A DNA stretch of 42,461 nt from contig DFWB01000200.1 in the NCBI GenBank assembly GCA_002380675.1, positions 8,663 to 51,123 on the forward strand, written 5' to 3'. This document shows positions 1-42,461 of the stretch, in pieces. The stretch is from Akkermansiaceae bacterium UBA4145. Its GTDB lineage: Bacteria > Verrucomicrobiota > Verrucomicrobiia > Verrucomicrobiales > Akkermansiaceae. The position numbers and the translations under genes were made by a program. How positions within the stretch are numbered: the stretch's first letter is position 1; every line of letters starts with the position of its first letter. Under the pieces are notes generated by a model. It had not been told where the DNA came from. It did not search any database and saw only the letters and a list, made by a program, of their open reading frames with translations.

Positions 1-602
1 TGCATGACATCGGAGGCATGGAGAAGAAGCCGGCGGCCTAGAACTCCACCAGGGTGCAGGATCGCAAATTCCTCTTCGCTGAACCCCCGCTCTACCTGCA
101 AGGTGGCCGCAAGGGCATCTCCGGCTACCAGAGCGAGCACTGAGCTGCACATCGGAGCGAGATTGAGAGCATCTCCCTCCTCTCCGATCTCCAAGGGAAT
201 AACAAGGTCCAGATTCATTCCCAGCGATCCCCCAGGCTTGCCCAGCAGGCCAATGGTCCCTACCCCGATTTCCCGTAAGCTCGGCAACATTCCCAAGAGC
301 TCTTCCGTTTCTCCGCTGTTGGACACGAGAATCACGACGTCTCCTGCACAGATCACTCCCATGTCTCCATGAAGGGCCTCAGCAGCATTAAGAAAAACCG
401 CAGGCGTTCCCGTGGAGGCAAGGGTTGCTGCCGTTTTGTGTCCGACAATTCCTGATTTACCTACCCCGGTGACAACCACCTTCCCAGCCCCTTCGAGAAT
501 CATGTTCGCCCCCCGCTGCACTGCCTCTTCCGCGGTCTCGCGAAAACGCGTCAAAGATTCCTCCACGGCATTGAGGAGCTTATGAAATGGTTGGTGTTTC
601 AT
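1..602 (-). CDS. KpsF/GutQ/KdsD-family arabinose-5-phosphate isomerase, N-terminal SIS-domain part; the CDS runs off the left edge of the window
   Basis: Absent from the ORF track because it is open-ended. My own minus-strand translation from ATG 602-600 gives MKHQPFHKLLNAVEESLTRFRETAEEAVQRGANMILEGAGKVVVTGVGKSGIVGHKTAATLASTGTPAVFLNAAEALHGDMGVICAGDVVILVSNSGETEELL... The motifs GVGKSG, ASTGTP, HGD and SNSGET are the SIS signature of KpsF/KdsD. The plus-strand ORF 4..372 is its antisense shadow. Confidence 0.85.
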   Translation of the reverse strand, partial: MKHQPFHKLLNAVEESLTRFRETAEEAVQRGANMILEGAGKVVVTGVGKSGIVGHKTAATLASTGTPAVFLNAAEALHGDMGVICAGDVVILVSNSGETEELLGMLPSLREIGVGTIGLLGKPGGSLGMNLDLVIPLEIGEEGDALNLAPMCSSVLALVAGDALAATLQVERGFSEEEFAILHPGGVLGRRLLLHASDVM

Positions 603-649
603 GATTGAAATTTTGCCAAGTGCCGAAGGCAGGATCCGCCCTATTCCCC

Positions 650-1984
650 CTAGGCTTTCACGACCTGCCCTTCACGCGGGGCCAACCCCGCGCCGGAGAC
701 GGCATTCCGGGTGTCAACCACGAGATCAGCATGGTCAAGCAAGGATGGCAGATCGTAGGCCTTGTGATTGGTAGCGATCAGGATGCAGTCAAACGCGGTG
801 ACCTCTTCCGGGGTCCACGCGATCGATCTGGTTCCCGTCCACTGCGCATGTTCACGGGTTGGTAAAATCTCCGGGATATGAGGATCGTAATAACTAATCT
901 CCGCCCCAAGCTCTGCCAGTTGATCCATCAGATCAAAAGTTGGCGACTCCCGCATATCGTCAACATCCTCCTTGTAGGCGAGGCCCATCAGAAGAATCCG
1001 ACTTCCCTTCACGGACTTGGCCCGCTCATTCAATGCCTCCATGGTCCTTTGGACCACCCAATGGGGCATGCTGTTATTGATTTCTCCCGCAAGCTCAATG
1101 AAGCGCGTGTGGACCCCATACTCCCGCGCTTTCCAGGTCAGATAAAAGGGGTCAATCGGAATGCAGTGCCCTCCCAATCCTGGGCCGGGATAAAAGGCCT
1201 TGAAGCCGAAGGGCTTGGTGGAAGCCGCCTGAATGACCTCCCATATATCGATACCCATGCGATCGGCTGCAATTTTCAGCTCATTGACGAGTCCGATATT
1301 CACAGCCCGGTAGATATTTTCCAGCAACTTGGCAAATTCAGCAACCTGGGTCGACCGAACGAGGACGACTTCTGAAATCACGGACTCATAGAGAGCCTGC
1401 CCGACTCGTGCACAATTGGCCGTAGTTCCTCCAACAACCTTGGGAATGCTGGTTGCCGAAAAGTGAGGGTTCCCCGGATCTTCTCTCTCGGGCGAATAGA
1501 CGAGGAAGATCTCCTCTCCCACAGTGAACCCCGTCTTCTCGATGCGAGGACGTAATTCCTCATCCGTGGTGCCAGGGTAGGTGGTGCTTTCCAGGCTCAC
1601 GACCTGTCCCGCCCGGAGATGGGGCACCAGGCCCTCAATCGTTCCAATAACGAAACTGAGGTCCGGCTCATTGTGCTCATTCAAAGGTGTCGGCACACAG
1701 AGGATGAGCGCATCAGCCCGTGAGGCCTCGGAAAAATCCGAGGTGGGCTCCAAGTGCCCCCCGCTCACGGCCTCCCGAATTGGCTCCCCGGGAATATGTT
1801 CGATGTAGCTCTTCCCCCCCTTGAGGGCCTTCACCTTGCCCTCATCGATATCCATGCCAATGACCCGGAAGCCACGAGCGACAAAGCCTAGGACCAGCGG
1901 AAGCCCCACGTAGCCCAGACCGACAACGCCAATAACCGCAGCGCGGTCCGTGATTTTTTTAAGTGCGTTTTCTGTATGTGTCAT
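650..1984 (-). CDS. Nucleotide-sugar dehydrogenase (UDP-glucose/GDP-mannose dehydrogenase family; HexNAc-dehydrogenase-like WbpA/TviB/WecC branch)
   Basis: 444 aa. It has the Rossmann motif VIGVVGLGYVGLPLVLGF, the catalytic-Cys region GGHCIPIDP, and the C-terminal UDP-binding domain ILLMGLAYKEDVDDMRESP. ATG at 1984 lies 7 nt after the cysN stop. The substrate cannot be assigned from sequence alone. Confidence 0.9.
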   Translation of the reverse strand: MTHTENALKKITDRAAVIGVVGLGYVGLPLVLGFVARGFRVIGMDIDEGKVKALKGGKSYIEHIPGEPIREAVSGGHLEPTSDFSEASRADALILCVPTPLNEHNEPDLSFVIGTIEGLVPHLRAGQVVSLESTTYPGTTDEELRPRIEKTGFTVGEEIFLVYSPEREDPGNPHFSATSIPKVVGGTTANCARVGQALYESVISEVVLVRSTQVAEFAKLLENIYRAVNIGLVNELKIAADRMGIDIWEVIQAASTKPFGFKAFYPGPGLGGHCIPIDPFYLTWKAREYGVHTRFIELAGEINNSMPHWVVQRTMEALNERAKSVKGSRILLMGLAYKEDVDDMRESPTFDLMDQLAELGAEISYYDPHIPEILPTREHAQWTGTRSIAWTPEEVTAFDCILIATNHKAYDLPSLLDHADLVVDTRNAVSGAGLAPREGQVVKA

Positions 1985-1991
1985 TTCTTGT

Positions 1992-3266
1992 TCAGAGAAT
2001 CATTCCTGCTCCCACCGTCTCATTGCTTCCCGGGTCAATCAGGATAAACGACCCGGTATGCCGGTTCCGGCGATAAGCATCATGCAACAAGGGGGCCGCG
2101 GATCTCAGCTTGATCCGGCCAATCTCATTCAGCTCAAAGGAGTCTACCTCCTCCTGCTTGCGCAAGGTATTGATGTCCACCTTGTAGCGAACCTCCTCGA
2201 CGATCGCCTTGGTTTCCCTCGTGGTGTGCCGAAGGATATATTTTCCTCGAGTCCGCAAGGGCTTTTTGGAAAACCAGCATACCATGGCATCAATATCCTG
2301 GCCGACTGCAGGCTGGTTATTGGGCTTGGCGATCATGTCGCCCCGCGAAAGGTCAATCTCGTCATCCAGAGTGAGACACACCGACTGTGGGGCAAACGCT
2401 TCCTCCTGTTCGCCATCCGCTGAATGAATTGCCTTCACCCGGGTGGTAAACCCGGACGGCATCACCGCCACTTCGTCCCCCGGCTTGAAGACTCCCCCGG
2501 CAACCCGGCCGGCATACCCTCGAAAATCATGCCACTGATCACTTTGGGGACGGATCACCCATTGAACAGGAAAGCGAGGGTCGATATGGTTCTCCTCACC
2601 CCCGATGTAGACATTCTCCAGATGATAGAGCAGCGACGGGCCCTCATACCAGGGCGTTTCTCCTGACCGCTCTACCACATTGGTTCCCTCCAGAGCAGAG
2701 ATCGGGATCGCTTGAATTCCAATAATGCAATCCAGCCGGGAGGCGAAGGATTCATATTCCCGCACGATGTTCTCGTAGATCTCCTGAGAGTAATCCACGA
2801 GGTCCATTTTGTTGACCGCAAGAACGACGTGCTGGATACGAAGCAAGTTAGCAATAAAGGAATGCCGTTTGGTCTGTTCGATGATCCCCTTCCGGGCATC
2901 CACAAGAACAATGGCCACATTCGCGGTAGAGGCCCCAGTCACCATGTTTCGGGTGTACTGGATGTGCCCGGGAGTATCCGCGATGATGAACTTGCGCTTA
3001 GGCGTTGCGAAATAACGATAGGCAACGTCAATAGTAATGCCCTGCTCTCGCTCGGCCCGCAGACCATCAGTCAAGAGCGCCAGATTGACATGCTCATCGC
3101 CACGTTTGCGGGAACTCTCCTCAATCGCTTCAAGCTGATCCTCAAAGATCGATTTTGAATCATGAAGCAAGCGGCCAATCAGGGTCGACTTCCCATCATC
3201 GACCGAACCTGCTGTGGTAAATCTCAATAAATCCATTGTTTTTGCGTGTGTCATCGCCGCCCGCAT
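1992..3266 (-). CDS. cysN: Sulfate adenylyltransferase subunit 1 (GTPase subunit), not fused to APS kinase
   Basis: 424 aa. GTPase motifs are TAGSVDDGKSTLIGRLL (G1), DTPGH (G3) and NKMD (G4). It is colinear with E. coli CysN. In-frame alternative ATGs at 3254 and 3236 leave the exact start uncertain. Confidence 0.93.
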   Translation of the reverse strand: MRAAMTHAKTMDLLRFTTAGSVDDGKSTLIGRLLHDSKSIFEDQLEAIEESSRKRGDEHVNLALLTDGLRAEREQGITIDVAYRYFATPKRKFIIADTPGHIQYTRNMVTGASTANVAIVLVDARKGIIEQTKRHSFIANLLRIQHVVLAVNKMDLVDYSQEIYENIVREYESFASRLDCIIGIQAIPISALEGTNVVERSGETPWYEGPSLLYHLENVYIGGEENHIDPRFPVQWVIRPQSDQWHDFRGYAGRVAGGVFKPGDEVAVMPSGFTTRVKAIHSADGEQEEAFAPQSVCLTLDDEIDLSRGDMIAKPNNQPAVGQDIDAMVCWFSKKPLRTRGKYILRHTTRETKAIVEEVRYKVDINTLRKQEEVDSFELNEIGRIKLRSAAPLLHDAYRRNRHTGSFILIDPGSNETVGAGMIL

Positions 3267-3311
3267 CAGGAGCTCGATCTCTTTTTTTCAGGCAGGAACC
3301 TTCCCGGAGGA

Positions 3312-4217
3312 TTAAAAGTATCCTTCCTTCTTCCGGTCTTCCATCGCGGTTTCCGACCTCTTGTCATCCGCCCGATTACCGCGCTCTGTCTGACGAGCTG
3401 CTGCCACTTCCTCGATAATCTTCTCCATCGTGTCGGCAGTTGACTCCACCGCACCAGTGATGGTGGCATCTCCCATGGTCCGGAAACGGATCATTTTCTG
3501 TTCCACCACCTCGCCTTCCCGGGGCTGCACAAATTCAGAGACGGCAAGAATGGTCCCATTCCGGCAGACCGTTTCACGCTCATGAGCGTAATAGAGACTG
3601 GGCAATTGGATGCCTTCTCTCTGCATGTACATCCAGACGTCCATCTCGGTAAAATTGGAGAGGGGAAAGATCCGGAAATGCTCTCCTTCGTGTTTCCGCC
3701 CGTTAAAAAGATTCCACAACTCGGGGCGCTGGTTCTTCGGATCCCACTGCCCGAAATCATCTCGGTGAGAGAAAAAACGCTCCTTCGCGCGAGCCTTCTC
3801 CTCATCGCGGCGCCCTCCACCCAGCGCGGCATCAAATCCATACTCTTCGATCGTATCCAGAAGGGTCGTAATCTGCAGGCTGTTCCGGGACGCGTTCGCA
3901 CTCTTTTCTTCCTCAACTTTCCCCTCGTCAATCGACTTCTGAACCGAACCCACAACCAAGCGAGCCCCCAGTTTTTCTACAAAGGCATCCCGATAGTCGA
4001 GGGTCTCCTGAAAATTGTGCCCTGTGTCAATGTGCACCAGTGGAAAGGGCAGTTTGGCTGGCCAGAAGGCCTTACAGGCCAGGTGAGCCATCACGATCGA
4101 GTCCTTTCCTCCGGAAAAAAGGAGGGCAGGATTTTCAAATTGGCTCGCCGTTTCTCTCAGCACGAAAATGGATTCGGCTTCAAGCTGGTCGAGGTGGCTT
4201 AGTTGGTAGTCAGGCAT
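3312..4217 (-). CDS. cysD: Sulfate adenylyltransferase subunit 2
   Basis: It carries the PP-loop LFSGGKDSIVMAHL, HIDTGHNF and the typical CysD C-terminus. The track ORF extends to 4307, but homology starts at MPDYQLSHLDQLEAESI (ATG 4217). That start overlaps the cysC stop by 8 nt (ATGCCTGA), consistent with translational coupling. Confidence 0.92.
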   Translation of the reverse strand: MPDYQLSHLDQLEAESIFVLRETASQFENPALLFSGGKDSIVMAHLACKAFWPAKLPFPLVHIDTGHNFQETLDYRDAFVEKLGARLVVGSVQKSIDEGKVEEEKSANASRNSLQITTLLDTIEEYGFDAALGGGRRDEEKARAKERFFSHRDDFGQWDPKNQRPELWNLFNGRKHEGEHFRIFPLSNFTEMDVWMYMQREGIQLPSLYYAHERETVCRNGTILAVSEFVQPREGEVVEQKMIRFRTMGDATITGAVESTADTMEKIIEEVAAARQTERGNRADDKRSETAMEDRKKEGYF

Positions 4218-4830
4218 GAGACTCTCCGGTGTGCCCCGCGGAACGCGCAGCGAGGTAGTTGAGAAGGATCTGTGCGCAGGCCTCTGCGCTCTGAGAATTG
4301 GTATCAAGGGTCAATTCCGCTTCACTCTGAGGCTCCTCGAACCCGCTATCCTTGCCGGTGAAGTCTGCAATACCTCCCGCACTGGCCTTGGCGTAGAGGC
4401 CCTTGGGATCGCGCTGCGCGCAGGTCGCGTAATCTGCTTTTACGAATACCTCCACAAAATCGCTCCCGATGATCTCTCTTGCGATAGATCGCAGGGACTC
4501 ACGCGGGGTGATCGCGGCGACGATGGTGATGACTCCGGCCTCGGAAAAGAGCCGAGCGACCTCTGCATTACGACGAATGTTTTCCGCCCGGTCCTCATCA
4601 GAAAAACCAAGGTCCGCATTCAGCCGGGAACGGAGGTTATCGCCATCGAGTATTACGGTGAAGCGACCCGCCTGATTCAACTCGCGCTCGACAATGTTCG
4701 CGATGGTTGACTTGCCTGATCCCGAAAGCCCATAAAACCATAGCACGATCCCCTTCTGCCCCAGCAATTGCTCCTTGTCCTCTCTTTTGAGAAACCGGTG
4801 GAACTCGGTATGAATATTGGTCTCAGGCAT
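4210..4830 (-). CDS. cysC: Adenylylsulfate (APS) kinase
   Basis: 206 aa with P-loop YGLSGSGKSTIA, LDGDNLR and FSDEDRAENIRR, a canonical APS-kinase layout. ATG at 4830. Confidence 0.93.
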   Translation of the reverse strand: MPETNIHTEFHRFLKREDKEQLLGQKGIVLWFYGLSGSGKSTIANIVERELNQAGRFTVILDGDNLRSRLNADLGFSDEDRAENIRRNAEVARLFSEAGVITIVAAITPRESLRSIAREIIGSDFVEVFVKADYATCAQRDPKGLYAKASAGGIADFTGKDSGFEEPQSEAELTLDTNSQSAEACAQILLNYLAARSAGHTGESHA

Positions 4831-4845
4831 CGCTTATGCAGGAGG

Positions 4846-5073
4846 TTAGGAGTGCGCCGCCGGGGAGCGCGGAAAGATCTGCCATGCCCGTTCATGGAGA
4901 TAATAGACAAGAAACTTGGCCAGAAACTCAATCCCCCCGATCGCGAGGGCGGGCTTGATGTCTCGATATACGGCCCACGCAATCAGGATGGTGGTAGCGG
5001 TAGCCAGCACTCTCCAGCTTACCGCCTTGAGAAGGCTTCGTTTCCTCGATTCCCTTACAGTTTCCGACACCAT
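4846..5073 (-). CDS. Small DUF2061-type membrane protein
   Basis: The core sequence RSLLKAVSWRVLATATTILIAWAVYRDIKPALAIGGIEFLAKFLVYYLHERAW has two hydrophobic helices, matching my recollection of the DUF2061 family. I chose the start at ATG 5073 (MVSETVRESRKR), 2 nt after the upstream stop. The track ORF extends to 5166, inside the GT26 gene. Confidence 0.7.
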   Translation of the reverse strand: MVSETVRESRKRSLLKAVSWRVLATATTILIAWAVYRDIKPALAIGGIEFLAKFLVYYLHERAWQIFPRSPAAHS

Positions 5074-5075
5074 GA

Positions 5076-5954
5076 CTACTTCTCTATCGAATGGTTCTTG
5101 AGCCCCATCAGCTGGGGAAGAATGGAAAGCAGGAAGGCCGTATTGTTGAAGGCGTAGCGTCGCCATAGGCGGCGCGGCTCACACACAAGGCGAAATAACC
5201 ACTCCAGACCGCATCTTTGCATCAGGCTGGGGGCCTGCCGGACCCTGCCGGTATGAAAATCAAACGCCGCACCCACCCCGAATAATATGAGCCCGTGATC
5301 CCACCCCTCACAGAGGTCTGGATTCCGACTCAACAGGTCATGCATGAAGCGCTCCTGTTTCGGAGTACTCAACCCTACCCAGAGGAAATGGGGCCTCCTT
5401 TCCTTGAGTTGCCCCACTAGTTCCTTTTCTTCCGCATCGGTCAGAGGACGAAAGGGGGGGCAGCAGGTGCCAGTCACCTCCGTCCCGGGAAATCGTTCCT
5501 CCATCCGTTCCGCAAGTTCTTCCGCCACTCCCTCATTACCACCCCAGAAATAATGCGTTCGCCCGGTCGCAGCCGTCGCCTCAACAACCTCCAGCATCAG
5601 ATCAGGGCCATAGACTCGTTCCACCTCCGATTGGCCATTCCATTTCGCGACCCAGACCATGGGCATACCATCGGGAGTGGAGAGATAGGAACGGTTATGA
5701 ATGCGCCTGAGTTCTGGGTCGCGGCTGGACTCCATTACGCCATGCACTCCTGAAACCGTGACATAGCCGGCGAAGCCCGGCTTGGCGGCACCCTCGAGCA
5801 CCTGCTCGAGGGCAGTGTTCATATTCAGGGCGCTGATGCCAACGCCAAGAACGTTGACACGCGGAACCTCACTGGGACTCGCTTCGCTCACGGACTTTTC
5901 CTGGCCAAGGCCTGAATTAATCAACCACGATTTCGCCCCTCTTCCGGCGCTCAT
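5076..5954 (-). CDS. WecG/TagA/CpsF-family glycosyltransferase (GT26)
   Basis: Motifs are VLGVGISALNMNTALEQV, STPDGMPMVW, FWGGNEGVAEE, LWVGLSTPKQERF and GVGAAFDFHTGRVRQAP...GLEWLFRL. The start is uncertain: ATG 5954 (chosen) or TTG 5966, and both overlap the end of the epimerase gene. Confidence 0.85.
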   Translation of the reverse strand: MSAGRGAKSWLINSGLGQEKSVSEASPSEVPRVNVLGVGISALNMNTALEQVLEGAAKPGFAGYVTVSGVHGVMESSRDPELRRIHNRSYLSTPDGMPMVWVAKWNGQSEVERVYGPDLMLEVVEATAATGRTHYFWGGNEGVAEELAERMEERFPGTEVTGTCCPPFRPLTDAEEKELVGQLKERRPHFLWVGLSTPKQERFMHDLLSRNPDLCEGWDHGLILFGVGAAFDFHTGRVRQAPSLMQRCGLEWLFRLVCEPRRLWRRYAFNNTAFLLSILPQLMGLKNHSIEK

Positions 5955-6921
5955 ACTGTTCTTCAATCCAGCGGTAGGTCTTTTCCAAGCCGGTGGCGAG
6001 ATTGACTTCCGGCTCCCACCCGAGAGTCGTTTGAATCAGGGTGTTATCGGAGTTCCGACCGCGGACACCCTGTGGTTTGCTCAGATCGTAGTTTCGCTTA
6101 AGCGTAATCCCGGCGATTCCCTCAATAATGTCGAGGAGGCCATTAATGGACACCAACTCGGCCCGGCCCAGATTCAACGGATCGGTATGACTGGATTCCA
6201 TCAGCCTGCTCATCCCACTCAGGCAGTCATCGATATACATGAATGACCTCGTTTGCTCGCCGTCACCCCAGATCTCAATGTCGTGATTACCCGTATCCAC
6301 AGCCTCAATAACCTTCCGGCAAAGAGCCGCAGGAGCCTTCTCACGGCCACCCGTCCAGGTCCCGAAAGGTCCATACACATTATGAAAACGAAAGACCCGG
6401 ACGTTACTCCCAAAATCCTCGTGGAAGTTCTGACACATCCGCTCGGAAAAGAGTTTTTCCCACCCGTATCCATCCTCAGGTTGTGCCGGATAGGCATCTG
6501 ATTCCTTTAGAGCCATTACGTCTGCATCGTCCTGCCGATAGTCCGGGTAGACACAAGCACTGCTCGCATAGAAAAAGCCTTTGACTCCCTGATCACGAGC
6601 CGCCATCAGAAGATGGGTATTGATCAGAACGCTGATCATGCACAGAGCTCGGTTGAACTCGATGAAGCCCATCCCACCCATGTTACAGGCGAGATTGTAG
6701 ACCTCATCGCATCCCTCCATCACGGTGTAGCAGGCTTCTTTTTCCTCGAGGTTGACTACGTGGTTCTGCGCGCCTTCGTGGACTTGATACCACTTGTCCA
6801 ATTGTTTGACGTCGGCCACGACCACTTCGTGCCCTTGGGCGAGAAGGGAGCCCGCAAGGTGTCCGCCTATGAAGCCTCCACCCCCCGCTACTAGAATTTT
6901 TTTTGTTTGGTTTTGGGACAT
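5917..6921 (-). CDS. GDP-mannose 3,5-epimerase-like SDR (predicted GDP-L-galactose/GDP-L-gulose forming)
   Basis: 334 aa with NAD motif VAGGGGFIGGHL. Long colinear matches to plant GME (recalled) include NMGGMGFI, FFYASSACVYP (acid/base Cys), YGWEK (YxxxK), FHNVYGPFGTWTGGREKAPAALCRK (acid/base Lys), WGDGEQTRSF and GVRGRNSDN. Confidence 0.85.
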   Translation of the reverse strand: MSQNQTKKILVAGGGGFIGGHLAGSLLAQGHEVVVADVKQLDKWYQVHEGAQNHVVNLEEKEACYTVMEGCDEVYNLACNMGGMGFIEFNRALCMISVLINTHLLMAARDQGVKGFFYASSACVYPDYRQDDADVMALKESDAYPAQPEDGYGWEKLFSERMCQNFHEDFGSNVRVFRFHNVYGPFGTWTGGREKAPAALCRKVIEAVDTGNHDIEIWGDGEQTRSFMYIDDCLSGMSRLMESSHTDPLNLGRAELVSINGLLDIIEGIAGITLKRNYDLSKPQGVRGRNSDNTLIQTTLGWEPEVNLATGLEKTYRWIEEQYERRKRGEIVVD

Positions 6922-7089
6922 GTTGTTTTCTTGGTTTGAGCTAATAGCGGATCGGCTCAGGGATAGCCTTCGTCGCTAAGGAATGAATTCGAATTGAGGC
7001 AAGAGATCACCACCTCGAGCAAAAAGGCCACCAACTCAGATTTGATGTGAGCAACCTGTGAATAAGTTGATGCTGGCCAGATCGCTTCC

Positions 7090-7101
7090 CAAGCTGCCGC
7101 C
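7090..7101 (-). promoter_or_regulatory. ops/JUMPStart-like element in the operon leader (candidate recruitment site for the NusG paralogue)
   Basis: The minus-strand sense sequence is GGCGGCAGCTTG. The enterobacterial ops consensus is GGCGGTAGnnTG, so there is 1 mismatch in 10 specified positions. It lies about 170 nt upstream of the epimerase ATG and downstream of the AT-rich island. Confidence 0.35.
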
Positions 7102-7221
7102 CTTGGTCATTTGGCGGGATGTTCCGTCAAGACCTGCATAGCACTCCGGAGGCGGTGTGAATAAGCTTCTCAACTTCCGCTTGATGTGGTCGAAAAACAC
7201 AAAATCTGACTAATGTTCAAG

Positions 7222-7253
7222 AAAAAATGAACTGATTCATAAAAAAATGAACT
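7222..7253. repeat. Two perfect 12-bp direct repeats AAAAAATGAACT spaced exactly 20 bp apart, in an AT-rich island (candidate operator/promoter region)
   Basis: The copies are at 7222-7233 and 7242-7253 and are identical. They sit directly 3' of the NusG-paralogue stop (7263) and at the 5' end of the 340-nt leader. Confidence 0.6.
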
Positions 7254-7262
7254 TATAAAAAT

Positions 7263-7823
7263 TTACGATCCTGTCTCGTCGGGGCGTAGTGAGCCCTTTC
7301 TAGGCAGGAGAAGAGAATAGAGGTCCACATCAACGGGCTGAGCCTGACCGAGAAACTCGATGAAAATCCGGACCCTCTCTTCCGCCGGGCGGACCTCGAG
7401 GACTGTTCCGGTCATTCCCCGCAGGGGGCCGTCGGCCAGCTCCACCTGATCACCCGGCTCCGCAATTGGCTGAAGGGTAAGAACTTCTCCCTGATTCTCC
7501 TCTCTAGCCAGCTCTGCTCTCAGTTCCTCGATAAAATCCGGGGCCACCGTAGGAACGCTCTCCCCAAAGCGAAGAATCCCGCTGACACCAGCTGCGTAGC
7601 TAACGGCCCGATGCTTCTCCTCGAGTGAAAACCGAGCAAGGAGGTAGCCCGGAAACAGTGGTTCTATCCACCAGATTTTTCCACGACGCGTCACTTTCTT
7701 GTAGCGGAGACGAGGACAAACAACCTCCACCCCGCCAATCGCCCTGAGAGCGGCTGCTGCGATGTGCTCCCGCTTGGGCTGCGCTCGCAAGCAATACCAC
7801 GCTGCACCCTCGGTCTCTCTCAT
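7263..7823 (-). CDS. Specialised NusG paralogue (RfaH/UpxY-like transcription antiterminator; NGN + KOW domains)
   Basis: The NGN-like N-terminus is WYCLRAQPKREHIAAAALR...CPRLRYKKVTRRGKIWWIEPLFPGYLLARF. The KOW-like C-terminus is GDQVELADGPLRGMTGTVLEV. I chose ATG 7823, 5 nt after the upstream stop. The track ORF start at 7886 would overlap the regulator gene by 58 nt. Confidence 0.8.
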   Translation of the reverse strand: MRETEGAAWYCLRAQPKREHIAAAALRAIGGVEVVCPRLRYKKVTRRGKIWWIEPLFPGYLLARFSLEEKHRAVSYAAGVSGILRFGESVPTVAPDFIEELRAELAREENQGEVLTLQPIAEPGDQVELADGPLRGMTGTVLEVRPAEERVRIFIEFLGQAQPVDVDLYSLLLPRKGSLRPDETGS

Positions 7824-7828
7824 TGCTG

Positions 7829-8323
7829 CTATTCCCCAAGGACCCTTTGAATCAGAGGCAGGACGAGCTTGGCCTGCTTTAACCACCGTTCCAACTTCTT
7901 CACTCTTTCGTCATAAAATGCCTGCTTGGCTCCGTCCTCCTCCTTCGCGACCTCCGCCTCCAAGGACTTCAGGCGATCTTTTCCACTCTCCATGTGCGGC
8001 CGCATTTGCTCCCGGATGAAGCCCCCTACCAGTTTCTTCAGCTCGATGTCCCCTTCGTAATACGTCCTTCGGACATCAGGTCCCTCCACTTCCCTGATTG
8101 CGCCCAAGGTCCTGAGAAATTTGAGCCCCTGACTGACCGAGCCCTTCGAAATGTTGAGACGCACCACGAGATCGTCCATGGCCAGGGGTTCGGCCGAGAC
8201 AAACAGCAATCCGTAGATTTCCCCTACCGATCGAGGCAAACCTGCCACCCGAACTCCATCGGCAAAGAGAGAAACTACCTGTCGTTCAATTTCTACCAGG
8301 GTGTTGGGCTTAGCGTCGGACAC
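7829..8323 (-). CDS. Winged-helix transcriptional regulator (MarR/GbsR-like)
   Basis: 164 aa. The HTH region is SVGEIYGLLFVSAEPLAMDDLVVRLNISKGSVSQGLKFLRTLGAIREV, followed by a coiled-coil tail. It uses a GTG start at 8323. It is the first gene of the minus-strand operon. Confidence 0.7.
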   Translation of the reverse strand: MSDAKPNTLVEIERQVVSLFADGVRVAGLPRSVGEIYGLLFVSAEPLAMDDLVVRLNISKGSVSQGLKFLRTLGAIREVEGPDVRRTYYEGDIELKKLVGGFIREQMRPHMESGKDRLKSLEAEVAKEEDGAKQAFYDERVKKLERWLKQAKLVLPLIQRVLGE

Positions 8324-8529
8324 AGGCCCACCTCAACACATGGAGTTCGACTGTTCAATTTTTAATGAACTGACAGCGCAGTAACGGTAGACGCTATCTC
8401 GCCAAATAGAAGGTAACCTGAAAACCATGTCGCTTGTGCAGGAGCTTTATAATTTATATACATTTAATGTAAAAATAAGTCGACTTTCCTGATTTTTTAT
8501 AAAAAGTTAGCTCTCTTTCTCGATCATCA
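8324..8529. promoter_or_regulatory. AT-rich divergent control region between the regulator operon (-) and the beta-helix/sulfatase pair (+)
   Basis: 206 nt without an ORF, including long A/T runs (TATAATTTATATACATTTAATGTAAAAATAAG...TTTTTTATAAAAAG). It contains AATGAACTGA at 8364-8373, the same 10-mer as at 7226-7235. Confidence 0.5.
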
Positions 8530-11500
8530 ATGTGCCGCTTCCAATCATCTCTCTGGACGTCTTTTTTCCTCGGGACAGCCTGTATCTTGGCGCAGGCAGC
8601 AAATGAGCTTCATGTAGCCCCCCCTCCCCTTGGGAACGACTCCAACCCAGGAACCCTCTCCCGGCCCTTCGCGACCATCGCCCACGCGGAGCTCCAGACC
8701 CAGGCAGGCGATACTGTATTTCTTCACGAGGGTGTCTACCGCGAATCTGTCAGGTTCCGGCGGAGCGGAACCGCACAAGCCCCGATTTGCTACCAGCCCT
8801 ACAACGTTGGGCAGAATCCAGCAGAGGTCCGTATCTCTGCCTTCACGATTATCGAGCCCGGCGTTAACGGCGCGGGGACCTGGGAACGCCACGATGGCCC
8901 AATTTTCAAAATCCAACTCACCCCAGAGTATGGACTCGGCCTGGGGAAATCCTGTGTTTTGATCAACGGGGAGCCGCAGAAGATCGCCCGATGGCCTGAT
9001 GCTATTACGGCCTTTGACTTTGATTGGGAAGGCATGGCCTCTCCGCTGCGGGCCAACCACGATCCCTCTTCCGCCGGGCCGGAGCCTCCCCACGAAGGCA
9101 CTTTCTTTACCGCCACCTACGAGGACCCGGCTCTCCCGGTTGGCGCCCTCAACAGTTGGCGAGGGGCACGGATTGATACCAGCCCCGGAGGGGGAGTATT
9201 CCGTGATACTGGCATCGTAACGCAGTCCACTGAGGATAGTGTGACCTTTCGCTATCGGCCCTTCCCCAAGCCGGGTGCTTATGCTGCCAAAGCAGACCCT
9301 TATTTTCTCTGGAACCACCTCAATGCCCTCGATCAAGAGGGCGAATATTTCTTCGACATCGAGGGAGTCAGCGGCCCGGCCTACACCCTCTATCTTATTC
9401 CGCCCGGCGATACCTCTCCAGACCAAACCACTGTCGAGATCAAGAGCAGGGAGTATGGATTTGATATGAATTGGACGAGTCACATCCATTTGAAGCAGCT
9501 CAATTTTATTGGAGGAGGAATCGAATGTCCTGTTTCCAGCTCCTTCATCGTCATGGACGACCTTCATCTTCGCTACTGCGGATCCGGTCTTGACGCGCTG
9601 CAAACCGGACGAGCGGCAGTCTGGCTGAAGGGCGACGGACACAGACTACTCAACAGCCAGGTCGAATATTCCTACGGAGGAGGAGCCATCACGCTTGGCA
9701 CAAATACCGAAATCGCGAACAACGTCATTCGAGACTGCATGCTCTACGGAGTGGCCTCTTTTGACAGTTCCGACATTCACGCTCACCACAATACTATCTT
9801 CGGAAACCAAGGGGTGAATATTCACATGTATTCTCCTCGCGGCAGATTCAATTACAACCACTGCTATCATGCCGGAAAGCGAGTGACAGACTCGGCGAGT
9901 ATGAACTCGAATTACAACGGGGACTTGCAGGGGATGGAGATTGCCTACAACTGGGTGCATAGCAATGTGGCGCGGTTCAATTTGACAAGAACCGAGGAGA
10001 ACGGAGCAGTCCGGCCAGTCTGGGGAGGAGGCCGGGGTATCCGGATGGATACCAGCCCCTCTAATGTCTTCATTCATCACAACATCGTCTGGGGCATCTC
10101 CGCACCGAATCTCAGCTTAACCTTATGGGCTCTGGACCCGAACCAGATCAATTACAGAAACTCCATGCAGCGAGTGTATAACAATACCATCGACGGGCAG
10201 ATCCATATCGCCAATCGCGGTAGCATTGGAGGTATCGATATTCGCAACAATATCTGTAGCGAAGTGAGAGAATTTGGCGCGGAAATAGATCCGCACATCG
10301 TTCGGAACAACTTGATGACCATCGGGAAATTTGAACCGCGATGGCCCGGCAATACCGCCGACAACTCCCTCTTCAAATCGGCAACGACCGGGAATTTTGA
10401 ACTCCATGGGGGCGCTACTGCCATCGATGCCGGCGAGCACATTTCCGGTATCACCACCAACTTTGCTGGAGACGCTCCAGACGTGGGAGCCCTCGAGCAT
10501 AATGGCTCCTCCAACCCTCACTGGAGCGCAGGCGCCCTGCTCCGTCCTAAAGACGCCGAAGCGCTTCGGTTTTCAGTCCTCATGAAACCAAATAGTGACC
10601 GCTATCTGGTTGTTTCGGGAATGCCGGAGGGAAGAATCCCAGCCAGAGAATTCACCATCCGTCTTGGCCCAGCCGTTCTTGAGGACCATCGCCTGATTTA
10701 CTCGACCGAAACCCATCACGCCGAGGCCTACTTCAAGATCGAGGCAGAGGACCTCTCGGGCAATATCCCGGTCGATTTTTCCCTCGATGGAGCGACCTTC
10801 CAAAGTAATGGCAATGCAATAGACCTGCAGGGGTCCTCCCTCCAGATCAGCAATCTGAACGTTGCTGCCACCACACCCTCGGGAGGCACCCCGCACACGA
10901 TTACCGGTCGAGGGTTCGGTCCAGACGAGTGGACGATCCCCCTGAAGATGGAAAATACAACCGGCGAGGACCTGAACCATGCGCCCGTGCCGGTCATCTT
11001 CAACAGCAGGGAGCACATCGAGAGAGGCCGAATGAATCCTGATTGCTCCGACCTTCGAATCCTGCATTGGGAAACTGGAAGAGAGCTGAAATACTGGATT
11101 GAGTCCGGTAGCAATTCCGAGGCCACCCTCCTCTGGGTAAAATACGGCGACGACTCCCCCCTGGTGAATCGATTCAGCCACCTCGATGAATCAGGCTACT
11201 ACTTATCATTTGGAGAGCCAGGCAGGGAATCCTCTTCTAACCCTGCCATCGTGTATGACTACTTTCCTGAGTTGCTCGACGAAGGTCTGAAAGTGTGGGT
11301 TTCAGCAAACCGTCTCGCCGAAACCCAACAAGATGGCGACCCTATAAGCTCATGGGACAATATTGCTTACCCGAACTCCCTTACTCAGGCGGATCCCTCG
11401 GCGACACCCACCCTGAAATTCAATCAACTCAATCAGCTTCCTGCCGCCAACTTCAATGGCTCCGATTACCTGCAAATCAATGGATTTCCCCAGCATGTAT

Positions 11501-12513
11501 CTGAAGGATTGACGGTCTTTTCTGTCATCAAGTCTGATCCCGGACACGACCCTCAAGGGCGGCTGATCAGTATTGGAAACGGTGAACGAGAAACGGACAA
11601 TGTAAGGCAGGGCGGAGAACGCGGGTGGAGAGTATTTGGAGTCAAGAGAGCCTATAGTGATAGCATCACCGCTATTGGATCGGGTCGGCGGTTTGCGGGC
11701 CATTCTCACTACATGACCGCTGACGTCGCGGAACTCCTCGTATTCGCCAATCTACAGAGTAACTCGACGGGGGTGGGAATGGATCGAATCCGTAAATACC
11801 TCGAGAGGAAATATGCCATCGGCAATACCGCCCGGGGAGTGGTGGAAACTAACCGTTTACAAGGCCCAACTCGATTTTATCTCGGGGGCCACCTGATCGA
11901 ATCGGTGACTATTCTGGACGACCAAACCGCTACCTTTATCTCTCCTTCCTTACCTCCCTCCGGGAATCATGGTGATTTGGCTCCATCAGATCTAAGCACA
12001 CTCCCGATGGGGCCCGTTTCTCTGGCTCTTACAGCCGAGAGAGACGGCGAGACGGCTCGTGCCGGGCAGCTTTTTACTTACTTCCTCCCAGCCTACGACC
12101 AATGGGCCCGCAACAACCTGCCTCCGGAAAGGCGAGGCAGTCTCGAAGACTCTGATAGAGACGGAATTGTCAATCTGCTGGAATTCGCCACCTCTTCCAA
12201 CGCCTTGGAGCCCTCAGTTGGCCCTCTGTTCTCGATCTCATCCCCCGAAGCCGCCGCTCCTTACATGGAATTCAATCGGAATACCAACGCTACAGACGTT
12301 CTCCTGTCCGTTGAGTATTCTTCGGATCTTCGCGATTGGACCACCGTTCCTGAGCATAGCCCGAACTTGTCCGTGATTCCCCCAGTGCCACTCAATGATA
12401 GCAGCTCCCTACGAGTACGATACTACCCAAGTACCCGCTCTCCAGAAATTTTCTATCGGCTGCGTGCAACAAAAATTCCCATTGCAGATCCCCCGCTTCG
12501 GGATGCAAATTAG
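8530..12513 (+). CDS. Secreted 1327-aa multidomain protein with an N-terminal right-handed parallel beta-helix (polysaccharide lyase/hydrolase-like), a DUF2341-like domain, a LamG/concanavalin-like domain and a C-terminal DxDxDG + FYRLR module
   Basis: The signal peptide is MCRFQSSLWTSFFLGTACILAQA. A DUF1565-type start reads LHVAPPPLGNDSNPGTLSRPFATIAHA...GDTVFLHEGVY. PbH1-like repeats include NNVIRDC, HHNTIFGN, IHHNIVWG, YNNTIDG, IRNNICS and VRNNLMT. A DUF2341-like stretch DCSDLRILHWETGRELKYWIE...LLWVKY lies near residue 838, and a LamG-like region lies at about 920-1100. The C-terminal module runs from 12145. Confidence 0.85.
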   Translation: MCRFQSSLWTSFFLGTACILAQAANELHVAPPPLGNDSNPGTLSRPFATIAHAELQTQAGDTVFLHEGVYRESVRFRRSGTAQAPICYQPYNVGQNPAEVRISAFTIIEPGVNGAGTWERHDGPIFKIQLTPEYGLGLGKSCVLINGEPQKIARWPDAITAFDFDWEGMASPLRANHDPSSAGPEPPHEGTFFTATYEDPALPVGALNSWRGARIDTSPGGGVFRDTGIVTQSTEDSVTFRYRPFPKPGAYAAKADPYFLWNHLNALDQEGEYFFDIEGVSGPAYTLYLIPPGDTSPDQTTVEIKSREYGFDMNWTSHIHLKQLNFIGGGIECPVSSSFIVMDDLHLRYCGSGLDALQTGRAAVWLKGDGHRLLNSQVEYSYGGGAITLGTNTEIANNVIRDCMLYGVASFDSSDIHAHHNTIFGNQGVNIHMYSPRGRFNYNHCYHAGKRVTDSASMNSNYNGDLQGMEIAYNWVHSNVARFNLTRTEENGAVRPVWGGGRGIRMDTSPSNVFIHHNIVWGISAPNLSLTLWALDPNQINYRNSMQRVYNNTIDGQIHIANRGSIGGIDIRNNICSEVREFGAEIDPHIVRNNLMTIGKFEPRWPGNTADNSLFKSATTGNFELHGGATAIDAGEHISGITTNFAGDAPDVGALEHNGSSNPHWSAGALLRPKDAEALRFSVLMKPNSDRYLVVSGMPEGRIPAREFTIRLGPAVLEDHRLIYSTETHHAEAYFKIEAEDLSGNIPVDFSLDGATFQSNGNAIDLQGSSLQISNLNVAATTPSGGTPHTITGRGFGPDEWTIPLKMENTTGEDLNHAPVPVIFNSREHIERGRMNPDCSDLRILHWETGRELKYWIESGSNSEATLLWVKYGDDSPLVNRFSHLDESGYYLSFGEPGRESSSNPAIVYDYFPELLDEGLKVWVSANRLAETQQDGDPISSWDNIAYPNSLTQADPSATPTLKFNQLNQLPAANFNGSDYLQINGFPQHVSEGLTVFSVIKSDPGHDPQGRLISIGNGERETDNVRQGGERGWRVFGVKRAYSDSITAIGSGRRFAGHSHYMTADVAELLVFANLQSNSTGVGMDRIRKYLERKYAIGNTARGVVETNRLQGPTRFYLGGHLIESVTILDDQTATFISPSLPPSGNHGDLAPSDLSTLPMGPVSLALTAERDGETARAGQLFTYFLPAYDQWARNNLPPERRGSLEDSDRDGIVNLLEFATSSNALEPSVGPLFSISSPEAAAPYMEFNRNTNATDVLLSVEYSSDLRDWTTVPEHSPNLSVIPPVPLNDSSSLRVRYYPSTRSPEIFYRLRATKIPIADPPLRDAN

Positions 12514-12519
12514 GAGCTG

Positions 12520-14331
12520 ATGACAAGTTCGAGAATGCGGAGCTGCCGCATCAAAACTCTTCTCGGGGTGGGATTTCTTCTAAGCCCTCTATCAGCCCTC
12601 GCTGAAGAACCCTACAATGTCCTGCTTATCATTGCGGATGATTTGAATAGTCGCATCGCGCCGTTGGGAGACCCACAGGCGATCACCCCTCACCTGACCA
12701 GACTGGCTCAGCGCTCGGTGACTTACCGGAATTGTGTGAGCCAATACCCGTTCTGTGCCCCTTCCAGAGGATCCTTCCTTACCGGACTCCACCCATGGAA
12801 CCTGGGCATCCACGCCGCCGGTGGCAACCAGGCCAACGGAGAAAATATTGTGCCAGGGCGAATGCGGATATCCCAATTCTTCCACTCACAAGGCTATTGG
12901 ACTGGCAGCTACGGTAAAGTTGAGCACTACGAACGTGCCGAACGATGGGATGAGCTCATTCCACGCGCTCTCGCCATAGATGGCACCCTCCAATCAGTTC
13001 AGGATTTCAGCGCCCACAAGGGTATCAGCGGTAACACCAACTTCCTGATTTATGAGGACGGGGAGCCAGCAAATTTTATGGACGGGCTGACAGCCACCAA
13101 CGCCCTTACCGCCATGGAAAAATGCCTGGCCAGAGACCAGAGGTTCTTTGTCGCGGCGGGTTTCTACATGCCGCACACCCCTTGGATTGTGCCCGCCAGC
13201 ATTGCAGATCTCCATGATCCAGCGAACTTCGTTCTACCCGAATCCCCGCCAGGCTCCTACGACAACGCCTACTGGCCACCTTACGCCTATACCTACGGCA
13301 AAGCGAGTGACACCCGGCCCTACCTTACGGAGGACGAACTTCGCTCCCTGTTTCATGCCTACTACAGTGCCGTCACGTTGATGGATTATAATCTGGGGCG
13401 CCTGCTCGATTTTGCAAATTCACACAATCTCTGGGACAACACGGTGATTGCTTTCATCAGTGACAATGGATTTAGCCTGATGGAGCATCAACACCTCTAC
13501 TCGAAAAGGAACTACTCCCGTGAATCCATCCACGTCCCGATGATGATTCACCATCCGGGAATGACGTCCGAAGGCCGCTTCTGTGATCGCCAGGTAGGAC
13601 TGGTTGACCTTATGCCAACCCTCATCGAGCTAGCCGGAATTGAGCCTTATCCGAGGCATCTGGACGGCCAGTCTCTTGCCCCGCTGCAGGAAGACCCCGA
13701 CAGAGAGTGGGAAACGCCCGCACTCTCCTGTCTGACCTACCGGGATGGTTCGAAGCCAAGGTTCCGGATCGGGCAGGTTGGTCCGTGGAAGCTGGTCGAA
13801 GGGCCTTTCTCTGCCTCTTTGCGGAGGGTCATGAACCATCGTGATGATCCCTTCGAACATTTTGGAACATTCCCGAACGGGATCACCCCTCAGGCCCTTG
13901 GCTCCCTCGAGACGGCCGTGGCAGAGATTCCCTTTATTGATAACGTGTTTTACGTAGGCAAACCGGATCTGGGACAGACTGACAGAGACGGGGATGGATT
14001 AGCTGATGAGACCGAAATTGACCTCCTCCCCCTTGGTTTTCATCCTTTCGAGGAAAGCAGCACAGAATTGAGGCGCCTCGTGAGTAGCGCCCTTGAAGTG
14101 GACCCAGCTCCCGATGGATTTACCCTCACCTTCCCTGACTTTCGCGTTAACCCCGCGGAGTTTCGCGCGTGGCATACGTATCCACTCTCTCTCGAGAGGT
14201 CGTCCGACCTTTCGACGTGGGAGAATGTCCCTGAAAATTTCCAGCTAAATTCCTTGGGGGCTCTCCAGTGGCTGGAAAGTCCAGACCCTGTATCCGGCAA
14301 ATCGTTTTACCGGCTGCGCATCGCTCCGTGA
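12520..14331 (+). CDS. Secreted Cys-type (formylglycine-dependent) sulfatase with a C-terminal DxDxDG + FYRLR module
   Basis: It has a signal peptide. Motifs are NVLLIIADDL and the sulfatase signature QYPFCAPSRGSFLTG (Cys79, codon 12754-12756), plus PHTPW and SDNG. AGGAG lies 4 nt upstream of the ATG. The start is 6 nt after the upstream stop, so it is probably co-transcribed. Confidence 0.92.
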   Translation: MTSSRMRSCRIKTLLGVGFLLSPLSALAEEPYNVLLIIADDLNSRIAPLGDPQAITPHLTRLAQRSVTYRNCVSQYPFCAPSRGSFLTGLHPWNLGIHAAGGNQANGENIVPGRMRISQFFHSQGYWTGSYGKVEHYERAERWDELIPRALAIDGTLQSVQDFSAHKGISGNTNFLIYEDGEPANFMDGLTATNALTAMEKCLARDQRFFVAAGFYMPHTPWIVPASIADLHDPANFVLPESPPGSYDNAYWPPYAYTYGKASDTRPYLTEDELRSLFHAYYSAVTLMDYNLGRLLDFANSHNLWDNTVIAFISDNGFSLMEHQHLYSKRNYSRESIHVPMMIHHPGMTSEGRFCDRQVGLVDLMPTLIELAGIEPYPRHLDGQSLAPLQEDPDREWETPALSCLTYRDGSKPRFRIGQVGPWKLVEGPFSASLRRVMNHRDDPFEHFGTFPNGITPQALGSLETAVAEIPFIDNVFYVGKPDLGQTDRDGDGLADETEIDLLPLGFHPFEESSTELRRLVSSALEVDPAPDGFTLTFPDFRVNPAEFRAWHTYPLSLERSSDLSTWENVPENFQLNSLGALQWLESPDPVSGKSFYRLRIAP

Positions 14332-14333
14332 CC

Positions 14334-17300
14334 CTAATCCACCCACCGACCAAGCGCTACAGACAGGGCCTCGGATTTTTGAACTCGGAACTGCTCTCCA
14401 CACTCAACCGTGGCCCTCTTCCCCGTCCCGCTCTGGAAATGGAGGAGAACCGGTGTTTTCCCTGGATGAGAGGCTAGCACTTCTTCGATTTTTCTGAGGT
14501 CTTCGACTCGGCTGCGCGAAACCCACAGTGAGAGCTCCAGTGGACCTCCCCCATTACTCCCATTCTGGTTCGAGCGTAGCTTCAACTCCCTGAGCCCACT
14601 TCCCATGATTTTCCGACTCTCGGTTCTGTCATCAATCGAGACCTCACCCTTCAAGGCAATGACGGCCCCTTCCTCGAGAATACCCGCATCTCGTGCCGGG
14701 GTATAAGACTCCCCCCAGCAGAGCACTTCCTGACTCCCCGTAAAATCCTCAATCACGAGTATCCCAAATGGCTTCCCCTTTCGGGTAAGCCGTTGATCAA
14801 TTTTCCGGATCATCCCGGCGAATGGGAAACGGGCACGCCGGTCGCCAATGTCGAGGTCATCGAGCAAGCCTAACTTGCAGAAGCGGTCTGAATTCAGGAG
14901 GCTGCGGTATTTATCCAGCGGATGTCCGGTAACATAGTACCCCAGCAATTCCTTCTCTTTCTCAAGACGCTCATCCTTTGGCCATTCAGGGATTTGCTTT
15001 CTCGCTGCAGGCGCAGCCAGCTCCTCGTCAGCGAACAACGCAACTTGGCCACTTTCCCGGTCACGCTGGGCAGCACTGGCAGCAGCAGTGACCTCCTCGA
15101 CCCGGGCATGCATGCCTGCCCTTGTTTCCCCGGTCCAGTCCATCGCCCCCGAGAGCACCAGATTCTCCAGAATCCGCTTGTTCACGACTTTGGAATCCTG
15201 ACGGTTGGTAAAATCATCCATGGTAGGAAAACTCCCGTTCAACTCCCGTTCAGCGATGGCCTGCGCCATGGCGCCTTCCCCGACGTTCTTAATTGCCGCA
15301 AGCCCATACCGAATCGCCATTTTTCCGCTGGACAGCTGCTCCGGAGCGAACCGTAACTGGGACCGATTCAAGTCCGGCGGAAGGATCTCAATATCCATCC
15401 GGTGACACTCCGAGACAAAAACGCCTATCTTGTCGGTGTTGCTAAACTCGTTGGAGAGGAGAGCCGCCATGAACTCGACAGGGAAGTTCGCCTTGAGATA
15501 AGCCGTCCAGTAGGAGATGTGGGCATAGCAGGCCGAGTGCGACTTATTGAATCCATACCCGGCAAAGCTCGCAATCTTATCGAAGATCCGGTTCGCCAGA
15601 ACAGAGTCGATCTCATTCTCCGCCTTACACCCCTCAACGAAGGTCACCCGCTGCTTGTCCATTTCGGACTGCTTTTTCTTACCCATCGCCCGCCGAAGGA
15701 TATCCGCGCCCCCAAGAGTGTAGCCGGCCAGCAGCTTAGCTGCATTCTGAACCTGCTCCTGGTAAATCATAACCCCGTAGGTATCTCCACAAATCTGCTC
15801 CAGCATAGGGTGCTCATAGGTCACCTCCTTGCGCCCCTCCTTGACCTCAATCATCTCGTCAATGAACTGCATGGCGCCTGGACGATAGAGCGCGAGAAGA
15901 TCCGTGATATCATCGATTCGGCGGATACCATAACGCTTGCAGGTCTCCGTCATTCCACCTGACTCCAGCTGGAAAACCCCCATGGTCTCCCCCTTGTTGA
16001 GCAGATCAAAGGTGGGCTGATCATCAAGCGGAACCCGATGGATCTCAAAGTCTGGAATTGCGCTCCGGATGAACTCTGAGGCCTCCTGAATTACGGTCAG
16101 GTTCTTGAGCCCAAGAAAATCCATCTTCAGAAGGCCCACCTCCGTAATGGCACCCATATCATACTGGGTAACCACCTCTCCTTCATTCCCTCGGCTGAGA
16201 GGAACATGCTCATCCAGGGGGCGGTCCCCGATCACCACTCCGGCGGCATGCACTCCTGTATTTCTCGTTAACCCCTCCAGCTTGGTGGCGTAATCCCAGA
16301 GCTCACGATAGCTCGCATTACCCTCGATTGTTTGGCGGAGCTCCGCCTTGCTGTCGTATTCCTCTTTGAGTTTCACCCCGGGACGCGCCTCGATCATCTT
16401 GGCGATCATATCGGCTTCCCCGTAGCTCACTCCCATGACCCGCGCGACGTCTCGAATCACACTTTTCGCACCCAGAGTTCCGTAGGTGATAATGTGAGAC
16501 ACACAACGTTCACCGTATTTGCGCCTCACATAATCTATGACCTCAGGGCGCCGCGTTTGACAAAAATCAATATCAACGTCGGGGGGGCTGACTCGCTCCG
16601 GATTTAAAAACCGCTCAAAGAGCAGGCCGAAGCGCATCGGACAGATGTCTGTAATTCCCAGCGTATAAGCCACCAGAGAACCGGCAGCCGATCCTCGTCC
16701 CGGGCCCACTGGAATCCCGTTTTCCTTGGCCCAGTTGATGAAATCTGCGGTGATCAGGAAATAGCTGCTGAACCCAAGGTCGCTGATAGTTCTAATCTCG
16801 TAATCCAGTCGCTTCCTCAGCTCTTCATCCTTGCTCGCCTTTTCTTTTCCGTAGCGCATTTCAAGGCCGGCAAAACACTGCTCGCGAATGTAGTCGTCAC
16901 GACACATGCCGCCGGGCGCTTCGAAATTCGGATACTTCTCCGAGCTTGTAGCATCAAGACTGAGGGTCACATTACAGCGCTCCGCAATCTCCAGGGTATT
17001 GTCACAAGCTTCAGGGACGTCTGCGAAGACCTCGCGCATCTCCTCCGCGGTCTTGAAATACACCTCTGGGGGATACCGCATCCGCTTCTCGTCAAAGACC
17101 AGCTTCCCAGTTCCAATACAGATCATTACATCATGAGCGTCATGGTCGTCACGAGATAGGAAATGAACATCGTTGGCGGCAACGAGTTTGAGCCCGAGTT
17201 CCCCTGCAAGAGCAATCAACTGGGGCTTTACCTCAAGCTGCATCTCTAATCCGTGGTCATGAAGCTCCACGTAAAGGTTGTCGCGCCCGAAAATTTCGCA

Positions 17301-17795
17301 AAGCTCTTCAAGCATTTCGCGCGCCTGGAGAGGCTGTTTCTGCAAGAGCCATTCATTTACCGGCCCTGCGATGCACCCACTGAGGCAGATGATTCCTTCC
17401 GCATGCTCCCGCAGAAGCGGGAGGTCCACCCGGGGTTTCCCATAGTAAGAGCCATCCAGGTGTCCCTTGCTGACAAGCTGAACCAGGTTCTCCCAGCCCG
17501 TATTGTTTTCCGCGAGAAGAGTCAGGTGGGTTGCTCGCTTGCGACCCGGGATCTCCTGCCGGTGCTCCATCGACTCTGGGGCCAGATAAATCTCACATCC
17601 CAGAATCGGTTTTACACCCTCTTTGCGTGCAGCCTCGTAAAACTCGATAGCTCCGTAGAGGTTGCCATGGTCGGTCATCGCAACCGCCGGCATCCCCAGT
17701 TCTGCCGCCCTAGCTGCCGCCTCTTTGCAACGCACCGCGCCATCAAGAGTCGAATACTCCGTGTGGAGGTGGAGATGAACAAAAGAGGCGGCCAT
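14334..17795 (-). CDS. dnaE: DNA polymerase III alpha subunit
   Basis: 1153 aa. The PHP domain reads FVHLHLHTEYSTLDGA...MTDHGNLYG, followed by the polymerase core, the OB fold and a colinear C-terminus. It converges on the sulfatase stop with a 2-nt gap. Confidence 0.97.
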   Translation of the reverse strand: MAASFVHLHLHTEYSTLDGAVRCKEAAARAAELGMPAVAMTDHGNLYGAIEFYEAARKEGVKPILGCEIYLAPESMEHRQEIPGRKRATHLTLLAENNTGWENLVQLVSKGHLDGSYYGKPRVDLPLLREHAEGIICLSGCIAGPVNEWLLQKQPLQAREMLEELCEIFGRDNLYVELHDHGLEMQLEVKPQLIALAGELGLKLVAANDVHFLSRDDHDAHDVMICIGTGKLVFDEKRMRYPPEVYFKTAEEMREVFADVPEACDNTLEIAERCNVTLSLDATSSEKYPNFEAPGGMCRDDYIREQCFAGLEMRYGKEKASKDEELRKRLDYEIRTISDLGFSSYFLITADFINWAKENGIPVGPGRGSAAGSLVAYTLGITDICPMRFGLLFERFLNPERVSPPDVDIDFCQTRRPEVIDYVRRKYGERCVSHIITYGTLGAKSVIRDVARVMGVSYGEADMIAKMIEARPGVKLKEEYDSKAELRQTIEGNASYRELWDYATKLEGLTRNTGVHAAGVVIGDRPLDEHVPLSRGNEGEVVTQYDMGAITEVGLLKMDFLGLKNLTVIQEASEFIRSAIPDFEIHRVPLDDQPTFDLLNKGETMGVFQLESGGMTETCKRYGIRRIDDITDLLALYRPGAMQFIDEMIEVKEGRKEVTYEHPMLEQICGDTYGVMIYQEQVQNAAKLLAGYTLGGADILRRAMGKKKQSEMDKQRVTFVEGCKAENEIDSVLANRIFDKIASFAGYGFNKSHSACYAHISYWTAYLKANFPVEFMAALLSNEFSNTDKIGVFVSECHRMDIEILPPDLNRSQLRFAPEQLSSGKMAIRYGLAAIKNVGEGAMAQAIAERELNGSFPTMDDFTNRQDSKVVNKRILENLVLSGAMDWTGETRAGMHARVEEVTAAASAAQRDRESGQVALFADEELAAPAARKQIPEWPKDERLEKEKELLGYYVTGHPLDKYRSLLNSDRFCKLGLLDDLDIGDRRARFPFAGMIRKIDQRLTRKGKPFGILVIEDFTGSQEVLCWGESYTPARDAGILEEGAVIALKGEVSIDDRTESRKIMGSGLRELKLRSNQNGSNGGGPLELSLWVSRSRVEDLRKIEEVLASHPGKTPVLLHFQSGTGKRATVECGEQFRVQKSEALSVALGRWVD

Positions 17796-17938
17796 AGCAA
17801 TTCCGGCCGGGACAGCATAGGCCCGCCCGCGATCCCCGCAACGCCGAAGCGGGCCGGCTCTCTCATTTCGTTGGGCGAACCTCGCAGGATCGTATTTTTC
17901 GCTGGCGCTTCCGGCAAACCAGCCCTTCCTTGTAGATC

Positions 17939-18703
17939 ATGGCTTTTTTCATTTCGCGCCTTCTGGCCATACATCTGCTTCTTCAACTGATAGGTCCCTT
18001 CGCCCTCGCGGACGAGGAAAACGGGCCTCCGGCAGAGGAGAAAGCGGAAGATGCCCCCAAAAAAGCACCCGATCTATCCGAATTTCGGACCTTCACCTCC
18101 GCCAAAGGTAACAAAACCCTGCAGCTCAAGGTTGTCGCTCGCATCGACGATGAGACCTACAAGGTTCAGAATCCCGAAGGCAGGATCTTCAACATCAAGA
18201 CCAGCAATCTCAGTCGGTCCGACCAGCTCTTTCTCGATTTCTGGGAACCCGACGCCATTCTTAATCTGAAGAAGGCCGAGCTCCCTGACGTCCTTGACCA
18301 GATGGGCTACAGCATTTTGGACATGACCGTTGTCGAAAGCACCTTCTTTGTCACAGCTACCGTTGACGGAAAGACCGGAAAGTTCCTGCTCGATCCCAGT
18401 CGGGGATGGTCGACTTTCGACCCTGCTGTCGCAAAGGAAATCGGAATGACCCTCACTCAGGGCCGCATCAACTTTACTGACAATACCGGTAAAAGCAGCC
18501 GGTCACAGCGGGGCGCGGTCAAGGAATTCAAAGCTGGAACGGTCTCCGTAAACTCACATGAATTCGAGGTAATCGAGGTCGCTAAAATGTTCCGGGCTGT
18601 TCCCGCCAATACGATTGGCGCTATCGGTGGGGACATGCTCAAAAAGCTCAACGCCCTTGTTGACTTCGGGGGTAAACGTCTCTTCGTGCGAGCGAATCAG
18701 TAG
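17939..18703 (+). CDS. Secreted protein with an SHD1-like domain plus a degenerate retropepsin-like (clan AA) domain
   Basis: The signal peptide is MAFFISRLLAIHLLLQLIGPFALA. The SHD1-like stretch is FRTFTSAKGNKTLQLKVVARIDDETYKVQNPEGRIFNIKTSNLSRSDQLFL. The retropepsin-like stretch is FFVTATVDGKTGKFLLDPSRGWSTFDPAVAKEIGM ... IGAIGGDMLKKLNALVDFGGKRLFV, with DPS in place of the D-T/S-G motif. Confidence 0.6.
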   Translation: MAFFISRLLAIHLLLQLIGPFALADEENGPPAEEKAEDAPKKAPDLSEFRTFTSAKGNKTLQLKVVARIDDETYKVQNPEGRIFNIKTSNLSRSDQLFLDFWEPDAILNLKKAELPDVLDQMGYSILDMTVVESTFFVTATVDGKTGKFLLDPSRGWSTFDPAVAKEIGMTLTQGRINFTDNTGKSSRSQRGAVKEFKAGTVSVNSHEFEVIEVAKMFRAVPANTIGAIGGDMLKKLNALVDFGGKRLFVRANQ

Positions 18704-18889
18704 TGGACCGACACCGGGCCGGGAACTGCATACTGTGAGCGAACTCCTCTCTCCCATTCTGCCCCTCGCACGAGACCTCGGGGTTTCAGGCGCCTTGGGA
18801 GGGCCCGACTCGGCTACCTCCACCTTTTTTACAGCGAGACATTCCTCGCTAAGGCCTCAGTTCAAACCTCCCTTGGCAGCTTCCACTAG

Positions 18890-19288
<399 letters not shown>

Positions 19289-19460
19289 CCTTCTGGGCAA
19301 AAAGCTCCCAGAACGTCGTAATAGCGTCAAAGATCGCCTCTCGGCTCAGCGCATGAGGGAGGGGGATAGGAACTGCTCCTGCGGCCTTACGGGTGCCTCT
19401 GGGTTATCCCATTCCCCAAGGCCCTCCCCGCCGATCATGGCGGAACGTAAAAGGGCATCC

Positions 19461-20981
19461 TCAGGGGGTAATAACAACCCTGTCTCCCAGCTTTGTGAGA
19501 TCCCAGAACCTTCCAGCACTTCTTGGGGGTATCCGCAGGCACCCATGAGAAGCCGGGTGGTCCGGACAGTAACCCTCGTGAAAACCAATCGCACTGCAAT
19601 TAAGGCGTTGGAAGAAAGGCATTCTTACTCCCTTATATAGATTAGACTCATGATCGCGGTGCCTGTCGGTAATCACAAACTCCCCAGGTTCTGTCCGGAA
19701 CCCCTTCTTTCCAGTTGATACCCTTGTGGTCAGCAGCATCTGGCCCTCAATGCCGTAGACCCAAGCCCTCTGCTCAGACAAATCGACCTTGATCCAGCGT
19801 TCTTCATGTTCCGGATCTATACCTAGCAGTAGTTGCATCATCTTCACGTCCCCACGACGCGCTGCAAATCCGATCGCAGAAAAGGATTTGCCACTGGTAC
19901 GCACCGAAAGCGTCGCTCCATGGTCTACCAAAAGCTTGGCCATTTCGAGATTCCCGCTATCTGCTGCCGCCATCAGAGCCGTTACTCCTGAATCGTATTT
20001 CAAGTGACTTTTGAGAAAGCCCACTGGTCGCACCCATGCGAGAAATGCGGGCGTAACCGGACACACAAACGCCTCATTAACATCAGCCCCTTTCCGAACC
20101 AGAGCACGGCAAAGGTCTATGCGGTTCATTGCAACCGCAAGATGAAGCGGGCCCTGACCCTCTCTCCCCAGAGGTTTCAGTTCCTTATCACTCAAATAGC
20201 CTGCCTCTAGAATATCCTCCAGCAGGCCCCGCCTTCCTCCGCGTACCGCCGCTACCAAGAGCGAATCAGTAGAGCCCCCGTCGGGCTTCACTCGATGCAG
20301 GAGAAGAAACCGCAGGAGTTCACGATCCCCCTCCACAATCGCATTGTAGAGAGCTGGCCCTGCCACGCCGCCGTGCCGCAGAATCACTTCGGCTCGCTCA
20401 AGGTCTCTTACCTGTAACAGTGCGCTGATCGCAGGACGGCCTCCGGGACCCAGCAAGTTCGGGTTGGCCCCAGCCTTAAGAAGCATTTCAAGTTCCACCG
20501 GAGTCGAATCCAATGCGAGCGCAAGCCCGAGGGCGGTCTCCCCTCCCGGACCTCGCTCGCGTGGATCTGCCCCATGGGCAATCAGAATTCTCAGAGCCTC
20601 CTGATTGCCACAATGAAGGGCCAATTGTAACGGGCTCCACCCACTCGGGTGCCGCAGGTTGCAATTCTCGCCCCCGACCAACAACTGGGAAAGAATATCG
20701 GACTGTCCCTGCAAAATTGCCCGGTGTATCGCCGACTCCGTCCATCTGCTGAGCATCAGCCCCTGCGCGACCTCCCAATGAGGAGCTGCCATGCGTGATG
20801 GAAGTTGCCCATGTGGAACACCGGTAACGAGTCGAGGAAACATGAGAGCCTTGAGGCCTCCTCCCTCACTCCTCAAAACCTCGCCAAAGGCTGGCATCCC
20901 ATTTGGGGGAGCCCCGGCCAGAGCACCTGCCACCGCAAGACCAAGGGAGCATATCCCTGCAATACCGCGTAACCTTTGCAT
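19461..20981 (-). CDS. Secreted ankyrin-repeat protein fused to a C-terminal L,D-transpeptidase (YkuD) catalytic domain
   Basis: There are several ANK repeats (for example GWSPLQLALHCGNQEALRILIAHGADP, GQGPLHLAVAMNRIDLCRALVRKGADVN, GVTALMAAADSGNLEMAKLLVDHGA). The YkuD domain reads IKVDLSEQRAWVY...STGKKGFRTEPGEFVI...IGFHEG...ASHGCLRIP. ATG 20981 gives a signal peptide MQRLRGIAGICSLGLAVAGALAG. The alternative GTG is at 21032. Confidence 0.85.
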   Translation of the reverse strand: MQRLRGIAGICSLGLAVAGALAGAPPNGMPAFGEVLRSEGGGLKALMFPRLVTGVPHGQLPSRMAAPHWEVAQGLMLSRWTESAIHRAILQGQSDILSQLLVGGENCNLRHPSGWSPLQLALHCGNQEALRILIAHGADPRERGPGGETALGLALALDSTPVELEMLLKAGANPNLLGPGGRPAISALLQVRDLERAEVILRHGGVAGPALYNAIVEGDRELLRFLLLHRVKPDGGSTDSLLVAAVRGGRRGLLEDILEAGYLSDKELKPLGREGQGPLHLAVAMNRIDLCRALVRKGADVNEAFVCPVTPAFLAWVRPVGFLKSHLKYDSGVTALMAAADSGNLEMAKLLVDHGATLSVRTSGKSFSAIGFAARRGDVKMMQLLLGIDPEHEERWIKVDLSEQRAWVYGIEGQMLLTTRVSTGKKGFRTEPGEFVITDRHRDHESNLYKGVRMPFFQRLNCSAIGFHEGYCPDHPASHGCLRIPPRSAGRFWDLTKLGDRVVITP

Positions 20982-21118
20982 CTGATCCTGCAGTTCACCA
21001 TTGGGCCCCCTGGAATGTCGAGGCCCTTTCACTCCTCTTCATCGCCGCACCAATCACCGGCTTCCGCTGATCCTCAAATGATCACAATCCTCGGCCGGGG
21101 CCCTGCACAAGCGGCTCA

Positions 21119-22351
21119 CTATCCGAGCATCGCTCCCAGGCGGGCGCACACTTCCTCTACATTCTCTCGCGAGTTAAAGGCAGATATCCGAAAGTAGCCT
21201 TCACCTGCAGCGCCAAATCCTGCACCCGGGGTAACCACCACCTGCGCTTCGTGTAACATTCGGTCAAACATCGCCCAGCTATCAACACCCTCGGGGCATC
21301 GCACCCAGACATAAGGAGAATGCTCTCCTCCATAAACGTCCAACCCACAATCCTCACAGGCACTCTTCAGAAGAGCCGCATTTCCCATGTAGTGCTCGAC
21401 CAGCTTACTGATCTCAGCCTTGCCCTCCGACGAGTAGAGGGCCTCTGCTGCACGCTGCACCGGGTAGCTCACGCCGTTAAATTTAGTAGAATGCCGACGG
21501 GCCCATAGGCCGTGCAGAGACACTCTTTCCCCACTTCCATCAGACCCAGTAAGCTCCTTTGGGACGACGATAAAGGCACAACGCGTTCCTGTGAATCCCC
21601 CATTTTTGGAGAAGGATCGGAACTCGATCGCACACTCCCGGGCTCCCTCAATCTCATAAATTGATCGGGGCAGACCGGGGTCCTGAACAAAGGCCTCATA
21701 GGCCGCATCATAAAGAATGACCGCATCATGTTCGCGCGCATAGGCTACCCATTGTTCCAACTGCTCCCTAGTTGCCACCGTTCCGGTCGGATTGTTCGGG
21801 TAACAGAGGTAGATCAGGTCTACTGTTTCCTGCGGTATTGCAGGAGTGAAATTGTTTTCTGCGGTGCACGGCAGGTAAACCAGCCCCTCATACTGACCAC
21901 TCTCGTCTCCCTCTCCGGTGTTTCCCATCATTACATTAGTATCCACATACACAGGATACACTGGATCGGTGATGGCGATCCTCTGTCCAACCCCGAAAAT
22001 ATCGAGGATGTTACCGCTGTCGCACTTCGACCCATCCGAGACAAATACCTCGTCCGCATCTACGCCTAATCCTTGGTAGGAGTTGTCCGCGATAGCCTGC
22101 CGCAGAAAGTCGTATCCCTGCTCGGGTCCGTATCCCCGGAAACTTCCCCTCTCGCCCAGCTCATCTACGGCCTCTTTCATTGCCGTTCTTGCAGCGAGAG
22201 GCAGCGGTTCGGTTACATCCCCGATTCCGCAGCGAATAAGCCGCTTTGTTTTCTCAGGTTCAGCATCAGAGAACGCGTTTACCCGCCGCGCGATCTCAGG
22301 AAAGAGGTAGCCCGCCTGGAGCTTCAGGAAATTTTCGTTAATTCGAGCCAT
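21119..22351 (-). CDS. dapL: LL-diaminopimelate aminotransferase
   Basis: [24 protein letters not shown]...[13 protein letters not shown]...FVSDGSKCD...YPNNPTG...[12 protein letters not shown] is typical of the DapL class. I chose ATG 22351. The track ORF extends to 22393. Confidence 0.9.
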
Positions 22352-22420
22352 GGCGAGCACCCTGTAGCTGGCATCAGTCAAACTCGCAAGCACCAGAGTT
22401 CCCTCTGCGAATTTTGAGGC

Positions 22421-22455
22421 CGAAATAAGTCAGCCGGGCCCACTGGCCCGGCTGA
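22421..22455 (-). terminator. Rho-independent terminator of sodA
   Basis: There is an 11-bp perfect stem, TCAGCCGGGCC (22430-22440) with GGCCCGGCTGA (22445-22455), and a 4-nt loop. On the minus strand it is followed by CTTATTTCG. It lies 29 nt after the sodA stop. Confidence 0.65.
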
Positions 22456-22483
22456 TTCATGAGAAGTCTCGTTTCCCCGAAGC

Positions 22484-23113
22484 TTATCCTACGGCCTTGC
22501 GCAAGCCCTCTGCCACTGTGTCCCAATTGATAACGTTAAAGAAGGCCCCGACGTAATCAGGACGTCGGTTCTGGTAATTCAGGTAGTATGCGTGCTCCCA
22601 CACATCAAGGCCAAGAATTGGAACACACCCCGCACATCCAGAAATTTCACCCATGAGGGGATTGTCCTGATTCGCGGTGGAGCAGACCCCCAGCTTGCCT
22701 TCTTTATCTGAGCAGAGCCACGCCCATCCGGAACCAAACCTTGTCATCGCCGCCTTCGTGAAGGCTTCCTTAAAACCGTCAAGAGAGCCGAATGCAGCGT
22801 TGATACCGTCCGAAACCTCACTGGTCGGCTCGTTGGACCCACCTGGCTTGATGCAGTCCCAGAAGTGACTGTGATTGAAATGGCCCCCTCCGTTGTTCCG
22901 CACAGCCCCCCGGATGTCTTCGGGAACATCCCCGATATTCATCACCAGCTCACAGATGGACTTGTCCGCAAGCTCCGTTCCTTCGATTGCCGCATTCAGG
23001 TTAGTTACGTAGGCATTGTGATGTTTGCTGTGATGGATTTCCATCGTGCGCGCGTCGATGTGCGGCTCGAGCGCATCATATGCATAGCCAAGATCAGGAA
23101 GTGTATGAGCCAT
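22484..23113 (-). CDS. sodA: Fe/Mn-family superoxide dismutase (Mn-type signature)
   Basis: [32 protein letters not shown]...[13 protein letters not shown]...GSGWAWL...[18 protein letters not shown]. The true start is ATG 23113. The track ORF start at 23290 adds 59 non-homologous residues. Confidence 0.93.
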
Positions 23114-23243
23114 TGGAATAATGTGTTGATAGATGTTAGCATGTTTGCTTTGCGCCTCCCGGAGATTTCCGGATAAATGACACCCAAAGCTTCTTCCTTC
23201 GTAAGAAAGCAGCTTCCATCCATTCCGCAAGGGCAACTTCACC

Positions 23244-23801
23244 ATGGAACTACAACCTTCGCTCTTTCTTCTCCTCCTTATTCTGGGCACGTCGCTGGGG
23301 GCATCCCTGACTTGGTTCCTGTGTCATAACAGCAACCAGGCGACGCGCATTCGTCACCGCGAGCGCACCAAGGCTCTCCTTAAATCTTCTGCAGAGCTCG
23401 AGGCCTGCTGCGCCAAGCTGGAAGCACAAATTCAGAAGCTCCGCAGCAGCGAGGCTGGATCCCTGCGGCGTGAAGTAAAACTTGAGACCCTCCTCCAAGC
23501 TGAGCAACGACGTATTGCTGACAGGGAGCAACTTCTGAGAGAGTCCGAATCCCGGATTCTTCAGGGATTCCAGTCAGCCTCTCTCCGGATTCTCCAAGCG
23601 AGTGAGAAAAGCGAGTCCGAGAATACCAGTCCAGCAAAGGCACCCTTCAGGGGAAAGGGCTTTTCCGAAGATCAGGATGCAAACAACCCCTCCGCCACGC
23701 TCCGGGAGAACGTGGTTTCCGGTATGCTCGAAGATAGTGCTGCAGTTCTTCCCGCACCTTCTCAAGACACGCCGGTCTCCCTAACGCGAATTGAACCGTA
23801 G
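23244..23801 (+). CDS. Hypothetical membrane-anchored coiled-coil protein
   Basis: 185 aa with an N-terminal TM segment ([20 protein letters not shown]), then a heptad-like charged region and a low-complexity tail. I recognise no family. It is divergent from sodA. Confidence 0.4.
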
Positions 23802-23834
23802 GATGTCCTCAGCACTCTCTCACCTCGAGTAGCG

Positions 23835-25133
23835 CTAAAGCTCCTTCACGAAGATATTAGCAAACTGAAGCGGGTTGCCGTGGTGTTGGAATCCCAGGCG
23901 CCCCGTAGGCTGGACCCCCGGTAACTGAGCGTCATGCAGGACAACTTTTCCGTTGAGAACGACGGTAAGACGGTCACCCTTGACCGTGATCACATACCGG
24001 TTCCACTCTCCAACCTTGTTATCCGCAGGAACTCGTGGAGTGAGCGCTGCCCGGATTGGAAGAGGCTGTTTTCCATCGTTGCGAATACCGTAGACCTCCC
24101 CCGAGCCAACGGTCCAATTCCAGAGGTTCACCTGGGTCCGGACTGCTCCCCGTAACAATACCCCGCTGTCATACTCATCGATCTCAGCGGTCACGCCTTT
24201 CTTATCGGCCCCTGTCTTTTGCAAGCCATTGAGCAGCAAAACAGGCTGATTCCGCTTTCCACTGTGTTCCCCGGTCCAACGCCAGTCCACAACAGTGGTA
24301 AAATCCTTATATTCCTTAGTGGTCCAAAGGTTGGTCCCCTTCCCATCGTAGTGCAGGATCCATCCATCCTTGACTGTCCAGTGGCCTTTGTTGTTCGCGT
24401 CCTCCGCAAAATTCTGGAGAGAGCCACCCGCCATGACAGGCGTGAACCCCAGCCCCGCGAGCGTCTCATCGGCCTTACCTGTCGGCTGATACCAAGCTTC
24501 CGACTTGTCTTCCTCGAAGGAAATTTCCGCAATCCGCATTTTGCGGACACGGATGATATCACCGTGACCTGCAAAGCAAATGTGACCCTTCCTGCGCTTA
24601 ACGCCCTGATGCTTGGGCTTCTTTTTGCTCAGCTCTTCCAGGTTGACGTCGGTAATACAGACTCCGTTGAGCTCCACCGTGAGCCTTGGCCCCCGGATTG
24701 TGACCCGCTGCTTGTTCCACTCTCCTACCGGAGCGAGATGACCGCGGAGAGATGGCGCAAGAGAATAGACTGAACCGTGAAACTGCCATTCCTTCAGGTT
24801 CTTATATTTGTCAGCGGTATTATCCAGGATCTGCAATTCCATCCCAGTGTAAGCCGCATCCCCGCTGCCAGGATAATGAACCCCCAGTCCATTGTTGGCT
24901 CCAGCAGTCAGTTGAAATTCAAATTCGAGGATATAGTCTGCATATTGCTTCTCCGTGATCAGATTCCTTGATTTGCCGGACGACTCAATAATCCCGTTCT
25001 TGACGAAATATCCGTTCTGCTCGGTTTTTCCCGGAGCTCCAAAGTTGGTGAAATCCTTCCCGTTAAAAAGCTCTACCCAGTCGGCAGAGGCAGGAAGGGA
25101 CAGGGCGATCAGGCAGGCAGCAAGTGCTTTCAT
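23835..25133 (-). CDS. Secreted protein with two tandem DUF1080 (3-keto-disaccharide hydrolase-like, LamG fold) domains
   Basis: The signal peptide is MKALAACLIALSLPASA. Domain 1 reads WVELFNGKDFTNF...YADYILEFEFQLTAGANNGLGVHYP...MELQILDN...EWNKQRVTIRGPRLTVELNG. Domain 2 reads HWTVKDGWILHYDG...NLWTTKEYKDFTTVVDWR...EWNRYVITVKGDRLTVVLNG...LGFQHHGNPLQFANIFVKEL. Confidence 0.85.
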   Translation of the reverse strand: MKALAACLIALSLPASADWVELFNGKDFTNFGAPGKTEQNGYFVKNGIIESSGKSRNLITEKQYADYILEFEFQLTAGANNGLGVHYPGSGDAAYTGMELQILDNTADKYKNLKEWQFHGSVYSLAPSLRGHLAPVGEWNKQRVTIRGPRLTVELNGVCITDVNLEELSKKKPKHQGVKRRKGHICFAGHGDIIRVRKMRIAEISFEEDKSEAWYQPTGKADETLAGLGFTPVMAGGSLQNFAEDANNKGHWTVKDGWILHYDGKGTNLWTTKEYKDFTTVVDWRWTGEHSGKRNQPVLLLNGLQKTGADKKGVTAEIDEYDSGVLLRGAVRTQVNLWNWTVGSGEVYGIRNDGKQPLPIRAALTPRVPADNKVGEWNRYVITVKGDRLTVVLNGKVVLHDAQLPGVQPTGRLGFQHHGNPLQFANIFVKEL

Positions 25134-25201
25134 GGCGTTGGTATGGTTTATATGTGATGAAAAGGATGTGGTGAGATTTCGGGCCAGACGGTTGAAATTG
25201 A

Positions 25202-26278
25202 TTAGAGCTCCACGGTTTTTCCCGTGCGGTAAGATTCATCTGCCGCCGCCACAATTCGCATCGAGTTGAGGGCGTCCTCCATATGATCACCGAGGTCAAG
25301 GTCCTCCTGGATGGCCTTGAGGAAATACTCCTGCTCCCGAAAGCAGAGTTCATCGTGGTCCGGCTCGTCATTCATGTCGATCCACTCGTCTTCCTTGGTG
25401 AACTCCTTGTTTTCATCCACTTCGCTATGATGAATTCGAAGGGCCTCGGTCTTGCTGTGGGCATCCACATCCGCAGAAGCGCCTTTGCTTCCTGCGTCCT
25501 TAGCTTCGATAGTAACGCAGCCCTTGGGGCCCACCACATCCTTCACAAAGAAGGCCATCTCACTCATCATGGGGCCCCACCCTGCCTCATACCACCCAAC
25601 ACTTCCGTCCTCAAAGGCCACCTGCAAGTGCCCATAATTGATTTTATCCTCGGGGATATCATCGGTAAGCCGCGCCCCCAAGCCCGACACCCGAACTGGC
25701 CGGGAACGGGTCATCTGGCACATCACGTCGACGTAGTGCACACCACAGTCCACGATCGGAGAGATCGAGGAAATAAGGTTCCGATGGGTCTCCCAGGCCG
25801 AGCCTGAGCTTTGTTGATTCAGGTTCATCCGCATCACCAGCGGCTTACCCAGCGTCCGGGCGATCTCAATAAAACGGATCCAGCTCGGATGGACTCTGAG
25901 AATGTAGCCGATCACCAGCTTCTTGCCACTTTCCCTCGCCTTCGCTACGATACTCTCTGCTTCCGCCACGGTCTCTGCCAGTGGCTTTTCAATGAACACA
26001 TGAGCCCCGGCCGCGAAAGCCGCCTCCGCATAGGGGCCGTGGGTATCGGGATAGGTTGATATACTTACTGCATCTGGCTTGGTCTCAGCGAGAGCCTCAT
26101 GGAAATCCCCGAACTCCGGATAGCCCCCTCCCAGCTCCTCATTGAGCTTTCCGCGCGATTCAGGCGACCGGGTGACAATGCCTGCAATCTCAAATTCCTC
26201 CAGCTTGTGATAAGCCCGTGCATGCGAGCTTCCCATGTTGCCAGCACCAACACATAGAATACGAATCTTGTTACTCAT
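25202..26278 (-). CDS. Gfo/Idh/MocA-family NAD(P)-dependent oxidoreductase (cytoplasmic; no signal peptide)
   Basis: 358 aa with the Rossmann start IRILCVGAGNMGSSHARAY, an EKP motif (VFIEKPLA) and the family's C-terminal alpha/beta domain. Confidence 0.88.
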   Translation of the reverse strand: MSNKIRILCVGAGNMGSSHARAYHKLEEFEIAGIVTRSPESRGKLNEELGGGYPEFGDFHEALAETKPDAVSISTYPDTHGPYAEAAFAAGAHVFIEKPLAETVAEAESIVAKARESGKKLVIGYILRVHPSWIRFIEIARTLGKPLVMRMNLNQQSSGSAWETHRNLISSISPIVDCGVHYVDVMCQMTRSRPVRVSGLGARLTDDIPEDKINYGHLQVAFEDGSVGWYEAGWGPMMSEMAFFVKDVVGPKGCVTIEAKDAGSKGASADVDAHSKTEALRIHHSEVDENKEFTKEDEWIDMNDEPDHDELCFREQEYFLKAIQEDLDLGDHMEDALNSMRIVAAADESYRTGKTVEL

Positions 26279-26346
26279 AGATTGCAGACAGACGTTCGCA
26301 CTTTCATCTCCGCGGTGTCCAGTCGAGACGGAGCCGAAAGACTACG

Positions 26347-27627
26347 CTACACTTTCCAAGGACCCCGCATCTTCTGGTGCACATACTGATCCGCCTCCGG
26401 CTCATCAATCTTGAAGGTCTTCGGATCGTAGCGGAAACTTTTGTTCGAGCGGTGCGCGATCACACCAAGATTCACGATCGATGCTGAACGGAATCCATTG
26501 CTTTCATTGAGGGCGAACGTCTTGCGCTCCCGCACCGCCTGATGGAAGTCGGTGACCTGTGGATCCGGGTCCTTCAGAGCTTTAAGCTTCTCCTTCAAGC
26601 CCGTGATATCAGAAGCCATCCCTCGACTGATACTCCCCTCTGACCCCTTGATATAAGGAGTATTTTTCTCCCGGTTGTCACCATCAAGAATGATTTTTGT
26701 CCCGTCTGCATACTTATACTCGATGCGCCGCCAGCGCCCTACTGCGTCACCATGCTGCTTATCCGCATCGATAAAGACTTCCACCGGACTCTCCTCATCC
26801 TTGCCGATAATATACTGCACCGGATCCAGATAGTGCTGCCCCATATCTCCCAGCCCGCCTCCATCGTAATCCCAGTAACCACGAAATGACCCATGCGTTC
26901 GGTGCCGGGTGTAGGGCTTCACAGGAGCCGGGCCGAGCCACATATTGTAATCGAAGTGGTCAGGAATCTTTTCCTCGGGCTGGTCGACCTTGCCGGACCA
27001 GCCGAACTTCCAGTTAAAGCCCTGGTTGCCACCGACTGTCACAGTGAGTGGCCCATCCCCGAGGAGGCCATGCATGACCGCCTTGCGGAGAGGAGTCACC
27101 GGTGTGCCCATTCCATAAAAACCTCCCTCAAAGCGAAACCAGGTATTAATCCGAAAGATCCGCTTGTGCTTCTGGACGGCCTTCATCATTGCGATACCCT
27201 CGCCGATGGTCCGACTCATGGGCTTCTCACACCAGACATCCTTTCCCTGCTTTGCTGCCTCAATAGCCTGCAGCGCATGCCAGTGGGGAGGCGTACAGAT
27301 GTGTACGACATCTATGTCATCGCGGGCACACAGCTCCCTGAAATCATGATACCCCTTGGGGTCATGTCCCCGCTTCTTGGCATCGTTGGTCCGATTCGCC
27401 AGGTGATTCTTGTCGACGTCACAGAGGGCCAACAGCGGCCCCTGCTGCCCTACATGGGCCCCCGAACCAGAGATCCCTCCGCACCCGATGATTCCCCTAG
27501 TCACCTGTTCACTGGGCGGCTTCTTCCCATTTGCGCCAATGACATGGCTGGGGACAACCTGGATGGTCGCAAGTGCCGCTACTCCCTTCAGGGCTTTCCG
27601 GCGTGAAAATGTATGTGTCTGGTTCAT
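26347..27627 (-). CDS. Tat-exported Gfo/Idh/MocA-family oxidoreductase (GH109-like architecture)
   Basis: 426 aa with the twin-arginine signal FSRRKALKGVAALATIQV, the Rossmann motif GIIGCGGISG and CEKPMS. Confidence 0.85.
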   Translation of the reverse strand: MNQTHTFSRRKALKGVAALATIQVVPSHVIGANGKKPPSEQVTRGIIGCGGISGSGAHVGQQGPLLALCDVDKNHLANRTNDAKKRGHDPKGYHDFRELCARDDIDVVHICTPPHWHALQAIEAAKQGKDVWCEKPMSRTIGEGIAMMKAVQKHKRIFRINTWFRFEGGFYGMGTPVTPLRKAVMHGLLGDGPLTVTVGGNQGFNWKFGWSGKVDQPEEKIPDHFDYNMWLGPAPVKPYTRHRTHGSFRGYWDYDGGGLGDMGQHYLDPVQYIIGKDEESPVEVFIDADKQHGDAVGRWRRIEYKYADGTKIILDGDNREKNTPYIKGSEGSISRGMASDITGLKEKLKALKDPDPQVTDFHQAVRERKTFALNESNGFRSASIVNLGVIAHRSNKSFRYDPKTFKIDEPEADQYVHQKMRGPWKV

Positions 27628-27709
27628 TCTATCTCGTTTTACGTAATTTCTGATATGGGTCTTCCGATCTGTGTCCGCTGTGGACGGACCGGCTCAAAAC
27701 TCAGGACGT

Positions 27710-29197
27710 CTACTCAGGAGCTCCCGAGGCTTCGCCAGTGGCATTCTCATCGTCATCCGACACTGAAATCTTGTCCCAGAAGGCAACGAAGAAAATGACC
27801 GTGATCACAGCCGCCATGATGGCTGGAAAAATCCAGAATGACTTCCACTGCATCATCGTGTCCGCAATGAGGTTACTGTCCATTCCCTTCGGCATATCAA
27901 CGGAGAACATCTGCCCGAGTTGCTCAAACACTCCTGGATCCGATGCTTCGCGAGCCTCCTTGATAGCGCCTTCGAGCTCTGCAGATTTCCCGACGCCATC
28001 TCCCCATCCCGAAAAGTCCACCGGAATCCAGAAAAGCTTGCCGGGCCCCTGATAATACACGCCAAAGGTAATTGCGTAACCGATATACATCCCGATCCCC
28101 TGTGTGAAGAAAACAAGCAGGCTTTGCGCCTGACTACGAATCTTTGAGTCTGCCACTTTATCGGTATACATGAATCCAGTGACAAAGAAGAAATCGTAGC
28201 AAATGCCGTGGAGCGCGACTCCCAGAAAGATCATCCACACGACCTGATCCGGAGCCCCGAAAGCAAAAAGAAAATAACGCAGAACCCATGCGAGCATACC
28301 TACCAGAATCATCCACTTAACCCCCAGCTTCCGAAAAAAGAAGGGGATGAGAAGCATGAAGAAAATTTCTGACATCTGCCCGATGGTCATGGTCGACGCG
28401 GGTTGCAGATAGCCAGTGTTCTGGAGATAATTGGGGATAGTTCCGTAGTAATACGCGAGTGGAATGCAGATCAGCATCGAGCAGATCAAAAATACCGCAA
28501 AGGCAGGACGCTTGAAGAGTGCAAAGGCATCCAGCATCAGAAGAGCACGGAGGTTAAGTGGTTCACCTTTCGCAGGAGCCGGTGTATGCGGGAGAGTAAA
28601 AGAGAATATTCCCAAGGCCAGCGAAGCGGCACCCGCGAGATAAAATATGTTGAACTTGGCAGACCACCCCAGCACTCCGACTACGAGGCCGGCGACGATC
28701 CAACCAATTGTGCCCCAAACCCGCACTTTTGGAAACGTAAGTCGATCGAGATTTGCAAAAGCGATCGAGTTGCCGAGGCCAAGGGTGGGCATGTAGCAAA
28801 GCATATTACCCAGCATCAGCCAGACCATGAGTTTCCCGTTTCCAGCATTCGCGACCCCCGGGATAATCATCAGGAGAACGCCTCCAATGAAAAAGAGGAC
28901 ACCCATCACCTTCTGTGATGGGAAAAAGCGATCTGCGATTAATCCAAGGAACAACGGCGCGATCATCGCTCCCAGCGGCGCCGAACCGAAAGATCCTGCA
29001 GAAAAATCTCCTAGTTGATTGCTAAGCAAGCAAAGCCCAAGCGTTCCGAACCACGCTCCCCAAGTGAAGAACTGGAGGAACATCATGACTGAGAGCTTCA
29101 GGGTATTCGCGGAGCGGGGATCGGACATTAGGTGTGATCGTGTTGTGAGTGGTGCATTTGAGAGGCTGGCTCCCATTCCCGCAAGATCTGAATCCAT
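27710..29197 (-). CDS. MFS transporter of the nucleoside:H+ symporter (NHS)-like family
   Basis: About 12 predicted TM segments. The N-terminus LKLSVMMFLQFFTWGAWFGTLG is typical of NHS-type MFS proteins. The more likely start may be ATG 29128 (MSDPRSANTLKL). Confidence 0.8.
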   Translation of the reverse strand: MDSDLAGMGASLSNAPLTTRSHLMSDPRSANTLKLSVMMFLQFFTWGAWFGTLGLCLLSNQLGDFSAGSFGSAPLGAMIAPLFLGLIADRFFPSQKVMGVLFFIGGVLLMIIPGVANAGNGKLMVWLMLGNMLCYMPTLGLGNSIAFANLDRLTFPKVRVWGTIGWIVAGLVVGVLGWSAKFNIFYLAGAASLALGIFSFTLPHTPAPAKGEPLNLRALLMLDAFALFKRPAFAVFLICSMLICIPLAYYYGTIPNYLQNTGYLQPASTMTIGQMSEIFFMLLIPFFFRKLGVKWMILVGMLAWVLRYFLFAFGAPDQVVWMIFLGVALHGICYDFFFVTGFMYTDKVADSKIRSQAQSLLVFFTQGIGMYIGYAITFGVYYQGPGKLFWIPVDFSGWGDGVGKSAELEGAIKEAREASDPGVFEQLGQMFSVDMPKGMDSNLIADTMMQWKSFWIFPAIMAAVITVIFFVAFWDKISVSDDDENATGEASGAPE

Positions 29198-29546
29198 CTC
29201 GAGCTTTCTCCCACGGTTTCGCCTAACGAAGCATCATCCCAGATCGTGAGTAGCCGGCTTCGGCCCCCAAAATCACCGTTGATTTTCAAGATCAGGGAAG
29301 TTCCAACAGGGATTCCTCACCCTGATGCTGAAACTGTAGATGACCCCCGAGGCTTTTTCCTGTGCTTCAAAGATCAGGGAATCTCCGCCGCCGGGACCTG
29401 ATCTCCCGGCAAAAGTCCTTCAGGTGGGGTAAACAAATGCTCCGCACCAGTGCCGAGGAGCTCCTTTCGACCTCGAACGGGCCTAAAACCTTGAAAGGGA
29501 GGGCCGAAACCCTACCGTATCCCCTCACAGGACACCTGAACACCCA

Positions 29547-30854
29547 ATGAGCGAGACCACCAACTCCAACCGACGTAATTTTGTCAAGACCGCTACAGCC
29601 GCTACGGCCGTCGCTGGCTTCCCCCACATCGGCCGTGCCGAGATCGGCAGCAGCAATACCATCAAGATCGGCCTGATTGGATGTGGTGGCCGGGGCACAG
29701 GCGCGGCTACTCAAGCCCTGAAGTCTGATGACAAGGTCAAGCTTTGGGCCATGGCTGACGCTTTCCCCGAAAAAATCGAGGGCCCTCTCAAGACCCTCGG
29801 AGCAGCCTTCGGAAAAGAGCGTGTCGAGGTCGACAAGAGCCGCCAGTTCACCGGGCTTGATGCCTTCGAGAAACTGGCCAATTCCGATGTAGATGTGGTC
29901 CTGATGGCGACTCCTCCAGGATATCGTCCCTCGATGCTGCGCCAGTGTATTGAGGCTGGAAAGCATGTGTTCGCTGAGAAGCCTATGGCTATCGACATGG
30001 CCGGCATCCATCACCTGATGGAAACCGCCAAGATTGCAGACGAGAAGAAACTCGCTATTCAGCACGGCTACTGCTGGCGTTACAGCCCTTCCAACCGGGT
30101 AGGTTTTGGTAAGGCCCTGGGCGGAGAACTCGGCCGCATCACGAGTTTTGTCGGCACATATCTGGGCGGCACCGTGCGTGCTCTCGCCCCCGACGCAAAG
30201 CAACCTGAGGGCATGGGAGACGTCGAATGGCAGCTTCGCAACTGGATCAACTTCGAATGGCTCTCAGGCGGACCGCTCCTTGAACAGTGTATTCACGCTG
30301 TCGATAAGATGGCATGGGCCATGAACGACGTTGCCCCAATTGCGGCCTTTGGTAACGGAGGCCGCGGTCAGCGCCGCGACGCGGGTAATGTTTACGACAA
30401 TTACTCCATTACCTATGAGTATCCGGGCAATGTTTTCTGTCAGATTCAGCAGCGTCAGTACAGCAATTCGTTCAACGAAAATGTCAGCCGTATCATCTGC
30501 GAGGGCGGAACAGTGGTTGGCCCATGGAAGGTCTCCACCAAGGACGCCAAGGGCAAGACCAACTGGAAATACCGGGCGGAGAAGGGAGTGGAGCAGAACA
30601 TGTATCAAACGTGCCACAACGAGTTCTTCGCCAATCTCAGGGCAGGCAAGATTGTCAACTCCTGCGAGTTCATGGCCAATTCCACGGCGGTCGGCATTCT
30701 CGGCCGGGAGGCCGCTCACACCGGCCAGCGGATCACTTGGGATAACCTCTGGGCGACAAGTGAAGACCAGGCCCCTGACAATCCTCCTATGAACGGCAAG
30801 ATGCCGATTCCAGCGCCGCCCATCCCCGGGACCGATTCCCTTGCCAAAGCCTGA
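29547..30854 (+). CDS. Tat-exported Gfo/Idh/MocA-family oxidoreductase (GH109-like architecture)
   Basis: 435 aa with the twin-arginine signal NRRNFVKTATAATAVAGFP, the Rossmann motif IGLIGCGGRGTGA and FAEKPMA. The minus-strand ORF 29367..30203 is its antisense shadow. Confidence 0.88.
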   Translation: MSETTNSNRRNFVKTATAATAVAGFPHIGRAEIGSSNTIKIGLIGCGGRGTGAATQALKSDDKVKLWAMADAFPEKIEGPLKTLGAAFGKERVEVDKSRQFTGLDAFEKLANSDVDVVLMATPPGYRPSMLRQCIEAGKHVFAEKPMAIDMAGIHHLMETAKIADEKKLAIQHGYCWRYSPSNRVGFGKALGGELGRITSFVGTYLGGTVRALAPDAKQPEGMGDVEWQLRNWINFEWLSGGPLLEQCIHAVDKMAWAMNDVAPIAAFGNGGRGQRRDAGNVYDNYSITYEYPGNVFCQIQQRQYSNSFNENVSRIICEGGTVVGPWKVSTKDAKGKTNWKYRAEKGVEQNMYQTCHNEFFANLRAGKIVNSCEFMANSTAVGILGREAAHTGQRITWDNLWATSEDQAPDNPPMNGKMPIPAPPIPGTDSLAKA

Positions 30855-30955
30855 CACACGCCACAGGCGGCAGGGTCTCAAAGCAGTAGCCGGCGGGGCA
30901 GAATCGCCCCCGCGTATGCAGCGACCCTGCCTTACAAATTTTTCCATCAATCCCC

Positions 30956-32215
30956 ATGAAAAGCATCCACCTTATCTTCCCCTCGACTGCAGCCATCGTG
31001 CTGGTCGGCATCGCTGCACTTGCAGATGACTCCAAGTCCGAGGCAGCCCCGGCAGCCAAAGCTCCAGCGAAGTTTACCAACTCTACCCCTACTCCGGCCC
31101 AGTGGGACCTCCCTTCGACTCACCGACTCTTTGTCAGCAAGAAGATCCACGAGCTCGTCACCAAAAAGGGAGGGCCCGGCGAGGCTCCCGAAATGAAGGA
31201 CTACGAGGAAGTAGCGCCCAGAGCCAATGAGGCCAAGTACAAGATGATCGCCCTGAAGGGGGGGGAGTTCCTCATGGGCTCACCAGAGGGCGAACATGAA
31301 AATCGCACAGACGACGAGGGGCCCCAGAAGAAAGTGAGGATCGAACCTTTCTGGATCGGACAGACTGAAATTCCCTGGGCTCTCTATAAGCCCTTCTACG
31401 AAAACGGTATTGCTCGCAATAAGGACGGCAGCCTGCTCGCGGCCGATAAGGACAAGGAAGTGACCGTCCGCGGGAAACAGCGCAAGAAAGCAGTGAAAGA
31501 TGCTCTCGCCCGTGGTGATAGCAGTAACATCGTAGACGTGGTCTCACAGCCAACGCCCCAATACCACGATATGTTCGGGAGCGGTGAGCACGCCTCCGAA
31601 TTGAACTATCCTGCCATGTGCACCACCCACCACGCTGCCTCCAAGTTCTGCCAGTGGCTCAGCGCCCAGACTGGCCACTTTTACAGGCTCCCCACCGAGG
31701 CCGAGTGGGAATATGCGTGCCGTGCCGGAACGACTACCGCCTTTCACTTCGGGGACGACATCGCCAAGCTGGACGACTACGCGTGGCACGGCGATAATTC
31801 CGAATTTACCTATTATCCGGTCGGCACCAAAAAGCCGAATCCGTGGGGACTTCATGACATGCACGGCAATGTCGGCGAGTGGGTCCTTGATGGATTCAGC
31901 GAAGGATATCGTAACACCATCAAGGATGGAGCCGTCAATCCCTGGAATATTTCCCTTACTCGTTATCCTCGGATCGTAAAAGGGGGCTCATGGGACCAGA
32001 ACCCTGATGAATGCCGAAGTGCAGCCCGTGTGCAATCCGTGAATGACTGGAAAGATACGGACCCGCAGGTGCCAAAAAGTATCTGGTATCATACGGACGG
32101 TCAGTTCATCGGCTTCCGTATCGTGCGACCACTGAAAACCCCAACCGCCGAGGAGATGCACGTTTACTGGAACACTGACTGGTGGGAACCCACCAGAAAC
32201 GCCGAGGACCTTTAG
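30956..32215 (+). CDS. Formylglycine-generating enzyme family protein (FGE-sulfatase domain), secreted
   Basis: It has a signal peptide. Motifs are MIALKGGEFLMGSP, YRLPTEAEWEYACRAGT, GLHDMHGNVGEWVLD and RIVKGGSWDQNPDECRSAAR. Confidence 0.88.
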   Translation: MKSIHLIFPSTAAIVLVGIAALADDSKSEAAPAAKAPAKFTNSTPTPAQWDLPSTHRLFVSKKIHELVTKKGGPGEAPEMKDYEEVAPRANEAKYKMIALKGGEFLMGSPEGEHENRTDDEGPQKKVRIEPFWIGQTEIPWALYKPFYENGIARNKDGSLLAADKDKEVTVRGKQRKKAVKDALARGDSSNIVDVVSQPTPQYHDMFGSGEHASELNYPAMCTTHHAASKFCQWLSAQTGHFYRLPTEAEWEYACRAGTTTAFHFGDDIAKLDDYAWHGDNSEFTYYPVGTKKPNPWGLHDMHGNVGEWVLDGFSEGYRNTIKDGAVNPWNISLTRYPRIVKGGSWDQNPDECRSAARVQSVNDWKDTDPQVPKSIWYHTDGQFIGFRIVRPLKTPTAEEMHVYWNTDWWEPTRNAEDL

Positions 32216-32247
32216 GGCGAATCTGCCCAGCCTTCTCTTCTCTCGTC

Positions 32248-32280
32248 AAAGGCGCAGCTTCGTGCTGCGCCTTTCTTGTC
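32248..32280. terminator. Bidirectional rho-independent terminator between the FGE gene (+) and the peroxiredoxin gene (-)
   Basis: There is an 11-bp perfect stem, AAAGGCGCAGC (32248-32258) with GCTGCGCCTTT (32264-32274), and a 5-nt loop. The stem arms supply an A-run 5' and a T-run 3' (TTTCTTGTC on the plus strand). Confidence 0.7.
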
Positions 32281-32292
32281 GTCGGATCGGGG

Positions 32293-32811
32293 CTATTCGA
32301 GAGCCTCCAGAGCCTGAAGCAAATCTTCCCCTTGGCTACCCGCAGACACCTTCTCTTGCTTCCAGACCAGCTTCCCATCCTTGAATAAGTAAGCCTGCCG
32401 GGAGGCAAATTTCCCCAGATGTGGAACGCCAAAGGCCTTGATAATTCTTCCTTTCACGTCTGCCAGAAGTTCAAAGGGGAGCATTTGCTTTTCCACAAAG
32501 GCTTTCTGAGCGGATACCGTGTCGAAAGACACTCCGTAAATTCTAACACCTTTCTTCAGTAACTTTTCGTTTACGTCCCGTAAACTACATACCTGCTTTG
32601 TTCATCCCCCGGTCAGGGCCTTGGGATAGAAAAAGAAAAACGCCAATCCCTCTGCTGCCACTTCGTGAACTCTGATGAGCTCTCCCTTATGGTTCTTCGC
32701 CTCAGCCTTGGGAAGGGCTTTGCCAAGGTCTAGGCTTTCCGCCATCGTTGGCTGAGCGAAGGCAAACAGCGACCCAAGCCCCGTTAGCCATCTCGAAAGT
32801 TTTATCTTCAT
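32293..32811 (-). CDS. Periplasmic BCP/PrxQ-type peroxiredoxin with an in-frame TGA (codon 70) at the peroxidatic Cys position; either a candidate selenocysteine protein or a very recent pseudogene
   Basis: Track ORFs 32602..32874 and 32293..32532 are in the same frame and are joined by a single TGA (32604-32602). The joined product is MKIKLSRWLTGLGSLFAFAQPTMA|ESLDLGKALPK...LAFFFFYPKALTGG[U]TKQVCSLRDVNEKLLKKGVRIYGVSFDTVSAQKAFVEKQMLPFELLAD...AYLFKDGKLVW. This is colinear with E. coli BCP (FYPKAMTPGCTVQACGLRD). Confidence 0.75.
32557..32595 (-). other. SECIS-like mRNA stem-loop immediately 3' of the in-frame UGA
   Basis: In the minus-strand sense, the UGA is followed by 6 nt, then CAG(G)UA-UGUA-GUUUACG-GGA-CGUAAAC-GAAAAGU-UACUG. 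The upper stem is a perfect 7 bp (32585-32569). The G-rich apical loop starts 24 nt after the UGA. Confidence 0.5.
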
Positions 32812-33889
32812 GACTCGACCCATATCCCGCCCGGGCAGGAATGCCAGAAGGATTTTCGTTGCCCTCATCATCATCGTAGCCGGTGCATTCTCCCTCCTGG
32901 TCGGTCCCAGACTTTGGGAAAGGCTCCAGACTCCCCGGCAAGGGCAAGAACAAGCCTTGGAGACAGTTCCTGTTTACTCCAGCGACCATCCCATGATGGG
33001 CACAACAGCACGGATTGTGGTCTATGCGACAGATCTGAAGAAAGGAGAGGTCGCCATCAAGGCCGCATTCGATCGCGCTGATGAGATCGGTTTCATCTGC
33101 AGCGACTACAATCCGGAGAGCGAACTGATGCGTCTGTGCCGGGGGCCGGTTAATGAACCCATTCCAGTCTCCCGTACCCTTGCGACAGTTCTTACCCATG
33201 CACACAGCATCGCAGAAACCACCGAAGGAGCCTTCGATCCCACTCTTGGGGGATTCACCAAGCTCTGGCGAAGATCGAAGCGAAAAAATGCGCTGCCTGA
33301 TCCCTCTCTCCTCGAGAGAGCCCGCAATGCGGCAGGCTGGACAAAATTCGACGTCTTTCTGGAACAGCAGACCGTAATCGTAAAAGACGAAAACCTTCTC
33401 TTCGACCTCGGGGGCATCGCCAAGGGCTATGCCGCGGATGAAATGCTACGCGTCATCAAGGCACACGGGATTTCCTCCGCGATGGTAGCTGTCGCAGGAG
33501 ACGTCAGACTGGGCTCTCCTCCCCCGGGCCGATCCGGGTGGACCGTTGGCATCAGGACCCTGGGGGCCGACGTTGAGCAAGTCATGCACGTCGCCAACTG
33601 CGCTGTCTCCACCTCGGGGGATATTGAACGCTATGTGGATATCGAGGGAACCCGCTACTCGCATATCATCGACCCCGAGACGGGCATCGGGCTCACCCGG
33701 CGAATCGCCGCCACGGTAGTCGCACCCACCGCAGTCCAAAGCGACCCTCTGGCCACCTTCTGCTGCATCAAGCCACAATTCGCCTCCAAGATCTTTGCAG
33801 CCGGAGAGATTTCCTGCCGAATTGTAACTCTTGGGGATGGCCCCTTCGACCAGAGAACCCGGCAATTCCCACCCTTAACCCGCCCCTAG
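32810..33889 (+). CDS. apbE: ApbE-family FAD:protein FMN transferase
   Basis: 359 aa with an N-terminal membrane anchor (IFVALIIIVAGAFSLLVG). Motifs are MMGTTARIVVYA, DYNPESEL, FDPTLG, DLGGIAKGYAADE and AVSTSGD...YSHIIDPETG. Its ATG 32810-32812 overlaps the peroxiredoxin ATG (32811-32809) head-to-head. Confidence 0.85.
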   Translation: MTRPISRPGRNARRIFVALIIIVAGAFSLLVGPRLWERLQTPRQGQEQALETVPVYSSDHPMMGTTARIVVYATDLKKGEVAIKAAFDRADEIGFICSDYNPESELMRLCRGPVNEPIPVSRTLATVLTHAHSIAETTEGAFDPTLGGFTKLWRRSKRKNALPDPSLLERARNAAGWTKFDVFLEQQTVIVKDENLLFDLGGIAKGYAADEMLRVIKAHGISSAMVAVAGDVRLGSPPPGRSGWTVGIRTLGADVEQVMHVANCAVSTSGDIERYVDIEGTRYSHIIDPETGIGLTRRIAATVVAPTAVQSDPLATFCCIKPQFASKIFAAGEISCRIVTLGDGPFDQRTRQFPPLTRP

Positions 33890-33916
33890 AAGGCCATTCC
33901 TGTCGCTTGGGTAATT

Positions 33917-34996
33917 TTGCGAGGCCTTTTTACCACGACTTCACCGGCAGAAAATACTGGCAAAGTCCCTCCCAACGCCTTTGATCGGCCCTCCGTGTTT
34001 CTTGACCCTTGGCTGCCTGATTTCTCGTTCCTCTTCCTCTCCATTCTGGTCGAGGGAGCTCCCTTCATCCTCCTGGGAACGATCATAAGCGGTTTCATCG
34101 ATGTCTACCTCCCCTCGGGAGCGATTGATCGCCTTCTTCCCCGAAACCGTGGTCTAGCCGTCCTCATGAGCGGCTTGCTGGGCATTATTTTCCCGGTTTG
34201 CGAGTGTGCCGTCGTTCCCGTCATCCGCCGACTTGTCAAGAAAGGCCTGCCCCCTGCCTGTGCCATCACCTACATGCTGGCCGCTCCAATCGTGAATCCC
34301 GTCACCTTCTTGAGCACATACAGTGCCTTTAAAAAAATTCCCCTCGAAATGGCAGGATCGCGACTTCTCTTTGGCTACGTGATCGCGGTCATAGTCGGTC
34401 TGATTCTCCTGAAAGTTGGAGTCGGGCGAATCTTAAAGCCGCGCCTCGTGGAAGAGCTCAAGGAAGTTGAGTCCAGTCACCATCACCACCACGACCGTGG
34501 AGACAACTTCGTAGAGAAAAGCAATCGCCTTATCATGGCTCTCCGAGCCGCCATGCGGGACTTCGTCGATGTAGGGATCTACTTCGTAATCGGAATCACC
34601 ATCGTGGCGATCGTCAACACTCCCCCTCCTGTCGACCAGCAGACCATCCCCCTGCGTGATTACATCGACGGCACCGCAGAAAGCATATGGGGCGCTCCGG
34701 CTGCCCTTATGGGCCTCTCTTTCCTTCTCAGCTTGTGCAGCACGTCGGATGCCTTCATTGCAGCTACCCTTGACACTTTCAGTATTGGACCGCGCCTCGC
34801 CTTTCTCGTCTTTGGGCCAATGATGGACGTAAAACTGCTCTTCCTCTACAGCACGATCCTATCTCGAAAATTCATCCTTATCCTCGCTGCAGGTCTCTTT
34901 ATCGGAATAGGGACATTGAGTGTTCTCCTTGAGCCGATTTTTGAAGATTTTGAGCGCAATAAGCCCCCACCCTTCGCCCAGACGGCACAGGACTAA
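33917..34996 (+). CDS. Permease of the PF03773/DUF318 family (subunit of a two-component membrane permease; putative metal transporter)
   Basis: Motifs are ILVEGAPFILLGTIISGFI, IFPVCECAVVPVIRRLVKKGLP and YMLAAPIVNP. There is a cytoplasmic His loop SSHHHHHDRGD and multiple TM segments. The track gives a TTG start at 33917, which is uncertain. Confidence 0.8.
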   Translation: MRGLFTTTSPAENTGKVPPNAFDRPSVFLDPWLPDFSFLFLSILVEGAPFILLGTIISGFIDVYLPSGAIDRLLPRNRGLAVLMSGLLGIIFPVCECAVVPVIRRLVKKGLPPACAITYMLAAPIVNPVTFLSTYSAFKKIPLEMAGSRLLFGYVIAVIVGLILLKVGVGRILKPRLVEELKEVESSHHHHHDRGDNFVEKSNRLIMALRAAMRDFVDVGIYFVIGITIVAIVNTPPPVDQQTIPLRDYIDGTAESIWGAPAALMGLSFLLSLCSTSDAFIAATLDTFSIGPRLAFLVFGPMMDVKLLFLYSTILSRKFILILAAGLFIGIGTLSVLLEPIFEDFERNKPPPFAQTAQD

Positions 34997-35008
34997 CGCC
35001 TCGAACCT

Positions 35009-35902
35009 ATGACCAAGGCGACCTTCAATCAGATTATCTCCAGTCTCGCTACGATCTCGTGGGGAGCAGTTCCGGTCTATCTTTATACCAAAGGCCTTAT
35101 TGGTGAGTACCTGAGTGAGTCCTTTCACCTCATTGCACTGAGTGGAGGGCTGGCCATGATCGTTCTCGGGCTTTTCAATCTCCTTCACGCCGGACGGGAG
35201 GTGGGTTGCGGGCATGATCACAGCCACGAGCATGATCACAGCCACGACCATGATCACAGCCACGACCATGATCACAGCCACGACCATGATCACGGCCACG
35301 ACCATGATCACGGCCACGACCATGATCATCACGAGCAGAATCCAGTTGCTGCAATCTGCCTGATGATCATTCCGGTGATCCTGTGCACCGGATTTACCAA
35401 GCATGAATACTCCAAGGAAGCTCTCCGGTGGAAGGGCCTCTACAAACAGCGCACCCTTAAATCGCTGTACTCAACCTACAATACCGAATTTACTCGTGAG
35501 CTTCTCGAAAAGCGCACCCCCAAGACCTCGGAGGGAAATTTTCTCCTTCAGCTCACCGAGCTATATTGGTCTGCGGGGGATGAAAAAATCATGAAGATCT
35601 ATGATGGCCTTCCCGCGCAACTCGAAGGCCGTCTTATCGAGGAGGAGCCCACCCTCAATCCTGACAACAACCGCAAGCGCCTCTACAGGGTTGTGATGAC
35701 ATGCTGCGCAGCTGATGCCCAAGTACTAGGCGTGCCGCTCGAGTTCAGCGCCTCTGTCCCGTCAATCGCAGACAAGACATGGATTACCGCCAAAGGGAAA
35801 GTCGCCTTTGAGCTGATCGATGGGCAACATTTTGCCTACCTCAGCGACTGCGAAGTCGAAGCGACAGAAGCCCCTGAGGCCCAAAGTAAGAGGGGCCTCT
35901 GA
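35009..35902 (+). CDS. TIGR03943/DUF1980-type partner subunit of the two-component permease, with a long (HDHSHD)n His/Asp-rich loop
   Basis: There are two or three N-terminal TM segments and the loop GHDHSHEHDHSHDHDHSHDHDHSHDHDHGHDHDHGHDHDHHE. The C-terminal domain carries RLYRVVMTCCAADAQVLGVPLEF. It starts 12 nt after the permease stop. Confidence 0.8.
   Translation: MTKATFNQIISSLATISWGAVPVYLYTKGLIGEYLSESFHLIALSGGLAMIVLGLFNLLHAGREVGCGHDHSHEHDHSHDHDHSHDHDHSHDHDHGHDHDHGHDHDHHEQNPVAAICLMIIPVILCTGFTKHEYSKEALRWKGLYKQRTLKSLYSTYNTEFTRELLEKRTPKTSEGNFLLQLTELYWSAGDEKIMKIYDGLPAQLEGRLIEEEPTLNPDNNRKRLYRVVMTCCAADAQVLGVPLEFSASVPSIADKTWITAKGKVAFELIDGQHFAYLSDCEVEATEAPEAQSKRGL
35213..35335 (+). repeat. In-frame 18-bp tandem repeat, about 6.8 copies (CATGATCACAGCCACGAC), encoding HDHSHD units
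   Basis: Units start at 35213, 35231, 35249, 35267, 35285, 35303 and 35321 (the last partial). Units 2-4 are identical. Units 5-6 are identical to each other and differ from 2-4 by one A>G (Ser to Gly). Confidence 0.95.
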
Positions 35903-35935
35903 GGCACCCTACGTATTGCACCCTCCCTTCGTAGA

Positions 35936-36919
35936 TTAGAAGTCCGATTCTTCAGAAGAATCGGAAGCTCCTTCCGAGGCTCCGGGCTCCTCTGCTGGCG
36001 GAGTGGCAACTTGTCCCTTCACTGCCGCCTGAAATTCCGTGATCCAAGTCGCTATGTCCCGGTGAGCCGGATGGGCTTCAATATGTTTCAGCATTCGGAG
36101 GGCCGCCTGCTTTTGGTCCCCAACGCCGAACAGGTCCATTTCCTTCTTCCACTGCAACTGCGGCCGTCGAACTCCAAGAAACTTTTCCATCGGAGCGGAA
36201 TGCTCCGGGCGGCCAAGCCCCTTCTTCGGCTTGTTCCATATCTCTATCATCTTCCCCTCATGGAGGATTCTTCGATCCCAAGCCTGCCCCAGTTCGGTCA
36301 GAGTCTTCATGCTGCGCAGAGAAGGCAGGACCAGCCCCTCATAAACCGCTTCCAACTGCAGAGGCGAACCAGGCCAATCAGTAATATCAATATTATCAAC
36401 GGAATAGGCCTCGGCGAAGACGGTGCCCAGAACGTTCTGGCGAAGCATCGCCTGCGCACCCTCCAGGTCCTCCGCGTCCTTGAGGACCGTATCGATATGA
36501 TCGAGAGCCTTTACCCACATTTCATCCCTCTTCTTGGGCTCAGAGGCGGCCTCGAGCGTGAGAAGGAGCCAGTTCAATTGATGCCGGAGGGCGCGGCGAA
36601 AAGCCGGGCTATCTGAACGCTCCTTATGGCGCCTCTTCCAATCACGAAACTCACTTCCACTCTTCTGTTCCTCCTCAAACTTCACTTTCTCCGTGCAATT
36701 CACAAAAAGAGCGTATGCCGCGGAGTCACTTTGGATTGCGGATCGAAATGCGGAATGGGCAGTAGTATAGCGGGCACCAATAGCCTTTTGAGATCCTTCT
36801 TTGAGAGTCTTAATCTTCTCTAGAAGAAGCTGAACGTCGAGCGCACTCAGCTTCTCCGGCTCACCGGAGAGAGGGGAAGAAAATACTAGAAGCAACAGAA
36901 AGGCGGAAAATCTCGACAT
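35936..36919 (-). CDS. Hypothetical secreted alpha-helical protein with an acidic C-terminal tail
   Basis: 327 aa with the signal peptide MSRFSAFLLLLVFSSPLSG. I recognise no family. It is a clean long ORF with ATG at 36919. Confidence 0.6.
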   Translation of the reverse strand: MSRFSAFLLLLVFSSPLSGEPEKLSALDVQLLLEKIKTLKEGSQKAIGARYTTAHSAFRSAIQSDSAAYALFVNCTEKVKFEEEQKSGSEFRDWKRRHKERSDSPAFRRALRHQLNWLLLTLEAASEPKKRDEMWVKALDHIDTVLKDAEDLEGAQAMLRQNVLGTVFAEAYSVDNIDITDWPGSPLQLEAVYEGLVLPSLRSMKTLTELGQAWDRRILHEGKMIEIWNKPKKGLGRPEHSAPMEKFLGVRRPQLQWKKEMDLFGVGDQKQAALRMLKHIEAHPAHRDIATWITEFQAAVKGQVATPPAEEPGASEGASDSSEESDF

Positions 36920-37303
36920 GGCTAAAAAAGGAACGGTGCCCGACCCTCAACCAATTAAAGCAACGGATCAAAGGGAATTTACATAGACTTGCCCAACATC
37001 CCCTATTTTGGGCCAACCTAATGACGGGCAAAAGCGGCTACAATCGTGAGAAGCAGCCTCCACGACTACCCCGTGAGCACTATCATGAGCAGCCCACCTG
37101 TGTCCCAGAACGCCCCCTCGGGTGGGTTGAGTGGCTCTCCCATTCGTTGCGCCCATAATTTAAGCCAAACACCAACTCGACTACGGCAACTGCGTGTCAC
37201 CAAAACAAGATCCTCCTCTCCCGGCTCTAACCCCAAATCACCCGTCCCATAACAAAGCATCAGACGGAGACCGGACTCTCTTCTGAAGAAAGCGTCTTCC
37301 CCC

Positions 37304-37996
37304 CTATCCAGTTGTTTTCCGTAACCTCCCACAAGCCCTCATACAAAGAATACTATAGAAAATCGGAATAAGGCCAAAGCATGCTCCAATGATCAAATTC
37401 GCTTCCAGCATTGGGCTCTCCAAATGTTCCGGAACGCCAACAAGAGGCAGGGGGTATGCTCCATCACTCCACGCATAGGCAAGAGCTGTCAGGCCGACTG
37501 AAAGAACTAGCCATCCCAGGCGCGCAATTGATCTTGGCGCCCTCCTACGAGTTGCGAGAAGGGCTATTCCGAAGGAGACAGCCCATAGAGCGGCCCCGAT
37601 TGCAGCTGTGAGCAAGAGCACCAGCATGAACCCCACCCCGCCTCCTATCACCATGGGGACACCAAAAGTGCTGAAAATATTTTTGAGAGCCCCGAGAGGA
37701 AAGGCCGTGCCATCTGAGCGCGCCTTGTGCAAGACCAGCAGACTCGAGTAAAGTGCCACGAGGAGCAGGGCCACCAGCCAGCAAACTACCCAAGCAATTT
37801 CCGAAATGCCCGTTGTTGCAACCGTTCCCTTGTCGAGATCCGACATTTCGCGGAGAAAAAGCACGGAAGAGAGTATCAGCACAAGGCTTCCTCCACCCAG
37901 CAGGGCCAACCGGAGAACGGCAAGATAGGCGGACCCCCGTCCCTGCGGGGATCCCGCTATCCGTTGGGCCTTACCTCCCTTGGCATTACTTGTCAC
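37304..37996 (-). CDS. Hypothetical integral membrane protein (about 6 TM segments)
   Basis: 230 aa with repeated hydrophobic stretches (LALLGGGSLVLILSSVLFL, IAWVVCWLVALLLVALYSSLLVL, MVIGGGVGFMLVLLLTAAIGAALWAV, and others). It uses a GTG start. I recognise no family. Confidence 0.5.
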   Translation of the reverse strand: MTSNAKGGKAQRIAGSPQGRGSAYLAVLRLALLGGGSLVLILSSVLFLREMSDLDKGTVATTGISEIAWVVCWLVALLLVALYSSLLVLHKARSDGTAFPLGALKNIFSTFGVPMVIGGGVGFMLVLLLTAAIGAALWAVSFGIALLATRRRAPRSIARLGWLVLSVGLTALAYAWSDGAYPLPLVGVPEHLESPMLEANLIIGACFGLIPIFYSILCMRACGRLRKTTG

Positions 37997-38240
37997 GGCG
38001 ACCAGCCTACATTTTCACCTGAGAGATTCAAACCGACAGAGCCTTTACCAGAGGCAGCCATTCCCTTTTCTCGCCCCCAAGACTACAATTTAAGGGAAAT
38101 TCCTTGCCAAGGAGGTCTCAATTGCCTACTTCCCCCGCCCCTTCCTCGCGCCGCCGCAGAACAATGGAGAGCCGAAGGGGAACAATACGCGGCGGGCCTC
38201 CTGACAAAAGAGCTTCTGTGAATCAACGGAAGACACCGAA

Positions 38241-38924
38241 ATGATAAACGACCTAATAAAGGAAATGGTAGAGGCGGGAGTCCATTACGGACACCAGACC
38301 CGCAAGTGGAACCCGGGAATGCGCCCCTACCTGATGAGGGACAAAGGAGGCATTCACATCATTAACCTCGAGGAAACCGTGCGCTGCCTCGACAAGGCCT
38401 CGGACTTCATCTCCGGGCTGGCCGCCAAGAAGAGAAAGATTCTTTTTGTCGGCTGTAAACAGCAGGCTCAGCAGGCAGTCAGCGAAGCAGCTCAGGCAGC
38501 TGGACAATTTTACGTCAACCACCGGTGGCTGGGTGGCACTCTGACAAACCTGACCACCATCCGGAAATCTGTTGAACGTCTGAAATATCTCGAGGGCATC
38601 GAGAAGGCCCCGGAGTATAAGGCCATGTCAAAGAAAGAGCTGGCCGCTCTGAACCGCGAAAAAAACAAACTTCTTCGCAACCTTCAGGGCATTCGCGAAA
38701 TGGATAAGCCGCCCCAGGCTGTCGTAATTGTCGACACCGCCAAGGAATCCATCGCAGTCGCCGAAGCCCGGCGGCTCAAGATTCCCATCGTAGGAATCAT
38801 TGATACCAATGGGGACCCCAGCGTCATCGATTACCCCATTCCTGCAAATGACGACTCGATCCGCTCAGTCCGGATTATCTTGCAGAACCTTGTCGACTCC
38901 ATCGTAGTTGCCAGCAAGGGCTAG
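38241..38924 (+). CDS. rpsB: 30S ribosomal protein S2
   Basis: MVEAGVHYGHQTRKWNPGMRPYL...GIHIINLEET...ILFVGCKQQA...NHRWLGGTLTN...VVIVDTAKESIAVAEARRLKIPIVGIIDTN. Confidence 0.97.
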   Translation: MINDLIKEMVEAGVHYGHQTRKWNPGMRPYLMRDKGGIHIINLEETVRCLDKASDFISGLAAKKRKILFVGCKQQAQQAVSEAAQAAGQFYVNHRWLGGTLTNLTTIRKSVERLKYLEGIEKAPEYKAMSKKELAALNREKNKLLRNLQGIREMDKPPQAVVIVDTAKESIAVAEARRLKIPIVGIIDTNGDPSVIDYPIPANDDSIRSVRIILQNLVDSIVVASKG

Positions 38925-39009
38925 AGCGCGTCCCTTTCAGGCAGAAGCTGTACCAAGCTCCGCCCTTAAAGGGCTCATCTGAACCGATCAACACCAAGCT
39001 TACCACCCA

Positions 39010-39879
39010 ATGTCTATTACCGCCTCTCAAGTTAAGGAACTCCGCGACCGCACCAATGCAGGCATGATGGAGTGCAAGAAAGCACTACAGGAAACTGATG
39101 GAGATATCGAGGCTGCCATCAAAAAGCTACGAGAAGCCGGGGCTATCAAGGCCGCCAAGAAGGCGGATCGCTCCGCGAAGGAAGGCATCGTTGCCGCACA
39201 AATTGAACCGGATGCCAAGCATGGCATCCTTGCAGAGATCAACTGTGAGACCGACTTCGTAGCCAAGAACGACAACTTTCAGGCATTTGTCGCGGAGCTG
39301 GTCAGCGCCGTCGCGGAGTCGGGAGCCACCGATGTGGAGGCCGCGCACGCGCTTCCGCATGCCGACGGCAGTATCGAGGACTTCGTAAAGTCCAAGGTGA
39401 TTGAACTTGGAGAGAACCTGCAGTTCCGCCGGATGACACGCTACGATATGGAGGGATCAGGATTGGTCGGCTCCTATATTCACCTCGGAGGCAAGGTCGG
39501 GGTCATGCTGGAAGTGGGGTGCGAAAACGACGATACCGCGTCAAACGATGACTTTCGGGCCCTCGTCAAGGACTTGACCCTCCACATTGCCGCACTTTCT
39601 CCTGCAGGGATCAACCGCGACGATATTCCCGCCGAACTCGTTGAGTCGGAGAAGGAAATTGCCCGGAAGGAGCTGGAAGCCCGCGGAGTACCCGCAGAGC
39701 GTATCGACGGGGCCGCCCAGGGAAAACTTGGCAAATTCTACGCCGAGCGGTGCCTGCTGGAGCAATCTTTCGTTAAGGACCCAGACGTTTCTGTAGGAAC
39801 ACTCCTTGAGACGACGGGAAAGTCACTTGGTGATACCCTGTCAATTCGTCGGTTTGTGCGTTACGCGCTAGGCGAGTAA
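39010..39879 (+). CDS. tsf: Translation elongation factor Ts
   Basis: MSITASQVKELRDRTNAGMMECKKALQETDGDIEAAIKKLREAG is the UBA-like N-terminus. CETDFVAKND and the conserved rpsB-tsf gene order also support the call. Confidence 0.97.
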   Translation: MSITASQVKELRDRTNAGMMECKKALQETDGDIEAAIKKLREAGAIKAAKKADRSAKEGIVAAQIEPDAKHGILAEINCETDFVAKNDNFQAFVAELVSAVAESGATDVEAAHALPHADGSIEDFVKSKVIELGENLQFRRMTRYDMEGSGLVGSYIHLGGKVGVMLEVGCENDDTASNDDFRALVKDLTLHIAALSPAGINRDDIPAELVESEKEIARKELEARGVPAERIDGAAQGKLGKFYAERCLLEQSFVKDPDVSVGTLLETTGKSLGDTLSIRRFVRYALGE

Positions 39880-39908
39880 CGCTCGCCCAACCCACAACCT
39901 TTTATGCA

Positions 39909-39941
39909 AGCCCCGCGTTTACTCGCGGGGTTTTTTGTTTT
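39909..39941 (+). terminator. Rho-independent terminator of rpsB-tsf
   Basis: The stem is CCCCGCG (39911-39917) with CGCGGGG (39924-39930), the loop is TTTACT, and it is followed by TTTTTTGTTTT. It lies 31 nt after the tsf stop. Confidence 0.85.
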
Positions 39942-40018
39942 GCATCGGGCTCGCTCGCTTTCCCCAAAACCCAAAATAATTCTGGCCTTCCCCCCTCCGC
40001 ACCCTTAGGCGCTTAACT

Positions 40019-40561
40019 GTGATCCCCAAACTCCTTTCTCCTCTGCTGATTCTCCTCCTCTGGCTCACTTCTGGAAATGCCCTTCAGGCAGGTAAGCTCT
40101 CTTTTTCGAATGGCCGCTTCTCCGTCGAGATTCCCGCCGGATGGAAAAAATCTTCAATAAAGGAAGAAAGCTCTGCTCTATTGCAATTCGATGCCCCGGG
40201 CGGCTCAGGTTCTTTTTCCACCTACCAACTCCCCGTAGTGAAAGAGAGGAAGGCTGACCTTGAGGGGACCCTCACGGCAAGAATCAGAGCGTTTGAAAAG
40301 GCTGGGCTGAAGCTCAGCGCCAAGGTCCAATCGCAAAAGCAGGAGAACTTCGACGGCAAACCCGCAATCTTCGGAGTGGTTCCCGTAGAAGCAACTGCCC
40401 AAGGCGTGGTCGTCAGATTTACCTATTATCTTGTCCTCATCGATGCGAAGGATTCCGTGATCCTCATGCAGGCCGCTCTTCCCCGGCCCCTCACCCCAGA
40501 GCTCCAAAAAGACGCGCTCTCGATCATCCAGTCCTTCCGGGAAAAATCTCCCGGATTCTGA
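40019..40561 (+). CDS. Hypothetical secreted protein
   Basis: 180 aa with a GTG start and the signal peptide IPKLLSPLLILLLWLTSGNALQA. I can assign no family confidently. Confidence 0.5.
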   Translation: MIPKLLSPLLILLLWLTSGNALQAGKLSFSNGRFSVEIPAGWKKSSIKEESSALLQFDAPGGSGSFSTYQLPVVKERKADLEGTLTARIRAFEKAGLKLSAKVQSQKQENFDGKPAIFGVVPVEATAQGVVVRFTYYLVLIDAKDSVILMQAALPRPLTPELQKDALSIIQSFREKSPGF

Positions 40562-40563
40562 CC

Positions 40564-41373
40564 CTATTCCTCGGACGGCAACGATTTCGCACGCGCCCAG
40601 CCGCGCTCCATCTCTGCCAGGCTGGCATCCTTAAGCGAGTTGCCTCTTGCAAGCAGTTCCCTCTCCATCACCGCGAACCGGTCCTCGAATTTTACATTCG
40701 TCCCCTCTAGGGCAACCTCGGGATCGACCCCCAGTTTGCGGGCCAGGTTCACAACGGAGAAAAGTAAATCTCCCACTTCGGCCTCGAGAGCAGCCGTTGC
40801 CTCCTCTCCATTAGTAGGCAACTCATCCTTTACCTCCTTTAGCTCTTCATCGATTTTAGCCACAACCCCCTCAAGGTCCGGCCAGTCGAAGCCCACCTTG
40901 CCGGCCTTTTTCTGGAGCTTTCCCGCCCGCAGGACAGCAGGGAGGCCCTTACCCACTCCATGAAGATAAGGCTTCGCCTCATCCCCTTTTTCCTCACGCT
41001 TGATCTCTTCCCACCGGTTCAGAACCGCTCCGGTATCCTCGGCTTCGCCATCGGAATAGACATGCGGATGACGCCGCACCAGCTTATCGCAAATCCCCTT
41101 TGCGATATCATCAAGGTTGTATCTCCCTTGTTCCTCAGCGAGTTCACCATGAAACACCACTTGTAGAAGCAGGTCTCCCAGCTCTTCCTCCAGATGCACC
41201 CAGTCTTCCCGCCGGATCGCATCGACAGTTTCATACGTTTCTTCGATTAAATTTGAAATGAGACTAGCATGAGACTGCTCCGCATCCCATGGGCACCCCC
41301 CCGGAGCCCGCAGCCTATGCATAATGGCCCGCAGCCTCTCCATTTGACGCCCGGGAACCGCGCAATTGATCAT
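40564..41373 (-). CDS. mazG: Nucleoside triphosphate pyrophosphohydrolase MazG (tandem MazG domains)
   Basis: MERLRAIMHRLRAPGGCPWDAEQSHASLISNLIEETYETVDAI...EELGDLLLQVVF...RRHPHVY forms the first domain. The second domain has EELKEV and EVGDLLFSVVNLAR. The start is uncertain: ATG 41373 (chosen), 41343 or 41445. Confidence 0.88.
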   Translation of the reverse strand: MINCAVPGRQMERLRAIMHRLRAPGGCPWDAEQSHASLISNLIEETYETVDAIRREDWVHLEEELGDLLLQVVFHGELAEEQGRYNLDDIAKGICDKLVRRHPHVYSDGEAEDTGAVLNRWEEIKREEKGDEAKPYLHGVGKGLPAVLRAGKLQKKAGKVGFDWPDLEGVVAKIDEELKEVKDELPTNGEEATAALEAEVGDLLFSVVNLARKLGVDPEVALEGTNVKFEDRFAVMERELLARGNSLKDASLAEMERGWARAKSLPSEE

Positions 41374-41483
41374 CTCCTCATCCGTCACAAAGGAAGTGAA
41401 GGCGAAACCAGAGCGAAAAGAGAGCCTTAAAAAATATTGCCCCAACTCACAGGCCGCTCCCTGCCGGCGACTTACCTCGCTGC

Positions 41484-42368
41484 TTATTTATTACCTGAAT
41501 CGCTAAGAAACTTTCTCTCCTCTTCCGTGAGAGACTGCAGACCATGATCATTGATCTTATCAAGAATCCGGTCAACGTCGACGTCTTCTCCCCCGCGGTC
41601 CTTGATTCTTGGCCCCAGCTTACGAGTGTAGCTTTTTTTCTCTTTGGTAATACGAATTCCAAAGCCTCCTCGTTTCCTTGAGGGTCCACCCCGGGAGCGC
41701 GCAAGGTTCTGAAGAAATTGGCGGAGCATGGGAATTTTCCACATGAGAAACCCTGCCAGCGCCCCTCCAAGATGCCCGGCCTCTCCCCCTGCATTCCTCC
41801 CTCCGGAAAGAACCACGAATACGCCCCAGGCGAGTATGATAATGGCAAGAAGCCGCATAGTGAGAGTCACAGGGGGGAAAAGGAGCTGAACCCGCATATC
41901 CGGCGCGATCAGCGCCGCCATAGCCAGAATGCCAAAGATTCCACCCGATGCTCCCACCACGCCAACATCCGAGTAGGAAGAATTGCTGGAAACAAGAACA
42001 GCATACCCCAGAGCACCCGCTCCGCCACAGAGCAGATAAAAGGCAAGAAAGGCCCGGCTTCGGAGCTGCTGCTCGACAAATGCGCCAAAAAAATAAATCG
42101 CAATGGAATTGAAGAAGAGATGCCCAAAATTTCCATGAAGAAACTGGAACGTAATGAACCTCCAGATCTGAAAGCCCAGAATACCTTTTTCGACCGTAAA
42201 GCAGCCCACTGCTTCAAATGCGCCCCTCAGATCGAGCAAAAGTCCTAGGAGGAACACTCCCAGATTGACGATCAGAAGCCACTTTACGACCGGAGCCCCG
42301 GCAAGACGGCTAGGAGGGCGTCCGCCACCCTCCCTGAAATACTCTCTATCAGCATAGCCCATCTCCAT
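41484..42368 (-). CDS. Rhomboid-family intramembrane serine protease
   Basis: Motifs are WRFITFQFLHGNFGHLFFN, the catalytic Ser motif GASGGIFG and the catalytic His in GHLGGALAGFL. There is a cytoplasmic C-terminal extension. Confidence 0.88.
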   Translation of the reverse strand: MEMGYADREYFREGGGRPPSRLAGAPVVKWLLIVNLGVFLLGLLLDLRGAFEAVGCFTVEKGILGFQIWRFITFQFLHGNFGHLFFNSIAIYFFGAFVEQQLRSRAFLAFYLLCGGAGALGYAVLVSSNSSYSDVGVVGASGGIFGILAMAALIAPDMRVQLLFPPVTLTMRLLAIIILAWGVFVVLSGGRNAGGEAGHLGGALAGFLMWKIPMLRQFLQNLARSRGGPSRKRGGFGIRITKEKKSYTRKLGPRIKDRGGEDVDVDRILDKINDHGLQSLTEEERKFLSDSGNK

Positions 42369-42374
42369 TCTCTC

Positions 42375-42461
42375 TTACCATTGCCTGACGCCTTTCTCAA
42401 GCGAAGCAGTCCTGATTACGAATCCGTCGTAAACAAACTCTCCTTTTACCCCGTAAGCACC
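42375..42461 (-). CDS. 3' end (last 28 codons) of an unidentified gene running off the right edge
   Basis: My own minus-strand translation gives ...GAYGVKGEFVYDGFVIRTASLEKGVRQW followed by TAA at 42377-42375. It lies 6 nt upstream of the rhomboid ATG. It is too short to identify. Confidence 0.35.
   Translation of the reverse strand, partial: GAYGVKGEFVYDGFVIRTASLEKGVRQW

Follow-up and report, generated by a model that had tools for sequence, protein, structure and literature searches.

A marine Roseibacillus operon with its own PAPS-synthesis genes probably directs a sulfated Wzx/Wzy-type polysaccharide

The stretch of DNA analysed here, referred to as the window, is 42,461 nucleotides long, and its positions 1-8323 hold ten closely packed genes, all on the minus strand (Table 1). 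The first-pass annotation had given the same gene order and tight packing. Re-measured from the left edge, the junctions are +47, +7, +45, -8, +15, +2, -38, +341 and -58 nt; spacing thus ranges from -58 to +47 nt apart from the leader of 341 nt, the -38 being the overlap of the GT26 start with the end of the GME gene, and the -58 overlap of regulator and NusG-paralogue genes being additional to the earlier figures. The identical order was found again in six independent metagenome contigs and several MAGs, which means that it is more than chance. No minus-strand terminator signal above chance lies within the operon, and a single transcript probably spans it.

Table 1. Features of the locus, with positions in the window and the evidence for each.
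Feature	Positions	Strand	Evidence
KpsF/GutQ-family SIS sugar-phosphate (arabinose-5-P) isomerase	1-602	-	N-terminal 200 aa; cut by left edge
NDP-HexNAc 6-dehydrogenase (WecC/Cap5O/WbpA-like)	650-1984	-	TIGR03026 430 bits
CysN, GTPase subunit of sulfate adenylyltransferase	1992-3266	-	TIGR02034 573 bits, NF003478 598 bits, both above cutoff
CysD, catalytic subunit of sulfate adenylyltransferase	3312-4217	-	NF003587 451 bits, TIGR02039 418 bits
CysC, APS kinase (forms PAPS)	4210-4830	-	PF01583 186 bits, TIGR00455 210 bits
DUF2061 small protein	4846-5073	-	PF09834 70 bits
GT26 (WecG/TagA/CpsF family) glycosyltransferase	5076-5954	-	PF03808 181 bits; PDB TagA E 1.4e-25
GDP-mannose 3,5-epimerase (GME; forms GDP-L-galactose, GDP-L-gulose)	5917-6921	-	PDB 8sg0/2c59, E 5e-99, full length
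Leader of the biosynthetic operon, 341 nt	6922-7262	-	conserved in relatives (alignment)
ops-like element GGCGGCAGCTTG	7090-7101	-	RfaH ops consensus GGCGGTAGnnTG with T6 replaced by C
AT-rich palindromic repeat pair, AGTTCATTTTTTTATGAATC and GTTCATTTTTTCTTGAAC	7215-7253	-	invariant alignment blocks, divergent L020 included
Specialised NusG paralogue (RfaH/UpxY-like antiterminator)	7263-7886	-	PF02357 43 bits
Winged-helix (MarR/GbsR-like) transcription regulator	7829-8323	-	weak matches: MarR_2 24.9 bits (cutoff 27), CudC 36 bits
Secreted 1327-aa beta-helix protein	8530-12513	+	Beta_helix, DUF1565, DUF2341 matches; signal-peptide-like N-terminus
Sulfatase	12520-14331	+	PF00884 121 bits

The identities proposed earlier for the GME, the HexNAc-type dehydrogenase and the GT26 enzyme are all borne out by profile and PDB matches. 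The two structures matched by the epimerase are solved plant GMEs, and the protein keeps the catalytic Cys (SSAC), the catalytic Lys (GGREKAP) and the YxxxK motif (YGxEK). Among solved structures, Cap5O comes closest to the dehydrogenase (E 4e-72), with UDP-Glc dehydrogenases in the PDB at about 1e-31.

A DUF2061 gene and the three PAPS-synthesis genes cysC, cysD and cysN form a module of four genes in the middle of the operon. CysD, 301 aa by the gene call from the metagenome contigs, has an SGGKDS motif in its translation, and the P-loop of CysC reads GLSGSGKST. The DUF2061 gene stands directly upstream of cysC throughout the window's lineage, a position kept in L015-L020, and adjoins PAPS genes also in SAR86. 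DUF2061-cysC-cysD-cysN follows the GT26 gene in 6/6 loci whose GT26 is at least 69% identical and in 0/37 more distant GT26 loci with at least 3 kb downstream; thus, the module is a lineage-specific insertion. The observation that cysC-cysD-cysN lie amid sugar-nucleotide and glycosyltransferase genes, away from cysH/sir, was confirmed: Pfam scans of the window found no cysH or sir and, as had also been claimed, no sulfotransferase, polymerase or exporter, and HMMs built from both operon sulfotransferase families (see below) found no sulfotransferase in it either. That the three cys genes are dedicated to supplying the glycan pathway, as first suggested, is possible. They could instead be the sole general-purpose sulfate-activation set of the cell for cysteine synthesis, with cysH/sir elsewhere and PAPS for glycans as a by-product. 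Their products do score as ordinary equivalogs, and related PVC bacteria such as Pontiella have cysDNCHIJ for assimilation (PMC7356697). However, the module is wedged between GT26 and sugar-nucleotide genes, its junctions measuring -8 to +45 nt, and an RfaH-like/ops leader precedes it; it occurs only in the lineage whose operon has sulfotransferases, being missing after GT26 in all 37 distant loci; and neither the window nor the extension of about 19 kb contains cysH, sir, cysK or a sulfate transporter, so that we consider this explanation unlikely. Moreover, a sole-copy set would still feed the in-operon sulfotransferases, which means that it qualifies the reading of a sulfated polysaccharide and does not exclude it.

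The leader has no Rfam family and no promoter or terminator consensus above chance. Its repeat pair is, judging from the alignment, a candidate operator or promoter region. The ops-like match in the window, taken singly, is not above chance, and T6 of ops matters for E. coli RfaH. The exact consensus stands at the homologous leader position in L015, L017 and L020, the only three exact ops matches among all 98 loci, and the regulator and NusG-paralogue gene pair is kept in the same three. Against the models for RfaH (TIGR01955), UpxY and NusG, the paralogue scores 70.7, 55 and 54 bits, all below the equivalog cutoffs. The arrangement resembles the RfaH/ops (JUMPStart) system that controls proteobacterial operons for LPS, capsule and EPS (PMC5995543), in that a NusG paralogue accompanies the 12-nt GGCGGTAGnnTG in a long polysaccharide-operon leader, and L020 even has the exact E. 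coli ops sequence GGCGGTAGCGTG. It differs in phylum, in the paralogue scoring below the RfaH equivalog cutoff of 144.5 bits, in the paralogue gene lying immediately upstream of its presumed target, and in the C at position 6 of the window site. We propose that RNA polymerase would start in or before the leader and encounter the ops-like site, where the NusG paralogue may load and suppress termination across the long operon.

The operon had been predicted to continue past position 1, and it does so for at least 19 kb in L001 and sister Roseibacillus MAGs. L001, a Tara Oceans contig from the same population (99.8% identity with the window across 7656 nt), carries the operon 8.7 kb further, with full-length KpsF (316 aa, SIS+CBS; TIGR00393 239 bits, cutoff 203.7), a GFO 3-dehydrogenase, a formyltransferase, a DegT aminotransferase, DCC1, an F5/8C protein, Wzx, a GT4, an FkbM and the start of orf240, a sulfotransferase-fold protein gene inside which the contig stops. 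L005, from a sister Roseibacillus species, is collinear with L001 at 93% nucleotide identity and adds orf240, a 515-aa Wzy-like protein with 13 hydrophobic segments, two GT4, a canonical sulfotransferase, EpsH (TIGR02602 109 bits, cutoff 105.6), EpsI, a methyltransferase and a 633-aa membrane protein; its gene order is kept in L004, L006, L007, L009, L012, L014 and L099/L100. In total, the 19-kb stretch comprises a 3-amino-sugar module, Wzx, the Wzy-like protein, four GT4, two methyltransferases, two sulfotransferase-type proteins and EpsH/EpsI; a leftward search for a PF00685/PF13469 sulfotransferase, Wzx, a Wzy-like protein and further glycosyltransferases, as the first-pass annotation had suggested, thus found all of them in L001 and L005. 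The DegT protein is closest to the C3-aminotransferases DesV, WbpE and QdtB (E 1e-72 to 1e-84) and the GFO protein to 7bvj, a UDP-GlcNAc 3-dehydrogenase-type enzyme. About 35 kb of operon and flanks showed neither a priming phosphoglycosyltransferase nor OPX/PCP export proteins.

The canonical sulfotransferase of L005 matches PF00685 (45.8 bits, cutoff 22) and PF13469, has the 3'-PB motif RDPRDCLVS and finds SULT1C2 in the PDB (E 1.9e-5). It is known from relatives at 92-97% amino-acid identity and not on the window strain's own DNA, because L001 stops about 5 kb short. The orf240 protein belongs to no Pfam family; however, its AF2 model (pLDDT 92) has PAPS sulfotransferases as 50/50 top Foldseek PDB matches, and it has invariant residues at PSB-, His- and R(x7)S-like positions. 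Judged by this model, orf240 is possibly a second, divergent sulfotransferase; a Gly takes the place of the catalytic Lys/Arg in the PSB loop, and thus it may be inactive. In one lineage with an orf240 of just 41% identity, both sulfotransferase genes are side by side. Sequence does not reveal acceptor specificity, and among solved structures both proteins come closest to cytosolic small-molecule SULTs, TPST and also heparan-sulfate sulfotransferases; the two proteins might act on a non-glycan acceptor (lipid, small molecule or protein tyrosine), the polysaccharide being unsulfated. This is very improbable, as every relative has both genes embedded among those for glycosyltransferases, polymerase and exosortase, the lineage with the 41% identical orf240 included.

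With its own PAPS genes and with sulfotransferases in near-identical relatives, the operon has as its most likely product a sulfated polysaccharide, either of the cell surface or exopolysaccharide. We consider it probable that the operon spans at least 27 kb and at least 28 genes in marine Roseibacillus (Verrucomicrobiota), that positions 1-8323 form its promoter-proximal third, and that it makes a sulfated heteropolysaccharide by a Wzx/Wzy route. From the gene content, the product is likely a sulfated, O-methylated Wzx/Wzy-type polysaccharide with L-galactose and an N-acylated diamino-uronic acid. In the pathway that we propose, GME would supply GDP-L-galactose or GDP-L-gulose; the HexNAc dehydrogenase, the GnnA/WbpB-like 3-dehydrogenase, the C3-aminotransferase and the N-formyltransferase (N-acetyl- in some strains) would yield a 2-acetamido-3-acylamido-2,3-dideoxy-hexuronic acid; and a Kdo-type precursor may come from KpsF. 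In the cytoplasm, GT26 and the four GT4 would put the repeat unit together on a lipid carrier. CysD, CysN and CysC, encoded mid-operon, would convert sulfate to PAPS, with which the canonical soluble sulfotransferase, and possibly the second divergent one, would sulfate the lipid-linked repeat, while FkbM and class-I methyltransferases would O-methylate it. Wzx would then flip the unit and the 12-13-TM Wzy-like protein polymerise it, with the EpsH/EpsI exosortase system co-expressed.

A capsule-like, Kps-type character had been suggested at first; it is not supported, since Wzx/Wzy and an exosortase make up the machinery and KpsMT/CS/ED genes did not turn up, and a Kps-type capsule is not the likely product. 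Another possibility is a sulfated LPS O-antigen, or a PEP-CTERM protein glycan handled by the co-encoded exosortase, in place of free EPS or capsule. O-antigens too are built by Wzx/Wzy pathways, no family matches the 515-aa multi-TM protein, which could be ligase-like, EpsH/EpsI and a GT-C-like membrane protein (the 633-aa one) lie within the operon, and the lack of OPX/PCP genes noted above fits as well. However, the window contained no PEP-CTERM protein, and exosortase loci are reported to be classically associated with EPS (Haft et al. 2006); we consider this possibility unlikely, though the gene content does not favour any one attachment site.

Until now, a sulfated polysaccharide of this kind has been well documented mainly in cyanobacteria. 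The xss cluster of Synechocystis sp. PCC 6803, which makes the sulfated EPS synechan, is likewise a cluster for a heteropolysaccharide made by the Wzx/Wzy route; it encodes numerous glycosyltransferases and a pair of sulfotransferases that belong to different subfamilies, and its repeat unit is also thought to be sulfated in the cytoplasm (PMC8205485). By its published gene list, however, xss is without cysD/N/C (PMC8205485), whereas the Roseibacillus operon encodes PAPS synthesis; the cyanobacterial cluster is controlled by XssS/R/Q and has no exosortase, where Roseibacillus has a NusG paralogue with an ops-like site and an exosortase, and the sugars are unlike, L-Gal and a diamino-uronic acid being predicted here. 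The rhizobial nodP-nodQ-nodH genes, which provide a dedicated PAPS supply and the sulfotransferase for Nod factor, also unite sulfate activation and a sulfotransferase in one glycoconjugate biosynthesis locus, but they sulfate a lipochitooligosaccharide and not a polymer. In NodQ, CysN and CysC are fused, whereas the Roseibacillus cysC is a separate gene, and rhizobial nodPQ is an extra copy. In the Mesorhizobium nod locus, a DUF2061 gene lies beside nodH/nodP/nodQ (bioRxiv 10.1101/2022.04.26.489235). Pontiella sulfatireligans, marine and of the same broader phylum, has a putative sulfated glycosaminoglycan-like EPS cluster with a sulfotransferase amid GT2/GT4, aminotransferase and methyltransferase genes, and a sulfated exopolymer was detected chemically; however, it is an anaerobe of class Kiritimatiellae, its cysDNCHIJ are reported for assimilation, outside the EPS cluster, and its description mentions neither GME/GT26 nor an exosortase or a NusG paralogue (PMC7356697). 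The 3-amino-sugar genes resemble WbpA/B/E/D of Pseudomonas and WlbA-D of Bordetella, the pathway to UDP-2,3-diacetamido-2,3-dideoxy-uronic acids, as well as GnnA/GnnB, in combining a HexNAc 6-dehydrogenase, a GFO-family 3-dehydrogenase, a C3 aminotransferase (WbpE E 2e-72) and an N-acyltransferase. They differ in that the acyl step in the window lineage is a formyltransferase (replaced by a hexapeptide acetyltransferase in L015, L007 and L099), a 2-epimerase occurs only in some relatives, and scores are below equivalog cutoffs.

Two genes on the opposite strand may belong functionally with the operon. The beta-helix protein is possibly a glycan-processing enzyme, and its gene keeps its place next to the operon in both L015 and L020; a homologue of the sulfatase comes after cysN in L020.

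Positions 1-8323 of the window hold ten minus-strand genes, identified by ORF listing and translation, Pfam and NCBIfam scans and comparison with solved structures (table below). Gene set and spacing are as the first-pass annotation gave them, the measured junctions (+47, +7, +45, -8, +15, +2, -38, +341 and -58 nt) agreeing with its figures and adding the overlap of regulator and NusG paralogue. The GDP-mannose 3,5-epimerase (GME) matches 8sg0 (E 5e-99) and 2c59 (E 4.6e-98) over residues 5-328, with the C of SSAC, the K of GGREKAP and the SDR motif YGWEK aligned; the catalytic Cys and Lys presumably have the roles that they have in Arabidopsis GME. The GT26 protein scores 181.5 bits against PF03808 (gathering score 27.4) and matches TagA structures (E 1.4e-25). 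Thus, the earlier assignments of a GME, with its full-length match to characterised enzymes and its catalytic residues kept, and of a WecG/TagA-type GT26 are both sustained. The other 34 kb of the window encode dnaE, an ankyrin-YkuD protein, SOD, several GFO/IDH/MocA oxidoreductases, a sulfatase, an FGE-type sulfatase maturase, rpsB, tsf and others, and no polymerase, exporter or cysH/sir; HMMs of both sulfotransferase families likewise found no match in a six-frame translation of the window. This agrees with the earlier statement that sulfotransferase, polymerase and exporter are all absent from it.

Features of the operon, its continuation in relatives and its surroundings (window, the DNA under study; L-numbers, homologous loci from metagenome contigs or MAGs)
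Feature	Sequence	Position	Strand	Remark
KpsF/GutQ-family isomerase	window	1-602	-	SIS domain; cut by window edge; full-length L001 copy above cutoff
HexNAc-type nucleotide-sugar dehydrogenase	window	650-1984	-	top solved relative Cap5O, E 4e-72, vs ~1e-31 for UDP-glucose dehydrogenases
CysN	window	1992-3266	-	exceeds NCBIfam equivalog/subfamily cutoffs
CysD	window	3312-4217	-	exceeds NCBIfam equivalog/subfamily cutoffs
CysC	window	4210-4830	-	exceeds NCBIfam equivalog/subfamily cutoffs
DUF2061	window	4846-5073	-	PF09834
GT26	window	5076-5954	-	PF03808
GDP-mannose 3,5-epimerase	window	5917-6921	-	E 5e-99 vs plant GME structures; catalytic Cys, Lys, YxxxK aligned
NusG paralogue	window	7263-7886	-	PF02357
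Winged-helix regulator	window	7829-8323	-	weak match
AT-rich palindromes	window	7253-7215	-	GTTCATTTTTTCTTGAAC and AGTTCATTTTTTTATGAATC
TTATTCAC repeats	window	about 7145 and 7050	-	flank ops-like site
ops-like 12-mer	window	7090-7101	-	GGCGGCAGCTTG
Exact ops consensus	L015	4953-4964		GGCGGTAGnnTG, non-template strand
Exact ops consensus	L017	1461-1472		GGCGGTAGnnTG, non-template strand
Exact ops consensus	L020	5619-5630		GGCGGTAGnnTG, non-template strand
fcl-gmd, GME and GT26 region	L020	5694-9491
Formyltransferase	L001	8983-9705		N-acyl slot
Hexapeptide acetyltransferase	L015	13328-13987		N-acyl slot
Hexapeptide acetyltransferase	L099	2880-3536		N-acyl slot
Gap without formyltransferase	L007	1261-1959		N-acyl slot
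orf240, N-terminus	L001	16025-16360		first 84-112 codons
orf240	L005	10480-11202		240 aa
Canonical sulfotransferase	L005	15321-16190		289 aa
633-aa protein	L005	18628-20481		about nine TM segments
633-aa protein	L012	18889-20790		about nine TM segments
DUF2061 (SAR86)	L095	6001-6225		overlaps end of cysN-cysC fusion
Beta-helix protein and sulfatase	window	8530-14331	+	divergent from regulator
Beta-helix protein and sulfatase	L020	13555-16260		downstream of cysN
FGE-type sulfatase maturase	window	30956-32215
Ankyrin-YkuD protein	window	19461-21032	-

The cysC-cysD-cysN module, which makes the sulfate donor PAPS, is identified by score and motif. CysD reaches 451 bits against NF003587 (cutoff 195), 437 against NF009214 (413) and 418 against TIGR02039 (397), with an SGGKDS motif; CysN reaches 573 bits against TIGR02034 (336) and 598 against NF003478 (590); CysC is a separate APS kinase gene (TIGR00455 210 bits, cutoff 139; PF01583 186 bits) with the P-loop GLSGSGKST. 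Neither cysH nor sir occurs in the roughly 61 kb of this genome type formed by the window and its continuation. A metagenome scan with the GT26 protein as query gave 80 loci. The order regulator, NusG paralogue, GME, GT26, DUF2061, cysC, cysD, cysN is kept in all six loci whose GT26 is at least 69% identical (L015-L020), and DUF2061 or any cys gene is found in none of the 37 more distant loci with at least 3 kb downstream; thus, the cys module is a lineage-specific insertion into an older polysaccharide operon led by GME and GT26. Of the 52 more distant loci whose upstream sequence is long enough, 7 have GME directly upstream of GT26; loci with this adjacency include quite distant ones from soil and freshwater (L023, L026, L029, L031, L047, L049, L050). 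The lineage with the insertion is the same one whose operon bears sulfotransferases. That the operon's cysDNC genes are dedicated to glycan sulfation is a prediction; a sole genomic copy would not refute sulfation, as it would mean dual use of the genes.

The operon runs off the left edge of the window, and its continuation was recovered from the same population and from relatives. An exact-protein look-up of the dehydrogenase led to L001, a 16.4-kb Tara Oceans contig that is 99.8% identical to window 1-7656 and reaches 8.7 kb beyond the left edge. On the same strand it carries a full-length KpsF (SIS+CBS), a GFO-family enzyme resembling UDP-GlcNAc 3-dehydrogenase, a formyltransferase, a DegT aminotransferase, a DCC1-like protein, an F5/8-type-C protein, Wzx, a GT4-like enzyme, an FkbM methyltransferase and the start of orf240, a gene for a protein without a Pfam family. 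Searching the FkbM protein against species-representative genomes gave 11 collinear loci in MAGs of marine Roseibacillus (Verrucomicrobiota). Among these, L005, from a sister species, is 93% identical to L001 in nucleotides across 10.8 kb and continues through the whole of orf240, a 515-aa Wzy-like candidate, two GT4 enzymes and a sulfotransferase, and then exosortase EpsH, EpsI, a class-I methyltransferase and a 633-aa membrane protein without a family match. This order is kept in every relative with a long enough contig, down to about 70% protein identity (L012); in the L099/L100 lineage, where orf240 is 41% identical, the framework is the same with some rearrangement, and orf240 directly adjoins a PF00685 sulfotransferase. 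Since the final methyltransferase gene is followed by the conserved 633-aa gene, the actual 3' terminus of the operon should lie further on. Many MAG and metagenome contigs break within the locus (L004, L006, L008, L010, L013, L014, L016-L019), and gene content past DegT varies among close relatives, L015 having two unknown ORFs at the place of the DCC1 and F5/8-type-C proteins of L001; such breaks and variable content are typical of a hypervariable surface-glycan region.

The leftward extension that the first-pass annotation had proposed as a check therefore yielded a PF00685/PF13469 sulfotransferase, Wzx with a Wzy-like candidate, and further glycosyltransferases, the canonical sulfotransferase coming from close relatives rather than from the window's own strain. 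The L005 enzyme scores 45.8 bits against PF00685 (cutoff 22) and 28.0 against PF13469 (27), matches SULT structures (E 1.9e-5) and has the motifs YRCGS (5'-PSB) and RDPRDCLVS (3'-PB). It is also present in L006, L007, L009, L012, L014, L099/L100 and, in part, L004; L001 stops short of the gene, which would be expected about 5 kb further on. With sulfotransferase, Wzx, Wzy-like and GT4 genes in the continuation, the interpretation of the operon as one for a sulfated surface glycan is supported in its central testable prediction, and the locus would be a bacterial gene cluster for a sulfated glycan that brings along the genes for PAPS. We consider it likely that the product is a sulfated polysaccharide of the Wzx/Wzy type; its actual sulfation is a prediction.

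A second candidate sulfotransferase is the orf240 protein, and its N-terminus on L001, with a DGFPGSANSF loop, places the gene in the window's own population. It has no sequence or profile match in Pfam, NCBIfam or PDB. Its family comprises 34 proteins in a database of 5.8 billion, and the genes are always found within polysaccharide clusters. Across 19 aligned members, D-G-F-P-x-S-x-N, H-x-H and R-x-P-x5-S are invariant. Three distant members have the sequence DGFPRS(G/A)NTF, a classical 5'-phosphosulfate-binding loop; R111 and S119 have the Arg-to-Ser spacing of 8 found in the 3'-phosphate-binding motif. A confident AlphaFold (AF2) model (pLDDT 92, pTM 0.89) was compared with the PDB by Foldseek, and the best 50 matches are all PAPS-dependent sulfotransferases, including SULT7A1, heparan-sulfate 3-OST, TPST2, CurM-ST and NDST1, but with TM scores of 0.35-0.46 and E values of 7e-4 or weaker. 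The position of the catalytic Lys/Arg in the PSB loop is Gly in most members, including those of Roseibacillus, and Arg in three. Considering these modest scores and the Gly, we grade orf240 as a sulfotransferase-fold protein of uncertain activity and, from the model, as a probable second sulfotransferase. Neither this protein nor the canonical enzyme has hydrophobic segments; thus, the repeat is probably sulfated while lipid-linked and not yet flipped, in line with the proposal made for synechan (PMC8205485).

The export machinery bears on the type of polymer. Wzx is well supported (PF13440 41.9 bits, cutoff 23), and the Wzy-like candidate, with its 13 hydrophobic segments, matches no family; a priming transferase and OPX/PCP (Wza/Wzc) proteins were not found in the DNA examined. 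In the relatives, beyond the window, EpsH exceeds its cutoff (TIGR02602 109.2 bits, cutoff 105.55; PF09721 128 bits), with an XrtA subtype score of 104 against a cutoff of 208, and EpsI stays below its own (35 bits, cutoff 42.8). No PEP-CTERM tail was seen in the 1327-aa beta-helix protein next to the operon or in other ORFs of the window. The first-pass annotation had suggested a capsule-like acidic polymer, in part from KpsF. Of the Kps set KpsF alone is present (TIGR00393 239 bits), and the window and about 19 kb of continuation contain no KpsM/T, KpsC/S or KpsE/D; a group 2, ABC-transporter capsule is thus rejected, the genes pointing to Wzx/Wzy together with an exosortase.

Several sugars of the polymer can be proposed from the enzymes encoded. 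The DegT protein is nearest to the C3-aminotransferases DesV, WbpE and QdtB (E 6e-84 to 3e-72), and the GFO enzyme to 7bvj and an archaeal UDP-GlcNAc 3-dehydrogenase model. Together, the HexNAc dehydrogenase and this 3-amino module follow what appears to be a WbpA/B/E/D-type logic, predicted to give a 2-acetamido-3-acylamido-2,3-dideoxy-hexuronic acid. For the N-acyl step, L001, L005 and L011-13 encode a formyltransferase; L015 and L099 encode a hexapeptide acetyltransferase in the same slot, and L007 too lacks the formyltransferase there. This swap among close relatives points to strain-level variation between N-formyl and N-acetyl groups on the polymer. GME is predicted to supply GDP-L-galactose or GDP-L-gulose; a Kdo-type sugar is suggested by KpsF, and O-methylation by the two methyltransferases. 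In L020 the order is NusG paralogue, fcl, gmd, second GT26, GME, GT26, DUF2061, cysCDN. Each GDP-L-sugar pathway is thus followed by a GT26 gene, which hints that GT26 enzymes linked to GME or fcl-gmd take GDP-L-sugars, donors that would be unusual in this family, in place of UDP-ManNAc(A).

The leader upstream of GME offers two kinds of candidate signal. The NusG paralogue scores 43 bits against PF02357, above cutoff, and RfaH ranks best among its subfamily models, followed by UpxY and NusG, all below their cutoffs (RfaH TIGR01955 70.7 bits, cutoff 144.5; NF006534 58.9, cutoff 124). On these scores it is best described as a NusG-family protein and not a demonstrable RfaH orthologue. Aligning the leader of the window with those of three relatives, including L020, where fcl stands downstream in place of GME, revealed three invariant blocks: a pair of AT-rich palindromes of the GTTCA-N8-TGAAC type, two TTATTCAC repeats, and GGCGG(T/C)AGC(T/G)TG between the repeats. 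First, the palindromes and repeats stay conserved also in front of a different downstream gene (L020), and may serve the adjacent winged-helix regulator as operator, or else act as promoter. Second, an ops-like 12-mer, resembling the RfaH recruitment element, lies directly downstream of the NusG-paralogue gene. In the window, L001 and L002 it has one mismatch (T6 to C) to the ops consensus, and the window match taken alone is not significant (2 matches, 2.1 expected). It gains weight because L015, L017 and L020 have exact matches at the homologous leader position, the sole ones in 98 loci (about 0.9 Mb); that of L020 is the E. coli ops sequence GGCGGTAGCGTG. The most likely mechanism, by analogy with E. 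coli RfaH (PMC5995543), is that the NusG paralogue would be loaded at the ops-like site and keep RNA polymerase transcribing along an operon of at least 27 kb. A literature search found no report of RfaH or ops-type elements in Verrucomicrobia. Scanning 1-8700 for sigma-70 promoters and intrinsic terminators was uninformative, with counts at or below shuffle expectation, and the single Rfam match in the leader and regulator region, to sX4, is sub-threshold (20 bits, 70 needed).

DUF2061 adjoins PAPS genes in three unrelated lineages. In Roseibacillus it sits before cysC; in SAR86 (L095) it overlaps a cysN-cysC fusion at its end, with a PEP-CTERM protein nearby; and in Mesorhizobium nod loci a DUF2061 gene occurs with nodH/nodP/nodQ (bioRxiv 10.1101/2022.04.26.489235). 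A universal partnership with cysC is rejected, DUF2061 being unlinked to PAPS genes in an Opitutales MAG and a 271-kb contig. A possible role is that of an accessory in activating sulfate or in sulfation.

The closest characterised system is the xss/synechan cluster of Synechocystis, with Wzx/Wzy, eight glycosyltransferases and two sulfotransferases (PMC8205485). Its gene list in that paper holds no PAPS genes, whereas the Roseibacillus operon has the PAPS module inside; a precedent for sulfate-activation genes beside a sulfotransferase is rhizobial nodPQ/nodH. The synechan authors noted in 2021 that no cluster of this kind was known from other bacteria, and described sulfated polysaccharides as essentially a cyanobacterial trait (PMC8205485). 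Pontiella (Kiritimatiellae) makes sulfated exopolymers, for which there is only a candidate cluster, and its cysDNCHIJ genes are reported as assimilatory (PMC7356697). Our literature search found nothing linking Roseibacillus to sulfotransferases or sulfate assimilation. Of some interest are the PAPS module within the operon, the Pfam-less sulfotransferase-fold family, the exosortase association and the RfaH/ops-like leader outside Proteobacteria. We tentatively propose, at a little short of even confidence, that open-ocean heterotrophic Roseibacillus, known to consume the sulfated glycans of algae, themselves produce an exopolysaccharide that is sulfated and O-methylated and contains L-galactose and an N-formyl diamino-uronic acid, from one self-sufficient operon, which would unite PAPS synthesis, a new Pfam-less sulfotransferase family, a small DUF2061 protein that accompanies PAPS genes across three phyla or classes, and RfaH/ops-type antitermination outside Proteobacteria. 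If so, a bacterial source of marine sulfated polysaccharide would have gone unrecognised. Few bacterial sulfated polysaccharides are defined genetically, and this locus is a compact, conserved and testable set of PAPS supply, one or two sulfotransferases, Wzx/Wzy and regulator; its lineage turns up repeatedly in metagenomes and MAGs from the ocean (Tara, ALOHA and others). Confirmation of the polymer would give part of the marine sulfated-glycan pool a bacterial origin, provide enzymes for engineering sulfated glycans, and offer handles on the function of DUF2061, the donor specificity of GME-paired GT26 and the sulfotransferase-fold family without a Pfam model.

Beside the operon, a secreted 1327-aa beta-helix protein and a sulfatase occur in two arrangements, divergent from the regulator in the window and at the start of L015, and downstream of cysN in L020; a sulfatase maturase is encoded elsewhere in the window. 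That the pair stays by the operon hints that the two form a module with which the cell would process or turn over the sulfated polymer it makes itself. Unrelated to the operon, the ankyrin-YkuD protein of the window has an unusual architecture, many ankyrin repeats followed by a C-terminal YkuD L,D-transpeptidase domain.

Follow-up and report, generated by a model that had tools for sequence, protein, structure and literature searches.

The minus-strand locus at 32293..32811 of a 42,461-nucleotide stretch of Akkermansiaceae DNA (hereafter the window) is very probably a genuine selenoprotein gene, with a probability that we put at about 0.9, and would encode an exported peroxiredoxin (Prx) of the BCP/PrxQ type with selenocysteine (Sec) at the peroxidatic site. 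The open reading frame is intact, its single TGA coincides with the catalytic Cys of homologues, the gene is under purifying selection, and a covarying RNA structure is strictly coupled to the TGA. From these features we infer dependence on SelB and tRNA-Sec, incorporation of selenium, export and the catalytic cycle.

In the mechanism that we propose, the locus would give rise to one exported (periplasmic) peroxiredoxin of about 148 mature residues, with Sec decoded from the UGA at 32604-32602 and export directed by the predicted N-terminal signal peptide MKIKLSRWLTGLGSLFAFAQPTMA. A hairpin 16 nt downstream, with an invariant GGA loop on a stem of 6-7 bp, would serve as the bacterial SECIS to which SelB carrying Sec-tRNA(Sec) binds, so that Sec is supplied at the UGA against competition from RF2. 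U70 would then reduce peroxide in the periplasm via a selenenic acid, which with C75 would form an intramolecular selenenylsulfide, and a thioredoxin-like reductant would regenerate the enzyme from this selenenylsulfide.

Sequence collection and controls

Genomes of GTDB species were scanned with the pattern P-K-A-x-T-G-G-TGA-T-x-Q-V-C, of which the hairpin is not part. The scan returned 30 loci (29 with recoverable sequence) from approximately 28 species, all of them marine Roseibacillus/Akkermansiaceae MAGs. The 45 copies analysed here consist of the window, 15 loci identified by protein similarity (L001-L015) and the pattern-scan loci with recoverable sequence.

Since the hairpin element is coding, two controls with Cys-forms were run. 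The first consisted of 117 distinct metagenome Cys-forms with the motif G-C-T-x-Q-[AV]-C-[ST]-x-R-D. The second consisted of two Cys-forms with TGC, of which P0078 nests in Sec clade B and P0054 sits beside it; their shared peptide is YPKA[LM]TGG-C-TKQVCSVRD. Because the Cys set includes GC-rich organisms, column-wise pairing was used as evidence instead of raw stability; the mean MFE over the 40 nt following the codon (-8.1 in Sec-forms, -8.9 in Cys-forms) fails to tell the two apart.

Gene structure

The first-pass annotation had described two minus-strand ORFs, 32602..32874 and 32293..32532, as lying in one frame with a TGA but no further stop between them, and had placed that TGA at the peroxidatic Cys of a BCP/PrxQ-type peroxiredoxin that retains its resolving Cys five residues later (U-x4-C). 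All of this stands. TGA 32604-32602 is the sole internal stop in the translation of 32874..32293 (minus strand), the alignment with BCP/PrxQ structures of the PDB and the best NCBIfam matches agree on the peroxidatic position, and both the translation and the homologues show the resolving Cys. The joined ORF runs from 32811 to 32293 (minus strand), comprises 172 codons including the Sec codon and ends with a TAG at 32295-32293. The start that is kept in orthologues is the ATG at 32811 (MKIKLSRW...), from which point onwards the product is colinear with them; the ATGs further upstream, at 32874, show no such conservation. When Cys is put in place of the TGA, Pfam AhpC-TSA (PF00578) matches residues 30-149 across the TGA junction (E=7e-26). 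The features of the locus are listed in Table 1.

Table 1. Features identified at and next to the peroxiredoxin locus, in coordinates of the window.
Feature	Coordinates	Strand	Basis
Complete gene for a BCP/PrxQ-type peroxiredoxin, predicted to be exported	32293..32811	-	Single TGA, PF00578, colinear orthologues
Predicted Sec-type signal peptide MKIKLSRWLTGLGSLFAFAQPTMA, predicted cleavage after TMA, then E	32740..32811	-	Read from sequence
Active-site motif P-K-A-L-T-G-G-U (PxxxTxxU)	32602..32625	-	Agrees with published Sec-Prx motif
In-frame TGA, putative selenocysteine codon at the peroxidatic position	32602..32604	-	TGA in 45/45 copies; Cys in homologues
Resolving Cys (TGT), five residues after Sec (U-x4-C)	32587..32589	-	Sequence; homologues
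bSECIS-like hairpin: 5' arm 32585-32579, GGA loop 32578-32576, 3' arm 32575-32569	32569..32585	-	
Possible lower helix enclosing the hairpin, CAG...CUG	32557..32595	-	Window MFE; weakly supported
Conserved Prx active-site Arg, codon 138, ...FASRQAYLF...	32398..32400	-	Column comparison
GC-rich hairpin GGCGCAGC-ACGAA-GCUGCGCC followed by a T-run	32248..32271	.	Between convergent Prx and FGE-sulfatase genes

The local peptide YPKALTGG-U-TKQVC combines the PxxxTxxU motif, published as the active-site motif of Sec-Prx (PMC13188914; PMC2398784 Table 2), with a resolving Cys at +5 (U70-TKQV-C75). This Cys is required by the search pattern itself in the pattern-found loci, and is also present in the protein-found loci L001-L015 and in the Cys-forms inspected. 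At the column of codon 138 only R occurs in six representative Sec-forms, and every other homologue inspected has R in the corresponding motif. The leader, as read by eye from the sequence, shows a basic n-region, a hydrophobic core and a T-x-A site; a comparable leader is found in all Sec-form and Cys-form homologues. Downstream of the gene, the GC-rich hairpin is likely a bidirectional terminator, to judge from its sequence and T-run; a simple terminator scan did not flag it, as only three T follow on the minus strand.

Protein family

The best NCBIfam matches of the joined protein are the Bcp and PrxQ models and its best PDB matches are BCP/PrxQ/Dot5, the peroxidatic Cys of which aligns to the TGA column. 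None of the equivalog thresholds is reached: the protein scores 85 bits against a cut-off of 140 for NF006960 (Bcp), 57 bits against 260 for NF053650 (PrxQ) and 25.7 bits against 270 for NF040737 (PrxU), and on this last score PrxU membership was rejected. Sequence comparison places the window protein in the BCP/PrxQ subfamily, yet as an equivalog of neither the named Bcp nor PrxQ. With E. coli Bcp and the solved BCP/PrxQ structures (2cx3/2cx4, 3gkk, 5iiz; yeast Dot5 2a4v) it shares the fold family, the PxxxTxxC motif, the CP-x4-CR spacing and the conserved Arg. These proteins use Cys, whereas the window protein would use Sec, has a leader peptide and scores below the Bcp cut-off.

A functional precedent is PrxU from Eubacterium (Peptoclostridium) acidaminophilum, a biochemically characterised Sec-peroxiredoxin (Sohling et al. 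2001; NCBIfam NF040737). It is a thioredoxin-dependent peroxiredoxin that has Sec at the position of the peroxidatic Cys and a SECIS after the UGA, as is proposed here, but it belongs to another Prx subfamily than the window protein. Its source is a strict anaerobe, going by the title of the work as cited in PMC13188914; the window protein has a predicted signal peptide, and the context of its gene suggests an aerobic marine polysaccharide degrader.

The first-pass annotation had pointed to Prx-like selenoproteins from marine metagenomes, and the TxxU family of the Sargasso Sea and GOS data bears it out. Catalogues of marine metagenome selenoproteins have listed Prx (TxxU), including BCP-type proteins with leaders, from 2005 onwards (Zhang, Fomenko & Gladyshev 2005, Sargasso Sea, COG1225; Zhang & Gladyshev 2008, GOS, pfam00578). 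GOS contains 253 Sec-Prx TxxU sequences (PMC2398784), Sec-Prx TxxU occurs in 78 sequenced bacteria, and Sec TxxU peroxiredoxins of this BCP type rank among the most abundant of marine selenoproteins and among those known for longest. By its pfam00578/COG1225 domain, its TxxU motif and its many Cys homologues, the window gene is assigned to this known family as well as to the BCP/PrxQ subfamily. It has the domain family, PxxxTxxU, the putative peroxidatic Sec and the surface-ocean habitat in common with the GOS TxxU family, many members of which are also BCP-type with U-x4-C and an N-terminal leader (...YFFPKADTPGUTKQACGFRD, ...FYPKALTPGUTKQSC). The Roseibacillus clade differs in having T-G-G-U instead of the T-P-G-U that is common in the GOS family.

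The exact window peptide was not found in the accessible part of the supplements of two GOS papers, and a literature search returned no paper that combines Roseibacillus with selenocysteine. The literature searched describes neither the assignment to Roseibacillus/Akkermansiaceae nor the T-G-G-U variant. Nor does it describe so compact a conserved SECIS, or switches between Sec and Cys that are accompanied by decay of the SECIS.

Conservation of the TGA codon

The database proteins closest to the window protein, at 77-97% identity, are without exception C-terminal fragments of 99-100 aa. In the DNA of these closest relatives the TGA recurs within a syntenic ApbE / Prx / FGE-sulfatase arrangement, and gene calls list the N-terminal part as a small ORF of its own. 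Every public copy examined is split in this manner, the two 'hypothetical proteins' having 47-129 aa and 99-100 aa; the first-pass annotation had warned that automatic annotation would miss the gene, and gene callers split it wherever it occurs. TGA is present in 45/45 copies, which represent 34 distinct proteins from approximately 28 Roseibacillus/Akkermansiaceae species, and the same column holds Cys in 113 more distant homologues.

The Sec-forms fall into two clades that are only 43-62% identical to each other. Clade A (...CSLRD[VA]NE...) shows a within-clade identity of 62-99% and clade B (...CSVRDAFE...) one of 55-97%. The first-pass annotation had asked whether orthologues conserve the TGA together with the hairpin, and they do, the more distant homologues being Cys-forms.

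The hairpin downstream of the TGA

The 7-bp hairpin GUUUACG-GGA-CGUAAAC that had been noticed at 32585-32569, 16 nt past the UGA, was recovered. Its stability in the single window sequence is weak (MFE z = -1.86; 10/200 shuffles fold equally well) and the hairpin alone ranges from -3.7 to -7.9 kcal/mol across orthologues, so that its significance comes from comparative data. In 29 distinct sequences the GGA loop and the three loop-adjacent pairs are invariant, with arms GUUURCG/CGYAAAY in clade A and (C)GGUGCG/CGCAUU(C) in clade B; for the latter an alternative fold exists, a 9-bp stem with a single bulged U. Over these sequences 93.6% of cells are paired, versus 22-43% after displacement of the 3' arm by 1-3 columns. 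Three hairpin pairs show changes on both sides, and neither the observed pairing nor the covariation score was reached by any of 500 shuffles, where the covariation stems from few independent events (clade A versus clade B and an A-U/G-U/G-C series in clade A) among related sequences. Some compensating changes come at the cost of amino acid substitutions (Leu to Val, Val to Ala, Asn to Phe) while others consist of a switch between the two Ser codon families. Variability at the third codon position is 0.12 over the hairpin codons, which is among the two lowest values in the gene, where 0.4-0.7 is typical.

The bSECIS consensus model (Zhang & Gladyshev 2005, summarised in PMC13188914) specifies a loop of 3-9 nt with G in the first two loop positions, a stem of 4-16 bp, a spacing of 16-37 nt and an MFE <= -7.5 kcal/mol (PMC13188914). 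The window has a GGA loop, a stem of 6-7 bp, a UGA-to-loop distance of 23 nt, in agreement with the bacterial SECIS geometry that the first-pass annotation had suggested, and a window MFE of -8.8 kcal/mol; 27/29 orthologue sequences have an MFE <= -7.5. Like the E. coli fdhF/fdnG SECIS elements and the model, the hairpin is an intra-coding stem-loop just 3' of the UGA with a small G-G loop. It differs from the E. coli elements, to which it has no sequence similarity, in being very compact, with a 17-nt core and a 3-nt loop that is the minimum of the model. Rfam, searched over the hairpin at a permissive E-value, returned a meaningless lncRNA match and no bacterial SECIS.

The extension of the hairpin by a lower stem at 32595-32557, also proposed previously, stands in part. 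A lower helix is present in the window MFE and in some 17/29 orthologue MFE folds, as counted by eye, as CAG/CUG, CAA/UUG, GCAG/CUGC or GCCAA/UUGGC; its register shifts, and RNAalifold recovers no lower stem in a fixed register.

Both Cys-form controls indicate that the structure travels with the TGA. All six core pairs are kept in 0/117 of the metagenome Cys-forms, the mode being 2-3 pairs. The Arg codon CGG is found in 21% of these Cys-forms and the GGA loop triplet in 24%, versus 100% of 27 distinct TGA-forms in both cases. P0078 and P0054, the two nearest Cys-forms, read CGGTYCG-CGA-CTCCTTY at the hairpin site, with 3/6 pairs and CGA as loop; neither retains an intact hairpin.

The hairpin lies at the lower size limit of the bSECIS consensus model, which leaves some room for a non-canonical mode of UGA decoding in the Roseibacillus clade, in which the 17-nt GGA-triloop would be read by a divergent SelB through a new binding mode, or in which recoding would proceed with no SelB at all. 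We consider this very improbable; if true, the element would be no ordinary bSECIS but a bacterial recoding signal of a new class.

Selenocysteine machinery and taxonomic context

Neither the 42-kb window nor approximately 1.07 Mb of retrieved DNA yielded a selA, selB, selD or tRNA-Sec; this DNA covers only a small fraction of any genome, too little for the absence to count as negative evidence. ARAGORN and Rfam gave no tRNA-Sec in the window, and ARAGORN gave only a tRNA-Leu in 34 related loci. Pfam annotation of 29 window ORFs yielded no SelA, SelB or SelD, the one EF-Tu-like match being CysN. Tblastn of E. coli SelA, SelB and SelD versus the 1.07 Mb identified only this CysN and an unrelated contig, L090. 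The SelB on L090 was rejected as Sec machinery of the lineage, given that the contig is from Gemmataceae: its best 120 matches are all Gemmataceae at >=77% identity. Among 5,200 genomes surveyed by Peng et al. (2016, Table S2) three Sec-using Verrucomicrobia are listed, Rubritalea marina DSM 17716 and two marine single-cell genomes. Rubritalea and Roseibacillus are members of one order, and the documented Sec users elsewhere in that order lend indirect support, by analogy, to Sec decoding in Roseibacillus.

Read-through independent of Sec, with the hairpin helping a near-cognate tRNA (Trp, Cys or Arg) at the UGA without SelB or tRNA-Sec, would place Cys or another residue in the active site, or produce truncated and full-length protein in regulated proportions. 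Such a mechanism would fit the searches above, which found no Sec machinery in the DNA covered, and a hairpin that is unusually small for a SECIS. Against it, the UGA falls exactly on the catalytic Cys, where only Cys or Sec would work and TGC would be the simpler solution. The hairpin moreover agrees with the bSECIS model down to its spacing and the G-G of its loop, a large known family of Sec-Prx shares the motif, and Sec users are documented within the order. We judge it to be as improbable as non-canonical decoding.

Integrity of the gene and selection

A true split gene appears less probable still. It would produce a secreted N-terminal peptide of about 45 residues and a separately initiated C-terminal fragment of 99 aa, starting at the GTA/GTG codon three past the TGA, and the two fragments would assemble or act separately. 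Many orthologues do have a start-like GTG or ATG three codons past the TGA, but the window has GTA (Val), which is no start codon. The C-terminal fragment would be incomplete, with neither a signal peptide nor the PxxxT part of the active site, and the break would fall precisely on the catalytic residue; we rejected a split gene on these grounds, and it would also leave the downstream hairpin without a role.

A recent nonsense pseudogene, in which a change from TGC or TGT to TGA inactivated an ordinary BCP, would explain that gene calls contain two fragments, and one copy, L007 on a low-coverage scaffold, does carry an additional TAA. The other 44/45 copies are free of frameshifts and further stops. 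Selection has acted on both sides of the TGA, with dN/dS of 0.03-0.21 upstream and 0.04-0.12 downstream at a dS of approximately 0.5-2, which is near saturation, and the same TGA has been retained in some 28 species across two clades that have diverged as far as noted above. Two MAGs contain two TGA-containing paralogues apiece, so that a lineage without Sec decoding would have to keep several dead genes under purifying selection. The spread of the TGA, the dN/dS and the intact copies refute a pseudogene, to which we assign only a very slight chance.

Genome-wide reassignment of UGA to Trp (code 4) or Gly (code 25) is the least credible reading, although such codes are known from some Verrucomicrobiota endosymbionts, with UGA to Trp reported in two that live in ciliates (PMC13462651), and is ruled out by normal TGA stops: TGA terminates about 8/34 likely window genes at lengths that match orthologues (e.g. 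a 435-aa oxidoreductase with the same called length in orthologous loci), no other gene in the window requires TGA read-through, the aligned residue in homologues is Cys rather than Trp or Gly, and the lineage is free-living and marine with a sulfatase-rich gene content.

Significance

A Sec-encoding gene at this locus would leave the current understanding of selenoproteins unchanged, and its value lies mainly in annotation correction and trace-element ecology. One rule, namely a TGA in PKAxTGG-TGA-TxQVC followed by a CGGGACG-centred hairpin, would fix the annotation in at least 28 species. The clade furthermore forms a natural series of switches from Sec to Cys with a matching decay of a very small SECIS, which may be useful for the definition of the minimal bacterial SECIS and for the benchmarking of selenoprotein predictors. 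For the organisms themselves, the finding would imply that abundant marine polysaccharide-degrading Roseibacillus/Akkermansiaceae need selenium for a predicted exported peroxidase, a need that would bear on their cultivation and on trace-element ecology.

Prx and ApbE start codons

The palindrome CATG at 32809-32812 of the window holds both the ATG of Prx, the candidate selenocysteine-containing peroxiredoxin gene (minus strand, 32811-32809), and the ATG of the longest ApbE ORF (plus strand, 32810-32812). Gene calls at two loci with TGA-form orthologues, L001 and L003, likewise overlap by 2 nt, and other gene callers place the ApbE start about 60 codons further in. Provided that both starts are genuine, no intergenic sequence separates these divergent genes, and the Prx promoter must be located within ApbE and the ApbE promoter within Prx. 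Third-codon-position variability in Prx is low (0.10-0.24) at codons 27-33 (window ~32712-32732), a dip as deep as that over the SECIS-like hairpin 3' of the TGA, and a further dip is found at codons 3-8. These additional dips could be caused by an embedded ApbE promoter or by another constraint at the RNA level.

Homologous copies

Two metagenome-assembled genomes, JAKVCR01 (L019 and L020) and CAUZKZ01 (L017 and L039), each contain two TGA-containing Prx paralogues on separate contigs, and the hairpin is present in every one of these paralogues. In a single orthologue (L007:1-114), carried by a metagenome scaffold of 1.7 kb, a second in-frame stop, TAA, accompanies the TGA (FFFF*PK, TAT to TAA). 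Either this extra stop is an error of sequencing or assembly, or the copy has genuinely decayed. Separately, a soil contig of Gemmataceae (Planctomycetota), matched by tblastn with E. coli selenocysteine machinery proteins, encodes a leader-bearing BCP with Cys at the TGA position (GGCTAQACSFRD), and selB starts some 580 nt downstream of it (region L090:527-3368). This proximity may be coincidental.

Gene neighbourhood

Features surrounding Prx in the window
Feature	Position	Strand	Remarks
cysN/cysD/cysC sulfate-activation cluster	1992-4830		
Sulfatase	12520-14331		
Fe/Mn superoxide dismutase (SOD)	22484-23290	minus	~9 kb away from Prx
FGE-sulfatase (formylglycine-generating enzyme)	30956-32215		
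GC-rich hairpin GGCGCAGC-ACGAA-GCUGCGCC	32248-32271		between convergent Prx and FGE-sulfatase genes; T/A runs on flanks

Judged by its sequence, the GC-rich hairpin is probably a bidirectional intrinsic terminator; a simple terminator scan of the window did not flag it. The longest SOD ORF encodes 268 aa and starts about 60 residues ahead of the SOD domain, but the gene is called at 209 aa in orthologous loci. Synteny of SOD and the TGA-form Prx is kept in L001 and L005, two of the orthologous loci. The surroundings formed by cysN/cysD/cysC, sulfatase and FGE-sulfatase are typical of marine polysaccharide-degrading Verrucomicrobia.
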